Shown: positions 1 through 56,898, counted from the first letter of the stretch. The stretch is DNA of 56,898 bases from Poseidonia sp. (GCA_038136695.1 JAYQAK010000001.1:1-56898), one strand, 5' to 3'. Numbers and translations are program-made. Notes: a model not told the origin generated them from the letters alone.

Positions 1-578
1 GTCACCAAATCGGCAATGAACTCGTGACCGTGGTCGACGACCCGACGATGATGGGCGGCTACGGCGCCTATCCTGTGGACGATGAAGGTGTTGACACGCG
101 CGAAAAGGTCCTCATCAAGAACGGGGTGTTGACCGAGTACCTCAACCACCGAGAGACGGCTCACCATTTCGGCGTGGACCCAAACGGCGGCGCACGAGCC
201 CAAGACGGCCTGCATCACCCCCTTGTTCGCATGTCAAACACCATGATTCAAGGTGGCAAGCACGCCGACATGGACGAGTTGATGGAAGATATCCAGTACG
301 GTGTTTACGCCTGCGGAACCCGTGGCGGCCAAGTCGATACGGGCCGAGGATCGTTTCAATTTGCGGCCCAGGAAGCATGGCTCATCGAAAACGGCGAGTT
401 GACCCGTCCGCTCAAGGACGTGAGCGTCAGTGGTCTCACCCTTCAGATTCTGAAAAACGTGGACGGCCTCACTCGAGATGCGGCCCTCGCCTCCCCCGGC
501 TTCTGTGGTAAAGGCCAGACGGTGCCGGTTGGTGACGGCGGTCCTGTGATGCGCATTCGTGAAGCCTTGGTGGGATGA
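1..578 (+). CDS. tldD: TldD-family metalloprotease (peptidase U62), C-terminal part; the 5' end lies outside the window
   Basis: ORF is open to the window edge. Segments ...HPLVRMSNTMI..., ...YACGTRGGQVDTGRGSFQF... and ...SPGFCGKGQTVPVGDGGP... match the conserved TldD/PmbA C-terminal core. The stop overlaps the next gene's ATG (ATGA at 575-578). Confidence 0.8.
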   Translation, partial: HQIGNELVTVVDDPTMMGGYGAYPVDDEGVDTREKVLIKNGVLTEYLNHRETAHHFGVDPNGGARAQDGLHHPLVRMSNTMIQGGKHADMDELMEDIQYGVYACGTRGGQVDTGRGSFQFAAQEAWLIENGELTRPLKDVSVSGLTLQILKNVDGLTRDAALASPGFCGKGQTVPVGDGGPVMRIREALVG

Positions 579-1984
579 TCGTGCTCCCTGAAGGTGCTGA
601 AGACCGTTTGTTGGCGAACGCCAACGTCATCGCTGATGCCTGCAAGGCGAGCGGTGTTGAACAGTGGGATTTGGTCGGATTTCAATCCTACGGGCACGAA
701 CTCGATATCGAGGCGGGAAAAATCACCATGGCCGGCGGAGGAGGTGAAGGTGGCTTTGGCGTTCGGGTCGTTGACCAAGGCCGGTTTGGATTTGCTCACC
801 TGGTCGATGTAAGCGGAGCTGAGCGTGCCGTTCAACAAGCCTTGGCCATCGCAAAGAAATCCCCCTCTGTCAACGGCTTCGTTCTTCCTTCAGAACAACC
901 TGCACAACAGGTTGGTGGACGATTTGACAAACGTCTGTTGGATGTCGGCCCAGAAACCCTGTTGGAACAAGCCGACGGCATTCTCTCAGAAGTCCAAAGT
1001 TTGGACGCTCGGGCCATCGTCACCGGGGGGGGTGTCGGCGTTTCTGCGACCGCTGGATGCTTGATGAACAGCGAAGGCATTCTCTCGGTTGGCATGACCA
1101 CCTCCCACGGCGTAGGATTGCAAGTTTCCATTGATGTGGACGGTGAGTTGACCAGTTCCTACCAAGGAGCCTCAAGCCGTACCCTCTTGCCCGATATCCC
1201 GGATTGCGTTCAACGAGCCGTGCATTGGGCACAGATCACGCAAAACCCCATCGAGGTCGAAAGCGAAGCCGTGGACACGCCGGTGGTGTTGACCAGCGAA
1301 GGGTTTTCGCCGTTGTTCTCGATGGTGGTTCCTCCTGCCCTCACCGGAGAAAAAATGGTTCGCAAGGAATCGTTCTGGTCGGAGAAATTTGGTCAGAAGG
1401 TCATCAACGAAGCCCTTAGCATCACCGATAACGGGCTGCTTGAAGGTGGCATGTCATCGGGCTCTCGCGACGCTGAGGGTGTGCCCCGAAAGCAGCAGAG
1501 CCTGATTGAAGAAGGTCGGCTCACCACCATGCTGTGGTCCACGCGTGATGCAGCGCAACAAGTCGCCGAAGGGCGTATCGAGGCTGCTGCTTCCACCGGT
1601 TCGGCTTCGGCAGGTGGTCACCAATCCCCACCTTCAACAGGCTGCACCGAGTTGTTCTTGACCAGCCAGCAAGGTTCACGCGACTGGGACCGCTTGTTGG
1701 CCACCATGGACAACGGGTACGTCGTCAACAGCGTCATGGGGGCTCACACAGCCAACCCGAGCAGCGGCGATTTCTCGGTGACGACCAGTTCCATCCTTCG
1801 CGTCCAAGACGGTGAAGTGGTGGGCGCCCTCAAGCAAGCCGGGCTGTCCGGCAACCTGGCGAAGGCATTGACCGGCGAGGTCATGCTTGGCAACGATGTC
1901 CGCCGCCAAGGGTCCTATTCCTCCGGGAGCATGCACGTTCCGGATGTGCTGCTCATGAACGGGTTGCGCGTCAACCCCGCTTGA
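575..1984 (+). CDS. pmbA: PmbA/TldD-family metalloprotease, partner of the upstream gene
   Basis: 469-aa ORF translationally coupled to tldD. Family-like segments GFGVRVVDQGRFGFA and C-terminal ...NSVMGAHTANPSSGDFSV.... The tldD-pmbA pairing is typical. Confidence 0.7.
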   Translation: MIVLPEGAEDRLLANANVIADACKASGVEQWDLVGFQSYGHELDIEAGKITMAGGGGEGGFGVRVVDQGRFGFAHLVDVSGAERAVQQALAIAKKSPSVNGFVLPSEQPAQQVGGRFDKRLLDVGPETLLEQADGILSEVQSLDARAIVTGGGVGVSATAGCLMNSEGILSVGMTTSHGVGLQVSIDVDGELTSSYQGASSRTLLPDIPDCVQRAVHWAQITQNPIEVESEAVDTPVVLTSEGFSPLFSMVVPPALTGEKMVRKESFWSEKFGQKVINEALSITDNGLLEGGMSSGSRDAEGVPRKQQSLIEEGRLTTMLWSTRDAAQQVAEGRIEAAASTGSASAGGHQSPPSTGCTELFLTSQQGSRDWDRLLATMDNGYVVNSVMGAHTANPSSGDFSVTTSSILRVQDGEVVGALKQAGLSGNLAKALTGEVMLGNDVRRQGSYSSGSMHVPDVLLMNGLRVNPA

Positions 1985-2144
1985 GTCTTCATCAACATCT
2001 GAGGCATTCTTTATGACCTGTCGTCATGGGTGAGGTGTCCCATGGAGGTCAAGGGAGTGTCCAATCTTAACCAACCCGCACGAAAGCCCGCCGCCTGTAC
2101 TCCAAACAGGCCACGAACACACACGCCTGTTGGAGGGTCGTTGC

Positions 2145-3830
2145 ATGGCTGATGACAAATATGCCGATTACGTGAAGGCCATTCTCGCCGAGTGTCCGGA
2201 TGCTGATGAAGGCGAAATTGCGGAGGCCTTTGCCAAGTACGAGAAAGAATTCTACATTCCTCCTCAAGATGCCATGCGTTCTGTCATGCGTCGGTTCAAG
2301 AGCGGAACCTCGCCTGCGCCGACCGCTTCTGGCGAACGAGCCCCTCGACAAACGAAGAAAGTCGCTGCCTTGTCGGAACTCACCGGATCGGATAGGGACG
2401 TCGAAATCGAAGTCGCCATCATCACGCACAACGTTCGCGACCAGATGATTCGAGGAGAAGAAAAACAAATTGCGTTTGGTATGCTCGAGGACAATCCTTG
2501 GGAGGAAAACGGTGAACGCACACGCTGGGACTACAAAGACTGGGGCCCGCATGCCAACTTGGCTGCCGGGAGCATCGTTCGAATCGAAGGCGGGAGTGTC
2601 AACGAATACAACGGGAAGATGTCCCTCAACATCAATCAGTCCACGCGTATCGTGGTGCTGAAGGAAGGCGTGGCAACGGTTCCATCCTCCAACGACCCCG
2701 TCGACATCGACCAGCTTCCTTCCGACGGATATGCTTGCGTCGTCGGTCGGGTGCTGGCATCACGGCCCGACCAAATTCACCGCAAGGACGGTTCAGGTTC
2801 CATCGACGTGGTGAGAGGTCGTCTCGCCGACGGCTCAGGCACCATTGGTTTCCTCTCTTGGGAACCGTTTGATCACGAAGTGGGCGCCTTGCTGAAAATC
2901 GACGGAGCTCAAATCCGTAGCTTCCGCAACACACCGGAATTGAACTTTGGTCGCACCACCCGCATTGAGGTGTTTCACGATGCAAACTTTGCCGACTTGG
3001 AAACCCTTGCTGAGCAGACCAACGTTACCATTTCTGACTTGACCGATGGGGCACGGGACGTTGATGCTGTGGTTCAAATCACCGAATTGATGAAACGAAC
3101 GTTCGAGCGCGACGGTGAAGAAAAATTCCTCTGGTCCGGCCAAATTGCAGACCCAACGGGTCGGTGCCGCATCAGCCTGTGGGACACCTTACCGTTCGAT
3201 GAGGCCGATTTGCCGGTGACCGTGAGCATCAAGAGTGCTCGTGTACGAGCCTGGCAGGGCATCCCCGACATCACGGTTGACAGCGCCGATCAGATGGAGG
3301 TGCTTGAAGCGCCTCCATGGGACGATTCGATGGATTTGACCAACCATGCGGTCAGTGTGCCGTTGGCTGAGTTGGCCACCGGTGCGAGTCGCGTGGGCAT
3401 TGAAACCAGCGGCATGGTCGTGAGCGTTCGTGAGGATTCTGGTTTCATCATGCGCTGCACCGAATGCCGTCGTGTCTTGCGCGACGGTGCGTGTTACGAC
3501 CACGGTGCAAACGATGGGCAGCAAGACATACGCCTTCGTTTGGTGGTTGATGATGCAGGTGCCACGACAGCCGTGTTGACCAACAAGGATGCCTCACTCG
3601 CTTCCCTTGAAATGACGGAGGATGGGATGAAGGCCTCGGTTGAGGAACACGGGGACCTTGGCTTTGTTCAACTCGTTCGGGAACGTTTGCTGGGGCGAAA
3701 CGTCGCCATTACCGGGCGAACCATCGTGGACGAACAAGGTGCGATGATTCTTGCAGACGGGTTGAACCTCGTCGAGCAGGACGTCCAACTTCGAGCGACG
3801 GAACTCCGGGCGCAGTGGGGGTGGGCTTGA
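2145..3830 (+). CDS. rpa: Replication protein A (multi-OB-fold ssDNA-binding protein with a zinc finger)
   Basis: Repeated OB-like segments (IEVAIITHNVRDQ..., ACVVGRVLAS..., VDAVVQITELMKRTF...) and a Cys/His finger CTECRRVLRDGACYDH. GGAGGG lies upstream of the ATG at 2145; the track start at 2130 is a TTG. Confidence 0.75.
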   Translation: MADDKYADYVKAILAECPDADEGEIAEAFAKYEKEFYIPPQDAMRSVMRRFKSGTSPAPTASGERAPRQTKKVAALSELTGSDRDVEIEVAIITHNVRDQMIRGEEKQIAFGMLEDNPWEENGERTRWDYKDWGPHANLAAGSIVRIEGGSVNEYNGKMSLNINQSTRIVVLKEGVATVPSSNDPVDIDQLPSDGYACVVGRVLASRPDQIHRKDGSGSIDVVRGRLADGSGTIGFLSWEPFDHEVGALLKIDGAQIRSFRNTPELNFGRTTRIEVFHDANFADLETLAEQTNVTISDLTDGARDVDAVVQITELMKRTFERDGEEKFLWSGQIADPTGRCRISLWDTLPFDEADLPVTVSIKSARVRAWQGIPDITVDSADQMEVLEAPPWDDSMDLTNHAVSVPLAELATGASRVGIETSGMVVSVREDSGFIMRCTECRRVLRDGACYDHGANDGQQDIRLRLVVDDAGATTAVLTNKDASLASLEMTEDGMKASVEEHGDLGFVQLVRERLLGRNVAITGRTIVDEQGAMILADGLNLVEQDVQLRATELRAQWGWA

Positions 3831-4750
3831 TGGAACGGGCACGCATTGCTCGCCAGCCGGCTCATCTGCTGTTGGCCTCGGAATTTGGAAGCGCCACCCT
3901 TCACGAGAAGGGCCCCGGTGAATACGATCCTTCCTTTATCATCACCAAATTGGGTGCCAAAGTCAATCGCGTGGTTGCCGCTGGTTTGCTCGAACGTCTC
4001 GAACAACGCGACACCAGCAACGGTTCGATGTTGTATCAGGGGCAGTTGCGTGACCCAACGGGCCTGCATTACTTCTCCATCGGCGAATACAATTCAGAAA
4101 TGATGCGAGAATTGGCTCACCAATGGGTTGAACGCATCGAGGACGGCGAACCCCTGTTGGTGATGATGACGGCCAAAACACGATGGTACCAAACCGATGA
4201 AGGAGCCGTCTACACGTCCTTGCGACCTGAGGAGGCCTGCGTGGTCTCTCGGGACGTCTACGCCAATTGGCTTCTCGATGCCTGCGAGAGCACCATGGAG
4301 CGAATGAATGCGTACGCCGCTTCTTTGGAAGTCGAGCCGACCATGGATGCATACGCGCGAGTGGGCCTGTCGAACAGTCTTCTCGTGTCACGCAACCATT
4401 ACGGCGACATCGATGTTGAGCCGTTCAAACTCAACTTGATGCAAGCGCTCGATATCGCTGAAGGCCGCATTGAAGCAGCCACCACACCTCCCCCAATGAT
4501 GTCCCTTCCCACCGCGGAAGAGGCGTCATCCACCACCGGAGACGGAGGGCAAAACTTGAGTGAATTCCTGCTTCAAGCCGTTGGACAACTCGACCAAGGC
4601 GAAGGTGTCGATTACGAAACCATCCTGAAAAACGCCGTCGCCCGAGGTCATGTGCGTGAGACGGCAGAGGCGTGCCTCGACGAATTGCTCGAATCAGGTC
4701 GCCTTTCAGAACCACGATTTGGGTGGTTCCGGATCGCCGCTGGTGAATAA
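3830..4750 (+). CDS. RPA-associated protein (Rpap, COG3390-like OB-fold protein)
   Basis: N-terminus ...ARQPAHLLLASEFGSATL...PSFIITKLGAKVNRVVAAGLL...GQLRDPTGLHYFSIGEYN resembles haloarchaeal Rpap proteins. The ATG overlaps the rpa stop (TGATG), and rpa-rpap operons are known in Euryarchaeota. Confidence 0.65.
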   Translation: MERARIARQPAHLLLASEFGSATLHEKGPGEYDPSFIITKLGAKVNRVVAAGLLERLEQRDTSNGSMLYQGQLRDPTGLHYFSIGEYNSEMMRELAHQWVERIEDGEPLLVMMTAKTRWYQTDEGAVYTSLRPEEACVVSRDVYANWLLDACESTMERMNAYAASLEVEPTMDAYARVGLSNSLLVSRNHYGDIDVEPFKLNLMQALDIAEGRIEAATTPPPMMSLPTAEEASSTTGDGGQNLSEFLLQAVGQLDQGEGVDYETILKNAVARGHVRETAEACLDELLESGRLSEPRFGWFRIAAGE

Positions 4751-4805
4751 ATAGGCCCAACACATTCAAGTCCTTCTCGTGATGTGGGACCTATAGGGGT
4801 CAGAC

Positions 4806-5159
4806 ATGGCAGGAATGGATTTCTTTATTCGTCCCGCAACGGGTACATCAAGTTCAGATTGGGTTCGCATTGCGAATGCAGACATGAAAGTCCGAATGAC
4901 ACGACGCTTGACACGCACCGTGATTCGTGGCCAGGAAGGCGACGATCTTCACGACGAAGGGTCGGAATCAACCATGTACACCGTACGCGGCGAAATCACA
5001 CTCGACGAGTACAAGCGCATCGTGGCCATGTTTCGGACCGGTCAGCCGTACATTCACGACCCGTTTGAAGAACGGGATGTGAAGGTCATTTTCGCCGTGA
5101 TGGAATACGACAGCGCCAACGAAAGTTTCCATTTTGAGTTGCTCGAAGACGTCATTTGA
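4806..5159 (+). CDS. Hypothetical 117-aa soluble protein, first gene of the pilus-like cluster
   Basis: ORF with an ATG start and no recognised motif, directly upstream of the T2SS-F genes on the same strand. Confidence 0.45.
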   Translation: MAGMDFFIRPATGTSSSDWVRIANADMKVRMTRRLTRTVIRGQEGDDLHDEGSESTMYTVRGEITLDEYKRIVAMFRTGQPYIHDPFEERDVKVIFAVMEYDSANESFHFELLEDVI

Positions 5160-5169
5160 GGTGAACAGC

Positions 5170-5751
5170 ATGCGAAAACTGGAGGAAAAGCGAGAACTCC
5201 TCTACGTGATTCGTACCATGGACGTCTTGATGTCATCAGGTGTCGGTTTGGAAGCGGCCCTCCACACCATTGGGAGGGGCGGCTACGGCATCATTTCGCA
5301 GGACTTTTCCGCCATGATGGTTCGCCTGCGAAAAGGGAGCTCCAAGGGCTTGGACCGTGAACTCAAGGATTTGATGAAAATCGCCGAGTCAGCAGGGTAC
5401 AAGCGTTTACTCAACACGCTCTACACCAACGTGACGCAGAACACGGATTTGGTCGAGACCCTCAAGAAGCAAGGAGCTCGAATGGAAGAAGAGCGCAGCG
5501 ATGAGGTGGAGAAGTACATCGAAGAACTCGGTGGTGTCCCTGAAACCTTGCTCTCCATTGGAATGATTGGGCCGATCATCTTGGCCATCGTGGGGTTGGT
5601 ACCTCAATTGATGTCGGGTGACCTCGGAGCGTTCATGTCACTGCCGCCGCCTTCAACCATCAACGCCGTTGTGAACATGGGTTTGATGATCACGCTCGTT
5701 GGCATGGCACTCATTGGGCTGAAGGCCCACACCAAAGATCCGGGGTTGTGA
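5170..5751 (+). CDS. Type II secretion system F-domain membrane protein (TadB / half-FlaJ-like platform subunit)
   Basis: Single T2SSF-like domain (...LLYVIRTMDVLMSSGVGLEAALHTIG...) followed by hydrophobic C-terminal helices. ATG at 5170 chosen over the upstream track start at 5134. Confidence 0.65.
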   Translation: MRKLEEKRELLYVIRTMDVLMSSGVGLEAALHTIGRGGYGIISQDFSAMMVRLRKGSSKGLDRELKDLMKIAESAGYKRLLNTLYTNVTQNTDLVETLKKQGARMEEERSDEVEKYIEELGGVPETLLSIGMIGPIILAIVGLVPQLMSGDLGAFMSLPPPSTINAVVNMGLMITLVGMALIGLKAHTKDPGL

Positions 5752-5754
5752 ATC

Positions 5755-6486
5755 ATGATTTTTGGCATCCTCGAATCTTTCAATGACGCTCCGTTGCTGC
5801 TGTACCTGACGGTGATTGCTCTGGCGTGTGCGGGAGGTGGCATTCCACCGATGCTTGAACGCCGACGTCGTCGCACGATTGAAAACGAACTCCCCTCCTT
5901 TTTGGAATCCCTTTCCGATTCCGTGGGAGCAGGACGGGGTTTGCAAGAAGCGATGAAAGAACAGTCCGAAGCAAGTGACGGGCCGTTGGCCATGCTCTTG
6001 CGTGAAACGCTTCGAGAAGCCCACGCCTCCTCCTTTGAGGCGAGTCTGTCAGCCTTCGCCGCCAAGACCCGATCCAGTCAGGTGCAGCGTGTCATGATGC
6101 TGATTGAGACGGCGCTCCAGCAAGACTCATCCTTGCGAGACATCCTCTCGGATTTGAGCCGTGACTACGAGCGACTCAACGATTTGATGAATCGCAGAGA
6201 GTCCGAACTTTCGGGTCGAGGCATGCTTATCATCATCTTTGTAAGCGTTGGCTTACCTGTACTGATCGCTTTCATTGTGGGGCTTTTCGCACCCGCCAGT
6301 AAGGGTTTTCAAATCGCCTCGTTCAATCAAACATTCTCGTTCTTTTTCGCAGCTGCCTCCGCCGTTGGTGTCGGTGTTTCCGGTCGAATGATGGGCCGTT
6401 TCAAAGACACGCTGTGGTGGCTCCCCTTGTGGATGGCCGTCTCAATGGGCCTGTACCTCGGGGCTGTGAAGGCCGTTGGAGGTTGA
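5755..6486 (+). CDS. Type II secretion system F-domain membrane protein (TadC / half-FlaJ-like platform subunit)
   Basis: N-terminal TM helix, T2SSF-like helical domain (...LPSFLESLSDSVGAGRGLQEAM...) and C-terminal TM helices. Starts 3 nt after the previous gene. Confidence 0.65.
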   Translation: MIFGILESFNDAPLLLYLTVIALACAGGGIPPMLERRRRRTIENELPSFLESLSDSVGAGRGLQEAMKEQSEASDGPLAMLLRETLREAHASSFEASLSAFAAKTRSSQVQRVMMLIETALQQDSSLRDILSDLSRDYERLNDLMNRRESELSGRGMLIIIFVSVGLPVLIAFIVGLFAPASKGFQIASFNQTFSFFFAAASAVGVGVSGRMMGRFKDTLWWLPLWMAVSMGLYLGAVKAVGG

Positions 6487-6490
6487 ACGC

Positions 6491-7732
6491 ATGTCAGAAC
6501 AAATACTGGAACAATACGGTCGCGTGACCATTTACACCGAAGCCAATCACCCTTCGCCCATCTACCACGTTGAAGGCGATATTCAAGCGAACCCATACGG
6601 TGATCTCGCTGCGTTGTTTGAAGACGATGCGCTTGAGGAAGTGATGTACAACGGCGGCACGCAATGCGTCAAAGTCGCCCATCGCAACCACGGCATGTGT
6701 CGAACCAACATTTGGATCGACGATGATTCCGGTCTGCAAATTGCCAAAAACATCGCCTCGTTCACCAATGTCCCTCTTGGCGATGGTCCGGGTCTCGTTC
6801 CCATCTTTGACGGCCGTCTCCCTGACGGTTCCCGTGTCAACGGAACCATCCCTCCAGTGTCGCCGGACGGACCGACCCTCACCATTCGTAAATTCAAGGA
6901 AGACCCGCTCACGATGATTGACCTCGTCAACTTCGGCACGGTCAATTCACGACTCGCAGCCATGATGTGGGTATGGATCGAGGGCCTCGACAGCCGACCC
7001 GCTAACTTTGTGATTGCCGGCGGTACAGGATCGGGTAAAACCACCACGCTGAACTGTTTGGGCATGTACATCCCGTGGTCTCGCCGTCTGCTGACGGTCG
7101 AGGACACCGCTGAATTGCAGGTGTATCACGACCACTGGTTGCGCATGGAGACTCGTCGAGAGCGACCAGACGGCACCCCAGAAGTTGACATGAACGACTG
7201 TCTCAAGTCCAGTTTGCGTATGCGACCTGACCGCATCATCGTCGGTGAAGTCCGTGGACCGGAGTGTGCAACCTTGCTCACGGCCATGAACACCGGTCAC
7301 GATGGTTCGTTCGGTTCCCTGCACGCCAACACAGCCCAAGAAACGGTGACGCGTATGATCAACCCGCCCATGAACGTTCCACCCATCATGTTGAGCGGCT
7401 TGGATTTGATCATCATCCAAGCTCGGCTTCACGTCAACGGGAAAACGGCTCGCAAGATCACCGAAGTGGCTGAAATCGCTGGTATGGAAGGTGACAAACC
7501 TCGTTTAAACGCCATTTGGAAGTACAATGCCGCCACAGACCAAATCGAAGAAACCGGCATCCCTTCCAAACTCCGAGAAACGATTTGCAACGCTGCAGGC
7601 GTGACGCCCGATGTGTTCGAGCGCCACGTTTCACAACGCCAAGCCATCATCGAAGATTTGTGCTCGCGAGGCATCTCCGATATCCAAACCGTGACATCGG
7701 TGGTTCAGAACTTCTATGCCCAACAGCACTGA
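6491..7732 (+). CDS. Type II/IV secretion ATPase (TadA/CpaF/FlaI family)
   Basis: Walker A IAGGTGSGKTTTLN, Asp box ...LLTVEDTAEL..., Walker B ...RPDRIIVGEVRG... and His box ...TGHDGSFGSLHAN.... ATG at 6491 lies 4 nt after the previous stop. Confidence 0.85.
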   Translation: MSEQILEQYGRVTIYTEANHPSPIYHVEGDIQANPYGDLAALFEDDALEEVMYNGGTQCVKVAHRNHGMCRTNIWIDDDSGLQIAKNIASFTNVPLGDGPGLVPIFDGRLPDGSRVNGTIPPVSPDGPTLTIRKFKEDPLTMIDLVNFGTVNSRLAAMMWVWIEGLDSRPANFVIAGGTGSGKTTTLNCLGMYIPWSRRLLTVEDTAELQVYHDHWLRMETRRERPDGTPEVDMNDCLKSSLRMRPDRIIVGEVRGPECATLLTAMNTGHDGSFGSLHANTAQETVTRMINPPMNVPPIMLSGLDLIIIQARLHVNGKTARKITEVAEIAGMEGDKPRLNAIWKYNAATDQIEETGIPSKLRETICNAAGVTPDVFERHVSQRQAIIEDLCSRGISDIQTVTSVVQNFYAQQH

Positions 7733-7752
7733 AGAACTTGTGCGCTCACGAA

Positions 7753-9447
7753 TCAACCTTTCAAGCGGTTGAGAAGGTCGTCGATGCGGTCGATCTTCCC
7801 CCGAACTCGTTGAATGTTTTCCGATGCGTCAACGACCGATTCAGCGACCATCGTTTCTTCTTCCTCTTCGGCCGTTGGTTCCGGTTTGAAACTGGACGCC
7901 AAGGCCTTGAGTTCGGTGACGATGGCATCCACTTCGGTCTCTGTGACGAGGACGCCAGGTGCAATACGAGGAATCTCACTGGGCGAGAGGAAGCCAAGCT
8001 CAGCCCCGAGAATGCCCGCACAAGCCAGGATTCGTGGACGAAGGTTGCTGGTGTTGACTTCGTAGCCTTTTGATTCCAAGAATCGAATCACCAACGCCTG
8101 CTCGGCTTCCTCAAAGCCCTCTTCTGCAGATTCAAGCACGGTCTGCACGAGTTCCTCAAACGCTGCGATGTTTCGCTCCAAGCGAGCGATGGTCATACGT
8201 TCACGCTCGAGCATGTGAACCGAGCCGCGATGCAGGATGCGCATCATGCGTTGGCGCCGTTGGACGACCGGGTCGTGAAGGGCTTGAGACTCAGCGATTT
8301 CGATGTGAAGGTCAAACAGGGCATGCAACCGACCGGAAACGCTCGGGACGCGAAGGTCGAGACCCATGGCGCGTCCTTCTTCTTCGAAGGCCATGCGTGC
8401 TTTGATGGGATCTCCTTTGTGGAGAGCGAGAATGTTTTCCAGTTGGTCACGAAGCCCGCTTCGGACTTCCTCAAAGAGTCGGAGGGCTTCTCGCTCAGCC
8501 CACGATTGGGGCATGGCGGTCGCAGCGTTTGATTCGTTCTGGATTTGATAGTCCAGTTCCATGATCATGTTGGCCACCGCTTGGTGGACGGGCGGATGGT
8601 CGGTAGCAAATCCTTGATGACGCAACGAGGCGATGAACGCGTTCATGTCGTCTTGGTTGGTGGTGGAACTGACCATCAAAAAATCACGTGCAAAGGCCCT
8701 GACTTCGGCCATTCGTTCATTCAGTTCCATCAAGGCGGTTTCGACTTCGAGGCTGTGAACTTCCATGTCCACGTGTTGAATCATCGGGGGTGGAGATGCT
8801 GGTGCTGGCTCGGGCTCAAACGAAGCATCCAACTCGTTCCCAGCGGCTTGCATGGCGGTGTTTTCTTCAAACATCCATTCCTCATTCTGCTGTTCAACAA
8901 CCCCCGCGACGGGTGAAGGAACGCTCTCTTCGGCGGTGGGTTCTGCAACAACAGGTGCTGGGACGGAAGGGACCGTGATTTTGTCCTTGGGTCTACGAAG
9001 GCTCTTCTTGACCTTACCCCATGCATTTTCTTGGGATGCCAACACGCCTGCAACCCGTGCAAGGAGGCTTTGCTTGTTTCCGGAAAGCGGGAGTTCGAGG
9101 TCTTTGCACAAGCCGTGAAGATCGTCGCGAGTCATGGCGTCAAGGGTTTCAACGGTCAGCGTTTTTGGGTCGTGGTTGAGATGCAAAAAGAGGCGTTGGC
9201 GACGGGCTTTGATGGAACCGGACTTTTTGATACCGAACAAGCCCAACAACTCGCCGAGGTCGTTGTTTGAGATGGCTTTGATGCCGGAAGCTGAGAGGTC
9301 CCAATCGTGAAGGACGAGGTCTCGAATCAATCGGGTTCGCAACGATTCAACGGGGCCGGTTTTGGACAGGTTGTGAGCACCAGCAATCTCCTTCAAGTCC
9401 TCAAAGCGGGCTTGATAGAGTTCGGCTAACAATGCAGACCGGTCCAT
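7753..9447 (-). CDS. Hypothetical protein with three N-terminal SAP/HeH-like motifs and a long helical C-terminal region
   Basis: HeH-like motifs: FEDLKEIAGAHNLSKTGPVESLRTRLIRDL, NDLGELLGLFGIKKSGSIKARRQRLFLHL, DDLHGLCKDLELPLSGNKQSLLARVAGVL. Start set at the ATG for MDRSALL (9447) rather than the upstream GTG at 9540. Confidence 0.6.
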   Translation of the reverse strand: MDRSALLAELYQARFEDLKEIAGAHNLSKTGPVESLRTRLIRDLVLHDWDLSASGIKAISNNDLGELLGLFGIKKSGSIKARRQRLFLHLNHDPKTLTVETLDAMTRDDLHGLCKDLELPLSGNKQSLLARVAGVLASQENAWGKVKKSLRRPKDKITVPSVPAPVVAEPTAEESVPSPVAGVVEQQNEEWMFEENTAMQAAGNELDASFEPEPAPASPPPMIQHVDMEVHSLEVETALMELNERMAEVRAFARDFLMVSSTTNQDDMNAFIASLRHQGFATDHPPVHQAVANMIMELDYQIQNESNAATAMPQSWAEREALRLFEEVRSGLRDQLENILALHKGDPIKARMAFEEEGRAMGLDLRVPSVSGRLHALFDLHIEIAESQALHDPVVQRRQRMMRILHRGSVHMLERERMTIARLERNIAAFEELVQTVLESAEEGFEEAEQALVIRFLESKGYEVNTSNLRPRILACAGILGAELGFLSPSEIPRIAPGVLVTETEVDAIVTELKALASSFKPEPTAEEEEETMVAESVVDASENIQRVRGKIDRIDDLLNRLKG

Positions 9448-9550
9448 GTTCGCCCCACCTTGGGGCGATTTGCCACATTCAAAGGTTATAGGTCTTCGCA
9501 GTCCCATGAGGCCTTGCAGGGCGGTTCTTGCCCCTCTCACGATTTGCCGT

Positions 9551-10660
9551 TTAATCCTCGTCGTTGAGGTCCATCAGCCTCGGACTGGGGTCGTTAAATC
9601 CGGAAGGCATGCCGGGTATCGTCCGCTTGGTGCCTTCGTGGTCGGTGGTCATGATGGTGAGCAATTCCATGAATTCTCGCAACAGGTTGACCATGCCCGT
9701 GTGGCTGTTTTCTGGCAAAACGAGGCGCTCGCATGAAGCGGTGACCGTTCCTTGCGGGTTCAGCGTTTCAATCAACAATTCCACACGTGGTCCACTTTTG
9801 TAGACGCCTTTTTTCTTGTTCGGGTCAACCAAGGACGTAATCAATGTCTCATCGCCCTCTTCTTGTGCTTTTTTCAGGAAGGTCGTCATCTTGCGTTGTT
9901 CGACGAAAATTCCCGTGATGGGGTGAAGCGACGGGTCAAGGCTCTCGAGCATGGCGGTTTCGAGGCGATAGGCAAGTTCCGCCGTTGGGTCAACCATTTC
10001 CTTCAGCGTGGCCTTTGGAAAACCCTCTCGGCCAACGAGCAAGGTAAACCCGTGGAGCGGAGGTGGGACGAAGCGTTCGCGTTCGTTTTCAGATTGGTCT
10101 CGCTGCAGGCCGAGGGTATGCCTCCTGCTTTTCATGCGATGTCCGGCGTGAACGGCTCTCGGTACAATGAAGCCATCGATGTGACCCTCCATCATCTGTT
10201 GCTCAAACCACGGCCATCGTTCGTCCTCGGCAAGGCTTTCGAACGCATCGTTGGCTCCGATGTGGGCGAGGGCTTCCTGCATCGTCATCAAGGTCAGATC
10301 GGTCCTCATTCTCATCATTTGTCGCCGGACAAGTTCGTGGTCGCACATCACGATGGCCCCTTGTTTGAGGTATTCCGGCTTGTCTTCGGCAACCAGCACC
10401 CAGGTCGGTTCTTTTCGGGGCAAAACACCAGCGATGATCAATCCCTCAACGTTGTGCTGTTCCCAATCAAATGCACTCATGGCGACCAAATCGCCGTGGC
10501 CGTCGCGGAGTGCCCCGAGGGCGGTTTCCATGTGGGGCAGTTGCTTGAGTCGGAGGTCTCGCCGCTGGCCTTGTGTTTCAACGGTGCGCTCGATGTGAAG
10601 GCGGACACCGTCGTCACGCGTGGACGTTGTGAGAATGACGAGACGCTCGCCTGATTCCAT
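9551..10660 (-). CDS. Divergent HemC (porphobilinogen deaminase)-like domain protein
   Basis: By-eye similarity to the HemC core: ...ALRDGHGDLVAMSAFD... versus ALL.G.iDiAVHSMKD; VLPRKEPTWVLV versus ReDPRDalV; ...ELVRRQ... versus SSLRRQ. Several canonical residues differ, so function is uncertain. Confidence 0.4.
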   Translation of the reverse strand: MESGERLVILTTSTRDDGVRLHIERTVETQGQRRDLRLKQLPHMETALGALRDGHGDLVAMSAFDWEQHNVEGLIIAGVLPRKEPTWVLVAEDKPEYLKQGAIVMCDHELVRRQMMRMRTDLTLMTMQEALAHIGANDAFESLAEDERWPWFEQQMMEGHIDGFIVPRAVHAGHRMKSRRHTLGLQRDQSENERERFVPPPLHGFTLLVGREGFPKATLKEMVDPTAELAYRLETAMLESLDPSLHPITGIFVEQRKMTTFLKKAQEEGDETLITSLVDPNKKKGVYKSGPRVELLIETLNPQGTVTASCERLVLPENSHTGMVNLLREFMELLTIMTTDHEGTKRTIPGMPSGFNDPSPRLMDLNDED

Positions 10661-10741
10661 CCATTCACCTCGGTGAGGGTCGCCCCCCACGGGTTAAGGG
10701 CGTGGACGACCGGTTAAGAAGCCCACCGTTGTGGGAGGGTT

Positions 10742-11725
10742 GTGCAGAGCAATGTCGAGGGGCTGAATCTGGCGCTCCAATCCATGCGCGACGAGGTCAA
10801 CGAGGCTTTGGCGCAGTTGATTGAGGACGAAGTGGCGTTGGGGGCAGGTGAAGTGGCCCTCGAGGCTGGTCGAGTTCTGAATGCAGGTGGAAAGCGCCTT
10901 CGTCCAATTCTGTTTCTTCTCGCCTATCGATTGGCTGGCGGGACTCAACAAGGCGATGTCATGCCGTTGGCCTTGGCGTTTGAATTGATTCACACGGCCA
11001 CCTTGGTTCACGACGACATCAACGATGAAGCCCAACACCGACGAGGAATCCCTACCATCCATGCCAAGGCAGGTCAGGCCAAAGCCGTGATCGCCGGGGA
11101 TTGGCTCTTCGTCCAGGGCTTTGGGCTCGGAGGACGGTACAGCGAACAAATCGTCACCGTCATCGCTCGTTGTTGTGCCAACATTGCCGTCTCTGAATTC
11201 CACCAGCTCGACCACGTGCTGAATTTGGCGACTTCTCCAGAGGACTACCTTTCCATCGTTCGTGGAAAGACCGCAGGACCGTTTGCCGCCGGATGTTTTA
11301 GCGCAGGTTTGGTTGCTGGGCTTCCTGACGACCAGGCCCAAGCCCTCGAAACCTTCGGTATGGAGTTGGGGATTGCGTTCCAACTCGTGGACGATTTACT
11401 TGACCTGAGGGGCGATGACCGCATGGGTAAACCAAGAGGCGCAGATGTTTACGAAGGAAAGATGACGCTTCCCTTGATTCATGCCCTCACGTTGTCCCAC
11501 GGCCGTCACCGCGAGCGCCTGTCGGAGTTGATCGAAGCCTTCTGCGACGATGACTTTGATGAGTTAATGGCACTCCTTGACCGGTCAAACAGCATGGAGT
11601 ATGTGGAAATTCTTGTGAGAACACATCTGGAACGCGCACAAGCAGCGCTTGAGGTCTTCCCCGACAGCGAAGCGAAACAGATGATGCTTCACATCACCGA
11701 TTTTGTCAAAGAACGACACACATGA
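10742..11725 (+). CDS. idsA: Polyprenyl (geranylgeranyl) diphosphate synthase
   Basis: First Asp-rich motif LVHDDINDEAQHRRG and second Asp-rich motif FQLVDDLLDL. GTG start. Confidence 0.85.
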   Translation: MQSNVEGLNLALQSMRDEVNEALAQLIEDEVALGAGEVALEAGRVLNAGGKRLRPILFLLAYRLAGGTQQGDVMPLALAFELIHTATLVHDDINDEAQHRRGIPTIHAKAGQAKAVIAGDWLFVQGFGLGGRYSEQIVTVIARCCANIAVSEFHQLDHVLNLATSPEDYLSIVRGKTAGPFAAGCFSAGLVAGLPDDQAQALETFGMELGIAFQLVDDLLDLRGDDRMGKPRGADVYEGKMTLPLIHALTLSHGRHRERLSELIEAFCDDDFDELMALLDRSNSMEYVEILVRTHLERAQAALEVFPDSEAKQMMLHITDFVKERHT

Positions 11726-11728
11726 GGG

Positions 11729-12880
11729 TTGCAGGTGGCAAGCAAACCGATCGAGCATCGCACCGTCATCATCGTCGGGGCCGGTCCTGCGGGCAGTGCT
11801 GCAGCACAGCGTCTTGCCGAATCCGGCGTCGATGTGCTGGTGCTTGAACGGCGCAACATCGTGGGCAACCCCGCACAATGCGGCGAATGCATTCCCAACT
11901 GGGGCGAGGTGGTCGGCACCTTCAGAAACCTCGACGACCATCTGTGGCTGAAGACCTACTTTGATTTTCCAGAACGCTTGATTCTCCATCGTCTTGACAA
12001 CATGCGCGTCTTCCTGCCTTCGGGAAAATCGTATGACTTTGAATTGGATGCGTTCGCAGGTCATCGATTGCAATTCGATGGTTACCTCGCTGACAAAGCG
12101 GTTCGAGCAGGGGCTGAAATCCGCACCTCCACGCCGCTGAAGCGAATTCAGCAACAGCGCAAAGCCAACCGAGAATTGTTGGTGACCAGCGACGGAAGGT
12201 ACACCTGTGACTACCTCATCGACGCATCAGGTAGTTTGGCCCACATCGGACGGTTGCGCCACGGACAAGACCCCGCCTACCGCCCCGACGATCAGGTGCC
12301 GACCGTCTACGCTCAAGTCAAAGGCGAGGTTCCGGAGACCTTCGATGTCTTTCTCGGGTCGGTGGCTCCTTCCGGATATGCATGGATTATTCCCAAAGGG
12401 AAAGGATTTGCCAATGTCGGATTGGGTGTTCGTGCTGGTAAATTGAAAGGCCCCCTCAAAGATCACCTCGAGCAATTCTGCAAGGACTTGAATCTCGAGA
12501 TTCTTTCAATTGGCGGCGGCTGGATTCCGATGGGGGGGCCCGTCAAAACGATGGTCGACGGTACCACCTTGGCCGTGGGGGATGCGGCAGGTTTGGTCAT
12601 GCCCAGCAACGGCGGTGGCATCAGTCAAGCCATCATCTCCGGGTGCTTTGCAGCCGAATCCATTCTGCAACACATGGAGGACGGAACGCCGCTTTCTTCG
12701 TATGAGAAAAGAGTTCGAGCCTCCATGGGTCCGGCGTTGCGCAATTCCTTGCGTAGCAAAAACATGGGGTATGCGTTCATGCGAGGCGATGTCATGACCG
12801 AACTCATCCTGCGTTGCCTCGGTCCCATCGGAGGCATCAAACGGGCCATGGAATGCGACCGCCCGTTGTGGGTGCTCTAG
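11729..12880 (+). CDS. Geranylgeranyl reductase family flavoprotein (archaeal lipid saturase)
   Basis: FAD-binding motif VIIVGAGPAGSAAAQRLAESG...VLVLER, plus ...GDAAGLVMPSNGGG.... Starts 3 nt after idsA. Start is TTG 11729 or GTG 11735; there is no ATG before the GxGxxG motif. Confidence 0.8.
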   Translation: MQVASKPIEHRTVIIVGAGPAGSAAAQRLAESGVDVLVLERRNIVGNPAQCGECIPNWGEVVGTFRNLDDHLWLKTYFDFPERLILHRLDNMRVFLPSGKSYDFELDAFAGHRLQFDGYLADKAVRAGAEIRTSTPLKRIQQQRKANRELLVTSDGRYTCDYLIDASGSLAHIGRLRHGQDPAYRPDDQVPTVYAQVKGEVPETFDVFLGSVAPSGYAWIIPKGKGFANVGLGVRAGKLKGPLKDHLEQFCKDLNLEILSIGGGWIPMGGPVKTMVDGTTLAVGDAAGLVMPSNGGGISQAIISGCFAAESILQHMEDGTPLSSYEKRVRASMGPALRNSLRSKNMGYAFMRGDVMTELILRCLGPIGGIKRAMECDRPLWVL

Positions 12881-12971
12881 TGAGGCCGACGACCAACCGG
12901 TTGGTTTCAAAAGCGTGCAATGAACCGTCTCGCATCGGTTGGTTCAAGTGATTTGACCGTGTCGTGTTCTC

Positions 12972-13463
12972 ATGCGAGGCACGCTTCGACGCAACGACGA
13001 GGCTGTGAGCCCCGTGATTGCCACCGTGCTTCTTTTGGCCATCACCGTGATGCTTTCCAGCATGGTGTTCGTGTTGATGCAGGGCGCCTTGACCACCGTT
13101 GAGAAATCTGCACCTCAGGCCACGGTGTCCGTCCGTGCGCTGGACAACGGTTTCCACGTGGTTCGCATCACCAGCCTTGACCAATCCATCGACCCTGCTC
13201 GCTTGGAATACACCGTGCAGCCGGCCAACCTAACGTCGTCGTTGCCAATTGCGGGGCATGTTTCCGATTCAAACGTCTACGGCGTTGTCGGGTCCAACGT
13301 ATCCTTCCACGACCGGGATTTGGGCTATTCGGTAACGCAAGGTGATTACTTCGTGATCGATTCGCAAACGATTGGGTCAACAGACGGTACCTGGAGCTTC
13401 AAGTTGGTCGAGGAATCCGTTGGCGTCTTGCTCATCGATGTGACGCTTCCGGCGATGCGTTGA
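12972..13463 (+). CDS. Archaeal type IV pilin-like protein (class III signal peptide)
   Basis: N-terminus MRGTLRRNDEAVSPVIATVLLLAITVMLSSMVFVL is a basic leader followed by the (V/I)SPVI... hydrophobic helix typical of archaeal pilin/archaellin-like N-terminal domains. Confidence 0.7.
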   Translation: MRGTLRRNDEAVSPVIATVLLLAITVMLSSMVFVLMQGALTTVEKSAPQATVSVRALDNGFHVVRITSLDQSIDPARLEYTVQPANLTSSLPIAGHVSDSNVYGVVGSNVSFHDRDLGYSVTQGDYFVIDSQTIGSTDGTWSFKLVEESVGVLLIDVTLPAMR

Positions 13464-13465
13464 CC

Positions 13466-14473
13466 TCATCCTCCGATGAACGACATCTCCACTTTGGAGG
13501 CGTCGGTGTTGTTCTCGCCACGTTCCACCGAATATTGGTCGGTTCGTTGGGACCAAATGCTGGTGATGGCTTGTTGAATATCGGCCAGTGAGGCTCCCAT
13601 TCGAAGCAACCCCCTGAGGTCGTGGCCGTTGGTGGCAAACAAACAGGTGTACATCGAACCGTTTGCTGAAAGCCTTGCTCGGGAACAATCACCGCAAAAG
13701 GGCTCCGTGACAGAGTTGATGAATCCAAAAACATCGCCGTTTAACGTGACATGCCGTCGGGCCACTTCGTGGATGTTTTGTCCAACTTCAGGCGAAAGTG
13801 CCCCGAAACGTTGCTCAAGTTTTGCTCGGACCTCACGGCCACTCACGACCTCGTCCAACTTCCAAGCATTGGTGTTGCCAACGTCCATGTATTCGACGAA
13901 CCGAAGCGGTACGCTTCGATGGCTGCACATCTCGGCCAACGCAAGGATTTGATCTTCGTTGACCCCTTTGCGAATCACAGCGTTGACTTTGACCCCCAAC
14001 CCTGCGAGGAGCGCTGCATCGATGGCTTCCACCACGTGTTGAGGCGTGAACTGGTCGGTATCGGCCATGGTGGCGAACACCTCGGGCTCGATTGCATCCA
14101 AACTCACGGTGACGCGGTCGAGTCCTGCTTCAACCAGCGAGGTTGCATGTTTTGCCAGCAACGCACCGTTGGTCGTCATGGCAAGGTCAACGTCTGGAGC
14201 CGCATGCCGGATCATCCCAATCAGTTTCACCAAATCGTTGCGCAGCAGCGGCTCACCGCCGGTCAACCGGACCTTTTCGAGTCCCACTGGTAGGAGCGAA
14301 CGAACCACGAGGACAATCTCTTCGTAACTGAGCAAGTCCTCTCTTGGAAGGAACGCATGGTCGGTTCCAAAATGTTCCCTCGGCATGCAATAGGAACACC
14401 GGAAGTTGCATCGGTCCGTAACCGAGATTCGAAGGTCTTTCAGTGGACGCATTCGGCGGTCCACGAGGGTCAT
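13466..14473 (-). CDS. moaA: GTP 3',8-cyclase MoaA (radical SAM, molybdopterin biosynthesis)
   Basis: Radical SAM motif LRISVTDRCNFRCSYCMP, C-terminal cluster FCGDCSRARL and terminal GG. Start set at the ATG for MTLVDRR (14473); the track ORF runs upstream to 14581. Confidence 0.85.
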   Translation of the reverse strand: MTLVDRRMRPLKDLRISVTDRCNFRCSYCMPREHFGTDHAFLPREDLLSYEEIVLVVRSLLPVGLEKVRLTGGEPLLRNDLVKLIGMIRHAAPDVDLAMTTNGALLAKHATSLVEAGLDRVTVSLDAIEPEVFATMADTDQFTPQHVVEAIDAALLAGLGVKVNAVIRKGVNEDQILALAEMCSHRSVPLRFVEYMDVGNTNAWKLDEVVSGREVRAKLEQRFGALSPEVGQNIHEVARRHVTLNGDVFGFINSVTEPFCGDCSRARLSANGSMYTCLFATNGHDLRGLLRMGASLADIQQAITSIWSQRTDQYSVERGENNTDASKVEMSFIGG

Positions 14474-14545
14474 GTTGGATGGACCACGCACGGGTTCTTG
14501 AACTTGTAAGCAAGGGTTGATGACACCCACGCACCACCTTGGCTC

Positions 14546-15964
14546 ATGGGGAAGGCTTGGGTCAAGCGCTGGTCGCCTCACCGCAACGGCGGCAAAGGGA
14601 GCCTTGTTCCGGTGCTTTCGATTCGCCGAAAGACCTCTATAGAACGAATAAATTGGAGCCTACCCCCATCGAAGAGTCATGCCATTCGATGGCTCACCCT
14701 CGCCGCCCAATCCCAGCAAGAGGTCGTGTTGCGAGGGATGGAACACGCCGGACAGGACGTGATTTCCATGCGTCGCTGTTTGGTCCAGATGGGCGTCAAC
14801 GTGAGCGATCTTGATCGAGATGGCCAACCACTGGCTTTGGCCAACAACGTTGACGAGCAACCCGCGAACGAAACGGCGGCATGGAAGGTCGCAGGCGTTG
14901 GCCCAAACGGTATGCACCCTCCAGTCAGCGTCCTTCATGCGGGGAACTCCGGTACGAGCCTGCGAATCCTCATGGCGTTGGTTTCACTGTACAATGTGCC
15001 GGTGATGGTGGACGGTGATGCGTCGCTTCGCTCACGGTCCTACGGTGCGATGCTCTCATCCTTCGAACAATTGGGCGTTGCTTGCTCGAAAGGAACGGAT
15101 GCAGAAGGCTTGCCGTGGCTCATTCAAGGGCCCATCAACGCAACTGCTCCTCTTCATCTCGACGTGGGTTCCTCGAGCCAACCCACAACTGCATGGTGTC
15201 TAGCTGCTCCCGGTTTCTCTTCAGCGTTGCAGGTGCACTTCGAAGGCGACCCTGTTTCCCGTCGCCACGCTGCGTTGACCATGGAGATGTGCGAAGCGAC
15301 CGGTTCAGACCCTCTTTCCAAAGGCGTCTTTCGTCCCTGGCAGCCGACCTTTTCCAGCGGCGAGGTGATTGTTCCACGGGATTGTTCAATGGTGAGCTTT
15401 GCCTTCCTCGCCGTCCAAGCCCTCCAATCGGAGGTGTTGGTTGAGGCGATGCCGCTGCCCGAGGACAGTCTGGGTCACGAGGTGTTGTTTGACATCGCGG
15501 CCTCGTTAGGGATCACCGTCTCCGATACGCTTCTCAAGCCATCTCGGACCTCCAAGAGCATTGACATCGATCTGCGAGATGCCAACGATTTGATCACGCC
15601 GCTTGCAGCCACCTTGGCGTTAGGGGCAGGAGGGCTCATTCACGGGGCACCGCATGCCGCCCACAAAGAAACCAACAGGCTCTCAGGGACGGTGAATCTT
15701 CTCAAACAGTTTGGTCTTGAATCCAGTCTTGAAGAAGACGGGTTGCGTGTGCCGGGAGGCCAACGCCTGGTGACGCCAATCGCTCCCGTCCAAACCTACA
15801 GCGACCACCGGATGCAAATGACGGCCCTGATCCTCGCTGCAGCCTGCGATGAAGAAGTTCTGGTGGAGGGGCCGAGCCTGCACACCGTGGCCGATCCTGA
15901 CGCCGTTGACCGGTTGAGGGCATGCGGTGTGGAGATTGAGGCTCTGCTGCATCAACCTTGGTGA
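14546..15964 (+). CDS. aroA: 3-phosphoshikimate 1-carboxyvinyltransferase (EPSP synthase)
   Basis: LPPSKSHAIRWLTLAA (PxSKS motif), HAGNSGTSLRILMAL and C-terminal ...YSDHRMQMTALILAA.... Start is ambiguous (ATG 14546 or in-frame GTG 14612). Confidence 0.8.
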   Translation: MGKAWVKRWSPHRNGGKGSLVPVLSIRRKTSIERINWSLPPSKSHAIRWLTLAAQSQQEVVLRGMEHAGQDVISMRRCLVQMGVNVSDLDRDGQPLALANNVDEQPANETAAWKVAGVGPNGMHPPVSVLHAGNSGTSLRILMALVSLYNVPVMVDGDASLRSRSYGAMLSSFEQLGVACSKGTDAEGLPWLIQGPINATAPLHLDVGSSSQPTTAWCLAAPGFSSALQVHFEGDPVSRRHAALTMEMCEATGSDPLSKGVFRPWQPTFSSGEVIVPRDCSMVSFAFLAVQALQSEVLVEAMPLPEDSLGHEVLFDIAASLGITVSDTLLKPSRTSKSIDIDLRDANDLITPLAATLALGAGGLIHGAPHAAHKETNRLSGTVNLLKQFGLESSLEEDGLRVPGGQRLVTPIAPVQTYSDHRMQMTALILAAACDEEVLVEGPSLHTVADPDAVDRLRACGVEIEALLHQPW

Positions 15965-15965
15965 A

Positions 15966-17990
15966 TCAACCGTGTCGGCCAAAATGATGGTCCAAACTGT
16001 CGATTGGAATCCTCAGTGAAGTGGGCCGTCCGTGGACACAGGCCCATGGATTGGGGATGCGTCGCATGTCGTCGAGCAGCCGCCTCATCTCGGGAAGCGA
16101 AAGCGATTCGTTGGCCTTGACTGCTCCTCGACAGGCGTTCATGAAGGCGATGTGGTCTTTTTTTGCCTCTATGGTTTCCAGCGGGCCACCGTCCTCTGCG
16201 AGGTCTTGAAGCAGGTCCAAAAAGAAGGGTTTCAGTTCTTCACCGCTCAACAATTGTGGTGCTGCAAGCAGGCTCCACTGCCCTTCTTCCCTTTGCAACG
16301 AAAAACCGAGAGCAGACAGGCGTTCATGGTGAGCATCGACCACCGCAGACTGTCGGGGATCCAACGCCAAGGCAAGCGGCGTCAAACGCTGCTGTGGCTC
16401 CCAGGCCTGACCGCTGTGGCGCAGCCGTTCGTAACGGACGCGTTCATGCAAGGCATGTTGGTCGATGAGCAGCAATTCATCCTCAGCCTGGACCAAGATG
16501 TAGGAGTCTGCAAATTGAGCAAGAGGTTCCATTAGGGGCAGGTCGTTGATGGCGCCACCAAGGGGCTCTTCTTGGGACGGCAGCGTGGTCGGTGCTGCTC
16601 CAGCATGCCGGTGAAGCGTACGCTCTGCGGTGGACAAGTGGGAGGCGACCGGGTTCTGGTCAAGGTTCGGGAGAACCGCTTGACCCAGCGGGGATGCTGA
16701 GACAGGACGTGGTTTGGATGGGGCTTCCGGTTGTTCTGCCTCGCTGCCCACCAGGTTCAGTTGACGTCCGGCTGCAACCGCCCAAGCAGGTGGCGCTGGC
16801 GTGGTTGGTGCAGGTGACTGTGGTGGAGCAACCGAGAGCCCTGCTGCACTGGTCAGCGCTCGTTCTTGTTGGTCGCTTGGCGAGGGGGCTTCTGGTGTTA
16901 AGTAAGTTTCAACAGACTTTACGCGATCAGCGGAAGCCAAGCCTTGCAATGCAGGTATGCCTCCGGTGGCATCCGGCTCGGTAGGGATGGATTCAAGGGT
17001 GTGGGAAATCGCTCGTTCCAGTCGCTCCAGGACGCGCCAAGAGTGTTTGAGTCGGACTTCTCGTTTTGTGGGGTGGACGTTCACGTCCACTTCACCTGGA
17101 GGGCAGGTGAGGTTGATGACCGCAAGCGGATGCCTTCCGTGCATCAAACGCGTTTTGTAACCACGACGAATCGCCTGCAAAAATGGACCGGGTGCAACCG
17201 GGCGGTGGTTGATCAGTATGTGGATGTCATCACCCTTTCCACGCGTGATATCGGGTGTGCTGATCCAGCCGTCCCATCGTTCCTCACCGGGTGCCTCCTC
17301 GTCGATTGGAGGGTGTTGAAGCGGGATAAGTTCCGTGGCCTGTGCGCCCATCAAGTCGTACAAGCGATCCATCATGTCGTCGGTTGGTGGGACATTGAGC
17401 AAGGTTCGTGTTTCGGATTTGAGATGGAATCCACATTGAGGATGGGCCAAGGCGTGGTCCACCACGACGTCCACGATACGAGCCGTTTCCGTCTCGGGTC
17501 GGCGTTGGAACGCCAATCGGGCGGGGGTGTTTTGGAACAAGTGTTCGACGGAGATACGAGTTCCATCGGGCATGCCGACGGGTTGAACATCCGATTTGAT
17601 GCCGTTTGCCATCGAGACGCGGGCCCCTTCTTCGCCCCTTGGCTGGCTTTCAATGGTCAAGGTTGAGACCATGCCGATGCTGGCCAACGCTTCACCACGA
17701 AAACCCAAGGACACGATGGCGTTCAGGTCGTCCTTCGTGGTGAGTTTTGAGGTCGCGTGACGGTCCAGCGCCAAGCTGAGGTCCTCCCTTGCAATGCCTC
17801 CGCCGTTGTCTTCAACGATCATCCGGTCAAACCCACCGTTCTCAATGATGACCGAAATGTTGGTGGCACCGGCATCCAGACTGTTTTCGACCAGTTCCTT
17901 GACGACTTGAGCAGGCCGCTCAACAACCTCTCCTGCGGCGATGTAGCCGATGGTGGCATCATCAAGTTGCTGGATTCGTTGCGGCTTCAC
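15966..17990 (-). CDS. mutL: DNA mismatch repair endonuclease MutL
   Basis: GHKL ATPase N-terminus IAAGEVVERPAQVVKELVENSLDAG and C-terminal endonuclease motif DQHALHERVRYE. The GTG start overlaps the mutS stop (GTGA). Confidence 0.9.
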   Translation of the reverse strand: MKPQRIQQLDDATIGYIAAGEVVERPAQVVKELVENSLDAGATNISVIIENGGFDRMIVEDNGGGIAREDLSLALDRHATSKLTTKDDLNAIVSLGFRGEALASIGMVSTLTIESQPRGEEGARVSMANGIKSDVQPVGMPDGTRISVEHLFQNTPARLAFQRRPETETARIVDVVVDHALAHPQCGFHLKSETRTLLNVPPTDDMMDRLYDLMGAQATELIPLQHPPIDEEAPGEERWDGWISTPDITRGKGDDIHILINHRPVAPGPFLQAIRRGYKTRLMHGRHPLAVINLTCPPGEVDVNVHPTKREVRLKHSWRVLERLERAISHTLESIPTEPDATGGIPALQGLASADRVKSVETYLTPEAPSPSDQQERALTSAAGLSVAPPQSPAPTTPAPPAWAVAAGRQLNLVGSEAEQPEAPSKPRPVSASPLGQAVLPNLDQNPVASHLSTAERTLHRHAGAAPTTLPSQEEPLGGAINDLPLMEPLAQFADSYILVQAEDELLLIDQHALHERVRYERLRHSGQAWEPQQRLTPLALALDPRQSAVVDAHHERLSALGFSLQREEGQWSLLAAPQLLSGEELKPFFLDLLQDLAEDGGPLETIEAKKDHIAFMNACRGAVKANESLSLPEMRRLLDDMRRIPNPWACVHGRPTSLRIPIDSLDHHFGRHG

Positions 17991-20629
17991 CGTTCCACCT
18001 CCAGCATGGCCTTGAGTTGGTACAGCACGTCGAGGGCCTGCCTGGGTGAGAGTTCGTCCACTTGCGTCTCCGAGAGATGGGTCATCAACTGCACGATGTG
18101 GGCGGGAATGACCTCTTGGGTCACCTGAGCCTGTGTCTGGAGCGCTGCAGCAGCGAAGTAACCCATCAAACTGGCCTGCCCTGCTTCTCGGGATTGTGGA
18201 GTGCCCTGTTCACCGGCTTTCGCGCCCCCAGCCTGTTGTTCCAGGAACGCGAGCAGGTCGGTAGCCCGTTCAACCACGTTTCGCGGCAGTCCAGCGAGAG
18301 CAGCAACCTGAACGCCGTATGAGTCATCGCAAGGCCCGTCAGCCACCTTGTGCAAGAAACGAAGTTGCCCTTCGGCATGGGCCACCTGAACGTGGACGTT
18401 GCACAATCCAGGTACATCGCCCTCCAGTCCGATCAACTGGTGGTAGTGGGTGGCAAAAAGCGTGCGAGAGCCAATGCGAGAACAGATGTCTTCGGTCACC
18501 GACCAAGCGATGGAAAGACCGTCAAACGTCGACGTCCCTCGACCGATTTCATCGAGAAGAACCAGCGAGTCCTTCGTAGCCCGCTTCAAAATATGTGCGA
18601 CCTCAATCATTTCCATCATGAAGGTGGACCGGCCTCGTTTCAGGTCATCGCTGGCTCCAACCCGGGTGAAGATGCGATCAACGAGGCCGATTTTGGCTGT
18701 TTTTGCAGGAACAAAACAACCTGCTTGTGCCAAAATGGTGGTCAAGGCTACGGTTCGGAGATAGGTGGATTTCCCGCCCATGTTTGGACCGGTGATCAGC
18801 AAAAACGACCGTTTCGGATTGATGAGGACATCGTTGGGAACGTAGCCTTGCTGTGTTTCAAGGACGGGGTGACGCGCATCGGTAAGTTGGAGCGCGGAGG
18901 TTGTTGACATGGCAGGTTTGGTCCATTGGCGTTCCCGGCTGACCGAGGCAAAGCACTGCAGAACATCGATGGCAGCCACTCGGCGTGCAATGTCGGCGAG
19001 GGTGGAGGCGTGCTGTGCGCAGTAGGTTCGAAGTTCCAAAAATCGCCTGTATTCCAATTCCTTCAATTTCGAATCCGCCGTCAACAACAGATCATCACGC
19101 TCGGACAATTCTGTGGTCACGTAACGCGACCCGTTGGTCAGTTGTTGCTTGCGTCGCCATGCTTCAGGGACTTTGTCGAGGTGTGTTTGCGTGACTTCGA
19201 TGAACCAACCAACTTGGCGGTTGTGCTTGACCTTCAACGAAGGGATGGACAACGAATCACGCAATTGCAGTTCAAGGTTCGAGAACCACGCTTTTCCTTC
19301 GGTCGTGATGGTGCGCAATTCGTCGACTTCGTCATCAACGCCGCCCTTGAGCAGGCCACCGTCCCTTAATCCGAGCGGCGGGGCTTCCTGAAGCGTCCCT
19401 TTGATCATGTGCGACATTTCTTGGAGGGCATCCAATTCCTGACTGAGCAGGATGAGCAGGGGGTCTTGACTGTCTTGGCACCACCGAAGAAGAGCAGGCA
19501 TGCGTTCGAGCGCGTGGGCGGTAGCGACCAAATCCCGTGCGTTGCTTCGCTGGTAGGCCAATTGCGTGGCGAGTCGTTCCATGTCCCTGATGCCTTTGAG
19601 CGATTCTCTCAACCCGTCAAGGCGGCGAGCTGATTTGGCCAGCGTCCCGACCGCTTTGTGCCTGGTTTCAATGGCCGAAACCTCTGCAAGCGGGTGGAGA
19701 ATCCATGTTTTGAGAAGTCGGCGGCCCATGGCTGTCCGGCATCGGTTCAGCGTTGAGAGCAAACTCCCGTCGTATTCTCCGGCCAAGGTGCTTGTTAACT
19801 CGAGATTTCTTAAGGTGGTTTGGTCCAACAGGAGGTGGCCGCTTTCTTCCACCACTTCCACGTCCTGAAGCGGGATTTCACTTCGCATGTGCACGGTGGC
19901 GACATAATCCGCTGCAAGGCCGGTCGCAGAAATCGCCAAGGGCGCGTGGTCCAAATCAAGGTGGCCCAAGTCGGCGACGTCCAACATGGTACGGAGGCGT
20001 TCCTCACGCTTGGCATGGGTGATGTTGTGCTGACTGATCATCGTTCCATGAAGGTGGAGGAACAACGGCCCCATCTGCTCATGTTCTGCATCCTTTGGCG
20101 ATAACACGAGTTCCTGAGGCTGCCACCGCTGCAGGTCATCTTGCAGTTTCGCAAAGCGATCTGGACCATCATGTGTGCTCGCCCATGCCTTTCCCGTGGA
20201 GGCATCGAGGACCGCAAGTCCAAGGCTGTCGCTGGAAAGCGCAACGGCGGCCAGCAACGATTGTTCATCACCTTCAAGCAAGCCTTCCTCGTACAGGCTC
20301 CCGGGGGTGTACACCCGCGTCACCACGCGTTCCAGCAGTTTCGCCCCCTCACGGAGTTCTTCCTCCTGCTCCGCCACGGTGACTTTGTAACCTGCCCTCA
20401 GCATCGTGCGCAGGTGTTCCTCCAGACCATGCCATGGGAACCCGGCCATCGGAATGGGCTTCTCCGCGTTTTTGTCCCTTGATGTGAGCGCAAGTCCCAG
20501 GACGTCGGCAGCCAGTTCTGCATCATCGTGGAACAATTCGTAGAAGTCCCCCATTCGGAAGAACAACACGGTGTCCGGATGTTGTTCTTTGATGTCAAAG
20601 AACTGGTCCATCATTCCGCGTTTGGTCAT
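17987..20629 (-). CDS. mutS: DNA mismatch repair protein MutS (bacterial MutS1 type)
   Basis: N-terminal mismatch-binding FFRMGDFYELF, Walker A ITGPNMGGKSTYLR, ...LVLLDEIGRGTSTFDG... and ...FATHYHQL.... Start at the ATG for MTKRGMMDQF; an alternative ATG lies 15 nt upstream at 20644. Confidence 0.9.
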   Translation of the reverse strand: MTKRGMMDQFFDIKEQHPDTVLFFRMGDFYELFHDDAELAADVLGLALTSRDKNAEKPIPMAGFPWHGLEEHLRTMLRAGYKVTVAEQEEELREGAKLLERVVTRVYTPGSLYEEGLLEGDEQSLLAAVALSSDSLGLAVLDASTGKAWASTHDGPDRFAKLQDDLQRWQPQELVLSPKDAEHEQMGPLFLHLHGTMISQHNITHAKREERLRTMLDVADLGHLDLDHAPLAISATGLAADYVATVHMRSEIPLQDVEVVEESGHLLLDQTTLRNLELTSTLAGEYDGSLLSTLNRCRTAMGRRLLKTWILHPLAEVSAIETRHKAVGTLAKSARRLDGLRESLKGIRDMERLATQLAYQRSNARDLVATAHALERMPALLRWCQDSQDPLLILLSQELDALQEMSHMIKGTLQEAPPLGLRDGGLLKGGVDDEVDELRTITTEGKAWFSNLELQLRDSLSIPSLKVKHNRQVGWFIEVTQTHLDKVPEAWRRKQQLTNGSRYVTTELSERDDLLLTADSKLKELEYRRFLELRTYCAQHASTLADIARRVAAIDVLQCFASVSRERQWTKPAMSTTSALQLTDARHPVLETQQGYVPNDVLINPKRSFLLITGPNMGGKSTYLRTVALTTILAQAGCFVPAKTAKIGLVDRIFTRVGASDDLKRGRSTFMMEMIEVAHILKRATKDSLVLLDEIGRGTSTFDGLSIAWSVTEDICSRIGSRTLFATHYHQLIGLEGDVPGLCNVHVQVAHAEGQLRFLHKVADGPCDDSYGVQVAALAGLPRNVVERATDLLAFLEQQAGGAKAGEQGTPQSREAGQASLMGYFAAAALQTQAQVTQEVIPAHIVQLMTHLSETQVDELSPRQALDVLYQLKAMLEVER

Positions 20630-20738
20630 GCATGTGCCCTCCATGGCTTACGCTGGAGTATGAGGAAGTTGACGAGGGCACATGAAGGTTCTCGCAACCA
20701 TCGATGTTTGCGCCGTGTTTCGTGGTTGTTCACCGAAT

Positions 20739-22028
20739 TTATCCTTGCAACGAGTATTCCTTGATGGCATAGCGTAGCATGAGGGCCAACACCACCGTTC
20801 CGGTGAGCAGGTACAGGAGGTTCAAGAAACCACGACCACTCTCTATAGAGCCATTTGCTGAGATGTCAATGCTCCATTGAATCGGTTGGCCCTGTCCGTC
20901 GGTACCGTGGACGTGGACATGGCTTGCGGTAGCGCCCACTGCACTTGGCTCGACGGGCATCGCTCGTCCGAGCACATGGGTTTGCAGTTCACCGTCTTCA
21001 AGCGTCCAAAGAAGATTTGAGCCGAGTTGCCCGAACAACCAAACGGTTCCTTCTGCATCCTCGACGAGGGCCGTGCTTCGCACGCCTAAGGATTCAATGT
21101 CATCGGGCCCTCGAACCAAGAGGCTCTCTTCGGTTCCGCCGACAACCACGCCATCTTCGGTAACGGCAAGTCCGTGAAACACACCGTCAGCATAGGTTCT
21201 CACCGTTTCAAGTTCGGGCGTTGCTTCGCTGCCGTCCCACACAATCCAACCCAACACCGGTCGAGGCTGCGGTGTTGCCGGACTTGAACCATCGGCTCCC
21301 GCCGTGCCGATGTGCGACCCCAAGGCCAGCCAACGATCGTTCCCAACCGCCGCAAGGCTGTGCCATTGCACGCCCGAAGAGGTCGACATCGGGTGCGTGG
21401 GTTGCATCCCATTCACGCCACGAACGGAGGTTTTGGCGCCTTCTTGTGTGAGCAACATGCGGTGGACGGTTTCACCGTTCTCCCTCTCCGCTGCGTCCAA
21501 AATGCCAAACTCGCCGTTGGTCGTTGGGTAGACATACGTGATCATTTCGTTGCCTTGAAGTCCAACCACTTCGTTGTTGGTGACAGAAAACAGCACTTCA
21601 CCGTTGGGCATCGATTTGAGAAACTTCACATCCGCTGCTTTGTCCAACGTGGCAGGCGTGTATATGGGCGTCACCGTACCGTGGGACGTGTCTTCGGTGT
21701 ACAATTCGTAGCCTGCCTGAGGAGAGTAAACCAAGGCGGTGTAGGCATTTGGCGAGGGGCCATAGACGATCTCGGTCACCAATCCACCTTGGTGGGCAGC
21801 TTGAACATCGACTTCTCGAGCACCGACGAAATGTTCGGTGGCGCCGATGGCGATTGCACCAAAAATGATGAAGGCCAAGAACACACCAATGGAAATCCAT
21901 TGATACTCCGATTCCTCTTCAAGGAACCTACGCCAGCCACCTGCCATGATGGTGGGTGGCGGATGCGCAACATGAAGACTTTGCTCACCGACGGTGGTTG
22001 AGCGCCGCTCAAGCGGTGAACGACGCAT
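20739..22028 (-). CDS. Hypothetical membrane-anchored protein with N- and C-terminal TM helices and a beta-rich (propeller-like) ectodomain
   Basis: Hydrophobic helices ISIGVFLAFIIFGAIAIGA (N-terminal) and LLYLLTGTVVLALMLRYAI (C-terminal), with a repetitive G/T/V-rich middle region. Alternative start at 21947. Confidence 0.55.
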   Translation of the reverse strand: MRRSPLERRSTTVGEQSLHVAHPPPTIMAGGWRRFLEEESEYQWISIGVFLAFIIFGAIAIGATEHFVGAREVDVQAAHQGGLVTEIVYGPSPNAYTALVYSPQAGYELYTEDTSHGTVTPIYTPATLDKAADVKFLKSMPNGEVLFSVTNNEVVGLQGNEMITYVYPTTNGEFGILDAAERENGETVHRMLLTQEGAKTSVRGVNGMQPTHPMSTSSGVQWHSLAAVGNDRWLALGSHIGTAGADGSSPATPQPRPVLGWIVWDGSEATPELETVRTYADGVFHGLAVTEDGVVVGGTEESLLVRGPDDIESLGVRSTALVEDAEGTVWLFGQLGSNLLWTLEDGELQTHVLGRAMPVEPSAVGATASHVHVHGTDGQGQPIQWSIDISANGSIESGRGFLNLLYLLTGTVVLALMLRYAIKEYSLQG

Positions 22029-22036
22029 GCGGAGAT

Positions 22037-22050
22037 ATCATAAAGGGAGC
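22037..22050 (+). promoter_or_regulatory. Putative TATA-like promoter element upstream of rpl10e
   Basis: ATCATAAAGGGAGC begins 45 nt upstream of the ATG. GGAGGGAG (Shine-Dalgarno-like) precedes the ATG. The motif is shared with 32297 and 41021. Confidence 0.4.
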
Positions 22051-22081
22051 ATCGGTCGCAGGGTTGCTTGGAGGGAGACCT

Positions 22082-22621
22082 ATGGCACGAAAACCCGCAG
22101 TGATGTACCGCCGCTTGAAAGGCCCAGCCTACACCCGACGCAAGTACATCGGTGGTGTGCCCAACAACCGTATCCATCAGTTCCACGTCGGTAACCGACG
22201 GGCTGCTGAGACGGGAGGCTTCCCTGTTGTGATCGAACTGCGCGCCGACAACGACGTGCAAATCCGACACACCGCCCTCGAAGCAGCTCGTGTGGTGTCG
22301 AACTCCACCATCCGTAAGCAAGCCGGTCCCCAGGGATACGCACTTCGCGTTCACACCTTCCCGCATCACGTCCTTCGTGAGAACAAGCAGGCCACCGGTG
22401 CCGGTGCTGACCGTGTCTCGCAGGGTATGCGCTGCGCCTTTGGAAAGAACGTTGGAACCGCCGCCCGTGTCAAGCGAGGTCAGCGAGTCCTGTCGATTCA
22501 AGTTCATCCCCAACACTACCTTACCGCTCGAGACGCCCTTCGCAAGGCGAGCATGAAGTTCCCCACCCCGTGCACCATCCGCCTCATCAGCGGACACGAG
22601 CACTTGAAGGGACTCATTTGA
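22082..22621 (+). CDS. rpl10e: 50S ribosomal protein L10e (uL16)
   Basis: MARKPAVMYRRLKGPAYTRRKYIGGVP... is a typical L10e N-terminus. The track ORF has a spurious 5' extension from 21956. Confidence 0.9.
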   Translation: MARKPAVMYRRLKGPAYTRRKYIGGVPNNRIHQFHVGNRRAAETGGFPVVIELRADNDVQIRHTALEAARVVSNSTIRKQAGPQGYALRVHTFPHHVLRENKQATGAGADRVSQGMRCAFGKNVGTAARVKRGQRVLSIQVHPQHYLTARDALRKASMKFPTPCTIRLISGHEHLKGLI

Positions 22622-22714
22622 GGCCACCAAGCCCCTTCACAACCGTCGGGTTCTGCCTGCCGGTTGGTAGGTGAAACAAAATAGAACAGACGAGAGGCTC
22701 GGACAGGTGATGAC

Positions 22715-24493
22715 ATGCGTGTTGCCGTTCTGAAGGAAGACAATTGTCAACCGAAGAAGTGCAACGATGAATGCCATGACTTTTGTCCACCGGTTCGTAA
22801 CGGGCAAGAATGCATCGTTATGGACGAGCGTACCGGCAAACCTCACATTTCTGAAAGCCTCTGCATCGGTTGTGGAATTTGCATCAACAAATGCCCCCAC
22901 GATGCGTTGATCATTGAAAATCTACCAAGCGAACTGGAAACCGACATGATTCATCGCTACTCCATGAACGGCTTTCGCCTCTTTCGATTGCCCACGCCAT
23001 CAAAGGAAAGCGTCGTTGGTATCCTGGGGCCCAACGGCATGGGGAAATCGACCGCCATCAGTGCGCTTTCGGGTCGTATGATTCCAAACTTGGGTGATTG
23101 GCTCAACCAAGAACCGGTCTGGGATGAGGTCATCGATTCGCTTCCCAAAGGGGAACTTCGAGATTTTTTCATCGCCGTTCAGAAAGGGGACGTCAAGGTG
23201 GCGGTGAAGCCACAAAACGTGGACCGTTTGCCAAAACGCGTCCAAGGAACCGTTCTCGAGTTGCTCAGCCGGGTCGACGAACGATCCATCTTGAAGGAAA
23301 TGACGGAGGCCTTGGGCATCGATCATCTGCTTGAACGAAAAGTCCAGCAATTGTCAGGTGGCGAACTTCAACGCATGGCCATTTGTGCGACGATCCTCAG
23401 GGACGTTGACGTCTATTTCTTTGACGAACCTTCGTCCTACCTCGACATTCACGAACGCTTGCGTATTGTTCGCATCATTCAGGAACTCTCAGCTACGAAG
23501 CGTGTCATCGTCATCGAACACGACCTCGCTGTGCTCGATGTTTTGGCCGACCTTGTCCACATCGTATACGGAAAGAAAGGGGCGTTCGGCATCTTCACAC
23601 CCGCCCGTTCAACTCGACAAGCCATCAATTCCTACCTCGATGGGTTCCTGCCCGAAGAGAACGTTCGAATTCGGGACAAACCCATCAAGTTCCTTCGCCA
23701 CCAGGATCGGTCGGCTGAAATTGGCACCCCCGTGGTGAGTTGGGGCGAGTTGAGCAAGCAACTTGGCTCCTTTACTTTGAAGGCCAGCGAAGGGGCTGTT
23801 CATCGGTCCGAGGTTGTCGGTGTGGTGGGTGCGAACGGAACCGGAAAATCCACCATGATCAAGATCCTTGCTGGCGAACACGAGTACGATGAAGGCTGGG
23901 TCACGGCGGATGCGACGATCTCGTACAAACCACAACACATCGATGTTGATATCGATGGTTCGGTCCAACTCTGGCTCGACAGTGAACTTGGCCCAAGATG
24001 GCGCAGCGGTGAGTTCAACGTGAACGTCATCAAAGCCTTGGGCATCGACCAATTGCTTCCCAAACGCGTGAAGAAGTTGTCCGGCGGTGAACGTCAGGCG
24101 GTCTCCATCGCCTTGTGTCTGGGCAGAGATGCCGATTTGTACCTGCTTGACGAACCTTCGGCTCATTTGGACGCCAATGCTCGAATGGAGGCGGCAAAAG
24201 CCATTCGTCGCACGATGGAAGCGAACGAGAAATCGGCCTTTGTCATCGACCATGACGTCTATTTCATCGATATCGTTTCGGATTCTTTGCTGGTGTTTGA
24301 AGGTGAAGGCGGTGTCCACGGCCATGCAACTGGACCGTTCAACCTGCGCAAGGGAATGAACCAGTTTTTGGCTGGTGTCGACGTGACGTTCCGCCGAGAT
24401 CATGATTCACGGCGTCCCCGTATCAACAAAGGAGAAAGCCGAAAAGACCGAGAACAACGCAGCAGTGGTGACTATTATTCCTATGACGCTTGA
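22715..24493 (+). CDS. abcE1: ABCE1 / RNase L inhibitor (ribosome recycling ATPase)
   Basis: N-terminal Fe-S domain (CQPKKCNDECHDFCP... CIGCGICINKCP), two ABC cassettes (GPNGMGKST, GANGTGKST) and signature LSGGE twice. Confidence 0.95.
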   Translation: MRVAVLKEDNCQPKKCNDECHDFCPPVRNGQECIVMDERTGKPHISESLCIGCGICINKCPHDALIIENLPSELETDMIHRYSMNGFRLFRLPTPSKESVVGILGPNGMGKSTAISALSGRMIPNLGDWLNQEPVWDEVIDSLPKGELRDFFIAVQKGDVKVAVKPQNVDRLPKRVQGTVLELLSRVDERSILKEMTEALGIDHLLERKVQQLSGGELQRMAICATILRDVDVYFFDEPSSYLDIHERLRIVRIIQELSATKRVIVIEHDLAVLDVLADLVHIVYGKKGAFGIFTPARSTRQAINSYLDGFLPEENVRIRDKPIKFLRHQDRSAEIGTPVVSWGELSKQLGSFTLKASEGAVHRSEVVGVVGANGTGKSTMIKILAGEHEYDEGWVTADATISYKPQHIDVDIDGSVQLWLDSELGPRWRSGEFNVNVIKALGIDQLLPKRVKKLSGGERQAVSIALCLGRDADLYLLDEPSAHLDANARMEAAKAIRRTMEANEKSAFVIDHDVYFIDIVSDSLLVFEGEGGVHGHATGPFNLRKGMNQFLAGVDVTFRRDHDSRRPRINKGESRKDREQRSSGDYYSYDA

Positions 24494-24529
24494 CATCGAC
24501 CCGAAGAAGAGGGAACTGGAGGCTCGTCA

Positions 24530-26278
24530 ATGCCTGTAGGCTTGCCCCCTCGAGGTGGTCCGATGGGGCGCTCACGAGGGCGTCTATCAGCCAGTGCCCT
24601 GACGACCTTTTTCCGCTGTCCACGCCAATGGTTGTTGAACTATCAAGGCGGTATGCAGGGGCCAACACGCCCGTCGCAAATTCTCGGCATCGTCCTTGAA
24701 GAGGCGTTCTGTGAACTGCTCATGCACCATCCTCCCGGGGACATTGAAAGCATTGAGGAGCTTCGGACATGGGCCTTAGAACCCTTGACGCAACTGGCGG
24801 AAAAAGCGAGGTTGGATGGTAAGAACATGTGGCAGAACAGCCTGTGGAAGGTGGAAGATGGCGCGTGGGAAACACTCGGTATCGACGTGTTTGTTCAGCG
24901 CCTTGAGGGCGGACTGGACCTGTATTTGAGTGAAGTCCAAGCCTGTTTTGATGCTGGAGGTGGGCCATGGTTGGATGCGCTTCGAAACGGCGACGAGCCG
25001 TTTGATGTTCCGGCGCCGACCTGGTCGGCCACACCCGTGTTCCCGCTTCCCGAAAAGGTCCCGGATGTTGAGTTGCGACGTTGGCCACTGCACGCACCGC
25101 CGGAATGGCGGCCTGCCGGGGAACCTCTTCGATGGAACGAGGCTTGGGAATGCGCTCGTCCGTGGTTCAAAGACCCACGAGTGCATCAACCACAGCGTCT
25201 TTATCATCCAGACGGATGGGCTTCTGGAGAACTTGATCTGGTCCTCCGTTGGGACGGTGCAGTTCGCGTGGTTGACATCAAATCCGGGACCTCCGATTCG
25301 GTGTTCGCCTCATCCCTTGAACACCAGCTTCGCTTCTACGCGTGGCTTTGGTGGGCGACCCACGACCAAGCCACCGCTGCGGGCATGGAGGGATGGTATC
25401 TTCAGAATGCTCAGCGGGTGGCGTATGACGTGCCCACGCGAGAAGAACTTGAACACCTTACGAACACCTACGGAGAGGTTCATCATCAAATGCAAACCAT
25501 GGCAGAAGGTGTCTTGGTCTTCCCCGAAGGACCGGAAGATGCGTGCGATGGTTCAGCTGCAGGATGCAACTGGTGTTCGGTTTCGCGCGATGAAAACGGC
25601 GCTTGGACCGCACCGGATTATCTTCAATGGGTCACTTCTATCTCGCAAGTAAGCACACGCTCACCTTACCAAACACTTCAATCCATTCAGGGGCGAGTCG
25701 CGGTGAAAGGACGCCTCACGGGCGTGTGGGGTCCGATGCCAAACCACTTCGGGGAACCGGTCTTGGGTGCCGTGTTGGTTGTTGGGTCCCAACACATCAC
25801 GGTCGAGGAAAGCGAACCCGGTGCGTTCCATCAATTGCACGAGTACAACGAACGAGAGATCGTTCTGGTGGATGCACTCCCCGGTGTTTGGCGTGACCAG
25901 CCAAGGTTGTATCTTGATGCTCGTTCCTCAGTCTTTCTTTCAAATGAGGAGGAGAAGATTCCAGAGGACACGGTCTTCACCCGTCTCGGGTTGTTGAGAA
26001 CGAGGGCCAATGTCATCGGTCACGTGTTGTCCATTGGCCAACGGTCTGGCGTCCGAGTGGACGGCAAACCTTGGAGCATGCTTTCCTTGATGTTGTGGGA
26101 CGGTCATGCCGTTGCCGAGGTCGTGGCCTTTGGTTCAAGCATCAATCAACGGCTTCTCGAATTGAGACCAGGGTCACCTCTTGCGATGACCGGGGTTGAA
26201 ATCGGCTGGCGGTCTGGTGTGTTGCAACTGCGCATCGACAACCGAAAAACTCGGCTTGAAGAGTCGCTTCGACGGTGA
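24530..26278 (+). CDS. Cas4/RecB-like 4-Cys PD-(D/E)XK nuclease fused to C-terminal OB-fold-like domains (paralogue A)
   Basis: C30 in FFRCPRQW; acidic VLEEAF; GELDLVLRWDGAVRVVDIKSG (D...D-x-K); QLRFY (QxxxY); C339-x6-C346-x2-C349. The C-terminal ~200 aa is beta-rich with RPA-like OB signatures (RANVIGHVLSIGQRSGVRVDGKPWSMLSLMLWDGHAVAEVVAFGSS...). Confidence 0.65.
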   Translation: MPVGLPPRGGPMGRSRGRLSASALTTFFRCPRQWLLNYQGGMQGPTRPSQILGIVLEEAFCELLMHHPPGDIESIEELRTWALEPLTQLAEKARLDGKNMWQNSLWKVEDGAWETLGIDVFVQRLEGGLDLYLSEVQACFDAGGGPWLDALRNGDEPFDVPAPTWSATPVFPLPEKVPDVELRRWPLHAPPEWRPAGEPLRWNEAWECARPWFKDPRVHQPQRLYHPDGWASGELDLVLRWDGAVRVVDIKSGTSDSVFASSLEHQLRFYAWLWWATHDQATAAGMEGWYLQNAQRVAYDVPTREELEHLTNTYGEVHHQMQTMAEGVLVFPEGPEDACDGSAAGCNWCSVSRDENGAWTAPDYLQWVTSISQVSTRSPYQTLQSIQGRVAVKGRLTGVWGPMPNHFGEPVLGAVLVVGSQHITVEESEPGAFHQLHEYNEREIVLVDALPGVWRDQPRLYLDARSSVFLSNEEEKIPEDTVFTRLGLLRTRANVIGHVLSIGQRSGVRVDGKPWSMLSLMLWDGHAVAEVVAFGSSINQRLLELRPGSPLAMTGVEIGWRSGVLQLRIDNRKTRLEESLRR

Positions 26279-26329
26279 CCATCCCTTCCTTTGTGAGCCT
26301 TGAAAAGGGGTGAATTGTGTCCAACCCAC

Positions 26330-28183
26330 ATGCCCGTTCGAGCAGCAGACCCAGCCGCCGATAACGTGGGTCAGTACAACCGCCTTTCTGCCAGTCAAGC
26401 CAATCAATTCCGAGCCTGCCCACGCCGATGGTTCTACGAGAAGGTCTACCGATTCAAGATGGAGCAAATTCCGGTGCTCTATGTTGGTCGTGCGGTTGAA
26501 GAAGCGTTGTGCAGGGTGTTGATGGATTCTCCAAGTCTGGTGATGGCCAATGCACCGGCCGATGTCTTGGGCCCGAGCCCCTATTCCGAAGACGGTGTTC
26601 CCGAGGATCCAAACGATCGGACATGGCCTGCCCAACGTTTGCTGCCCCTCCAGCCGCATGAGCGTCCACAGACCATTGACGATCTCGAACAGTGGGTCCT
26701 CGGTCGCTGCAGAGTCCATTTTCCCGGAGCGATGAGCAGGGCGAAAGCGGAGTGGGAAAAAGACGAACGGCGTTCGGGGAGTTGGGACGAAGTGGACGAG
26801 GATGTTTGCTTTGAGATGCTTGCAAACGGGGCCATGTTCCACATCAACGAAGTCGAACGTTGCTTTGAGGACAACGGGGGGCAGAATGCGGAAGCATGGC
26901 GACGCGGCCAGCGAGGTACCTGGCCTGCACCGGATGGCTTTCCTCACGTTGATTTTGCAGACGGACATCCCTTTGCGGAGGAGGGGGACGTCACGTGTGC
27001 TGAGGCATGGGAACTCGCACGACCGTGGTTTGTTGACCCTGATGCTCCAAAATTTACCATGAACGCTGTTCATCCTGACCATTGGTTCCAAGGCGAATAC
27101 GATTTGGTCTATCGCTGGACTGGGCGACCTCGAATCGTTGACATCAAAGCGAGTGTAGGTGCTGGGGATCGTTCAGGCGATTACGTTGACCAAATGCGTG
27201 CGTATGCTATGTTATGGTACGTAACGCATCAGCGGCAAGAAGAAGTCGCAGAGTTGGAGATTTGGTACCTCGGTCATCCAAGTGTCAAATCCATTCCGGT
27301 ACCGAGCAAAGACGAGATCGCTCAAATTGAAGAGGAGATGGAAGCGATGTGGAAACGGTTGCGTGAAAGCACGCCAAGCATCGTTGATTGCCCTCCCGAA
27401 CCGCTTCCTATGCGAGGTTACCATCCCGGCGGACAGCCAACCGATCCCCCCCAAACGGTTCGGTGTGAGCGTTGTGACTGGCGAGCGGTGTGTCCGGGAG
27501 GGGATGCCTCTGGTGAACCTACGGTTCCTTCGATGTATCAACTCCCGGGCGCCAGTCAACGAACACCGCTTCAGTCCCTCGGTTCGTTGAATCCACGAAT
27601 CACGACCAGAGGCACGCTGTTTGATGTGGGATATGAATCAGAAAAACGTGCTCGAACGATGACCCTCAAGCAAGGCACGAACACAGCCTTTGTCCAGGTG
27701 GTAGCGACCGAGCACAGCGATGGTGGACCCACCGTTGATGTTGAGCTCGTTCGAGGCAAGGCGGTCTTGGTCGTCGATGCAGTGTTTACCGTCAACTGGA
27801 AGGGCGAGATTGTCCTCAAGATGGACCCGTTTACACGGTTGGTCGAAGACACCGACCCGAGCATTGAATCCAGTGATTTGTTTGACGTGCAAGCGAAACA
27901 CAACGTGGCAGGAATCGTGGTCTACACCTATGAAAAAAGCGGTGTTGGAAAGGGAGGCCACCGATGGTCACGTCGAGGCATGATGGTCATGGACGGCACA
28001 GGTGCGATGAAAATCGAAGGGTGGGCGGACGATTGGAACCCGCAATATGAGATGGTGGAAGCGGGCGATACCGTGGTTGTAGCGAACCTTGGCCTCGATG
28101 CTTGGGCAAAGGAGGTGAAGGGTGAGTACACCCGAAATTCACGGTTGCACATTGCCGAGCGGGTTGACCGCTCATCCACCTGA
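26330..28183 (+). CDS. Cas4/RecB-like 4-Cys PD-(D/E)XK nuclease fused to C-terminal OB-fold-like domains (paralogue B)
   Basis: Collinear with paralogue A: FRACPRRW; AVEEAL; GEYDLVYRWTGRPRIVDIKAS; QMRAY; CERCDWRAVC (C-x2-C-x5-C). The C-terminus has OB-like segments (HNVAGIVVYTYEKSG...RRGMMVMDGTGAMKIEGWAD...GDTVVVANLGLD). ATG at 26330; the track start at 26300 is a TTG. Confidence 0.65.
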   Translation: MPVRAADPAADNVGQYNRLSASQANQFRACPRRWFYEKVYRFKMEQIPVLYVGRAVEEALCRVLMDSPSLVMANAPADVLGPSPYSEDGVPEDPNDRTWPAQRLLPLQPHERPQTIDDLEQWVLGRCRVHFPGAMSRAKAEWEKDERRSGSWDEVDEDVCFEMLANGAMFHINEVERCFEDNGGQNAEAWRRGQRGTWPAPDGFPHVDFADGHPFAEEGDVTCAEAWELARPWFVDPDAPKFTMNAVHPDHWFQGEYDLVYRWTGRPRIVDIKASVGAGDRSGDYVDQMRAYAMLWYVTHQRQEEVAELEIWYLGHPSVKSIPVPSKDEIAQIEEEMEAMWKRLRESTPSIVDCPPEPLPMRGYHPGGQPTDPPQTVRCERCDWRAVCPGGDASGEPTVPSMYQLPGASQRTPLQSLGSLNPRITTRGTLFDVGYESEKRARTMTLKQGTNTAFVQVVATEHSDGGPTVDVELVRGKAVLVVDAVFTVNWKGEIVLKMDPFTRLVEDTDPSIESSDLFDVQAKHNVAGIVVYTYEKSGVGKGGHRWSRRGMMVMDGTGAMKIEGWADDWNPQYEMVEAGDTVVVANLGLDAWAKEVKGEYTRNSRLHIAERVDRSST

Positions 28184-28372
28184 AGAAATCGTGGTGACTC
28201 GCAGCGTCACGCTCTGGTTCAACGATGTTGAATGTGGCAAAACGGTCCCCTCATGGCTAACGATGACCATGGACGGCAGAAGGCCTGCTTTGAGGAGAGC
28301 TTCGCGAACCGTTGAGCCGGGGGACATCTCAGCCGTGTGCTCGTGCTCCCCGTCAGAAAACCGTACTTCCAT
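28172..28372 (-). CDS. Ubiquitin-like beta-grasp protein of the ThiS/MoaD/SAMP family (66 aa, C-terminal GG)
   Basis: MEVRFSDGEHEHTAEMSPGSTVREALLKAGLLPSMVIVSHEGTVLPHSTSLNQSVTLRVTTISSGG*. Length, pattern and di-glycine end fit the family. The track ORF's 5' extension would run through the tRNA gene. Confidence 0.65.
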   Translation of the reverse strand: MEVRFSDGEHEHTAEMSPGSTVREALLKAGLLPSMVIVSHEGTVLPHSTSLNQSVTLRVTTISSGG

Positions 28373-28427
28373 GGCACATCCATGAAACATCATGCTTATG
28401 ACCGTCGCGCAGAAGCGCCATGGCAGA

Positions 28428-28510
28428 GCCGAGGTCGCATAGCCCGGTATTGCGGTGGATTCGAAATCCACTGTCCCTTGGACGCGGGGGTTCAAATCCC
28501 TCTCTCGGCG
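28428..28510 (+). tRNA. tRNA-Ser: tRNA-Ser (anticodon CGA), class II with a long variable arm
   Basis: Hand-folded. Acceptor GCCGAGG/TCTCGGC plus discriminator G; 3-bp D stem GCA/TGC with GG in the loop; anticodon stem GTGGA/TCCAC with loop TTCGAAA (CGA); variable stem GTCC/GGAC; T arm GGGGG-TTCAAAT-CCCTC. No encoded CCA and no intron. Confidence 0.85.
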
Positions 28511-28527
28511 CTCTCAGACCCGTTGTA

Positions 28528-29292
28528 TCACATATAGAACGCATCATGGGAAGCCGTCATCTCGCCGACAAGGTCTTCTCTCACCTTTGGTGCCATGGCG
28601 TTCAATTTCTCCACGAGCCATTCATCTCCCTTCGTTGGCACATGGAGGCCGTAGTTGAACCACTGATTCAAATGCTCAACCATTCGTTTCGAGCCCAACA
28701 CGTCACCGCTCGATCCGACCGTTGTGCCGATGATGCACGCCCCGTTGACGTCGTAAAGCGGGGCCATGGATGCCAACAACGAACCCAAGCCGATGGCTCC
28801 GTCTTTTGGTTCGTCCCTTCGAACGTCAACGCCCATGGATTCCATATCGATTCGAAAGGAGGCAGAACTTGCGACGGCAAAGGTTTCTTTTCGTTTTGCC
28901 TCAGCCCTCATGCCGGCCAAAACAAGCAGTGTTTCAACGCCGTGTTCCTTGAAGAACGATAACAACTCTCTCGCTGCTTGGGATTGCAACGCGGATTCAT
29001 TCGGCTGGGTTTTTCCCGTCAGCGAGAGGACCGGCGTACCTGATGCTGTATGACTGAGGCACAAGGAAAGATGCGGTGGTGAAAGCAATCCATCTTCATC
29101 CAAATCGGCATGAGGGGGAAGGCCAAGCACGTGAAGCCGGGCAACTTCCGTGGTTTCGTTCAAGTCTCTGATCGACTCTACGGCGACTTTCCCAATGTTT
29201 CCAACACCGGGAAACGCCACAACCACGGTGGCGGAGGCTGGAAGAGAGGTGCATCCGTTTCTCCACTCTACCTGTAGGGTCATGAAGGTCAA
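28528..29292 (-). CDS. PAC2-family (proteasome assembly chaperone-like, COG1938) protein
   Basis: N-terminal VVVAFPGVGNIGKVAVESIRDL matches the PAC2 family signature. Its position downstream of nop10/aIF2-alpha is a conserved archaeal neighbourhood. Confidence 0.55.
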   Translation of the reverse strand: MTFMTLQVEWRNGCTSLPASATVVVAFPGVGNIGKVAVESIRDLNETTEVARLHVLGLPPHADLDEDGLLSPPHLSLCLSHTASGTPVLSLTGKTQPNESALQSQAARELLSFFKEHGVETLLVLAGMRAEAKRKETFAVASSASFRIDMESMGVDVRRDEPKDGAIGLGSLLASMAPLYDVNGACIIGTTVGSSGDVLGSKRMVEHLNQWFNYGLHVPTKGDEWLVEKLNAMAPKVREDLVGEMTASHDAFYM

Positions 29293-29373
29293 AACCCGAC
29301 GACACGCGTTATAATGTTTGATGTGGAACCAACGGTGCTGGTATGGGTTTTACGACCCGTCTTCGGGTGCGGT

Positions 29374-29610
29374 TTACTCCTCTTCTTGAGCAGCATCACG
29401 CATGGCCTCAACCGATGGCAGCGTAGGAAGAGAAGAAGGCCATGCAGGATCTTCAACCTTGTTCATCTTGCGTCGCAACGAGGCTCGGTGGTCTTCAGGC
29501 GACCACTTCAACGGTGCAGCGGCCTGCGCAACACCGCCGCACGCTGGGCACGTGGTGTTGAGGGAGAACGCTTGGCAGGATTGACATTGTTGCATGCGTT
29601 GACGAGCCAT
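29374..29610 (-). CDS. nop10: H/ACA RNP protein Nop10, with a C-terminal extension
   Basis: MARQRMQQCQSCQAFSLNTTCPACGGVAQAAAPLKWSPEDHRASLRRKM has the zinc ribbon plus P.(K/R)(F/W)SPED motif of Nop10. The ATG lies 4 nt after the aIF2-alpha stop. The track ORF extension to 29769 overlaps aIF2-alpha and is rejected. Confidence 0.75.
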   Translation of the reverse strand: MARQRMQQCQSCQAFSLNTTCPACGGVAQAAAPLKWSPEDHRASLRRKMNKVEDPAWPSSLPTLPSVEAMRDAAQEEE

Positions 29611-29614
29611 GCGA

Positions 29615-30403
29615 TCACTCCCGAGAGGTTGTGGCTTCACCGCCGGCCTTCGCCATGTGGTCAAGAACGACCTTGGTGGCCTGTTCCCACATGTTTTCAG
29701 CGACTTTAAAGTCGGGTGCGCGGAGTTCAAGACGGTAGTTTGGAGCTCCATCATAAAAGCACTTGACATCGATTTCTTCGGCCTCGTTGGTCAGCGCTTC
29801 TGCGGCTTCCAACGCTTGTTGAATGACGACGATACCGTTGCTATCGTTGATGCTCAAGGTCAACGTGCCTCGAACTTCGACAAAAGGCGGAATGATGTTT
29901 TCCACAGCGAGTTCAACAAAAGGCGCCAACCAGTCCCCTTCGAAGCCGGCGTTCTCAAGCGCCCCCTCCTGCATGGCCGCTTCTTCAAACGCAGCGTACA
30001 AGGTGCCAAACGCATCCGTCAACTCGCCTTCACGTTCGGTGATGTCATTTTCGTTCCAGCCGACCTTTTCGGCGAGGACCTTGACCAGTTGGTGGGCGCG
30101 CTGCTCGTTTTTCCACTCCTGAAGACGGTCTCGTCGTCGCTCCTCCGATACCGATTTGAGTGACAATTCGAGTGAAGTTCCGTCTCTTCGTGTGCGCATC
30201 ACCTTGCAGATAACGCGTTGCCCTTCACGGACAAAGGCACGAATGTTCTTGACCCAACCCGAAGCAATTTCGCCAATGAAAATGAAACCTTCCGTCCCGG
30301 GATATTCGTCCAGGTTCACGTAGGCGCCATTCTGCTTAACGTTGGAAATGGTTGCAACGACGAGTTCCCCTTCTTCAGGAGCCGAAATGGTGTCGTTGGA
30401 CAT
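29615..30403 (-). CDS. eif2a: Translation initiation factor aIF2 alpha subunit
   Basis: N-terminal S1 domain (GELVVATISNVKQNGAYVNLDEYPGTEGFIFIGEIASGWVKNIRAFVREGQRVICKV), a length of 262 aa and the conserved gene order rpl44e-rps27e-eif2a-nop10. Confidence 0.9.
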   Translation of the reverse strand: MSNDTISAPEEGELVVATISNVKQNGAYVNLDEYPGTEGFIFIGEIASGWVKNIRAFVREGQRVICKVMRTRRDGTSLELSLKSVSEERRRDRLQEWKNEQRAHQLVKVLAEKVGWNENDITEREGELTDAFGTLYAAFEEAAMQEGALENAGFEGDWLAPFVELAVENIIPPFVEVRGTLTLSINDSNGIVVIQQALEAAEALTNEAEEIDVKCFYDGAPNYRLELRAPDFKVAENMWEQATKVVLDHMAKAGGEATTSRE

Positions 30404-30418
30404 GGAGGCTCAGCCTCC

Positions 30419-30589
30419 TCATCCCAGCGTTTCAACGACGGTGCAGCCGACGAGTTCTGCTTTGCCACCTGCGGGCTTGGTCAGTGTGGCACTGCACACG
30501 TCGCAAGCAATGGTGGTGGTGGCTCGTGAGAAGATGGTGGATTCGTTACCGCAATCTCGGCAACTGACTTTCAAAAATTCGCTGGCCAT
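30419..30589 (-). CDS. rps27e: 30S ribosomal protein S27e (56 aa; absent from the ORF track)
   Basis: Hand translation: MASEFLKVSCRDCGNESTIFSRATTTIACDVCSATLTKPAGGKAELVGCTVVETLG*. It has the C4 zinc ribbon typical of S27e and lies between rpl44e and eif2a. Confidence 0.85.
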   Translation of the reverse strand: MASEFLKVSCRDCGNESTIFSRATTTIACDVCSATLTKPAGGKAELVGCTVVETLG

Positions 30590-30599
30590 GGTGTTCACC

Positions 30600-30884
30600 T
30601 CATCGGTCGATCAATTCGAATTTCTTTGCACGCTTGCAAGGGGCGTAATGCGCCTTGCCGGTTTCTGTGCAACGGTAGAGAATGTTCACCCGCTTGGTAG
30701 GCTTTTCGCGGCCATCGGGTTTTGGACGAGGGAAACCACGGTACCCCGCCATGACGCGGCGGAACCGGCGTTGACCCCAGCGAAGCTCAGAGGCTCGCTT
30801 TTTCTTCACACGCTCAACGGTGTGGAGCGTGTGCTTTCCAGCCGAGGGGCTGTATCGCTTGACTTGGCGTGGTCTCTTTACCAT
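30600..30884 (-). CDS. rpl44e: 50S ribosomal protein L44e (eL42)
   Basis: MVKRPRQVKRYSPSAGKHTLHTV...LRWGQRRFRRVMAGYRGFPRPKP...ILYRCTETGKAHY has typical L44e sequence and size. Confidence 0.9.
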   Translation of the reverse strand: MVKRPRQVKRYSPSAGKHTLHTVERVKKKRASELRWGQRRFRRVMAGYRGFPRPKPDGREKPTKRVNILYRCTETGKAHYAPCKRAKKFELIDR

Positions 30885-30983
30885 AGGAACACCTTAGCGT
30901 TCAGCCCACAGAGGTGGGGTATTTATGCCCTCCGCAACCCGATTTGGCGGTCTCTGGAGGACTGCGAATACATTCAAGGGATT

Positions 30984-30993
30984 CTCTATAAAT
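30984..30993 (+). promoter_or_regulatory. Putative TATA box for a leaderless membrane-protein operon
   Basis: CTCTATAAAT, with the TATAAA starting 27 nt upstream of the ATG at 31014, which is the spacing expected for a leaderless archaeal transcript. Confidence 0.45.
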
Positions 30994-31013
30994 CTCTCCG
31001 CCCTGCCTTCACC

Positions 31014-31808
31014 ATGGAAGAAACGACGCAAGCCTTCGTTTTCTTCTGGCTCGCTGGCCTGCTGCTCTTGGTCGGACTCCTTCTCAACTTCTTTTCCAAG
31101 GCAGCCACCCAACGGCTGACCGGAAAAATCCTCGTGGCTGTTGGTTTTCTCTCCTTAATCGCCACGCCGTGGACCATCCCCTCTTCACCTTCGAGTGCGT
31201 TTGGCCATTTTCTCGGTAGCATCGTGGGCCCCTGCGTCTTGCTTGGTGTTGGTTTCTACCAAATCGCCTTCTCGGGTCATGTGCCGGTCGGGCGGCTTTC
31301 CGATACCGACCGTCGTCTCGGATTCGTGATGGTCATCGTTGGTGTTCTTTGGCTTGAATCGATGCACTGGTGGGTGATGACGCCCACCTATCCCGATGAC
31401 GTCAACCGCTACTGGATGATCTTCTGGCCAACCATGCTGCTGTTTGGTTTTGCCAGTGCTTCCGCTGGTTACGTCCTGGTGGACGTGGTTGGACATCAAC
31501 GGCAGCGTGAGCGACGCTTCATGCTGGCCCTCGGGGTGTTTCTGTTAACGCTGATGACCTTCGGTGTGCTTATGGACGCTCCCAACGTGTCGAGGGAAGC
31601 ATTCACGCTGCAACTCATGCTCGCTGGCGCTGATTTGTTCGGTGTGCTGGTGGGTGCTGCAGGAGCAGTGTTGTTGTTTGCCGTTGTCTTGGCGATTTAT
31701 GAAAAGCAACAACCCGTGCCCAAGCGTCTGCCGGCGCCAACCTCCGAACAACTCCACCAAGCAGCCGAAATCATCGCACGAAACACCTCAGGGGGTGAGG
31801 AAGAATGA
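31014..31808 (+). CDS. Hypothetical polytopic membrane protein
   Basis: Multiple hydrophobic helices from MEETTQAFVFFWLAGLLLLVGLL.... The 5' part of the track ORF (30342-31013) is antisense to rps27e/rpl44e and is rejected. Confidence 0.6.
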   Translation: MEETTQAFVFFWLAGLLLLVGLLLNFFSKAATQRLTGKILVAVGFLSLIATPWTIPSSPSSAFGHFLGSIVGPCVLLGVGFYQIAFSGHVPVGRLSDTDRRLGFVMVIVGVLWLESMHWWVMTPTYPDDVNRYWMIFWPTMLLFGFASASAGYVLVDVVGHQRQRERRFMLALGVFLLTLMTFGVLMDAPNVSREAFTLQLMLAGADLFGVLVGAAGAVLLFAVVLAIYEKQQPVPKRLPAPTSEQLHQAAEIIARNTSGGEEE

Positions 31809-32266
31809 ACGCTCCATCATCCACCAACGCTCTGGCCAAGGTGTTCTTCGCGTTTACCGTCCCCGCGTTGGTGGTGGTACTCGCTGTTTGGCTCTCAACT
31901 TCGGTGCCGGTGGAAGACGCCTTGGTTCGCTTTGCCAACGCCATGCTCACCTCCTTTACACTCGTTTCCTTCATGCTCATGGTCACGTTGATCTCCTACG
32001 GTGATGCTCGGAAGCGCCCCTTTGCGCCTTTGTTTGGCATGCTGTTGGTGGTTGGTGTCGGCGTTGCGCTCACCCTCTTCTTCCTCTCGCAGGGTGATCT
32101 GTTGATGGAAGACAACGGCTCGGTTCGAGCCCAGGCACTCTCGAACATCATTCGCTTTGGCACCACCTCCATAGCGATGCTCGCAAGCACCCTACTGGTG
32201 GGCGGTGTTCTGTTTGCCTCGTTGTTAAACACGCCAACGCCTCCGGTCTTCTCTGAGGAAGAGTGA
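31805..32266 (+). CDS. Hypothetical membrane protein (four predicted helices)
   Basis: The ATG overlaps the previous stop (ATGA). The sequence is hydrophobic throughout and ends in an acidic tail (SEEE), as does the upstream partner (GGEEE). Confidence 0.55.
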   Translation: MNAPSSTNALAKVFFAFTVPALVVVLAVWLSTSVPVEDALVRFANAMLTSFTLVSFMLMVTLISYGDARKRPFAPLFGMLLVVGVGVALTLFFLSQGDLLMEDNGSVRAQALSNIIRFGTTSIAMLASTLLVGGVLFASLLNTPTPPVFSEEE

Positions 32267-32296
32267 ACTTCGTGGTACAGGGCCATTGCCGTTGAT

Positions 32297-32311
32297 TTCA
32301 TAAGGGGGAGG
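32297..32311 (+). promoter_or_regulatory. Putative TATA-like promoter element upstream of rpl37e
   Basis: TTCATAAGGGGGAGG begins 43 nt upstream of the ATG. GGTGA (Shine-Dalgarno-like) precedes the ATG. Confidence 0.4.
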
Positions 32312-32339
32312 TCGGTGGGCAGGTCGTTCAGGTGAGCGC

Positions 32340-32519
32340 ATGTCCAAAGGTACACCATCCATGGGTCGTCGTCAAAAGACCACGCACATCCGATGCCGAA
32401 GGTGTGGACGCAACGCTTACCACAAGCAAAAGTCGGTCTGTGCGTCGTGCGGTTACGGTGAGACGTCCCGCATGCGCAAATTCAACTGGTCCAAGAAAAC
32501 CCACCGTCCCAAGGCCTGA
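32340..32519 (+). CDS. rpl37e: 50S ribosomal protein L37e (59 aa; absent from the ORF track)
   Basis: Hand translation: [59 protein letters not shown], which is canonical L37e with a C4 zinc ribbon. The overlapping track ORF 32332-32541 is in a different frame and is rejected. Confidence 0.9.
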
Positions 32520-32577
32520 CCCTCTTGAGACGCAACGATAAGAAGCGTTCACCCATACGTTGCAATGAGGCAGACGC

Positions 32578-34119
32578 ATGTGTGGCATCCTCGGTATCGT
32601 TGGCCGACAAGGAGTTCACGTCAATCAACTGCTTTACGACGGCCTCACCGTCCTTCAACACCGTGGCCAAGATGCCGCTGGAATTTTGACGGACACGGAA
32701 GGAAACTTTCGTCTCCGAAAATCCAACGGTTTGGTTTCCGACGTCTTCTACAAGCGACACATGCTGCGGCTTGAGGGCAACGTCGGCATTGGCCATGTTC
32801 GATACCCCACAGCAGGGTCCTCTTCCCGTGCAGAAGCCCAGCCGTTCTACGTCAATTCACCTTACGGTATTGCCTTGGCCCACAACGGGAACCTCACGAA
32901 CGCCGAGGAACTCGCGGTCTACCTCCGCGATGAGTGCATGAGGCACATCAACACCTCAAGCGACTCAGAACTGCTGCTCAATGTGTTGGCGGTCGAGTTG
33001 GGCCAACGGTCCCGTGCGCTTCGCATCGAAGGAACCCCGCACATCAATATCGAAACCATCTTTGGAGCGGTGGAGGCCGTCAACGAACGTGTTCGGGGTG
33101 GTTATGCGTGCGTGTCTGTTATTTCTGGGTACGGGCTACTCGCCTTCCGAGACCCCAACGGCATCCGCCCTCTGGTCTTCGGTAAGCGAACTTCCGAGGA
33201 TGGTGACGAGTACATCGTCGCCAGTGAATCCGTGGCCATCACGGCTCTCGGGTTCCAAATCATTCGTGATGTTGCACCGGGCGAAGCGGTGTTCATCAGC
33301 ACCTCGGGACACATGTTTACCCGGTCGTGTGCCAAGGAGACGGACTACACGCCTTGTATTTTCGAGCACGTCTACTTCGCTCGTCCGGATTCAGTGATCG
33401 ATGGCATGTCCGTGTATCAGTCGCGATTGAACCAAGGCCGACGCCTTGCTGAACGCTTGATTGAGCAATGGCCCGACCACGACATCGATGTGGTGATTCC
33501 CATTCCAGATTCCGGCCGTATTGCCGCTCTTCAGATGGCGAAAACCCTGAACCTCCCGTACCGAGAAGGTTTCGTCAAAAACCGCTACGTCGGACGAACG
33601 TTCATCATGCCGGGACAAGCGTTGCGAGAGAAGTCCGTTCGGCGTAAACTCAACGCGATTGAGCACGAGTTTAGCGGCAAGAATGTCCTGCTTGTGGACG
33701 ATTCCATCGTTCGTGGCACGACCAGTGCACAAATCATCGAGATGGCACGGGAAGTCGGGGCATCGAAGGTGTATTTTGCCTCCGCTGCGCCTCCCGTTCG
33801 TCACCCCAATGTCTACGGCATCGATATGCCGGCTGTTAACGAGTTCATCGCCAACGGCCGAACGATTGAGGAAATCAACGACGTGATAGGCAGCGATCGC
33901 TTGTTTTACCAAACGCTTGAGGACCTCGAGGAGGTCACATTGCAAGCGACTTCCGATGTCACTGCCTTCGATTCAAGTTGTTTCAACGGGCAGTACGTGA
34001 CCGGTGACATCGACTCCGCTTACCTTCAAGCGCTTGACGACCGCCGAAACGACGCTGCAAAGAACCGCTCGGATGAAGAAGACGCCGTCATTGATATTCA
34101 CAACGACGAAGAAAATTGA
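32578..34119 (+). CDS. purF: Amidophosphoribosyltransferase (purine biosynthesis)
   Basis: Ntn-type N-terminus MCGILGIV, ...RYPTAGSS... and PRTase motif [13 protein letters not shown]. Confidence 0.9.
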
Positions 34120-34179
34120 GGATGTCCTGTCGGCACAACCTGAGCGAGTTCTTTTGAACACGGTCACCTTACCCAACGC

Positions 34180-35817
34180 ATGGTCTTGACCCGTGTCGTG
34201 GATGTTTTGGTCAGGCCAGAAGGAAAGGTGCGCCATCTGGCGCTGGAACCCAATCGTTCATCCATGGCTTGGGTGGAGGGTCTCAAGCAGGTGTTCGTTG
34301 GCGATGTGAACGAGGCTGCATCGGTTGATGTGACGCAACGCATCGATCATCCTCAACGCATCAACCTCTTGCAGTTCCATCATGACCGTCTTCTGGTGGG
34401 GGACGATTTGGACGGCCTGACTGTTTACGCTCGTGACGGTTCCGTCGCCCAATCCTTTGCGGTGGACGGTGGGCTGCAGTGTCTTGAACGCCACGAAGAA
34501 GTCCTGGTGGGAATATCGGGTATGGGGCATCTGGTTGCACTCAACAACGACGGAAGTGTGGACGATTTGACAGCGATGCTCGGTCTTGAAGATTGCATTC
34601 ATTTGGCCGTCCACGGAACGCGGCTCTTCGTCGCCACCCAAGCAGGCGATGTGGTCGCCATTCACCAGCGAGAAGTCGTTTGGAAGCGCCCGGCTCGCGG
34701 GGACATCGGTGAGCGAATCACAAGTCTTGGAACGACCTCAGAGGGGAGCCTCTTCCTCACTCGTGAAGGTCATGCATTGGTTGGTGGCGATGAAGAAGCC
34801 ATTGAATTCGAATTTTGGGTGAACGATGGTTTGCTAAAGCGAGAAGACCTTCGTATGCGAATGCTTACTTCCTGCACATCGCCTCAAGGTGCTATCCTTG
34901 GATGCGATGATGGCAGCGTTTTGAGGTTGGACGAGCACGGTGATTTGGAGCCGTTGATGTCCACCAACCACCCGATTTTTTGCTGCCTCGAACACCAGGG
35001 ACACGTTCTCGCCGCTTCATGGTTTTACATCCACGGAACAAACGGTGACGATGTCTGGAAAGTTGAACACCAAGGCATGCCTTCGAAGATGATCGTGCAT
35101 CCCGAAAACGGGCTCGTGTTGTTTGCGGGTGACGACCAAAACGACTACACCTCGGCCGAACCAATCGGCGTCATTGACCTCAATCAGCCAGCAATTGACA
35201 TGGATGAGGCCGAACTCACGTTGTGGTTTGATGTTTCAACATCAAGTCCACCTCCTACCGCTGAAGCGTTGTATGCAGATGCAGATGATGTTCTTGAACA
35301 CCTCACGGAAGATGAGCGTGCATCCTACGGTCACCAAACCGCCACCCATGATGCTCACGACCGCCTTCTTGCCGCCATGGGTGAATCCGGAGAACCCCTC
35401 CTTACCGAAACAACCGGTGCAGGGGATGAATTGGATGCCGACCTCTTGATGGAGGCTCTCCAGGGCGTGGGAGAACTCACCTTGGAACAGGCCGACGACC
35501 TGCTTGATGCTCTTCAGGCTGCGGTTGAGGATGTGCATCGGCCTCAAGCCGTCGCTGGCGAAGACCAGCGGGTGTTGGCGGACGATGACGGCACGGCTAT
35601 TGTCCATCTCGACGGGCGAGGAACCAATGATCCGCACGGACTGGTGGTGCGTTCCTCGTGGCACAACGAACGTGGAGAAGAGTTGGTGGCGAATCTTCAA
35701 TTGAAGCTCAGGTTGCCTCTTGGCCTTCACCGGTTTGAGTTGAGGGTGGTGGACCGGGACGGTTCTTGGACCACCGATAGCCTCGCTGTCGATGTTGTTT
35801 CATCCTCAACCTCATGA
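34180..35817 (+). CDS. Hypothetical beta-propeller repeat protein with an acidic linker and a C-terminal PKD-like domain
   Basis: Repetitive ...G.V.a....G... blades, a D/E-rich segment (aa ~375-470), and a C-terminus ...DGRGTNDPHGLVVRSSWHNERGEEL...GLHRFELRVVDRDGSWTTDSLAVDV that resembles a PKD domain. No obvious signal peptide. Confidence 0.5.
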   Translation: MVLTRVVDVLVRPEGKVRHLALEPNRSSMAWVEGLKQVFVGDVNEAASVDVTQRIDHPQRINLLQFHHDRLLVGDDLDGLTVYARDGSVAQSFAVDGGLQCLERHEEVLVGISGMGHLVALNNDGSVDDLTAMLGLEDCIHLAVHGTRLFVATQAGDVVAIHQREVVWKRPARGDIGERITSLGTTSEGSLFLTREGHALVGGDEEAIEFEFWVNDGLLKREDLRMRMLTSCTSPQGAILGCDDGSVLRLDEHGDLEPLMSTNHPIFCCLEHQGHVLAASWFYIHGTNGDDVWKVEHQGMPSKMIVHPENGLVLFAGDDQNDYTSAEPIGVIDLNQPAIDMDEAELTLWFDVSTSSPPPTAEALYADADDVLEHLTEDERASYGHQTATHDAHDRLLAAMGESGEPLLTETTGAGDELDADLLMEALQGVGELTLEQADDLLDALQAAVEDVHRPQAVAGEDQRVLADDDGTAIVHLDGRGTNDPHGLVVRSSWHNERGEELVANLQLKLRLPLGLHRFELRVVDRDGSWTTDSLAVDVVSSSTS

Positions 35818-36605
35818 AGGACAGGCCGCTGCCAAGGGTCATGGGCGTACGAAATCCGTGGCTTGAGCACTTCTTTGTGGGCCCGTTGCAAATGCGTTGT
35901 TCGGTCATCACCGACCCTGCAACCGGTGACACCCTCATCGTCGATGGAGGAGATGAGCCTCAGCGCATCATTGATTGGGTTGATGGGTTCGAAGGAACCG
36001 GGCCTAATTGGACCACCGGTCCAACGAATGCAGAAGAGGCTGAAGGCCTCCCCAAGCGCAAGGTGGTTGCCTTGGTCAACACGCATGCGCACTTCGACCA
36101 CAGTGGCTTCATCCCCGCTTTGCGAGAGCACTACGGCGTGGAGTGGTATCTTCACCCAGACGATAATTTCCTTCAGACCTTGGCACAAGCATCAGGGCGA
36201 CGCTATGGCCTGGCGCTTCCGGAGCCTGCGGTTGCCGACCGGGCTTTTGAAGCCGGTCAAACCTACATGTTTGGTAGTCTTGAACTGCATGTCCTTCACA
36301 CGCCGGGGCACACCTTGGGTGGTTGCTGTTTGCTGCTTGCGGTTGAGGATGGACCCGACCACGTGTTTGTTGGAGATACACTGTTTGCTGGCTCTGTTGG
36401 TCGAACGGATATCGAGAATTCTGGAGGAGATTTTGATCTCCTCGCTCAATCCATCCACACGCAATTGTGGCCTCTGGATGAACAAACGGTGGTGCATCCG
36501 GGACACGGTCCACTGACGACCATCGGCCATGAGCGACGGACCAACCCCTTCGTTGGTGATGCAGCAGGTCCTGGAGGCTCCTACGGCTTCGGGAAATACG
36601 CTTGA
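35814..36605 (+). CDS. MBL-fold metallo-hydrolase (glyoxalase II-like)
   Basis: HxHxDH motif NTHAHFDHSG, HTPGHTLGG and ...GDTLFAGSVGRTD.... ATGA overlap with the upstream gene. Confidence 0.75.
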   Translation: MKDRPLPRVMGVRNPWLEHFFVGPLQMRCSVITDPATGDTLIVDGGDEPQRIIDWVDGFEGTGPNWTTGPTNAEEAEGLPKRKVVALVNTHAHFDHSGFIPALREHYGVEWYLHPDDNFLQTLAQASGRRYGLALPEPAVADRAFEAGQTYMFGSLELHVLHTPGHTLGGCCLLLAVEDGPDHVFVGDTLFAGSVGRTDIENSGGDFDLLAQSIHTQLWPLDEQTVVHPGHGPLTTIGHERRTNPFVGDAAGPGGSYGFGKYA

Positions 36606-37532
36606 TCATCCCATCATGGATTGCAAGCTAGCGTGCAACACCGGGAGTGCTTCTTCCCACGTGGCGACGATGCCGTAATCAGCGTGCTGGAAAATCGGGG
36701 CGTCCGCATCCTTGTTGATGGCGACGATGTATTTCGAAGAACGCATACCAGCGAGGTGTTGAATGGCACCGGAAATACCGACGGCGATGTACAAGTTGGG
36801 GTTCACGGTCTTTCCGGTCTGCCCCACCTGCATGGCGTGAGGGATGGCTTCCCATGTATCGACGGCCGCACGGGAGGCTCCCACAGCGGCTCCGATGGTG
36901 TCGGCGATGGCTTCGAGATGAACGAAATTGTCGGGAGAACCCATGCCACGGCCACCTGAGATGATGATGTTCGCTTCGGCGACATCAAGGCGTTGGGAGG
37001 CACGTGCCATGAATTCCACAACCGAGGTAGCTACGTCACCGGTGGTGTCGATCACGGAAGCTTCGCTGGCTCCACCGGTAGCGGCGGGAAAGACATTGGA
37101 GCGAACCGAAATCACCGCAGGACCGGAGAGTGAAACGGTTTGCATGGCTTTTCCAGAGTACACGGGGGACGTGACGTTGTTGCCTTCAATGGCCACGGCA
37201 TCCTGCACAACGGCCAAGTTGCGGCGTGCTGCGATGCGGGCTGCGAGGTCTTTTGATTGGGGACTGGCACCTGTGATGAGGGTGCCGTGAGGCGAAACGG
37301 CATCAAGCGCTGCTGCCCAACCTTGAGCGTCGTAGTGGGCAAAAGCGTCGGCTTTGGCAGCGATGATGGCGCCTGCACCCATGTTGGCCGCACCGCTGGC
37401 TTGGGATGCGTCCGTGCATGGGACGACCACGGTCGGGGCATCTCCAAAGGTCATGGCTGCGGAGATCAATTCCGCAGTGCTGGCGTGAACGGCGTTGTTG
37501 CTCATTTCTGCAATTACAATGGTCTGTGTCAT
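36606..37532 (-). CDS. etfA: Electron transfer flavoprotein alpha subunit
   Basis: C-terminal FAD-binding signature ...LYIAVGISGAIQHLAGM...IVAINKD..APIF and a length of 308 aa, downstream of etfB. Confidence 0.9.
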   Translation of the reverse strand: MTQTIVIAEMSNNAVHASTAELISAAMTFGDAPTVVVPCTDASQASGAANMGAGAIIAAKADAFAHYDAQGWAAALDAVSPHGTLITGASPQSKDLAARIAARRNLAVVQDAVAIEGNNVTSPVYSGKAMQTVSLSGPAVISVRSNVFPAATGGASEASVIDTTGDVATSVVEFMARASQRLDVAEANIIISGGRGMGSPDNFVHLEAIADTIGAAVGASRAAVDTWEAIPHAMQVGQTGKTVNPNLYIAVGISGAIQHLAGMRSSKYIVAINKDADAPIFQHADYGIVATWEEALPVLHASLQSMMG

Positions 37533-37541
37533 TTCTTCACC

Positions 37542-38279
37542 TCAGAGTACGTTGGCTTCATCACGAAGCAAGTTGGCTACCTCGGCCGCAGCATCGCCGC
37601 CCTGGTAGGTTTTTCCAGCAGGTTTGGCAGGAGGGAGCGTTTGGCCCACGACGGTAACGGTCGACGAAGGAACCTCTATAGAACGAACGTCAACAGTGGC
37701 TTTCTTAGCCTGCATGATGCCCTTGACGTTTGGTTTTCGGACCTTGAAATCACCTTTGTCGCAGGAGATCACGGCGGGAAGGGGAACATTGAGTTTGGCG
37801 TTTCCACCACCGCTCGGGCTCACCACGGAGAGTCCTCCAGCAAAGTCAGCACCGATGATGTTGGAAGCAGAAGCCCAGCCAAGGCGTTCTGCAAGGCCGG
37901 GGCCCGTTGAGCCAGCGCCGGTGTCAGCAGCGGATTTGCCGCAGTACACCACTTCACCGTTCAATTCGGCAACTGCTGAGGCCAGTACGGTTTGGAGGGC
38001 ATTCGAATCCAAGTCGCCCTCAGCGTCGATACGGACGATGTGATCAACACCAATGGCTTTGGCGTCCTTGAGGATTTTTTCTGCTCCTGCCCCGCCAACG
38101 GTGAGGGCCGTCACTTCACCACCAGCAGCCTCTTTGTGTTGCATGGCGGTTTCTACCGCAAATTCGTCGTAAGGACTCATGACCATTTTCACGGAAGAAA
38201 GGTCAACGCGGCCGCCGTTGACAACGATTTTGGCGTTGGTATCGGGAACTTGTTTGACAAGGACAATGATGTTCGGCAT
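37542..38279 (-). CDS. etfB: Electron transfer flavoprotein beta subunit
   Basis: MPNIIVLVKQVPDTNAKI... is a typical EtfB N-terminus. Start set at the internal ATG (38279); the track start at 38336 adds 19 aa. Confidence 0.85.
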   Translation of the reverse strand: MPNIIVLVKQVPDTNAKIVVNGGRVDLSSVKMVMSPYDEFAVETAMQHKEAAGGEVTALTVGGAGAEKILKDAKAIGVDHIVRIDAEGDLDSNALQTVLASAVAELNGEVVYCGKSAADTGAGSTGPGLAERLGWASASNIIGADFAGGLSVVSPSGGGNAKLNVPLPAVISCDKGDFKVRKPNVKGIMQAKKATVDVRSIEVPSSTVTVVGQTLPPAKPAGKTYQGGDAAAEVANLLRDEANVL

Positions 38280-38423
38280 GTGGTGACGCTCCAGTTCTGC
38301 TAGAACCACCGAGACGCGATTCAAGAACCTTGTCACTTCACCTCATGGCCGGTCGCTTCGGAGGAGGAAATTCTCGGGTGCTGAGGGTAGGCTTATGAAC
38401 CGTCCCGACACCGGAAAAACTCC

Positions 38424-39275
38424 ATGTCGCCGCCAAATGAAGTGGACCTTGACCCGCAAGAGAAAGACATCCTCCGCGAATGGAGGGAACTGTTGGTTGA
38501 ACACTACACCGAGGACATCAAGCGCTTGAAGGGAAACCCTGCGCTGGTCCACGGTTTTGAGATTGAACACGCCCTCATGGACCGTTCCGAGACCCTTCGT
38601 CGAGAGTTTCACCTCTCCCCCACACGCACGTTGAACTTGGGCACTCGCGTGCTTCAGGAGCAGTTTGAAGAACACACGGTTCGGATGCGCCCAGTCATCC
38701 GCGTGGTTGGTCTTTCAGACAATTACCTCCGCCAAGTCGACGATCTCCGGATGCGAGACCGCAATCAGGTCGTTTGTGTCGACGTCCACATCAGCGATGT
38801 CTCGCCGCCCTACGGTTGGTTGTGTTTGGCGGTCTACCAGTGCATCGACTGCTCTCATCAGGTCCATCTTTTCCAACGAAGAGGAAGGGAGCGAGAAAGC
38901 CCGACGTTTTGCGAACCTTGTCTCGACCGGATGATTGAACGGATGGGGGATGACGACGCGCCGGTTCCACCGTTTCCCAGGCGAGGGCGGTTCAAGATGC
39001 TGGTTGAGGATTGCAAATACGAAGACGTGCAAGATATCCGCATGAATCAAGTGGTCTACAACGACGATCACTTCATCCTCAACACGTCCTCCAAGCATCC
39101 ACTGATTGGTACCATGGCCGATGATTTGGTCGGCGAAATCGGGCAGGTGAAGTACGCCAGAATCAACGGCATCGTGCGGGTGCAACCGGTTCCAGACCGC
39201 AACTTTGCGAAGGATACTCGGCGCATCTTGAGCCTTGACGTCTTGAGCGTTGAACCGTTGGCGCTCAAGGAATGA
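38424..39275 (+). CDS. Stand-alone MCM N-terminal-domain-like protein (helical subdomain, Zn ribbon and OB fold; no AAA+ module)
   Basis: IRVVGLSDNYLRQVDDLRMRDRNQVVCVDVHISDVSPPYGWLCLAVYQCIDCSHQ...FCEPC...FKMLVEDCKYEDVQDIRMNQ...LVGEIGQVKYARINGIV follows the MCM NTD pattern, with C-x2-C-x18-C-x2-C inside the OB fold. The ORF ends at 283 aa and the next gene is on the opposite strand. Confidence 0.55.
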   Translation: MSPPNEVDLDPQEKDILREWRELLVEHYTEDIKRLKGNPALVHGFEIEHALMDRSETLRREFHLSPTRTLNLGTRVLQEQFEEHTVRMRPVIRVVGLSDNYLRQVDDLRMRDRNQVVCVDVHISDVSPPYGWLCLAVYQCIDCSHQVHLFQRRGRERESPTFCEPCLDRMIERMGDDDAPVPPFPRRGRFKMLVEDCKYEDVQDIRMNQVVYNDDHFILNTSSKHPLIGTMADDLVGEIGQVKYARINGIVRVQPVPDRNFAKDTRRILSLDVLSVEPLALKE

Positions 39276-39279
39276 GGCC

Positions 39280-40425
39280 TCAGCCTTGGGTCAAGGCCGT
39301 GACCTTCTCCAACCATTCTGGATGCTGTTGGAAATGATCGTGCACGGCCATCAGGCCTTTTGCGATACCATCAGCAACGCCGAATTTTGCATCGAGCGGG
39401 TGGAGTGTCCCGTCCATGACAGCACCCCGAAACGCATCGAGCGAGGTCCAGGTTGACGGCTCACCAAAACGAGGGTCAGGCGTGACCACGATTTCTCCAA
39501 ATTCTGCCAGCACGATGTGTTCGGCGAGTTCGTATACCGGCGAATCGGGGTCGTCGGGTGAGATGTAGGCTTTCTTCATCTTCTTTCGTACCTCTTCCTG
39601 GGTGTCGTGGACGAGCAAGGCACCCTTCGGGTCGGATTTGGACATTTTATGATCAAAGGATTCCATCCTTGCACCCGATGCTTTCAGCGAGGAAATGATC
39701 GGCGTGTGAAGGCATGTTGCTTTGAGCCAGCCGTACTTTGAGGCAACGTCTCGCATGAACATGTGCGCTTTTCGCTGGTCCATGCCGCCAATGGCGACAT
39801 CGATGTTCATTTCAAAAATGTCAGAAGCTTGCATGGCAGGGTAGTAGAACTTTGAGAGGTCGTGGTCAGAAGAAGCCTCATCGCGGCCCATGATGGTGAA
39901 GGTTTTGCGAACCATGGCGAGGGTAGCGCCCTTTGAGCAACGAAGCACCCTGGCCCAGTATTCGCTGGATTCCATCACCTCGGAGGCCCACATAAATCGC
40001 AATTGCCCCGGCCCTTCTCCCTCGTCAGGATGGCCGAGCAAGGCCCGAAACGTCTCTTCCATGTAGTGGGCAGTCGTTTGTATGGCGTCCATGTCGCCGT
40101 TGAATTTGTCGTTGACCCAAGCGTGCCAGTCAGCGAGGAAAATCATCACGTTGGCGTTGGCATCAAGCATTCGCTTGCACTGCAAAGCCAGCACTTTCCA
40201 GCCAATGTGGGCTTTGCCACTTGGTTCGAAGCCGACGTAACAGCGAATCACGTCATCGCCTCCGTGGCTTTCTTGACCGTTCAACACGCCCACGAGATGT
40301 TCAACACCGACCACTTCCTGAACGTGGCCAACCATGTCCATGAGTCGGTCTCTGTCCTGTCCACCCAAGGCATCGTACCCTTCGGTTGCTGCAAGCAACG
40401 CATGAAGGTCTTGGGTGTCGCTCAT
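39280..40425 (-). CDS. tyrS: Class Ic aminoacyl-tRNA synthetase, most likely tyrosine--tRNA ligase
   Basis: YVGFEPSGKAHIGW (HIGH-region equivalent), FLADWHAWVNDK and KMSKS. Tyr versus Trp specificity was not resolved by eye. Confidence 0.6.
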   Translation of the reverse strand: MSDTQDLHALLAATEGYDALGGQDRDRLMDMVGHVQEVVGVEHLVGVLNGQESHGGDDVIRCYVGFEPSGKAHIGWKVLALQCKRMLDANANVMIFLADWHAWVNDKFNGDMDAIQTTAHYMEETFRALLGHPDEGEGPGQLRFMWASEVMESSEYWARVLRCSKGATLAMVRKTFTIMGRDEASSDHDLSKFYYPAMQASDIFEMNIDVAIGGMDQRKAHMFMRDVASKYGWLKATCLHTPIISSLKASGARMESFDHKMSKSDPKGALLVHDTQEEVRKKMKKAYISPDDPDSPVYELAEHIVLAEFGEIVVTPDPRFGEPSTWTSLDAFRGAVMDGTLHPLDAKFGVADGIAKGLMAVHDHFQQHPEWLEKVTALTQG

Positions 40426-40435
40426 GGCTTGCCCC

Positions 40436-40960
40436 TCAGAACATGTCGTTGAGTTTCTTCACCTTGGATTCTGAAGGGAGGTTGCCCTCTTCGATGGTGG
40501 TTTCGAGTTCATCAATCAGTGCGTTCGCTGCGTCGATGGTGCTTTGGTCAAGATTGTTCATCATCTCCATGGACTTGTGAGCCATTTTGATGGCGGATTT
40601 TGCCTTGGAGATCTTTTTGGCATCTTCTTTGGCCTTGTCACCCCGTTGCTTGGCGTTGTAGCCGGTCGCTTCGTCGAGGAACCCCGACCAGCGCTTTCGG
40701 GACTCCATGGCCTTCTCACGTCCTCCTTCGCTGTCCAGGAACGCAGCCAAATCTCCGCCTTTGAGTTGCTCAACATCCACAGCGAGTTTTCCTGCGTTGT
40801 CAAACGACCCTTGGACGCGCGTGAGGAGGCCGAAAGAGCCGTGAAACACACCGTCTGCATCCACGTTGATGTTCTCGAAATATTTCGTGGCCAGTTTTGC
40901 CAATCCGGCGTTTCCACCCATGGTTTTGATGAGGCCTCGTTTGACAGCAAATCGCTCCAT
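40436..40960 (-). CDS. Hypothetical soluble protein with a K/E-rich helical C-terminus
   Basis: Start set at the ATG for MERFAVKRG.... The upstream part of the 298-aa track ORF is S/A/P/R-rich (shadow-like) and would overlap the divergent gene's promoter. Alternative start at 41065. Confidence 0.5.
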   Translation of the reverse strand: MERFAVKRGLIKTMGGNAGLAKLATKYFENINVDADGVFHGSFGLLTRVQGSFDNAGKLAVDVEQLKGGDLAAFLDSEGGREKAMESRKRWSGFLDEATGYNAKQRGDKAKEDAKKISKAKSAIKMAHKSMEMMNNLDQSTIDAANALIDELETTIEEGNLPSESKVKKLNDMF

Positions 40961-41020
40961 GTGAGTGGCAGCGGTCGCGGTCTCATAAGGCTCACCGTCA
41001 GCAAGGCATGAATGGAGCCG

Positions 41021-41033
41021 TTCATAGGGGAGG
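41021..41033 (+). promoter_or_regulatory. Putative TATA-like promoter element upstream of the 41064 gene
   Basis: TTCATAGGGGAGG begins 43 nt upstream of the ATG, the same motif and spacing as at rpl37e. GGTGGG precedes the ATG. Confidence 0.4.
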
Positions 41034-41063
41034 AGTTTTGATGGGAAGAAAGGTGGGCGAACC

Positions 41064-42254
41064 ATGCGAACCCGGGTGCTGCTGGCCGTTGCCCTCGTGG
41101 CGTTGTTTGCCACACCGACGGCAATGGCCTCAGAATTTGTAACCCGCATCGACATGACCGATGAGGGCGCACTGGGTGAGACCGACTTGGGTATCAAAAC
41201 CGGGGCGGTTTCGCCGGACGGACAGGATGTGCTGGTGGCTGGTATGAACGGTTTTGCTCGTCTGCTTTCGGCCGACGAAGCCGACAACCGGGCCATGGAC
41301 GTTGAATTGGTCACTGGTCGAAACAGCACCATTCATGACATCGCTTGGCACCCTCAGGGAAAAACAGCATTGCTGGTCGGCGAGGAAGGCTTCGCCATGC
41401 GGTACGATACCGACGACCACAGCGTGACCTACGTGAACGGAACGTTCTCGGTGTTGGGTTACGACCTCAGCGCCGTCGTCTGGAGGCCTTCTGGTGATTT
41501 TGCCTACGTCGCTGCCACCGACGGCTCGGTGTGGAAATTTGCTGAACACACCGGATTTGAGCGGCTGGAGAACCTCGGCGTCAGCCAAGTGACCGATTTG
41601 GACTGTCACCGCAACTACAACGTTTGCTTCATTGCCTCGCTTGATGAAGGCTTGGCGGTGATTGATCGTGACCACAGGGTCACCTGGATCAGTCAAACGG
41701 CCGGGCAAACCTGGGTCGGTGTTGATTGCTCAAGCCCAACGCTCAACGAATGTGTTGCATTTGCAAGCGGCCTCGCCAGCAACGTGATTCGCATTGACAA
41801 CCAGTACCCCGAACGCTCTTCGGTCGAAGGCCTTCCAATGCGCGTTGAACTTCCAACTGGAGAGCACATCGGCGTGTCCAGGGGTCACGACGGAACGGCC
41901 CTGGTTCACTTGGCGCCGCTCGGATTGATTCGCCATGACGCCTTGGCCAATACGGTCTATTCCGTACTCATGCCCGAAGACGCCGCTGCGTGGGACGAAG
42001 TCATCGGTGGTCGTGCATTGGCGGTGGTCTGGGAAACCAGCCTCCATCGTGGATTCTTCATCACCGAATACGGCAACATCGTTTCGTTCATGCCCGCAAC
42101 GGAGGAGATCGAAACAGGCATCATGGATGTGTTGGTTCTCGGTGCGGTGGCCATTTCGGTACCCGGGGTCATCATCGGTCTCGTTTACATGAACAGCCCT
42201 TTCCTGCAACGAAAATACCACGAATGGCGCTTCGGGAAGAAGAAGCGAAGGTAG
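41064..42254 (+). CDS. Secreted, C-terminally membrane-anchored beta-propeller-like protein
   Basis: Signal peptide MRTRVLLAVALVALFATPTAMA; repeated ...W.P.G...LVG..G... blades (Ycf48/BNR-like impression); C-terminal TM helix VLVLGAVAISVPGVIIGLVY followed by the basic tail KKKRR. Confidence 0.6.
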   Translation: MRTRVLLAVALVALFATPTAMASEFVTRIDMTDEGALGETDLGIKTGAVSPDGQDVLVAGMNGFARLLSADEADNRAMDVELVTGRNSTIHDIAWHPQGKTALLVGEEGFAMRYDTDDHSVTYVNGTFSVLGYDLSAVVWRPSGDFAYVAATDGSVWKFAEHTGFERLENLGVSQVTDLDCHRNYNVCFIASLDEGLAVIDRDHRVTWISQTAGQTWVGVDCSSPTLNECVAFASGLASNVIRIDNQYPERSSVEGLPMRVELPTGEHIGVSRGHDGTALVHLAPLGLIRHDALANTVYSVLMPEDAAAWDEVIGGRALAVVWETSLHRGFFITEYGNIVSFMPATEEIETGIMDVLVLGAVAISVPGVIIGLVYMNSPFLQRKYHEWRFGKKKRR

Positions 42255-42322
42255 GCTTCACTTCACGGTCAAAGGGTTATGTTGATGAAGCACCCGCGTG
42301 GCAGTTGAAACGAGGGAGCCCC

Positions 42323-43498
42323 ATGGAACCGTTTGAAGGCCTCGATTTTTACGACGTTGACAGCCTCCTGACCGAGGAGGAAATCATGATCCGGGACATG
42401 GTCCGGGAATGGGTCGATGAAGCGGTGATTCCGAAGATTGAACAAGCTTGTGAGGAGGGTGTGTTCCTCGATGAGTGGCGCGTGGCGCTTGGTGAAATGG
42501 GCGTCCTTGGCGCCCCCCTCAAGGGATACGGATGCCCGGGGCTGTCCTACGTCGCTTACGGCCTGATTTGTCAGGAACTGGAGCGAGGCGACAGTGGATT
42601 GCGTTCCTTTGCTTCCGTTCAAGGCTCCTTGGCCATGTACCCCATCTGGGATTTTGGTACCGAAGAGCAAAAAGAATTCTACCTCCCCAAGATGGCGTCC
42701 GGTGAATGGATTGGGTGCTTCGGCTTGACCGAACCCGATTACGGCTCCAATCCCGGCGACATGGTGACCAAGGCTGAAGACAAGGGCGACCACTACCTGC
42801 TCAACGGCGCCAAAATGTGGATCACCAACGGAACCATCGCTGATGTGGCCGTGGTCTGGGCCAAGTTGGATGGCGTTATTCGCGGCTTCATCGTCGAAAA
42901 AGGAGACGAGGGCTTCAGTGCACCCGAAATGAAAGGCAAGCATTCGTTGAAGGCCAGCGTGACCAGCGAACTGGTGTTCCAAGACTGCAAGATTCCCAAA
43001 GACCGCCTGCTTCCGGGCGTGAAGGGATTGCGCGGGCCGTTTTCCTGCTTGAACAACGCACGTTACGGCATTTCGTGGGGAGCGCTTGGTGCCGCCATGG
43101 CCTGCTTCCACAGCGCCAAGACCTACGCCCTCTCCCGCATTCAGTTTGACCACCCCATCGCATCGTACCAACTCGTCCAGAACAAACTGGCATGGATGCT
43201 CCGTGAAATCACCAAAGGCCAACTTCTGGCCTACCACCTTGGCAAGAAGAAAGACGACGGGACGTGGTTCCCCGAGCAAATTTCACTGGCCAAGATGAAC
43301 AACGTTGACATCGCCCTCGAAATCGCTCGCGTGGCCCGCGACATACACGGGGCGAACGGCATTTTGGACGAATACCCCGTCATGCGTCACATGGCCAATC
43401 TGGAGTCGGTGAAAACCTACGAAGGCACGCATGACATTCACAACCTCATTCTGGGACGATACATCACCGGGATACAGGCGTTTACTCGAGAAGCCTGA
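42323..43498 (+). CDS. Acyl-CoA dehydrogenase (glutaryl-CoA dehydrogenase-like)
   Basis: ...IGCFGLTEPDYGSNPG..., ...NGAKMWITNG... and C-terminal ...YEGTHDIHNLILGR... match ACAD signatures. Start at the in-frame ATG for MEPFEGLDFY (391 aa); the upstream 111 codons of the track ORF are rejected. Confidence 0.85.
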   Translation: MEPFEGLDFYDVDSLLTEEEIMIRDMVREWVDEAVIPKIEQACEEGVFLDEWRVALGEMGVLGAPLKGYGCPGLSYVAYGLICQELERGDSGLRSFASVQGSLAMYPIWDFGTEEQKEFYLPKMASGEWIGCFGLTEPDYGSNPGDMVTKAEDKGDHYLLNGAKMWITNGTIADVAVVWAKLDGVIRGFIVEKGDEGFSAPEMKGKHSLKASVTSELVFQDCKIPKDRLLPGVKGLRGPFSCLNNARYGISWGALGAAMACFHSAKTYALSRIQFDHPIASYQLVQNKLAWMLREITKGQLLAYHLGKKKDDGTWFPEQISLAKMNNVDIALEIARVARDIHGANGILDEYPVMRHMANLESVKTYEGTHDIHNLILGRYITGIQAFTREA

Positions 43499-43533
43499 GG
43501 CGATGGAAGACTTGATTCATTTGAGGCAGAACC

Positions 43534-43974
43534 ATGGTTGAATTGGGCCATTATGTGTTGTACGTGCGACAGATGGAGCCGATGGTTTCATTTTACAGAG
43601 ATGTCGTTGGATTAAACGTTGTTGGAACCACCTTTGGTGGACGGGCAACCGCCCTCAGCGGAGGGCGCACCCACCACGAATTGCTGTTGCTCGAGGTTGG
43701 AGATGCGCCCGGCCCGATGCGAGGCCATCGCATTGGTCTTTACCACACGGGATGGTGCATTGGTACTGAGGATGAGCAGCTTCTGAAGGCCAAGAAACGA
43801 TGCGAAGCACATGGGATCCGACTGATTGGTCAAAGTGACCATGGAGTTTCACACTCACTCTACGTCCTCGATCCCGATGGCAACGAAGTGGAGATGTACA
43901 TCGATGTGGAGGACTACGATTGGAAGAACGACCCAACCTGGCTCGAGCACCCTGTACGCCCCCTCGATCTTTAA
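43534..43974 (+). CDS. VOC-family (glyoxalase/extradiol dioxygenase fold) protein
   Basis: LGHYVLYVRQMEPMVSFYRDVVGL...HHELLLLE...LYHTGW...SHSLYVLDPDGNEVEMY is a typical VOC beta-alpha-beta-beta-beta pattern with metal-ligand H/E positions. Confidence 0.6.
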   Translation: MVELGHYVLYVRQMEPMVSFYRDVVGLNVVGTTFGGRATALSGGRTHHELLLLEVGDAPGPMRGHRIGLYHTGWCIGTEDEQLLKAKKRCEAHGIRLIGQSDHGVSHSLYVLDPDGNEVEMYIDVEDYDWKNDPTWLEHPVRPLDL

Positions 43975-43995
43975 TACGGGCGTCTTCATGGAGGC

Positions 43996-44367
43996 TCAAT
44001 CGTAAAACTCATCCAGAACATCATCCAAGTTCTGCCAAACAACGTAGACAAGGTCAGTTTCTGGGGAGTGTGGGTAAGGCGATTGGTTCACTTCTGATTC
44101 CATGATTTGGATGTCAATGCCGAAATAACCGAGAAATTCAAGAATCTCGTTGAGGTCCTCTTCCGAATAAATTTCCACGCCACTCTCGCTCATCAGCGTG
44201 AGGAATTCGTCAAGAATAACAACAAAGACATGGTCGCATTCGACCTCCTGCATTTCTTCCAGCAATTCCTGAGTAAATTCTCGATACCCGTCCAACGCTT
44301 CGGGCTGAGATCTCTTTTCTCTTAGTTGCTCAAGGAGATTTTTCCCCTCCGATTCATGTTGTCCCAT
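43996..44367 (-). CDS. Hypothetical highly acidic 123-aa protein
   Basis: ATG-initiated ORF in a locally AT-richer stretch. E/D-rich with no recognised motif. Confidence 0.45.
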   Translation of the reverse strand: MGQHESEGKNLLEQLREKRSQPEALDGYREFTQELLEEMQEVECDHVFVVILDEFLTLMSESGVEIYSEEDLNEILEFLGYFGIDIQIMESEVNQSPYPHSPETDLVYVVWQNLDDVLDEFYD

Positions 44368-44394
44368 GTGAGTGGAGAGGGGTTATGAGATCGG

Positions 44395-44423
44395 ATTTGA
44401 ATCGTGAATGAGATGATTCAAAT
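44395..44423. repeat. Perfect 9-bp inverted repeat ATTTGAATC-(11 nt)-GATTCAAAT in an intergenic region
   Basis: Read directly. It lies between the phytoene-synthase-like stop (44463) and the start of the acidic protein gene (44367). Confidence 0.7.
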
Positions 44424-44449
44424 TTACTCGTAGATTGGGCGAGCCCCTC

Positions 44450-44455
44450 AAAAAA
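44450..44455 (-). terminator. Oligo-T tract (T6 on the minus strand) just downstream of the phytoene-synthase-like gene
   Basis: AAAAAA on the plus strand, 8-13 nt 3' of the minus-strand stop codon. Archaeal terminators are oligo-T tracts. Confidence 0.35.
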
Positions 44456-44462
44456 GAGAGCA

Positions 44463-45821
44463 TCAAACGGCCGGAAGGAGGCCGATCCGAGCGAGACCAC
44501 CCCAGACGGGGTCGAGGAAGGCTGGGAGGAATCGATGACGCAGGTACACGGCTGCAGCAAGTGAGATTTTTTGCACTTTGTTGAGCTTGACACGTTGCGT
44601 AAACACATCGCCTTGCTGCTTCTCAATTTGGCGAAGGATCTTGTCGTAGAAGGCAATCATCGCTGCTGGAGAATAACGTGAACGCCGAGGGAGAAGCGGG
44701 AGCAGGGCTCGTGCTTCCTCGAGGTAAGTGCGTGCACGGGCAGCATAGTGGCGGCAGTAGGGCTCCCAATGTTTGTTGAGGACGATTTTACCGTCGAGTT
44801 CCGTCTCAGTCATGCCGTTGCGTTCCAATTCATCGAGGGGGAGGTACACGCGGTCTCGTTGAATGTCTTCGCCGACATCTCGCAACACGTTGGTCAACTG
44901 CATGAAGATGCCCCATGATTCAGCGTACTTCTTTGCCATTGGGTTGTCGTAGCCGTACACCTCGATGCACATCAGGCCAACGACGGAAGCAACTCGGTAG
45001 CAGTAGACATAAAGTTCGTCAAAGGTGCGATAGCGGTTGTTGTAAAGGTCGTCCTCCATGCCGGAGATGAGGTCGTCAAAAACGTCACGAGGGATGTTGT
45101 ATCGCTGAACGGTGTCTTTGAGCGCCAGGAAAACGGGGTCGGTAGAATGCACATCGCCGTAACATGTGGAGAGCTTCTTGCGGAAGAAGAACAACTGGGT
45201 GATTTTGTTGAGGTACGCCTCTTCGTCGAGAATGGTTCCTTGGTTTTGGAGGTTCTCGAGTTGGTCTCGGTAGGCCTTGGCTTCCGGGTCCATTTCACCT
45301 TGACTTCCGGGGAATCGGTCCGCCCAGTCCCCGTCAGCGATGTCATCTGCACGTCGGCAGAAGGCGTAGATGGCGCACATGGCCAGGCGTTGTTCGTCGG
45401 GCAGATACTTGAACGAGTGGTAGAAGTTGCCTGCTTCACGCATGGTCAGTTCCTCGCAGTATCGGTAAGCAAGTTTGTGAAGTTCAGCAGGAGGCTGTTC
45501 CGACCAAATCGGTGCATCCAAGTGGGCAAAGGGATCGACGAGTTCGTTTTTCTCCCCCACGATACCGATGAAGGATGCTCCTTCTCGAAGGGCTTCCATG
45601 GCCGTGACGCTCACGGCCTTCACGGCATCTCGAGCGAGCGTAACACCGGCGCGAACACGGTCAAGGGTGGATGGGGTGGTTGTTTCTTGCTCGCCGGTTC
45701 GACTTGACGCATTCCCCTTGAGGGGGAAGAGAAGGTCAAGCGGTTTGCGGCGTTCCAGCATCCTAACCGCTTGCCCCTCGCATCCCTTGTTTATGAGACC
45801 TCCTCTTGAAGGTGTGAACAA
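44463..45821 (-). CDS. Phytoene/presqualene synthase family enzyme (CrtB/HpnD-like) with N- and C-terminal extensions
   Basis: YCEELTMREAGNFYHSFKYLPDEQRLAMCAIYAFCRRADDIADG (first DxxxD), GMEDDL (second Asp-rich) and ...QLTNVLRDVGEDIQRDRVYLP.... About 110 aa of unassigned N-terminal sequence, so the true start is uncertain. Confidence 0.75.
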   Translation of the reverse strand: MFTPSRGGLINKGCEGQAVRMLERRKPLDLLFPLKGNASSRTGEQETTTPSTLDRVRAGVTLARDAVKAVSVTAMEALREGASFIGIVGEKNELVDPFAHLDAPIWSEQPPAELHKLAYRYCEELTMREAGNFYHSFKYLPDEQRLAMCAIYAFCRRADDIADGDWADRFPGSQGEMDPEAKAYRDQLENLQNQGTILDEEAYLNKITQLFFFRKKLSTCYGDVHSTDPVFLALKDTVQRYNIPRDVFDDLISGMEDDLYNNRYRTFDELYVYCYRVASVVGLMCIEVYGYDNPMAKKYAESWGIFMQLTNVLRDVGEDIQRDRVYLPLDELERNGMTETELDGKIVLNKHWEPYCRHYAARARTYLEEARALLPLLPRRSRYSPAAMIAFYDKILRQIEKQQGDVFTQRVKLNKVQKISLAAAVYLRHRFLPAFLDPVWGGLARIGLLPAV

Positions 45822-45860
45822 CGAGGTATTCCTTGACCAAAAGTAAGAAAAAACCTACTT

Positions 45861-45882
45861 CCTATATAATTTCTATAGAACC
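45861..45882 (-). promoter_or_regulatory. AT-rich TATA-box region upstream of the 44463-45821 gene
   Basis: The minus strand reads GGTTCTATAGAAATTATATAGG, 40-60 nt upstream of the ATG at 45821 and immediately after the stop of the upstream gene. Confidence 0.45.
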
Positions 45883-45883
45883 G

Positions 45884-46939
45884 TTACTTGTCTCTGTTCT
45901 TTTCCATGAGTCGGCGCACGCCACCAGGAATGAACAACGCTCTGAGCAACTTGCGGGCGTAGCCTTTCATTTCGTCGCGTGTGACTTTGATTTGTTCTTC
46001 CGAATTGAGGATGTTTCCCTCTCGCAGGAGGGTGACGGTGCGTTGTCCAATCAAGACGGGCAGCATGCACGAAGCTTTCAGCCGGAATTGGGTTTCAGGA
46101 ATCATGCGGATGTATTCGGTTGCTGCTTCCAAATGCTCGTTGGTCAAGTCGAGGTAGGCGTCGTAGAGGGGTCGAAACGTGGCGAGGTTGCTATCATCAA
46201 GCAAGTCGGCAGGTTGCAACCCAACACCTTGAAGGGCGTCAACGGGAATGTAACATCGGCCAAATCGGAGGTCTTGTGGAATGTCTCTGAGGATGTTGAT
46301 CATCTGCAAGGCTTTGCCAAAACGAATACCACGTTCCATGAAGACCGCTTCGTCTTCGGGCGAGAGTTTCATCATATGGGCGAGGGACATTTTGGTCCAA
46401 AAAACACCAACACAGCCTGCAACCCGGAAGGTGTAATCGTCCAATTCTTCGTCGTTTCCAAGCCCTTGCACGGTGCCGCCTTCGTTGGCAGGGCCGAACC
46501 GTTTCAAATCCAAACATTGCCCACCTACGATGATGTCCAGGCATTCAAGCATGCGCTCACGGTCCTCCGGACCGTAGACTTCGAGCCCTGCGATGACTTC
46601 CGGTACATGGCGCAGGAGGGTAGCCTCGTGGGGGTTGGTCTGCAAACCCGCAAGATCCGTGAAGTCGGGCAAATCGCTGCTGCGACCCTGAACAACGTCG
46701 TTGTAGGCGTTGAGATGGTCAAGCAGAAAAGCAGTTTCGCCGTGCTTGGTATCAGCGATGGTGTCGGCCACCCGGGCGAGCAAGTACAAGAGGCCGATTT
46801 GACCTCGGATTTTCTTTGGAAGGTACTTCAGGGTTGGGTAAAACGAACGCGATGTCGTTTCGAGCAAACGGTCGATGTGTTCATTGACCAAGACCGCCAT
46901 CAGCATCCCTCCGATTCCTTCCAGCCTTGTCCTCCGCAT
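45884..46939 (-). CDS. Squalene/phytoene synthase family enzyme (SQS/HpnC-like)
   Basis: LLETTSRSFYPTLKYLPKKIRGQIGLLYLLARVADTIADT (SQS-like first Asp-rich region) and ...LQMINILRDIPQDLRFGRCYIP.... Start set at the ATG at 46939 (alternatives 46906/46900); the track ORF extension to 47398 overlaps the divergent gene. Confidence 0.7.
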   Translation of the reverse strand: MRRTRLEGIGGMLMAVLVNEHIDRLLETTSRSFYPTLKYLPKKIRGQIGLLYLLARVADTIADTKHGETAFLLDHLNAYNDVVQGRSSDLPDFTDLAGLQTNPHEATLLRHVPEVIAGLEVYGPEDRERMLECLDIIVGGQCLDLKRFGPANEGGTVQGLGNDEELDDYTFRVAGCVGVFWTKMSLAHMMKLSPEDEAVFMERGIRFGKALQMINILRDIPQDLRFGRCYIPVDALQGVGLQPADLLDDSNLATFRPLYDAYLDLTNEHLEAATEYIRMIPETQFRLKASCMLPVLIGQRTVTLLREGNILNSEEQIKVTRDEMKGYARKLLRALFIPGGVRRLMEKNRDK

Positions 46940-47061
46940 GAAGATATGCGTGAAGGGGCTTCGCTCTTGCTCAAATTTGTGTTCTTGTCGGTCTTTGAAC
47001 CCAATCGGTCGCAAGCCTTTAGGAAGGGTAACACGAGCAGTGAAGTGCGAGGGGGGAGACC

Positions 47062-48702
47062 GTGAACTGTGGTGCATGTGGCGAAGCGATTCCAGCCGAC
47101 AGCATGTTCTGTCCGGAATGCGGTGCTCGTCAAGACACTTCCATGGCAGGAGGCTTTGCCCCGCCGCCCCAGCAAAACATCCCTCCGTTCCCCCAGCAAC
47201 AACGAACATTCGATCCTGTCTCTGGAGAGCAACAACGCATGCAACAGCAAGCCAACATGAACCAAATGGGACAGGTTCCTCCCGACATGCTTCAAGGCAT
47301 GGCGCAAGGTCTCCACCAGCATCAAAATTTGCCACCCGGGCAATACCCGCAACAACCCGTGCAAGGTGGTTTCCCACCGCAACAAGGTTTCCCGCCACAA
47401 AGTAACGTTATGCCTACTTCGAACGTGGCGCCATTGAACGACATGCCCAATGTCAATCGAGGCCCTTCTCTCGCCAGCGGGGCAATTCCCAATGCAAACA
47501 ACGCGGCACCGTTGTCAGCCGGAGGAACAAAGATTGCCCATAACCCTGCCAATTCTCCAACCGACGCCATGGTGAATCGCTTGGCGGAAGCCGAACGTGC
47601 GGTCAAGGAAGACCGTCGAAGCCAATGGTTGTCCATGAATCAATCGCCGGCCTCTTCCGTGTTGGCTAATCTCGGGGGGGGCGAACTTCCCGCACACTTG
47701 CGAGGTGGCAACGTCGATGGTGGAAATGCAGCCGCAGAAATCATGGCCGGTGCGCTCGGTGGTCAAGGAAAAGACGCTCCCAACGACGCCCTTCTTCGTC
47801 GGATTTCGGAGGTGGCCATCCGTCGTGTGGCTCGCAAACGCGGTGTCGCCGTCGAAGCACCCCAAACCAAGCTCGTTGACGACACGTTTGAGGTCAATGT
47901 CACCTACGTGGACGACGGGCGAGTTTTGGATTCACCCGAGGATTTGACCCAAGCGTTCGAACAGGCGATTCAAACCGAGCTCGCCCTGAAGGGCTATGAT
48001 TTGAGTTGCAGCATCACCATGTTCCGCTCAAAGGACGGAAAAACCGAGAAGATTGGCGAAGAAGCGGTGGATGAGGACATGTTCGCTTGCGAGATTTGCG
48101 ACGGGTTGGTCAAAGAAAGTGATCCTACCTGCCCCCACTGCGGTGCGATGTTCGAAGACGATGGCGAAGAGGAAACCGACTCGGCTCCTCCCAAGCGTGG
48201 AGGTGGCCCCCCTGGACCCAAGAAAGGCGGTCCTCCCGGCCCGAGCAAGCGCGGTGGCCCTCCCGGTCCGAAGAAAGGCGGCCCTCCCGGTCCGAAGAAA
48301 GGCGGTCCTCCCGGCCCGAGCAAGCGCGGTGGCCCTCCCGGTCCGAAGAAAGGCGGCCCTCCCGGTCCGAAGAAAGGCGGTCCTCCCGGCCCAAGCAAGA
48401 GCGGTGGTCCTCCCGGTCCGAAGAAAGGCGGTCCTCCCGGCCCCAAGAAGTCGGGCGGTCCTCCCGGTCCGAAGAAAGGCGGTCCTCCCGGCCCGAGCAA
48501 GCGCAGTGGTCCTCCCGGTCCGAGCAAGAGCGGCGGTCCTCCCAAAGGCGGCCCTGGTGGCGGTCCTCCCGGTCCGAAGAAAGGCGGTCCTCCTGGTCCG
48601 AGCAAGAGCGGTGGCCCTCCCAAAGGCGGCCCTGGTGGCGGCCCTCCCGGCCCGAAAAAGGGTGGTCCTCCAGGCGGTCCAAAACGTGGCCCACCTCGAT
48701 GA
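47062..48702 (+). CDS. Multi-part protein: N-terminal zinc ribbon, Q/P-rich low-complexity region, globular core, second zinc ribbon and a polycationic (GGPPGP[KS]K) repeat tail
   Basis: CGAC-x11-CPEC at aa 3-20; Q/P/N-rich region at aa ~30-115; CEIC-x11-CPHC at aa 343-360; aa 376-546 are G/P/K repeats. GTG start. The repeat stays in frame for ~510 nt. Confidence 0.65.
   Translation: MNCGACGEAIPADSMFCPECGARQDTSMAGGFAPPPQQNIPPFPQQQRTFDPVSGEQQRMQQQANMNQMGQVPPDMLQGMAQGLHQHQNLPPGQYPQQPVQGGFPPQQGFPPQSNVMPTSNVAPLNDMPNVNRGPSLASGAIPNANNAAPLSAGGTKIAHNPANSPTDAMVNRLAEAERAVKEDRRSQWLSMNQSPASSVLANLGGGELPAHLRGGNVDGGNAAAEIMAGALGGQGKDAPNDALLRRISEVAIRRVARKRGVAVEAPQTKLVDDTFEVNVTYVDDGRVLDSPEDLTQAFEQAIQTELALKGYDLSCSITMFRSKDGKTEKIGEEAVDEDMFACEICDGLVKESDPTCPHCGAMFEDDGEEETDSAPPKRGGGPPGPKKGGPPGPSKRGGPPGPKKGGPPGPKKGGPPGPSKRGGPPGPKKGGPPGPKKGGPPGPSKSGGPPGPKKGGPPGPKKSGGPPGPKKGGPPGPSKRSGPPGPSKSGGPPKGGPGGGPPGPKKGGPPGPSKSGGPPKGGPGGGPPGPKKGGPPGGPKRGPPR
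48187..48699 (+). repeat. In-frame coding tandem repeat (24/27-nt units; higher-order 75-nt unit)
   Basis: 48226-48300 and 48301-48375 are identical 75-mers (checked base by base). A third diverged copy follows, and a second ~78-nt unit (...agcaagagcgg.ggtcctcccaaaggcggccctggtggcgg...) occurs twice near 48520-48680. Confidence 0.9.
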
Positions 48703-48716
48703 TCACGGTGTGATTC

Positions 48717-51485
48717 ATGGGTCATGGTTTTGGAAAGATTCGGTTTTCTGGCCGTTTGAGACCTTCACAACTCGCTGCTACCTCAGTTATTGAAAAGCAA
48801 TTGAAGGCGGGAGAAAAAGAACTCTACATCGTCGCTCCCCCCGGTTCAGGCAAAACCATTCTTGGTCTCTACGTGTGGTCCGATTTGGTTCGATGCCCTG
48901 CACTTGTTTTGTCGCCCAATTCCGCCATTCAAGCCCAGTGGATTGACCGGACATCACTCTTTGATTTGGACGGCCGTGAAAATCGCCTCACCCTTTCGGC
49001 AGACCAACCCGGGTTGCTCACCTCGTTGACTTATCAGTCGTTGACCATGGTGAGAACAGAAGGAGAGGATTTGGAACACGGTGCAGTCGAGGTTTGGGCA
49101 AATCGCCTCATTGAACAAGGCGAAGCCATTGACCACGATACAGCGATGGCGTGGTTGGCAGATCTCCGGTCCAACAATCCCTCTTATTTTGAAGAACAGA
49201 TGAAGAAGCATCGAAAGCGTGTCAGAAACCAACACGAAGATGAGCAGGGAAGCATGGCATGGCTTAATGAACGGTCACGGACGTCCATTCTTGCCTTGAA
49301 AGAAGCCGGTGTCGGCTTGGTGATCTTGGATGAATGCCATCACCTCACAGAACATTGGGGAAAGGTCTTGGCGGAGGTTCGAGATTTACTTGACGACCCT
49401 GTGATTCTCGGACTTACGGCCACGCCTCCAGATAAGGAAAAAGCCGAAGCTCCACATTACATGCACCTCTTGGGTGAGATCGATTACGAAGTGCCGACAC
49501 CCGCTTTGGTGAGGGATTCGAATCTCGCACCCTACCAAGATCTCGCCTATTTTGTTCGGCCAACGGCTGATGAGTTGACCTACATCGCAAAAGCCGACCA
49601 AGCGTTCATCGAGGTGGTGCGAGATATCGGTCAACCGCGAGAAGGGGAAGGTCGGGCACTGCCCTTTGAATCATGGTTGATGCATGTCCTTGAAAACAAA
49701 GAGATTCCCGGCCGCCAGAAGATGACCTGGAAGGCATTTTACAACGCCCTCCCCGATTTTGCGGATGCAGCGCGTGCCTACCTCCTTGCTCAAGGTCATG
49801 CGCTGCCCGAAGGGGTCCCGTCTTTCCATGTCACCAGTAGCGCAAAGGATTCGGGTGAACAAATCCGCTTGTTGAGGCCATTGCTTGACCGCTATGTGCG
49901 ATTTGCCTTACGCCGTTCAAACCATCCAGAGGATCATGAACTCGCGAAAGAGGTCACGGCCCGTTTCCGGCTTCTTGGATACCAAATCACCGAAAGTGGA
50001 GCACGGCCGTGTGCGTCACCCGTGGGTCGAATACTCGCCTACGCTCAAGCGAAATCAACCGCCATATCCGACATCCTCCGGGTTGAACAACAAGCGCTCG
50101 GGGACCGTTTGCGATGCGTCATTGTTACGGATTTTGAAAAGACATCATCCACGGCCGTGGTGGAGGGTGTTCATGACGACGAGGCGGGAGGTGCGATTGG
50201 TGTTTTCAAAACCTTGGTCGCTTGTGAATTCGGAGATCAACTTGACCCGGTGTTGATGACCGGTAGCACGCTCTTGGTGGACGATGACCTTTCTTCTCGA
50301 TTTCTCGAAAAGGCTCGGGACTGGGTGGAACAACGAGGTCTCAATATCACGTTCCGTGATGAACCGATGGGGCGGTTCCATCATCTCCACGGTTCTGGGA
50401 AGGATTGGGCGCCGCGAAATTACTCGACGATGGTGACTGAATTTTTCCAAGAAGGGTTCACGAAATGCCTGATTGGAACCCGGGGCCTCTTGGGAGAAGG
50501 TTGGGATGCCTCTCGCATCAATGTCCTGATCGATTTGACGACCGTGACAACGAGCATGAGCATCAACCAATTGCGAGGTCGCTCGATGCGCCTTGACAAG
50601 GAATGGCCCGAGAAAGTGGCCAACAATTGGGACATTGTCTGTTTGGCCGAGGAGTTCATCAAAGGGTTTGATGACTATGAGCGCTTCCAAAACAAGCACA
50701 AGAATTTGTACGGTGTATGCGATGATGGTTCGATCGAACGAGGTGTAGGTCATGTTCATCCAGCGTTTACAGAACTTCAACCAGAGGGTGTGAACGAGGG
50801 GATGAACCTCATCAATCAAGAGATGATGGAACGAGCACGCAAGCGCCTTGAATCGCGAGAACTTTGGGGGATAGGCCAACCCTTTTCCGCGGTTTCTCGC
50901 ACCTCATTGGAGTTCAAACCACCAACCTTGGGTGGAGAGACACAATTTGGCTTTGGAAAGCAGAAAACCCCGTGGTCGGTTGATTCATTGAATCAGGCCA
51001 TCACCATGGCGGTTGCCAATGCCATGTGGGATGCAGGTCTTCTGCCATCGCAAAGCAAACTTGGTGGAGGTCAACGAGGCGGGGGATGGTACCGTTACTA
51101 CCTCGAGGGGTGCACAGAGGAACAGTCAACGATGTTTGCCCAAGCCTTGAGCGAGGTGTTCGGCGGGCTTGATGATGCTCGATATGTTATCGGGCGAAGT
51201 GCCCGCTTCTTTGACGAGACACTGCTTTCTCGATTACTGCCAGAGGTCTTGGCCAAGTATGTTCGAAAGGAGCGACGGGAGCTGGTGATGTTCCATCGCG
51301 TCCCGTCTTGCTTGGCTGGAACAAAAAAGCACGCGAAATGGTTTGAAGCCCATTGGAACAAACTCGTGAGCCCGGGCCAGGTGATGTACGCTCACAGTGA
51401 TGAAGGGAAGGAGGCCATCGCATTCGCTCAATCAGCGGGTCTTTCCTCATCACCGCTTCAACGGCTCAAAGATGTGTACATCTGA
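48717..51485 (+). CDS. Large SF2 helicase (ResIII/DEAD-like superfamily) with a long insert and an uncharacterised C-terminal region
   Basis: Motif I APPGSGKT, Ia LVLSPNSAIQAQW, II LVILDECHHL, III LGLTATPP, V/VI ...LLGEGWDASRINVLIDL...QLRGRSMR. 922 aa, starting 14 nt after the upstream gene. Confidence 0.8.
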   Translation: MGHGFGKIRFSGRLRPSQLAATSVIEKQLKAGEKELYIVAPPGSGKTILGLYVWSDLVRCPALVLSPNSAIQAQWIDRTSLFDLDGRENRLTLSADQPGLLTSLTYQSLTMVRTEGEDLEHGAVEVWANRLIEQGEAIDHDTAMAWLADLRSNNPSYFEEQMKKHRKRVRNQHEDEQGSMAWLNERSRTSILALKEAGVGLVILDECHHLTEHWGKVLAEVRDLLDDPVILGLTATPPDKEKAEAPHYMHLLGEIDYEVPTPALVRDSNLAPYQDLAYFVRPTADELTYIAKADQAFIEVVRDIGQPREGEGRALPFESWLMHVLENKEIPGRQKMTWKAFYNALPDFADAARAYLLAQGHALPEGVPSFHVTSSAKDSGEQIRLLRPLLDRYVRFALRRSNHPEDHELAKEVTARFRLLGYQITESGARPCASPVGRILAYAQAKSTAISDILRVEQQALGDRLRCVIVTDFEKTSSTAVVEGVHDDEAGGAIGVFKTLVACEFGDQLDPVLMTGSTLLVDDDLSSRFLEKARDWVEQRGLNITFRDEPMGRFHHLHGSGKDWAPRNYSTMVTEFFQEGFTKCLIGTRGLLGEGWDASRINVLIDLTTVTTSMSINQLRGRSMRLDKEWPEKVANNWDIVCLAEEFIKGFDDYERFQNKHKNLYGVCDDGSIERGVGHVHPAFTELQPEGVNEGMNLINQEMMERARKRLESRELWGIGQPFSAVSRTSLEFKPPTLGGETQFGFGKQKTPWSVDSLNQAITMAVANAMWDAGLLPSQSKLGGGQRGGGWYRYYLEGCTEEQSTMFAQALSEVFGGLDDARYVIGRSARFFDETLLSRLLPEVLAKYVRKERRELVMFHRVPSCLAGTKKHAKWFEAHWNKLVSPGQVMYAHSDEGKEAIAFAQSAGLSSSPLQRLKDVYI

Positions 51486-51486
51486 T

Positions 51487-52409
<923 letters not shown>

Positions 52410-52413
<4 letters not shown>

Positions 52414-53618
52414 GCCTCACCTCCAATCAACTGAACGATCTTTTGGGCGCCTTCGGCCAAATCGTCTGCGGGATGGATGTTCAGGTCGGAGGCGGCAAGG
52501 ATGGCTTTGCCTTCGTCAACGTTGGTGCCCGCCAAGCGAACGACCAGCGGAACTTCGAGCGAGAGTGCTTCGGTGGCTGCAATGACGCCACGTGCGATGA
52601 TGTCGCAACGCATGATTCCTCCAAAAATGTTGACGAGGATGCCTTTCACGTTGGGGTCCTCAAGAATGATCGAGAAGGCCGTCTTGACCTGCTCTTCGTT
52701 GGCGCCACCACCGACGTCGAGGAAGTTGGCAGGTTCGCCACCGTACAGCTTGATGACGTCCATCGTGGCCATGGCGAGACCGGCGCCGTTGACCAAGCAA
52801 CCGATGTTGCCGTCCAGCTTGACGTAGGAGAGTCCCGTTTCTTTGGCTCGGATTTCCACGTCTTCCTCCTCGGAGAGGTCGCGCAGGTCGTCCCAACTCT
52901 TGTGACGGAATTCGGCGTTCTCGTCAAAGGAGACCTTTGAATCAAGAGCAATGATCTGGTCGTCGGCCGTTCGCACCAGCGGGTTGATCTCCAACATGGA
53001 GCAGTCGTTGGCGACAAACATGGCGTACATCGCCGTGAGCGATTTGGAAAAGGCCTTGTGGGCAGCTCCAGAAAGACCGAGCGCAAGGCCAAGGTCTCGC
53101 TTTTGGTAGCCGAGCAAACCGGCGTTGGGGTCAACCGAGACCTTGTGGATTTTCTCGGGCGTGGTCTCGGCAACATGCTCGATGTCCATTCCGCCTTCGG
53201 TTGAGGCCATGATGAGCACGGATTTGTTCTCTCGGTCCACCAGGATGGCGAGGTAGTATTCGTGGGCGATGTCGCAACCCGCCTCGACGTAGAGGTTGTT
53301 GACGACTTTTCCTTCCTCTCCAGTCTGGATGGTAACGAGCAGGTTGCCCAGAATGTTGGTGGCGTAGGTTCGCACATCTTCACGGGAAAAAGCGATCTTG
53401 ACCCCACCGTCCATCACGTGCTCACGTGTCTGCGGGTGGTAGAGGGTGCCCTTTCCACGTCCACCGGCGTGGATTTGCGATTTGACGGCCACGACCTTGC
53501 TGCCAAGCGTGTCGTAGGCGGCCAATGCCTGGTCGACCGTGGTGCAGTGAACGCCGTCCAAGACGGGGACACCGTTGGCTTTGAGGAGGGCTTTTCCTTG
53601 GTACTCGTGGATGTTCAT
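52410..53618 (-). CDS. sucC: Succinyl-CoA synthetase beta subunit
   Basis: [12 protein letters not shown]..., ...[15 protein letters not shown]... and ...[11 protein letters not shown].... The stop overlaps the sucD start. Start at the ATG for MNIHEY (53618). Confidence 0.9.
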
Positions 53619-53728
53619 GGCCATCTCCGAAGCCAACGAACGAAAGCCCGTCTTTGAATACTTTGATGGCCGTGTCTGTGATGGCCTAAAGGGTCGTTTT
53701 CATATTGGTGAGGCCTAAGGGAGGCACG

Positions 53729-54745
53729 ATGCAGGTTGTTGTTTTGGCCGGAGGCGTTGGGTCTCGGCTCAGGCCGTGGACCAACAAGGTTCCCAAACCG
53801 CTGCTTCCTGTTCTTGACCGAACCCTGCTCGAGCACGTTGTTGGCTCCCTCCCTGAAGAATTGGTGGACGAGGTGGTGGTGGCTGGCGGTTACAAAGTTG
53901 ACCAAATCGAGGCCTACTTCAAGCAGGCTGACGCTCCTTTTGATGTTCGCATTGTCCCCGAGGATGAACCTCTTGGAACCGGTGGTGCCCTCGGCAATTG
54001 CAGGGATGTTGTGAGCGGAACCTTTGCCTGCTTCAACGGCGATATTGTCTCGTCCTTGGATGCCTCAAGTTTGTTGGCCTTGCACCGAACCAACCGGTCG
54101 GTTGGGACCCTTGGTCTTTGGGAAGTTGAAGACCCCACTCGATTTGGTATCGTGGGTTTGGACGATCAGAACTTGATCACGCAATTCAAAGAAAAACCCA
54201 AGCCCGAGGAGGTGTTTTCCACCCTCATCAACGCTGGCTCCTATGTGTTCAACGACGATGTCTTTGACTGGATGCCCCTCGGCAGACATTCTATAGAACG
54301 AGATGTGTTTCCGAAACTTGCTGCTGAAGGTTTGCTAAGCGGTTTGCCGTTTGAGGGCTATTTCATCGATGCGGGCACACCTGAAGCTTGGAATCAAGCC
54401 GTGCACGCCTCAATCAATCACCATCGATACCGTTCCGGGAAGTTGGCAGGTCAAGCACCTTCCTGGTACGCAGACGAAGCCTGTTTTCGACAAACCAGCA
54501 CTCCCGACACCATCCATCACTCAATGATCGCCCGAGGTTGCCGTGTAGGCACGTCCCGACTCTCCAACACGACCCTGTTGGAAGATGCTCAGGTTGGGCA
54601 TGGAAGCCACCTTGTTTCCTGTTTGGTTGGCCAAGGAGCCTCCATCGGAGACGGCTGCTCGCTGGAAGGCGTGGTCGTTGACCACGGGGCGGTGGTCCCC
54701 ACCGGCACGCAACAACAAGGCGGCCAGTGGCCCGGCAAGGCATGA
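53729..54745 (+). CDS. Sugar-phosphate nucleotidyltransferase with a C-terminal left-handed beta-helix region
   Basis: MQVVVLAGGVGSRLRPWTNKVPKPLLPV is the NTP-transferase signature, and the C-terminus has hexapeptide-like repeats. AAGGGAGG (Shine-Dalgarno-like) lies upstream of the ATG at 53729. Confidence 0.8.
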   Translation: MQVVVLAGGVGSRLRPWTNKVPKPLLPVLDRTLLEHVVGSLPEELVDEVVVAGGYKVDQIEAYFKQADAPFDVRIVPEDEPLGTGGALGNCRDVVSGTFACFNGDIVSSLDASSLLALHRTNRSVGTLGLWEVEDPTRFGIVGLDDQNLITQFKEKPKPEEVFSTLINAGSYVFNDDVFDWMPLGRHSIERDVFPKLAAEGLLSGLPFEGYFIDAGTPEAWNQAVHASINHHRYRSGKLAGQAPSWYADEACFRQTSTPDTIHHSMIARGCRVGTSRLSNTTLLEDAQVGHGSHLVSCLVGQGASIGDGCSLEGVVVDHGAVVPTGTQQQGGQWPGKA

Positions 54746-54809
54746 GATTCAGGGCTTTTCCCGTGTATTGGGGCAAACTTGCTAAAGGCAGGATGGCAGG
54801 CGTACCACC

Positions 54810-55475
54810 ATGGACCGCCCCCTCATCGTTGTGAACTTCAAGACCTATGCGAGCGCATCCGGCGAAGCTGCAGACCAACTTTTGCAGGCCATGGACGCTC
54901 ATGGCGACGGTCCTGCCGAGATGGTCGCTGCTGTTTCCGCCTTTGATTTGGGAGCCTTGGCCACTCTTTCGAAGAGCGTTCATGTTTGGTCGCAGCACCT
55001 CGATCCGGTCGGTTTGGGAGGCTTTACCGGCTGGCTGGAGCCACAAACGGCCATTTCGCGAGGCGCTGCAGGCACCCTCATCAACCACGCCGAGCACAAG
55101 GTCTCCCTCGAGCACGTCAAAACCTTGCTGGAGATGCTGCCCGATGGTTTTCCGGTCTGTGCATGTGCGGCCGATGTTGACGAAGCAAAGGCGCTTGCCG
55201 CACTTGGCCCCACCTTCATCGCTGTCGAGCCACCCGAACTGATTGGCGGTGACATCTCGGTCACCACGGCCGACCCTGCCATCGTCAGCGATACGGTGGC
55301 AGCGGTAAAAGCCGTGAACCCAGACGTGCGTGTCCTGTGCGGTGCTGGTGTCAAAAACGGGGCTGATGTTGCCAAAGCCCTTGAACTTGGTGCGGAGGGC
55401 GTGCTGTTGGCCAGTGGTGTGACCAAGGCGGACGATGTTCATGCCGTCCTTGCCGACTTGGTTTCCTCGCTTTGA
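54810..55475 (+). CDS. tpiA: Triosephosphate isomerase (short archaeal type)
   Basis: LIVVNFKTYASA, ...TLINHAEHK... and ...IAVEPPELIGG.... A length of 221 aa is typical for archaeal TIM. Confidence 0.85.
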   Translation: MDRPLIVVNFKTYASASGEAADQLLQAMDAHGDGPAEMVAAVSAFDLGALATLSKSVHVWSQHLDPVGLGGFTGWLEPQTAISRGAAGTLINHAEHKVSLEHVKTLLEMLPDGFPVCACAADVDEAKALAALGPTFIAVEPPELIGGDISVTTADPAIVSDTVAAVKAVNPDVRVLCGAGVKNGADVAKALELGAEGVLLASGVTKADDVHAVLADLVSSL

Positions 55476-56368
55476 TTCATTTGCACGTCCACAGCGTTCG
55501 TTTTCGCTGCGTGTAACCCGTCTCTTGCCGGACAGGCTGGCCGGTGCTGACAACCAAGGCAGGTGTTTTGCGAAGACGCCAATGGAACGCTGGAGAGGGA
55601 TGGGTCGGCCATCGCCGTTCGCTGAAGCCATTTCATTTCTTGGACATCGTGGTGAATCAAGGCCATGGCTTGATCGAGCATCTCTTCAGAAACCGCGACG
55701 TTGTGCTCAATCCATCGGTTGATGTTCCATCGAACAACTTTGATTCGATAGGCTTGCCAATCCTTTGGAAAACCCGGTTGATTCAACGCCCAGTGCACCA
55801 TCAAACCGTGCTCCAATTCCTGACTCAGCAAGGTCGTGGAAGGAGATCTGAACTGCAACCGAACAAGGGTCCAACGATGTTGGTGGTGAACGGCGACATC
55901 CGGGGCCGCATACAAGTAAAGGCTTGGAAGAGAAGCACCCTCTCGTCGGTCGAAGTAAGCCCAACGATGCGGTTTCGAACCGAACAAGGGACGCAACGAC
56001 AAGGTGTCCTCCAAGAGTTGCAGTTGTCGGATACCTCGATGAAGAGCCATGGTGATGTGAAGAGGGGGGACGGGATGTTCGAAAGACGTCATGGCTTCGT
56101 CCAGATGGTGTTGCAACCTTCGCTCGAGATAAAGCGGCGACCATGTTTTGCCGAGAAACTGATCTTGCATTCGTTCCTGCCACGTTGTTCGCATGCACTG
56201 GACTTGGGCCTCATCGAAGGTTCTTGGACGGCGAGACGTCGGACGAGGCCCACGCTGTTTTTGGAACGGGGCGTTGGTCTCGTGAGCGTAGGTGAGGACC
56301 CACGAACGAGGACAAGCGTTGAGCAAGCGGGCGCTGGTTTGACTCCAGTGAGGGAAGGTGTTGTTCAT
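55439..56368 (-). CDS. Short Cas4/RecB-like 4-Cys PD-(D/E)XK-family protein (paralogue C, no OB tail, catalytic motif apparently degenerate)
   Basis: NACPRSWVLTY (C19) and C270-x2-C273-x5-C279 (CLGCQHRPAC) parallel paralogues A and B. The segment aligned by eye to VVDIK reads LVRLQ. It overlaps the tpiA 3' end by 37 nt (convergent). Confidence 0.5.
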   Translation of the reverse strand: MNNTFPHWSQTSARLLNACPRSWVLTYAHETNAPFQKQRGPRPTSRRPRTFDEAQVQCMRTTWQERMQDQFLGKTWSPLYLERRLQHHLDEAMTSFEHPVPPLHITMALHRGIRQLQLLEDTLSLRPLFGSKPHRWAYFDRREGASLPSLYLYAAPDVAVHHQHRWTLVRLQFRSPSTTLLSQELEHGLMVHWALNQPGFPKDWQAYRIKVVRWNINRWIEHNVAVSEEMLDQAMALIHHDVQEMKWLQRTAMADPSLSSVPLASSQNTCLGCQHRPACPARDGLHAAKTNAVDVQMNQSEETKSARTA

Positions 56369-56407
56369 AGGTCGGTTGATTCACATCAACCGTCTTAACG
56401 CATGTGC

Positions 56408-56898
56408 CTAGAACACGCTGAGTTCGAAGACGTTGATGGTGACATTCAGCGCCATCCAAAGTGCAATTGGCGTGAGCACCCAGCCGACAAATTGTGCAAA
56501 CACCTCGCCGCCGAATTTGCCGAAGAGCCGAGAAAACGGACCTCCCCACGAGGCCACAATGCGAAGCAACAGCACCACCAAGCCTCCAGAAAGGGTCAGC
56601 AACACCAAGAACAACACTGCCGGCAGAATGCCCGAGGTCCCCGAAAGTGCTGAGGAGGCCACGGCTTGTGGGAACAAGTGAGGGAAGGCCAGCCATCCAA
56701 ACCAACCAAGCCACACGCCAAGCAGCACGTCTCGGTTCATGTCGACGGGGTCACGCCAATCTTGGAATCCTTTGGGGAACATTCCGTGAAGGAGTTTGCC
56801 GAGGAAGTCAGCTTCATACGGTGCACCTCGCTTCGCCGTGAAGAAGCACATCTCGAGCATCCACAGCATCATCACGATGTCGAGGACGAAACGAACGG
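56408..56898 (-). CDS. Hypothetical polytopic membrane protein; the 5' end probably lies beyond the window edge
   Basis: Hydrophobic W/F/L-rich helices. The reading frame stays open upstream of the GTG at 56875 to the window end. Confidence 0.5.
   Translation of the reverse strand, partial: VRFVLDIVMMLWMLEMCFFTAKRGAPYEADFLGKLLHGMFPKGFQDWRDPVDMNRDVLLGVWLGWFGWLAFPHLFPQAVASSALSGTSGILPAVLFLVLLTLSGGLVVLLLRIVASWGGPFSRLFGKFGGEVFAQFVGWVLTPIALWMALNVTINVFELSVF

What the first reader, a model, noticed from the sequence alone, without database searches (positions are those of the whole stretch)
24530..28183. Tandem paralogous Fe-S PD-(D/E)XK nuclease / OB-fold fusion genes with no helicase or cas partner
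Two same-strand genes encode collinear paralogues of 582 aa and about 617 aa. Gene A starts 36 nt after ABCE1, and 21-51 nt separate A from B depending on the start chosen for B. Read directly, each protein has the following elements in order.
- An N-terminal Cys in the context F.(R/A)CPR(Q/R)W.
- An acidic (L/V)EEA motif.
- A shared ARPWF(K/V)DP segment.
- GE(L/Y)DLV(L/Y)RW.G..R(V/I)VDIK, which gives the PD...(D/E)xK arrangement.
- Q(L/M)R(F/A)Y, a QxxxY motif.
- A C-terminal Cys triad: C-x6-C-x2-C in A and C-x2-C-x5-C in B.
This is the 1+3 cysteine layout of the Fe-S cluster nucleases (Cas4, AddB, Dna2, Exo5; PDDEXK_1-type). Each nuclease core is followed by about 200 aa of beta-rich sequence with two stretches that resemble RPA-type OB folds. 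I do not recognise a nuclease fused to two OB folds as a characterised family. The duplication suggests an obligate heterodimer, such as an ATP-independent ssDNA-end processing or flap nuclease, or alternatively a defence-type nuclease. No CRISPR/cas genes, helicase or ATPase are adjacent. The window also carries RPA, MutSL and a third short paralogue of this nuclease.
Basis: partly seen in the sequence, partly recalled or inferred. Interest (0 to 1): 0.8.

Follow-up and report, generated by a model that had tools for sequence, protein, structure and literature searches.

The report
Paired Fe-S nuclease–RPA-like OB fusion genes
Two neighbouring genes of a marine group II archaeon (Poseidoniales) each encode a Cas4/AddB-type iron-sulfur DNA nuclease fused to two RPA-like single-strand-DNA-binding domains; this pairing is conserved across the order and no member has been studied, so it is probably a new motor-less DNA-end or flap processing enzyme.

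Summary
Gene A (24530-26278, 582 aa) and gene B (26330-28183, 617 aa) are collinear paralogues (24% identity, E 5e-42). Both exceed the Pfam PDDEXK_1 threshold. The RecB-type catalytic residues and a 1+3 cysteine set are conserved in nearly every relative. An AlphaFold model of A shows two C-terminal OB folds whose best PDB matches are RPA70 DBD-A/B. The nuclease half of B best matches ACE1, Dna2, Cas4 and AddB.

The family appears restricted to Poseidoniia archaea. Every named relative comes from that class, and none was found on viral contigs. It splits cleanly into an A clade and a B clade.

- A is followed by B in 78 of 80 species-representative loci and in three divergent genomes. Two related species lack B at this locus.
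- ABCE1 adjacency is common but broken in one lineage, so it is synteny, not a functional link.
- No cas genes, CRISPR array, helicase or defence context is present.

Best reading: a housekeeping ssDNA-directed nuclease with built-in RPA-like modules, probably an A-B heteromer. The pathway is unknown. No characterised protein with this architecture turned up in Pfam, NCBIfam, PADLOC, the PDB or the papers searched. It is a new variant of a known kind, of moderate interest.

The parts
24530..26278 (+). Gene A: 582-aa Fe-S PD-(D/E)XK nuclease fused to tandem OB folds (A clade)
   Evidence: ORF. Pfam PDDEXK_1 66.1 bits. AF2 model pLDDT 85.9, pTM 0.85. Orthologues at 50-93% identity in 80 Poseidoniales loci.
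24578..25645 (+). A nuclease domain (about residues 17-372), including a family-specific helical insert (about 75-152) and the EAWECARPWFKDP motif
   Evidence: Secondary structure of the AF2 model. PDDEXK_1 match over residues 232-352. Invariant columns.
24617..24619 (+). A Cys30, the N-terminal ligand of the predicted [4Fe-4S] cluster
   Evidence: Invariant in alignments A1 and A3. Conserved in full-length representatives of both clades: among those with a residue at this column, only P0257 differs (Gly); three others are gapped there.
25235..25339 (+). A catalytic core: GELD236, VD249-I-K251, Q266-x3-Y270 (RecB motifs II, III and QxxxY)
   Evidence: Identical in all 37 sequences tabulated (the window's A and B plus 35 full-length representatives of both clades); coordinates.
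25544..25576 (+). A C-terminal Cys triad C339-x6-C346-x2-C349, a variant spacing of the canonical C-x2-C-x5-C
   Evidence: Invariant in the A alignment. Divergent A-clade members carry the canonical C-x2-C-x5-C.
25682..25945 (+). A OB fold 1 (about residues 385-472)
   Evidence: Five-strand barrel with a helix at 436-439 in the AF2 model. Foldseek hits to tandem-OB proteins: RPA70 DBD-A/B, Teb1, HIN-200, POT1.
25991..26263 (+). A OB fold 2 (about residues 488-578), strongly basic (pI 9.9-11.7 in all 31 sequences of the A alignment)
   Evidence: AF2 and Foldseek. A+B profile hit to Pyrococcus abyssi RPA 8aa9_A, E 2.5e-4. Charge analysis.
26279..26329 (+). A-B spacer, 51 nt, with no T-run and a GGGGTGA purine stretch upstream of the B start
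   Evidence: Sequence. Comparable short spacing in the related loci.
26330..28183 (+). Gene B: 617-aa paralogue (B clade) with the same architecture
   Evidence: ORF. All homologues start MPV. Pfam PDDEXK_1 59.8 bits. BLASTP against A, E 5e-42.
26378..27505 (+). B nuclease domain (about residues 17-392) with C30, E57, D258, D271-x-K273, Q288-x3-Y292 and C379-x2-C382-x5-C388
   Evidence: AF2 model of residues 1-412: pLDDT 79, pTM 0.82. Foldseek best hits are ACE1, Dna2, Cas4, AddB, SSO0001, AdnAB, MGME1, RecB and Exo5. Invariant columns.
27581..28165 (+). B tandem OB region (OB1 about residues 418-508, OB2 about 520-612); OB2 is near neutral (median pI 7.0)
   Evidence: Collinear homology to the modelled OB region of A, E 1e-6. 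The B-only profile's top PDB hit is P. abyssi RPA, E 0.11. A faint precomputed PF01336 hit on B orthologues. Charge analysis. B's OB region was not modelled directly.
24494..24529 (+). ABCE1-A spacer, 36 nt, with GGAGG 9 nt upstream of the A start and no T-run
   Evidence: Sequence. Consistent with read-through from ABCE1, but not tested.

Best explanation
A and B are two anciently duplicated subunits of a nuclease specific to Poseidoniia archaea. It has no helicase motor and acts on single-stranded DNA.

**Proposed mechanism**
- Each subunit has a RecB/Cas4/AddB-type PD-(D/E)XK active site (E57, D236, D249-x-K251, Q266-x3-Y270 in A).
- The active site is braced by a [4Fe-4S] cluster that ties the N-terminal helix (C30) to a C-terminal Cys triad.
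- Two RPA70 DBD-A/B-like OB folds follow the nuclease. They would hold the ssDNA substrate, or hand it over from RPA.
- The enzyme probably threads a free ssDNA end or flap into the nuclease, as Dna2, Exo5, Cas4 and AddB do. It would cut during housekeeping DNA repair, recombination or replication.
- A and B most likely work together as a heteromer with two active sites and four OB folds. The very basic OB2 of A would be the main DNA clamp.

**Shown:** domain identities, conservation of catalytic and Cys residues, the tandem OB fold in A, the restricted taxonomic range, and the A-B linkage.

**Inferred:** metal-cluster binding, DNA rather than RNA as substrate, polarity of cutting, heteromer formation, and the pathway.
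For: **Nuclease domain**
- Pfam PDDEXK_1: E 6e-18 for A and 5e-16 for B.
- Foldseek on the nuclease half of B returns only Fe-S or RecB-class DNA nucleases at the top: ACE1, Dna2, Cas4, AddB, AdnAB, MGME1, RecB, Exo5.
- E57, G233, E234, D236, D249, K251, Q266 and Y270 are identical in all 37 sequences tabulated (the window's A and B plus 35 full-length representatives of both clades). The Cys set is kept in all but one.

**OB module**
- AF2 model of A: pLDDT 85.9.
- Top PDB hits are RPA70 DBD-A/B bound to ssDNA (4gop_C 1e-9; 1jmc_A), Teb1, POT1 and P. abyssi RPA.
- A sequence profile hits P. abyssi RPA at E 2.5e-4.

**Housekeeping, not mobile**
- 484 confirmed stretches in GTDB species genomes. 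The best 80 are all Poseidoniales contigs by content; one (L080) is filed under a bacterial MAG name.
- The neighbourhood is fixed, GC content equals that of the flanks, and there are no relatives on viral contigs.

**Working together**
- B follows A at a short distance in 78 of 80 loci and in L081, L082 and L084.
- The A-B distance matrices correlate best of all gene pairs: r 0.96 raw and 0.89 after removing the signal of the translation genes.
- The OB2 charge asymmetry is conserved.
Against: - There is no biochemical evidence, and no complex prediction could be run.
- Two related species (L040, L041) cleanly lack B at the locus, so A may act alone.
- The mirror-tree signal is only modestly above the controls (0.66-0.81).
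- Foldseek E-values for the nuclease domain are weak (about 1e-3) with TM 0.3-0.55.
- Pfam OB models do not hit the C-terminal halves.
- B's OB region was not modelled.
- The neighbours are mostly translation genes, which leaves an RNA substrate possible.
- Whether Poseidoniales lack HerA-NurA or Dna2 was not determined.
Confidence: 0.55

Rival explanations
1. A and B are separate enzymes, each a monomer or homo-oligomer, with diverged substrates. An example would be one acting on 5' ends and the other on 3' ends, or on different structures. They would be kept adjacent only by inheritance of the tandem duplication.
For: - Both keep full catalytic and Cys sets, so neither is a degenerate partner.
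- L040 and L041 keep A without B at the locus.
- Synteny in this order is generally very stable, even for unrelated genes such as PurF, PAC2 and eIF2a.
Against: - The A-B pair stays together where other linkages break: in L084, ABCE1 has moved away.
- A and B show the highest pairwise co-variation of distances.
- The OB2 charge asymmetry is conserved, as expected for complementary subunits.
Confidence: 0.25
2. The pair is an RNA nuclease tied to translation or ribosome rescue. It would be co-transcribed with ABCE1 and use the OB folds as RNA-binding modules.
For: - The neighbours are translation genes: L10e, ABCE1, tRNA-Ser, eIF2-alpha, Nop10, S27e and L44e.
- The ABCE1-A spacer is 36 nt with no T-run.
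- The ABCE1-A-B order is kept in all 80 best loci and in L081 and L082.
Against: - ABCE1 is not adjacent in L084, while A-B stays together.
- The conserved block also holds unrelated genes such as PurF and PAC2, so adjacency is weak evidence.
- All close structural and profile relatives of the nuclease are DNA enzymes with the same Fe-S layout.
- The OB folds match the ssDNA-binding DBDs of RPA, Teb1 and POT1 best.
Confidence: 0.1
3. The pair is an anti-virus defence nuclease or a solo-Cas4 serving CRISPR-like adaptation.
For: - Weak PADLOC hits to DruK (E 3e-8 for A) and to Cas4 models.
- JGI labels some B orthologues as Cas4.
- The top Foldseek hit is the Argonaute-associated ACE1.
Against: - The Cas4 equivalog model scores 18 and 27 bits against a cut-off of 65.
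- There are no cas genes and no repeat array in 57 kb.
- The position is invariant, in a housekeeping block, across species representatives.
- None is on viral contigs.
- GC content equals that of the flanks.
Confidence: 0.05
4. The pair is the excision nuclease of the bacterial-type MutS-MutL mismatch repair system encoded 4 kb upstream.
For: MutL (15966..17990) and MutS (17987..20644) lie close by, and this proximity is kept in the Poseidoniaceae loci. The excision step of MutSL in archaea is unassigned (my own knowledge).
Against: - MutSL are on the opposite strand, separated from the pair by three genes.
- In L081, L082 and L084 the upstream genes are different (SQS_PSY, PurF), yet A-B persists.
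- The representative-protein search found no full-length relative outside Poseidoniia, so other archaea with MutSL (per my own knowledge) are not expected to carry A/B; their genomes were not examined.
Confidence: 0.05

Closest known systems
Cas4 / solo-Cas4 and ACE1 (small Fe-S PD-(D/E)XK nucleases; Pfam PF12705/PF01930)
   Same: - Same nuclease fold.
- Same RecB motifs.
- Same 1+3 Cys [4Fe-4S] layout.
- Best Foldseek matches: 9iab, 9iac, 8d3q_J, 4ic1.
   Different: - About 200 aa of extra helical insert.
- Two C-terminal OB folds.
- No cas1/cas2, CRISPR or Argonaute neighbours.
- Below the Cas4 equivalog cut-off.
- Encoded as a conserved paralogue pair.
Dna2 (eukaryotic and archaeal nuclease-helicase)
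   Same: - An Fe-S PD-(D/E)XK nuclease that works on RPA-coated ssDNA flaps and ends.
- Contains an OB fold (my own knowledge of structure 5EAN).
- Among the top Foldseek hits: 5ean_A, 1.7e-3.
   Different: - No SF1B helicase domain.
- The OB folds are C-terminal, tandem and RPA70-like rather than a single N-terminal OB.
- Two paralogous chains.
AddAB / AdnAB heterodimeric helicase-nucleases
   Same: - Two paralogous subunits encoded in tandem.
- Each has a RecB-type nuclease domain (AddB with C-x2-C-x5-C), each thought to cut one strand.
- Foldseek hits 3u44_B and 6ppu_A.
   Different: - No helicase or translocase domains at all.
- OB modules stand where the motors would be.
- Found in archaea only.
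RPA70 DBD-A/B and archaeal RPA (P. abyssi RPA; Teb1 and POT1 tandem OBs)
   Same: - Tandem OB arrangement.
- Best structural matches.
- Profile-level sequence similarity of OB2 to P. abyssi RPA.
   Different: - Fused to a nuclease.
- No zinc-ribbon OB (DBD-C), and no trimerisation core detected.
- No BLASTP similarity to the window's own RPA-like protein.
Viral two-component recombinases and nuclease-SSB pairs (baculovirus alkaline nuclease with LEF-3; herpesvirus UL12 with ICP8)
   Same: A PD-(D/E)XK exonuclease working with an ssDNA-binding partner (my own knowledge). LEF-3 models are among the best viral fold matches to the OB module.
   Different: In those systems the nuclease and the SSB are separate proteins and are viral. 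Here they are fused, cellular and duplicated.

Membership tests
PD-(D/E)XK nuclease superfamily, PDDEXK_1 / RecB-Cas4-AddB class (PF12705) | Profile score above the curated gathering threshold | tested here: met
   A scores 66.1 bits and B 59.8 bits against a cut-off of 22.
PD-(D/E)XK nuclease superfamily, PDDEXK_1 / RecB-Cas4-AddB class (PF12705) | RecB motifs: G-x-x-D, (D/E)-x-K, Q-x3-Y | tested here: met
   GELD236, D249-I-K251 and Q266..Y270 in A. GEYD258, D271-I-K273 and Q288..Y292 in B. Identical in all 37 sequences tabulated (the window's A and B plus 35 full-length representatives).
PD-(D/E)XK nuclease superfamily, PDDEXK_1 / RecB-Cas4-AddB class (PF12705) | Fold similarity to solved members | tested here: met
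   The Foldseek top 30 for B residues 1-412 are, apart from one DinG entry (9kqh_A), all ACE1, Dna2, Cas4, AddB, AdnAB, MGME1 or RecB, with probability 0.9-1.0. E-values are only about 1e-3 and TM 0.3-0.55.
Fe-S cluster subgroup (Cas4, AddB, Dna2, Exo5) | One N-terminal and three C-terminal Cys positioned to ligate a [4Fe-4S] cluster | tested here: met
   A has C30 plus C339, C346 and C349. B has C30 plus C379, C382 and C388. They are conserved in both clades; only one representative (P0257) lacks them.
Fe-S cluster subgroup (Cas4, AddB, Dna2, Exo5) | Actual binding of a [4Fe-4S] cluster | not testable with these tools
   This needs UV-vis or EPR on purified protein.
CRISPR-associated Cas4 (TIGR00372 equivalog) | Score above the equivalog cut-off | tested here: not met
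   18.3 and 27.2 bits against a cut-off of 65.
CRISPR-associated Cas4 (TIGR00372 equivalog) | Adjacency to cas1/cas2 or a CRISPR array | tested here: not met
   No cas domains were found among the about 45 window ORFs scanned. No repeat array. None in the related loci.
RPA-type tandem OB module (DBD-A/B-like) | Two consecutive five-stranded OB barrels | tested here: met
   For A: AF2 strands in 390-470 and 492-577, with local pLDDT mostly 85-94; 98 PDB matches at E<=1e-3, and the 50 listed are all tandem-OB proteins led by RPA70. For B: by homology only, E 1e-6.
RPA-type tandem OB module (DBD-A/B-like) | Sequence-level membership in RPA/OB Pfam families | tested here: inconclusive
   No Pfam hit for either C-terminal half at E<=10. 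The A+B profile hits P. abyssi RPA at E 2.5e-4. Faint PF01336 hits on B orthologues.
RPA-type tandem OB module (DBD-A/B-like) | ssDNA binding | not testable with these tools
   Only indirect evidence: many invariant Trp and Arg residues, and the basic OB2 of A.
Dna2 | SF1B helicase domain C-terminal to the nuclease | tested here: not met
   No helicase or P-loop domain in Pfam or NCBIfam. The C-terminus is OB folds.
AddAB / AdnAB | UvrD-like motor domains in both subunits | tested here: not met
   None detected. Only the logic of a tandem pair of paralogous nucleases is shared.
Known anti-phage defence systems (PADLOC-DB) | Significant match to a system-specific protein model, together with partner genes | tested here: not met
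   Only partial hits of the nuclease core to DruK and Cas4 models, with no partner genes.

The most novel reading that the evidence does not exclude
The A-B pair is a self-contained, ATP-independent DNA-end or flap resection machine. It would be the first nuclease with a built-in RPA-like four-OB ssDNA platform. In the abundant marine Poseidoniia it would take over the job done elsewhere by Dna2 or HerA-NurA. Alternatively, it could be a ribosome-rescue-coupled nuclease co-expressed with ABCE1.
Probability: 0.2. Interest if true: 0.75.

Novelty: new variant of a known kind. Interest (0 to 1): 0.55.

Why it matters
- Poseidoniales (marine group II) are among the most abundant archaea in the surface ocean (my own knowledge). 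They are uncultured, and their DNA-repair toolkit is known only from annotation.
- This conserved gene pair is filed everywhere as 'hypothetical' or as a generic 'PD-(D/E)XK nuclease'.
- The work here shows it is a distinct architecture: an Fe-S RecB/Cas4-type nuclease covalently joined to an RPA-like tandem OB module, duplicated into two clades that almost always travel together.
- If it is a heteromeric, motor-less ssDNA processing enzyme, it adds a new design to the Dna2, AddAB and Cas4 family. It also gives a concrete candidate for end or flap processing in this lineage.
- It offers a compact model for how Fe-S nucleases are coupled to ssDNA-binding proteins.

Tried and rejected
- **Single-sequence PDB searches.** phmmer of A and B against PDB sequences gave only chance hits, to Reg3 and glutathione transferase. 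Profiles were needed.
- **Foldseek with full-length A.** The tandem-OB hits swamped the output and hid the nuclease matches. A truncated model of the B nuclease half solved this.
- **Third paralogue.** An HMM built from A+B found no third copy among the window ORFs.
- **Origin of the OB module.** BLASTP of the OB halves against the window's own RPA-like protein found nothing. An origin from the resident RPA could not be shown.
- **Viral contigs.** The scan found no relatives.
- **Literature.** Searches on MGII, Poseidoniales, Cas4-like, OB-fold, NurA/HerA and Dna2 found nothing on this family or on end-resection genes in Poseidoniales.
- **Short distant hit.** A 445-aa protein (P0314) found by the profile sits in a bacterial context and matches only the nuclease core, so it is outside the family.
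- **C61/C139 as a second metal site.** Rejected. C61 is not conserved outside the close relatives.
- **Read-through fusion of A and B.** They are in the same frame, but two in-frame TGA codons separate them.
- **Complex prediction.** An A+B complex could not be modelled. The tool handles single chains only, and the combined length exceeds 1200 residues.

Full report
**What is in the sequence**

The window comes from a Poseidonia species (marine group II, Poseidoniaceae). A MAG contig of that genus carries the same genes at 91-98% protein identity.

- Gene A is 24530..26278 (+, 582 aa).
- Gene B is 26330..28183 (+, 617 aa). All homologues start with MPV, so the ATG at 26330 is the start and not the upstream TTG.
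- ABCE1 ends 36 nt before A, and 51 nt separate A from B.
- The two proteins align from end to end (24% identity, E 5e-42). Their last 205 residues alone still align (E 1e-6).
- GC content is the same as in the flanks.

**Nuclease half**

- Both proteins exceed the Pfam PDDEXK_1 threshold, with 66.1 and 59.8 bits against a cut-off of 22.
- Both fall well below the Cas4 equivalog cut-off, with 18 and 27 bits against 65.
- An AlphaFold model of B residues 1-412 has pLDDT 79 and pTM 0.82.
- Its best PDB matches are all RecB-class DNA nucleases, most of them Fe-S enzymes. They are ACE1, Dna2, Cas4, AddB, SSO0001, AdnAB, MGME1, RecB and Exo5.
- The Foldseek probabilities are near 1, but the E-values are modest (about 1e-3). 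This is a divergent branch.
- I aligned 35 full-length cluster representatives drawn from 1.84 billion proteins with the window's A and B. E57, G233, E234, D236, D249, K251, Q266 and Y270 (A numbering) are identical in every one of the 37 sequences. R210 and W212 of the family-specific EAWE.ARPW motif are identical too.
- The N-terminal Cys and the C-x2-C pair are kept in all but one representative.
- B and the divergent A members have the canonical C-x2-C-x5-C. The window's A subclade has moved one ligand, giving C-x6-C-x2-C.
- Both paralogues therefore look catalytically competent and able to bind a cluster. Actual cluster binding is an inference.

**OB half**

- The model of full-length A has pLDDT 85.9 and pTM 0.85. 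It shows two five-stranded barrels at about residues 390-470 and 492-577.
- Foldseek against the PDB gives 98 matches at E<=1e-3. The 50 listed are all tandem-OB proteins:
  - RPA70 DBD-A/B (4gop_C 1e-9; 1jmc_A)
  - Teb1 AB
  - HIN-200 domains
  - POT1
  - Pyrococcus abyssi RPA
- A sequence profile of A+B hits P. abyssi RPA over OB2 (E 2.5e-4). The A-only and B-only profiles each find the same protein among their top hits at sub-significant E-values.
- Pfam OB models do not detect the region.
- B's OB region was not modelled. It rests on homology to A.
- OB2 of A is strongly basic in all 31 sequences of the A alignment (pI 9.9-11.7). OB2 of B is near neutral, with a median pI of 7.0. This is a conserved asymmetry between the paralogues.

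**Distribution and linkage**

- The profile search of 1.84 billion representatives finds only 537 proteins at E<=1e-3 and 75 at E<=1e-30. Most of them are fragments.
- Every full-length representative classifies cleanly as A-type or B-type.
- All members that carry a source name are Poseidoniales or Poseidoniia.
- A short 445-aa hit lies in a bacterial context and shares only the nuclease core.
- In the GTDB species genomes, 484 stretches encode relatives. The best 80 are all Poseidoniales contigs by gene content. One, L080, is filed under a Salipiger (bacterial) MAG name.
- In those 80 loci the gene order is MutS(-), a 429-aa protein(-), L10e(+), ABCE1(+), A(+), B(+), PAC2(-), eIF2-alpha(-), wherever the DNA extends far enough.
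- B follows A in 78 of the 80 loci. In L040 and L041, two related species, the stop codon of A is followed directly by the downstream SAMP and tRNA-Ser genes. That is a clean absence of B.
- Three more divergent genomes keep A-B-tRNA-Ser-SAMP (L081, L082, L084).
- In L081 and L082 the genes upstream of ABCE1 differ from those in the window. In L084, ABCE1 itself is no longer adjacent, and PurF sits upstream of A.
- A-B is therefore the conserved unit. The ABCE1 and MutSL proximities are regional synteny.
- No relatives exist on IMG/VR viral contigs.
- PADLOC gives only partial matches of the nuclease core.
- The window has no CRISPR-like repeat array.
- Pairwise distance matrices of A and B correlate better than any other gene pair in the block. 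The values are r 0.96 raw and 0.89 after regressing out the translation genes, against 0.66-0.81 for the controls. This is mild support for co-evolution.

**Interpretation**

The best-supported reading is a housekeeping ssDNA-directed Fe-S nuclease that carries its own RPA-like ssDNA-binding module. It was duplicated before the known Poseidoniia lineages diverged, and the two copies probably act as an A-B heteromer.

By analogy with Dna2, Exo5, Cas4 and AddB, a free ssDNA end or flap would be threaded into the active site. That mechanism is established knowledge for those families and was not tested here. The OB folds would capture or measure the strand. They would stand in for the helicase or RPA partner that related enzymes rely on.

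The rivals are ranked in the report sections:
- independent enzymes
- an RNA or ribosome-rescue nuclease linked to ABCE1
- a defence nuclease or Cas4
- a mismatch-repair excision nuclease

The pathway remains unknown. I could not establish whether Poseidoniales lack HerA-NurA or Dna2.

**Novelty**

Pfam, NCBIfam, PADLOC and the PDB hold no family or structure with this architecture. The papers searched describe none either. These include the Cas4 phylogenomics survey, which reports helicase and Cas1 fusions but no OB fusion.

Databases label the proteins 'hypothetical', 'PD-(D/E)XK nuclease family protein' or, loosely, 'Cas4'. I rate this a new variant of a known kind, of moderate interest.

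Noticed in passing
window 28172..28372 (-): A 66-aa ORF ends in SSGG and looks like a ubiquitin-like small archaeal modifier (SAMP/ThiS type). It converges on gene B and overlaps its last 12 nt. Homologues sit beside B in L081, L082 (weak PF21965 SAMP2) and L084. The window copy has no Pfam hit.
   Followed up: partly
window 28172..28511; L081 11872..12211; L082 11689..12065; L084 12028..12370: The tRNA-Ser(CGA) plus SAMP cassette downstream of B is inverted in the window (SAMP on -, tRNA on +) relative to the three divergent Poseidoniia loci (tRNA on -, SAMP on +).
   Followed up: partly
L040 6060..6420; L041 7750..8034: Two related Poseidoniales species representatives (SAG AG-333-I22 and ERR599165_bin.117) have gene A followed directly by SAMP and tRNA-Ser. 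Gene B is cleanly absent from the locus. Whether B lies elsewhere in those genomes is unknown.
   Followed up: partly
L084 (GCA_029936055.1) 6369..17917: In this lineage ABCE1 is not next to A. PurF lies upstream, divergently oriented, and ABCE1 is about 8 kb downstream on the other strand. A K+ channel gene is inserted between SAMP and PAC2.
   Followed up: no
window 22715..24493 and the ABCE1 genes of L001-L080: ABCE1 identities to the window fall into bands (67-68%, 73-79%, 81-98%). These bands do not track the neighbouring genes. ABCE1 distance matrices correlate at only r 0.26-0.38 with all neighbours, whereas the other pairs give 0.77-0.96. This could reflect in-situ replacement, recombination or a variable segment.
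   Followed up: no
window 55439..56368 (-): A 309-aa Cas4-like ORF scores 21.9 bits on PDDEXK_1 (cut-off 22). It keeps an N-terminal Cys (NACPRSW) and C-x2-C-x5-C, but has no recognisable (D/E)xK or QxxxY motif. It may be an inactive Fe-S Cas4-like protein. It shows no BLASTP similarity to B's nuclease half (A not compared).
   Followed up: partly
window 15966..20644 (-): Bacterial-type MutL (674 aa) and MutS (885 aa) genes overlap by 4 nt in an archaeal genome. Their proximity to the A-B block is conserved in the Poseidoniaceae loci but not in L081, L082 or L084.
   Followed up: partly
window 47062..48702 (+), repeats at 48201..48621: A zinc-ribbon protein has a C-terminal coding tandem repeat (units of 24, 51 and 75 nt, a Gly/Pro/Lys-rich unit (approx. 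GGPPGPKK, not verified)). A 922-aa SF2 helicase (ResIII/DEAD) with no relative in the PDB follows immediately at 48717..51485.
   Followed up: no
window 2130..3830 (+): A 566-aa OB-fold protein is probably the RPA. It gives only weak matches (REPA_OB_2 E 0.013; Thermoplasma Ta0387 2k75_A E 3e-5). It shows no BLASTP similarity to the OB modules of A or B.
   Followed up: partly
L080 (CAXQWT010000056.1): A contig filed under a Salipiger bermudensis (alphaproteobacterium) MAG carries the complete Poseidoniales block L10e-ABCE1-A-B-PAC2-eIF2a. This is probably a binning error in the public record.
   Followed up: no
window 5134..7732 and 12972..13463: Genes of the archaeal type IV pilus or archaellum type are present: two T2SSF-like genes, one T2SSE ATPase, and a separate archaeal pilin with the N-terminal domain.
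   Followed up: no
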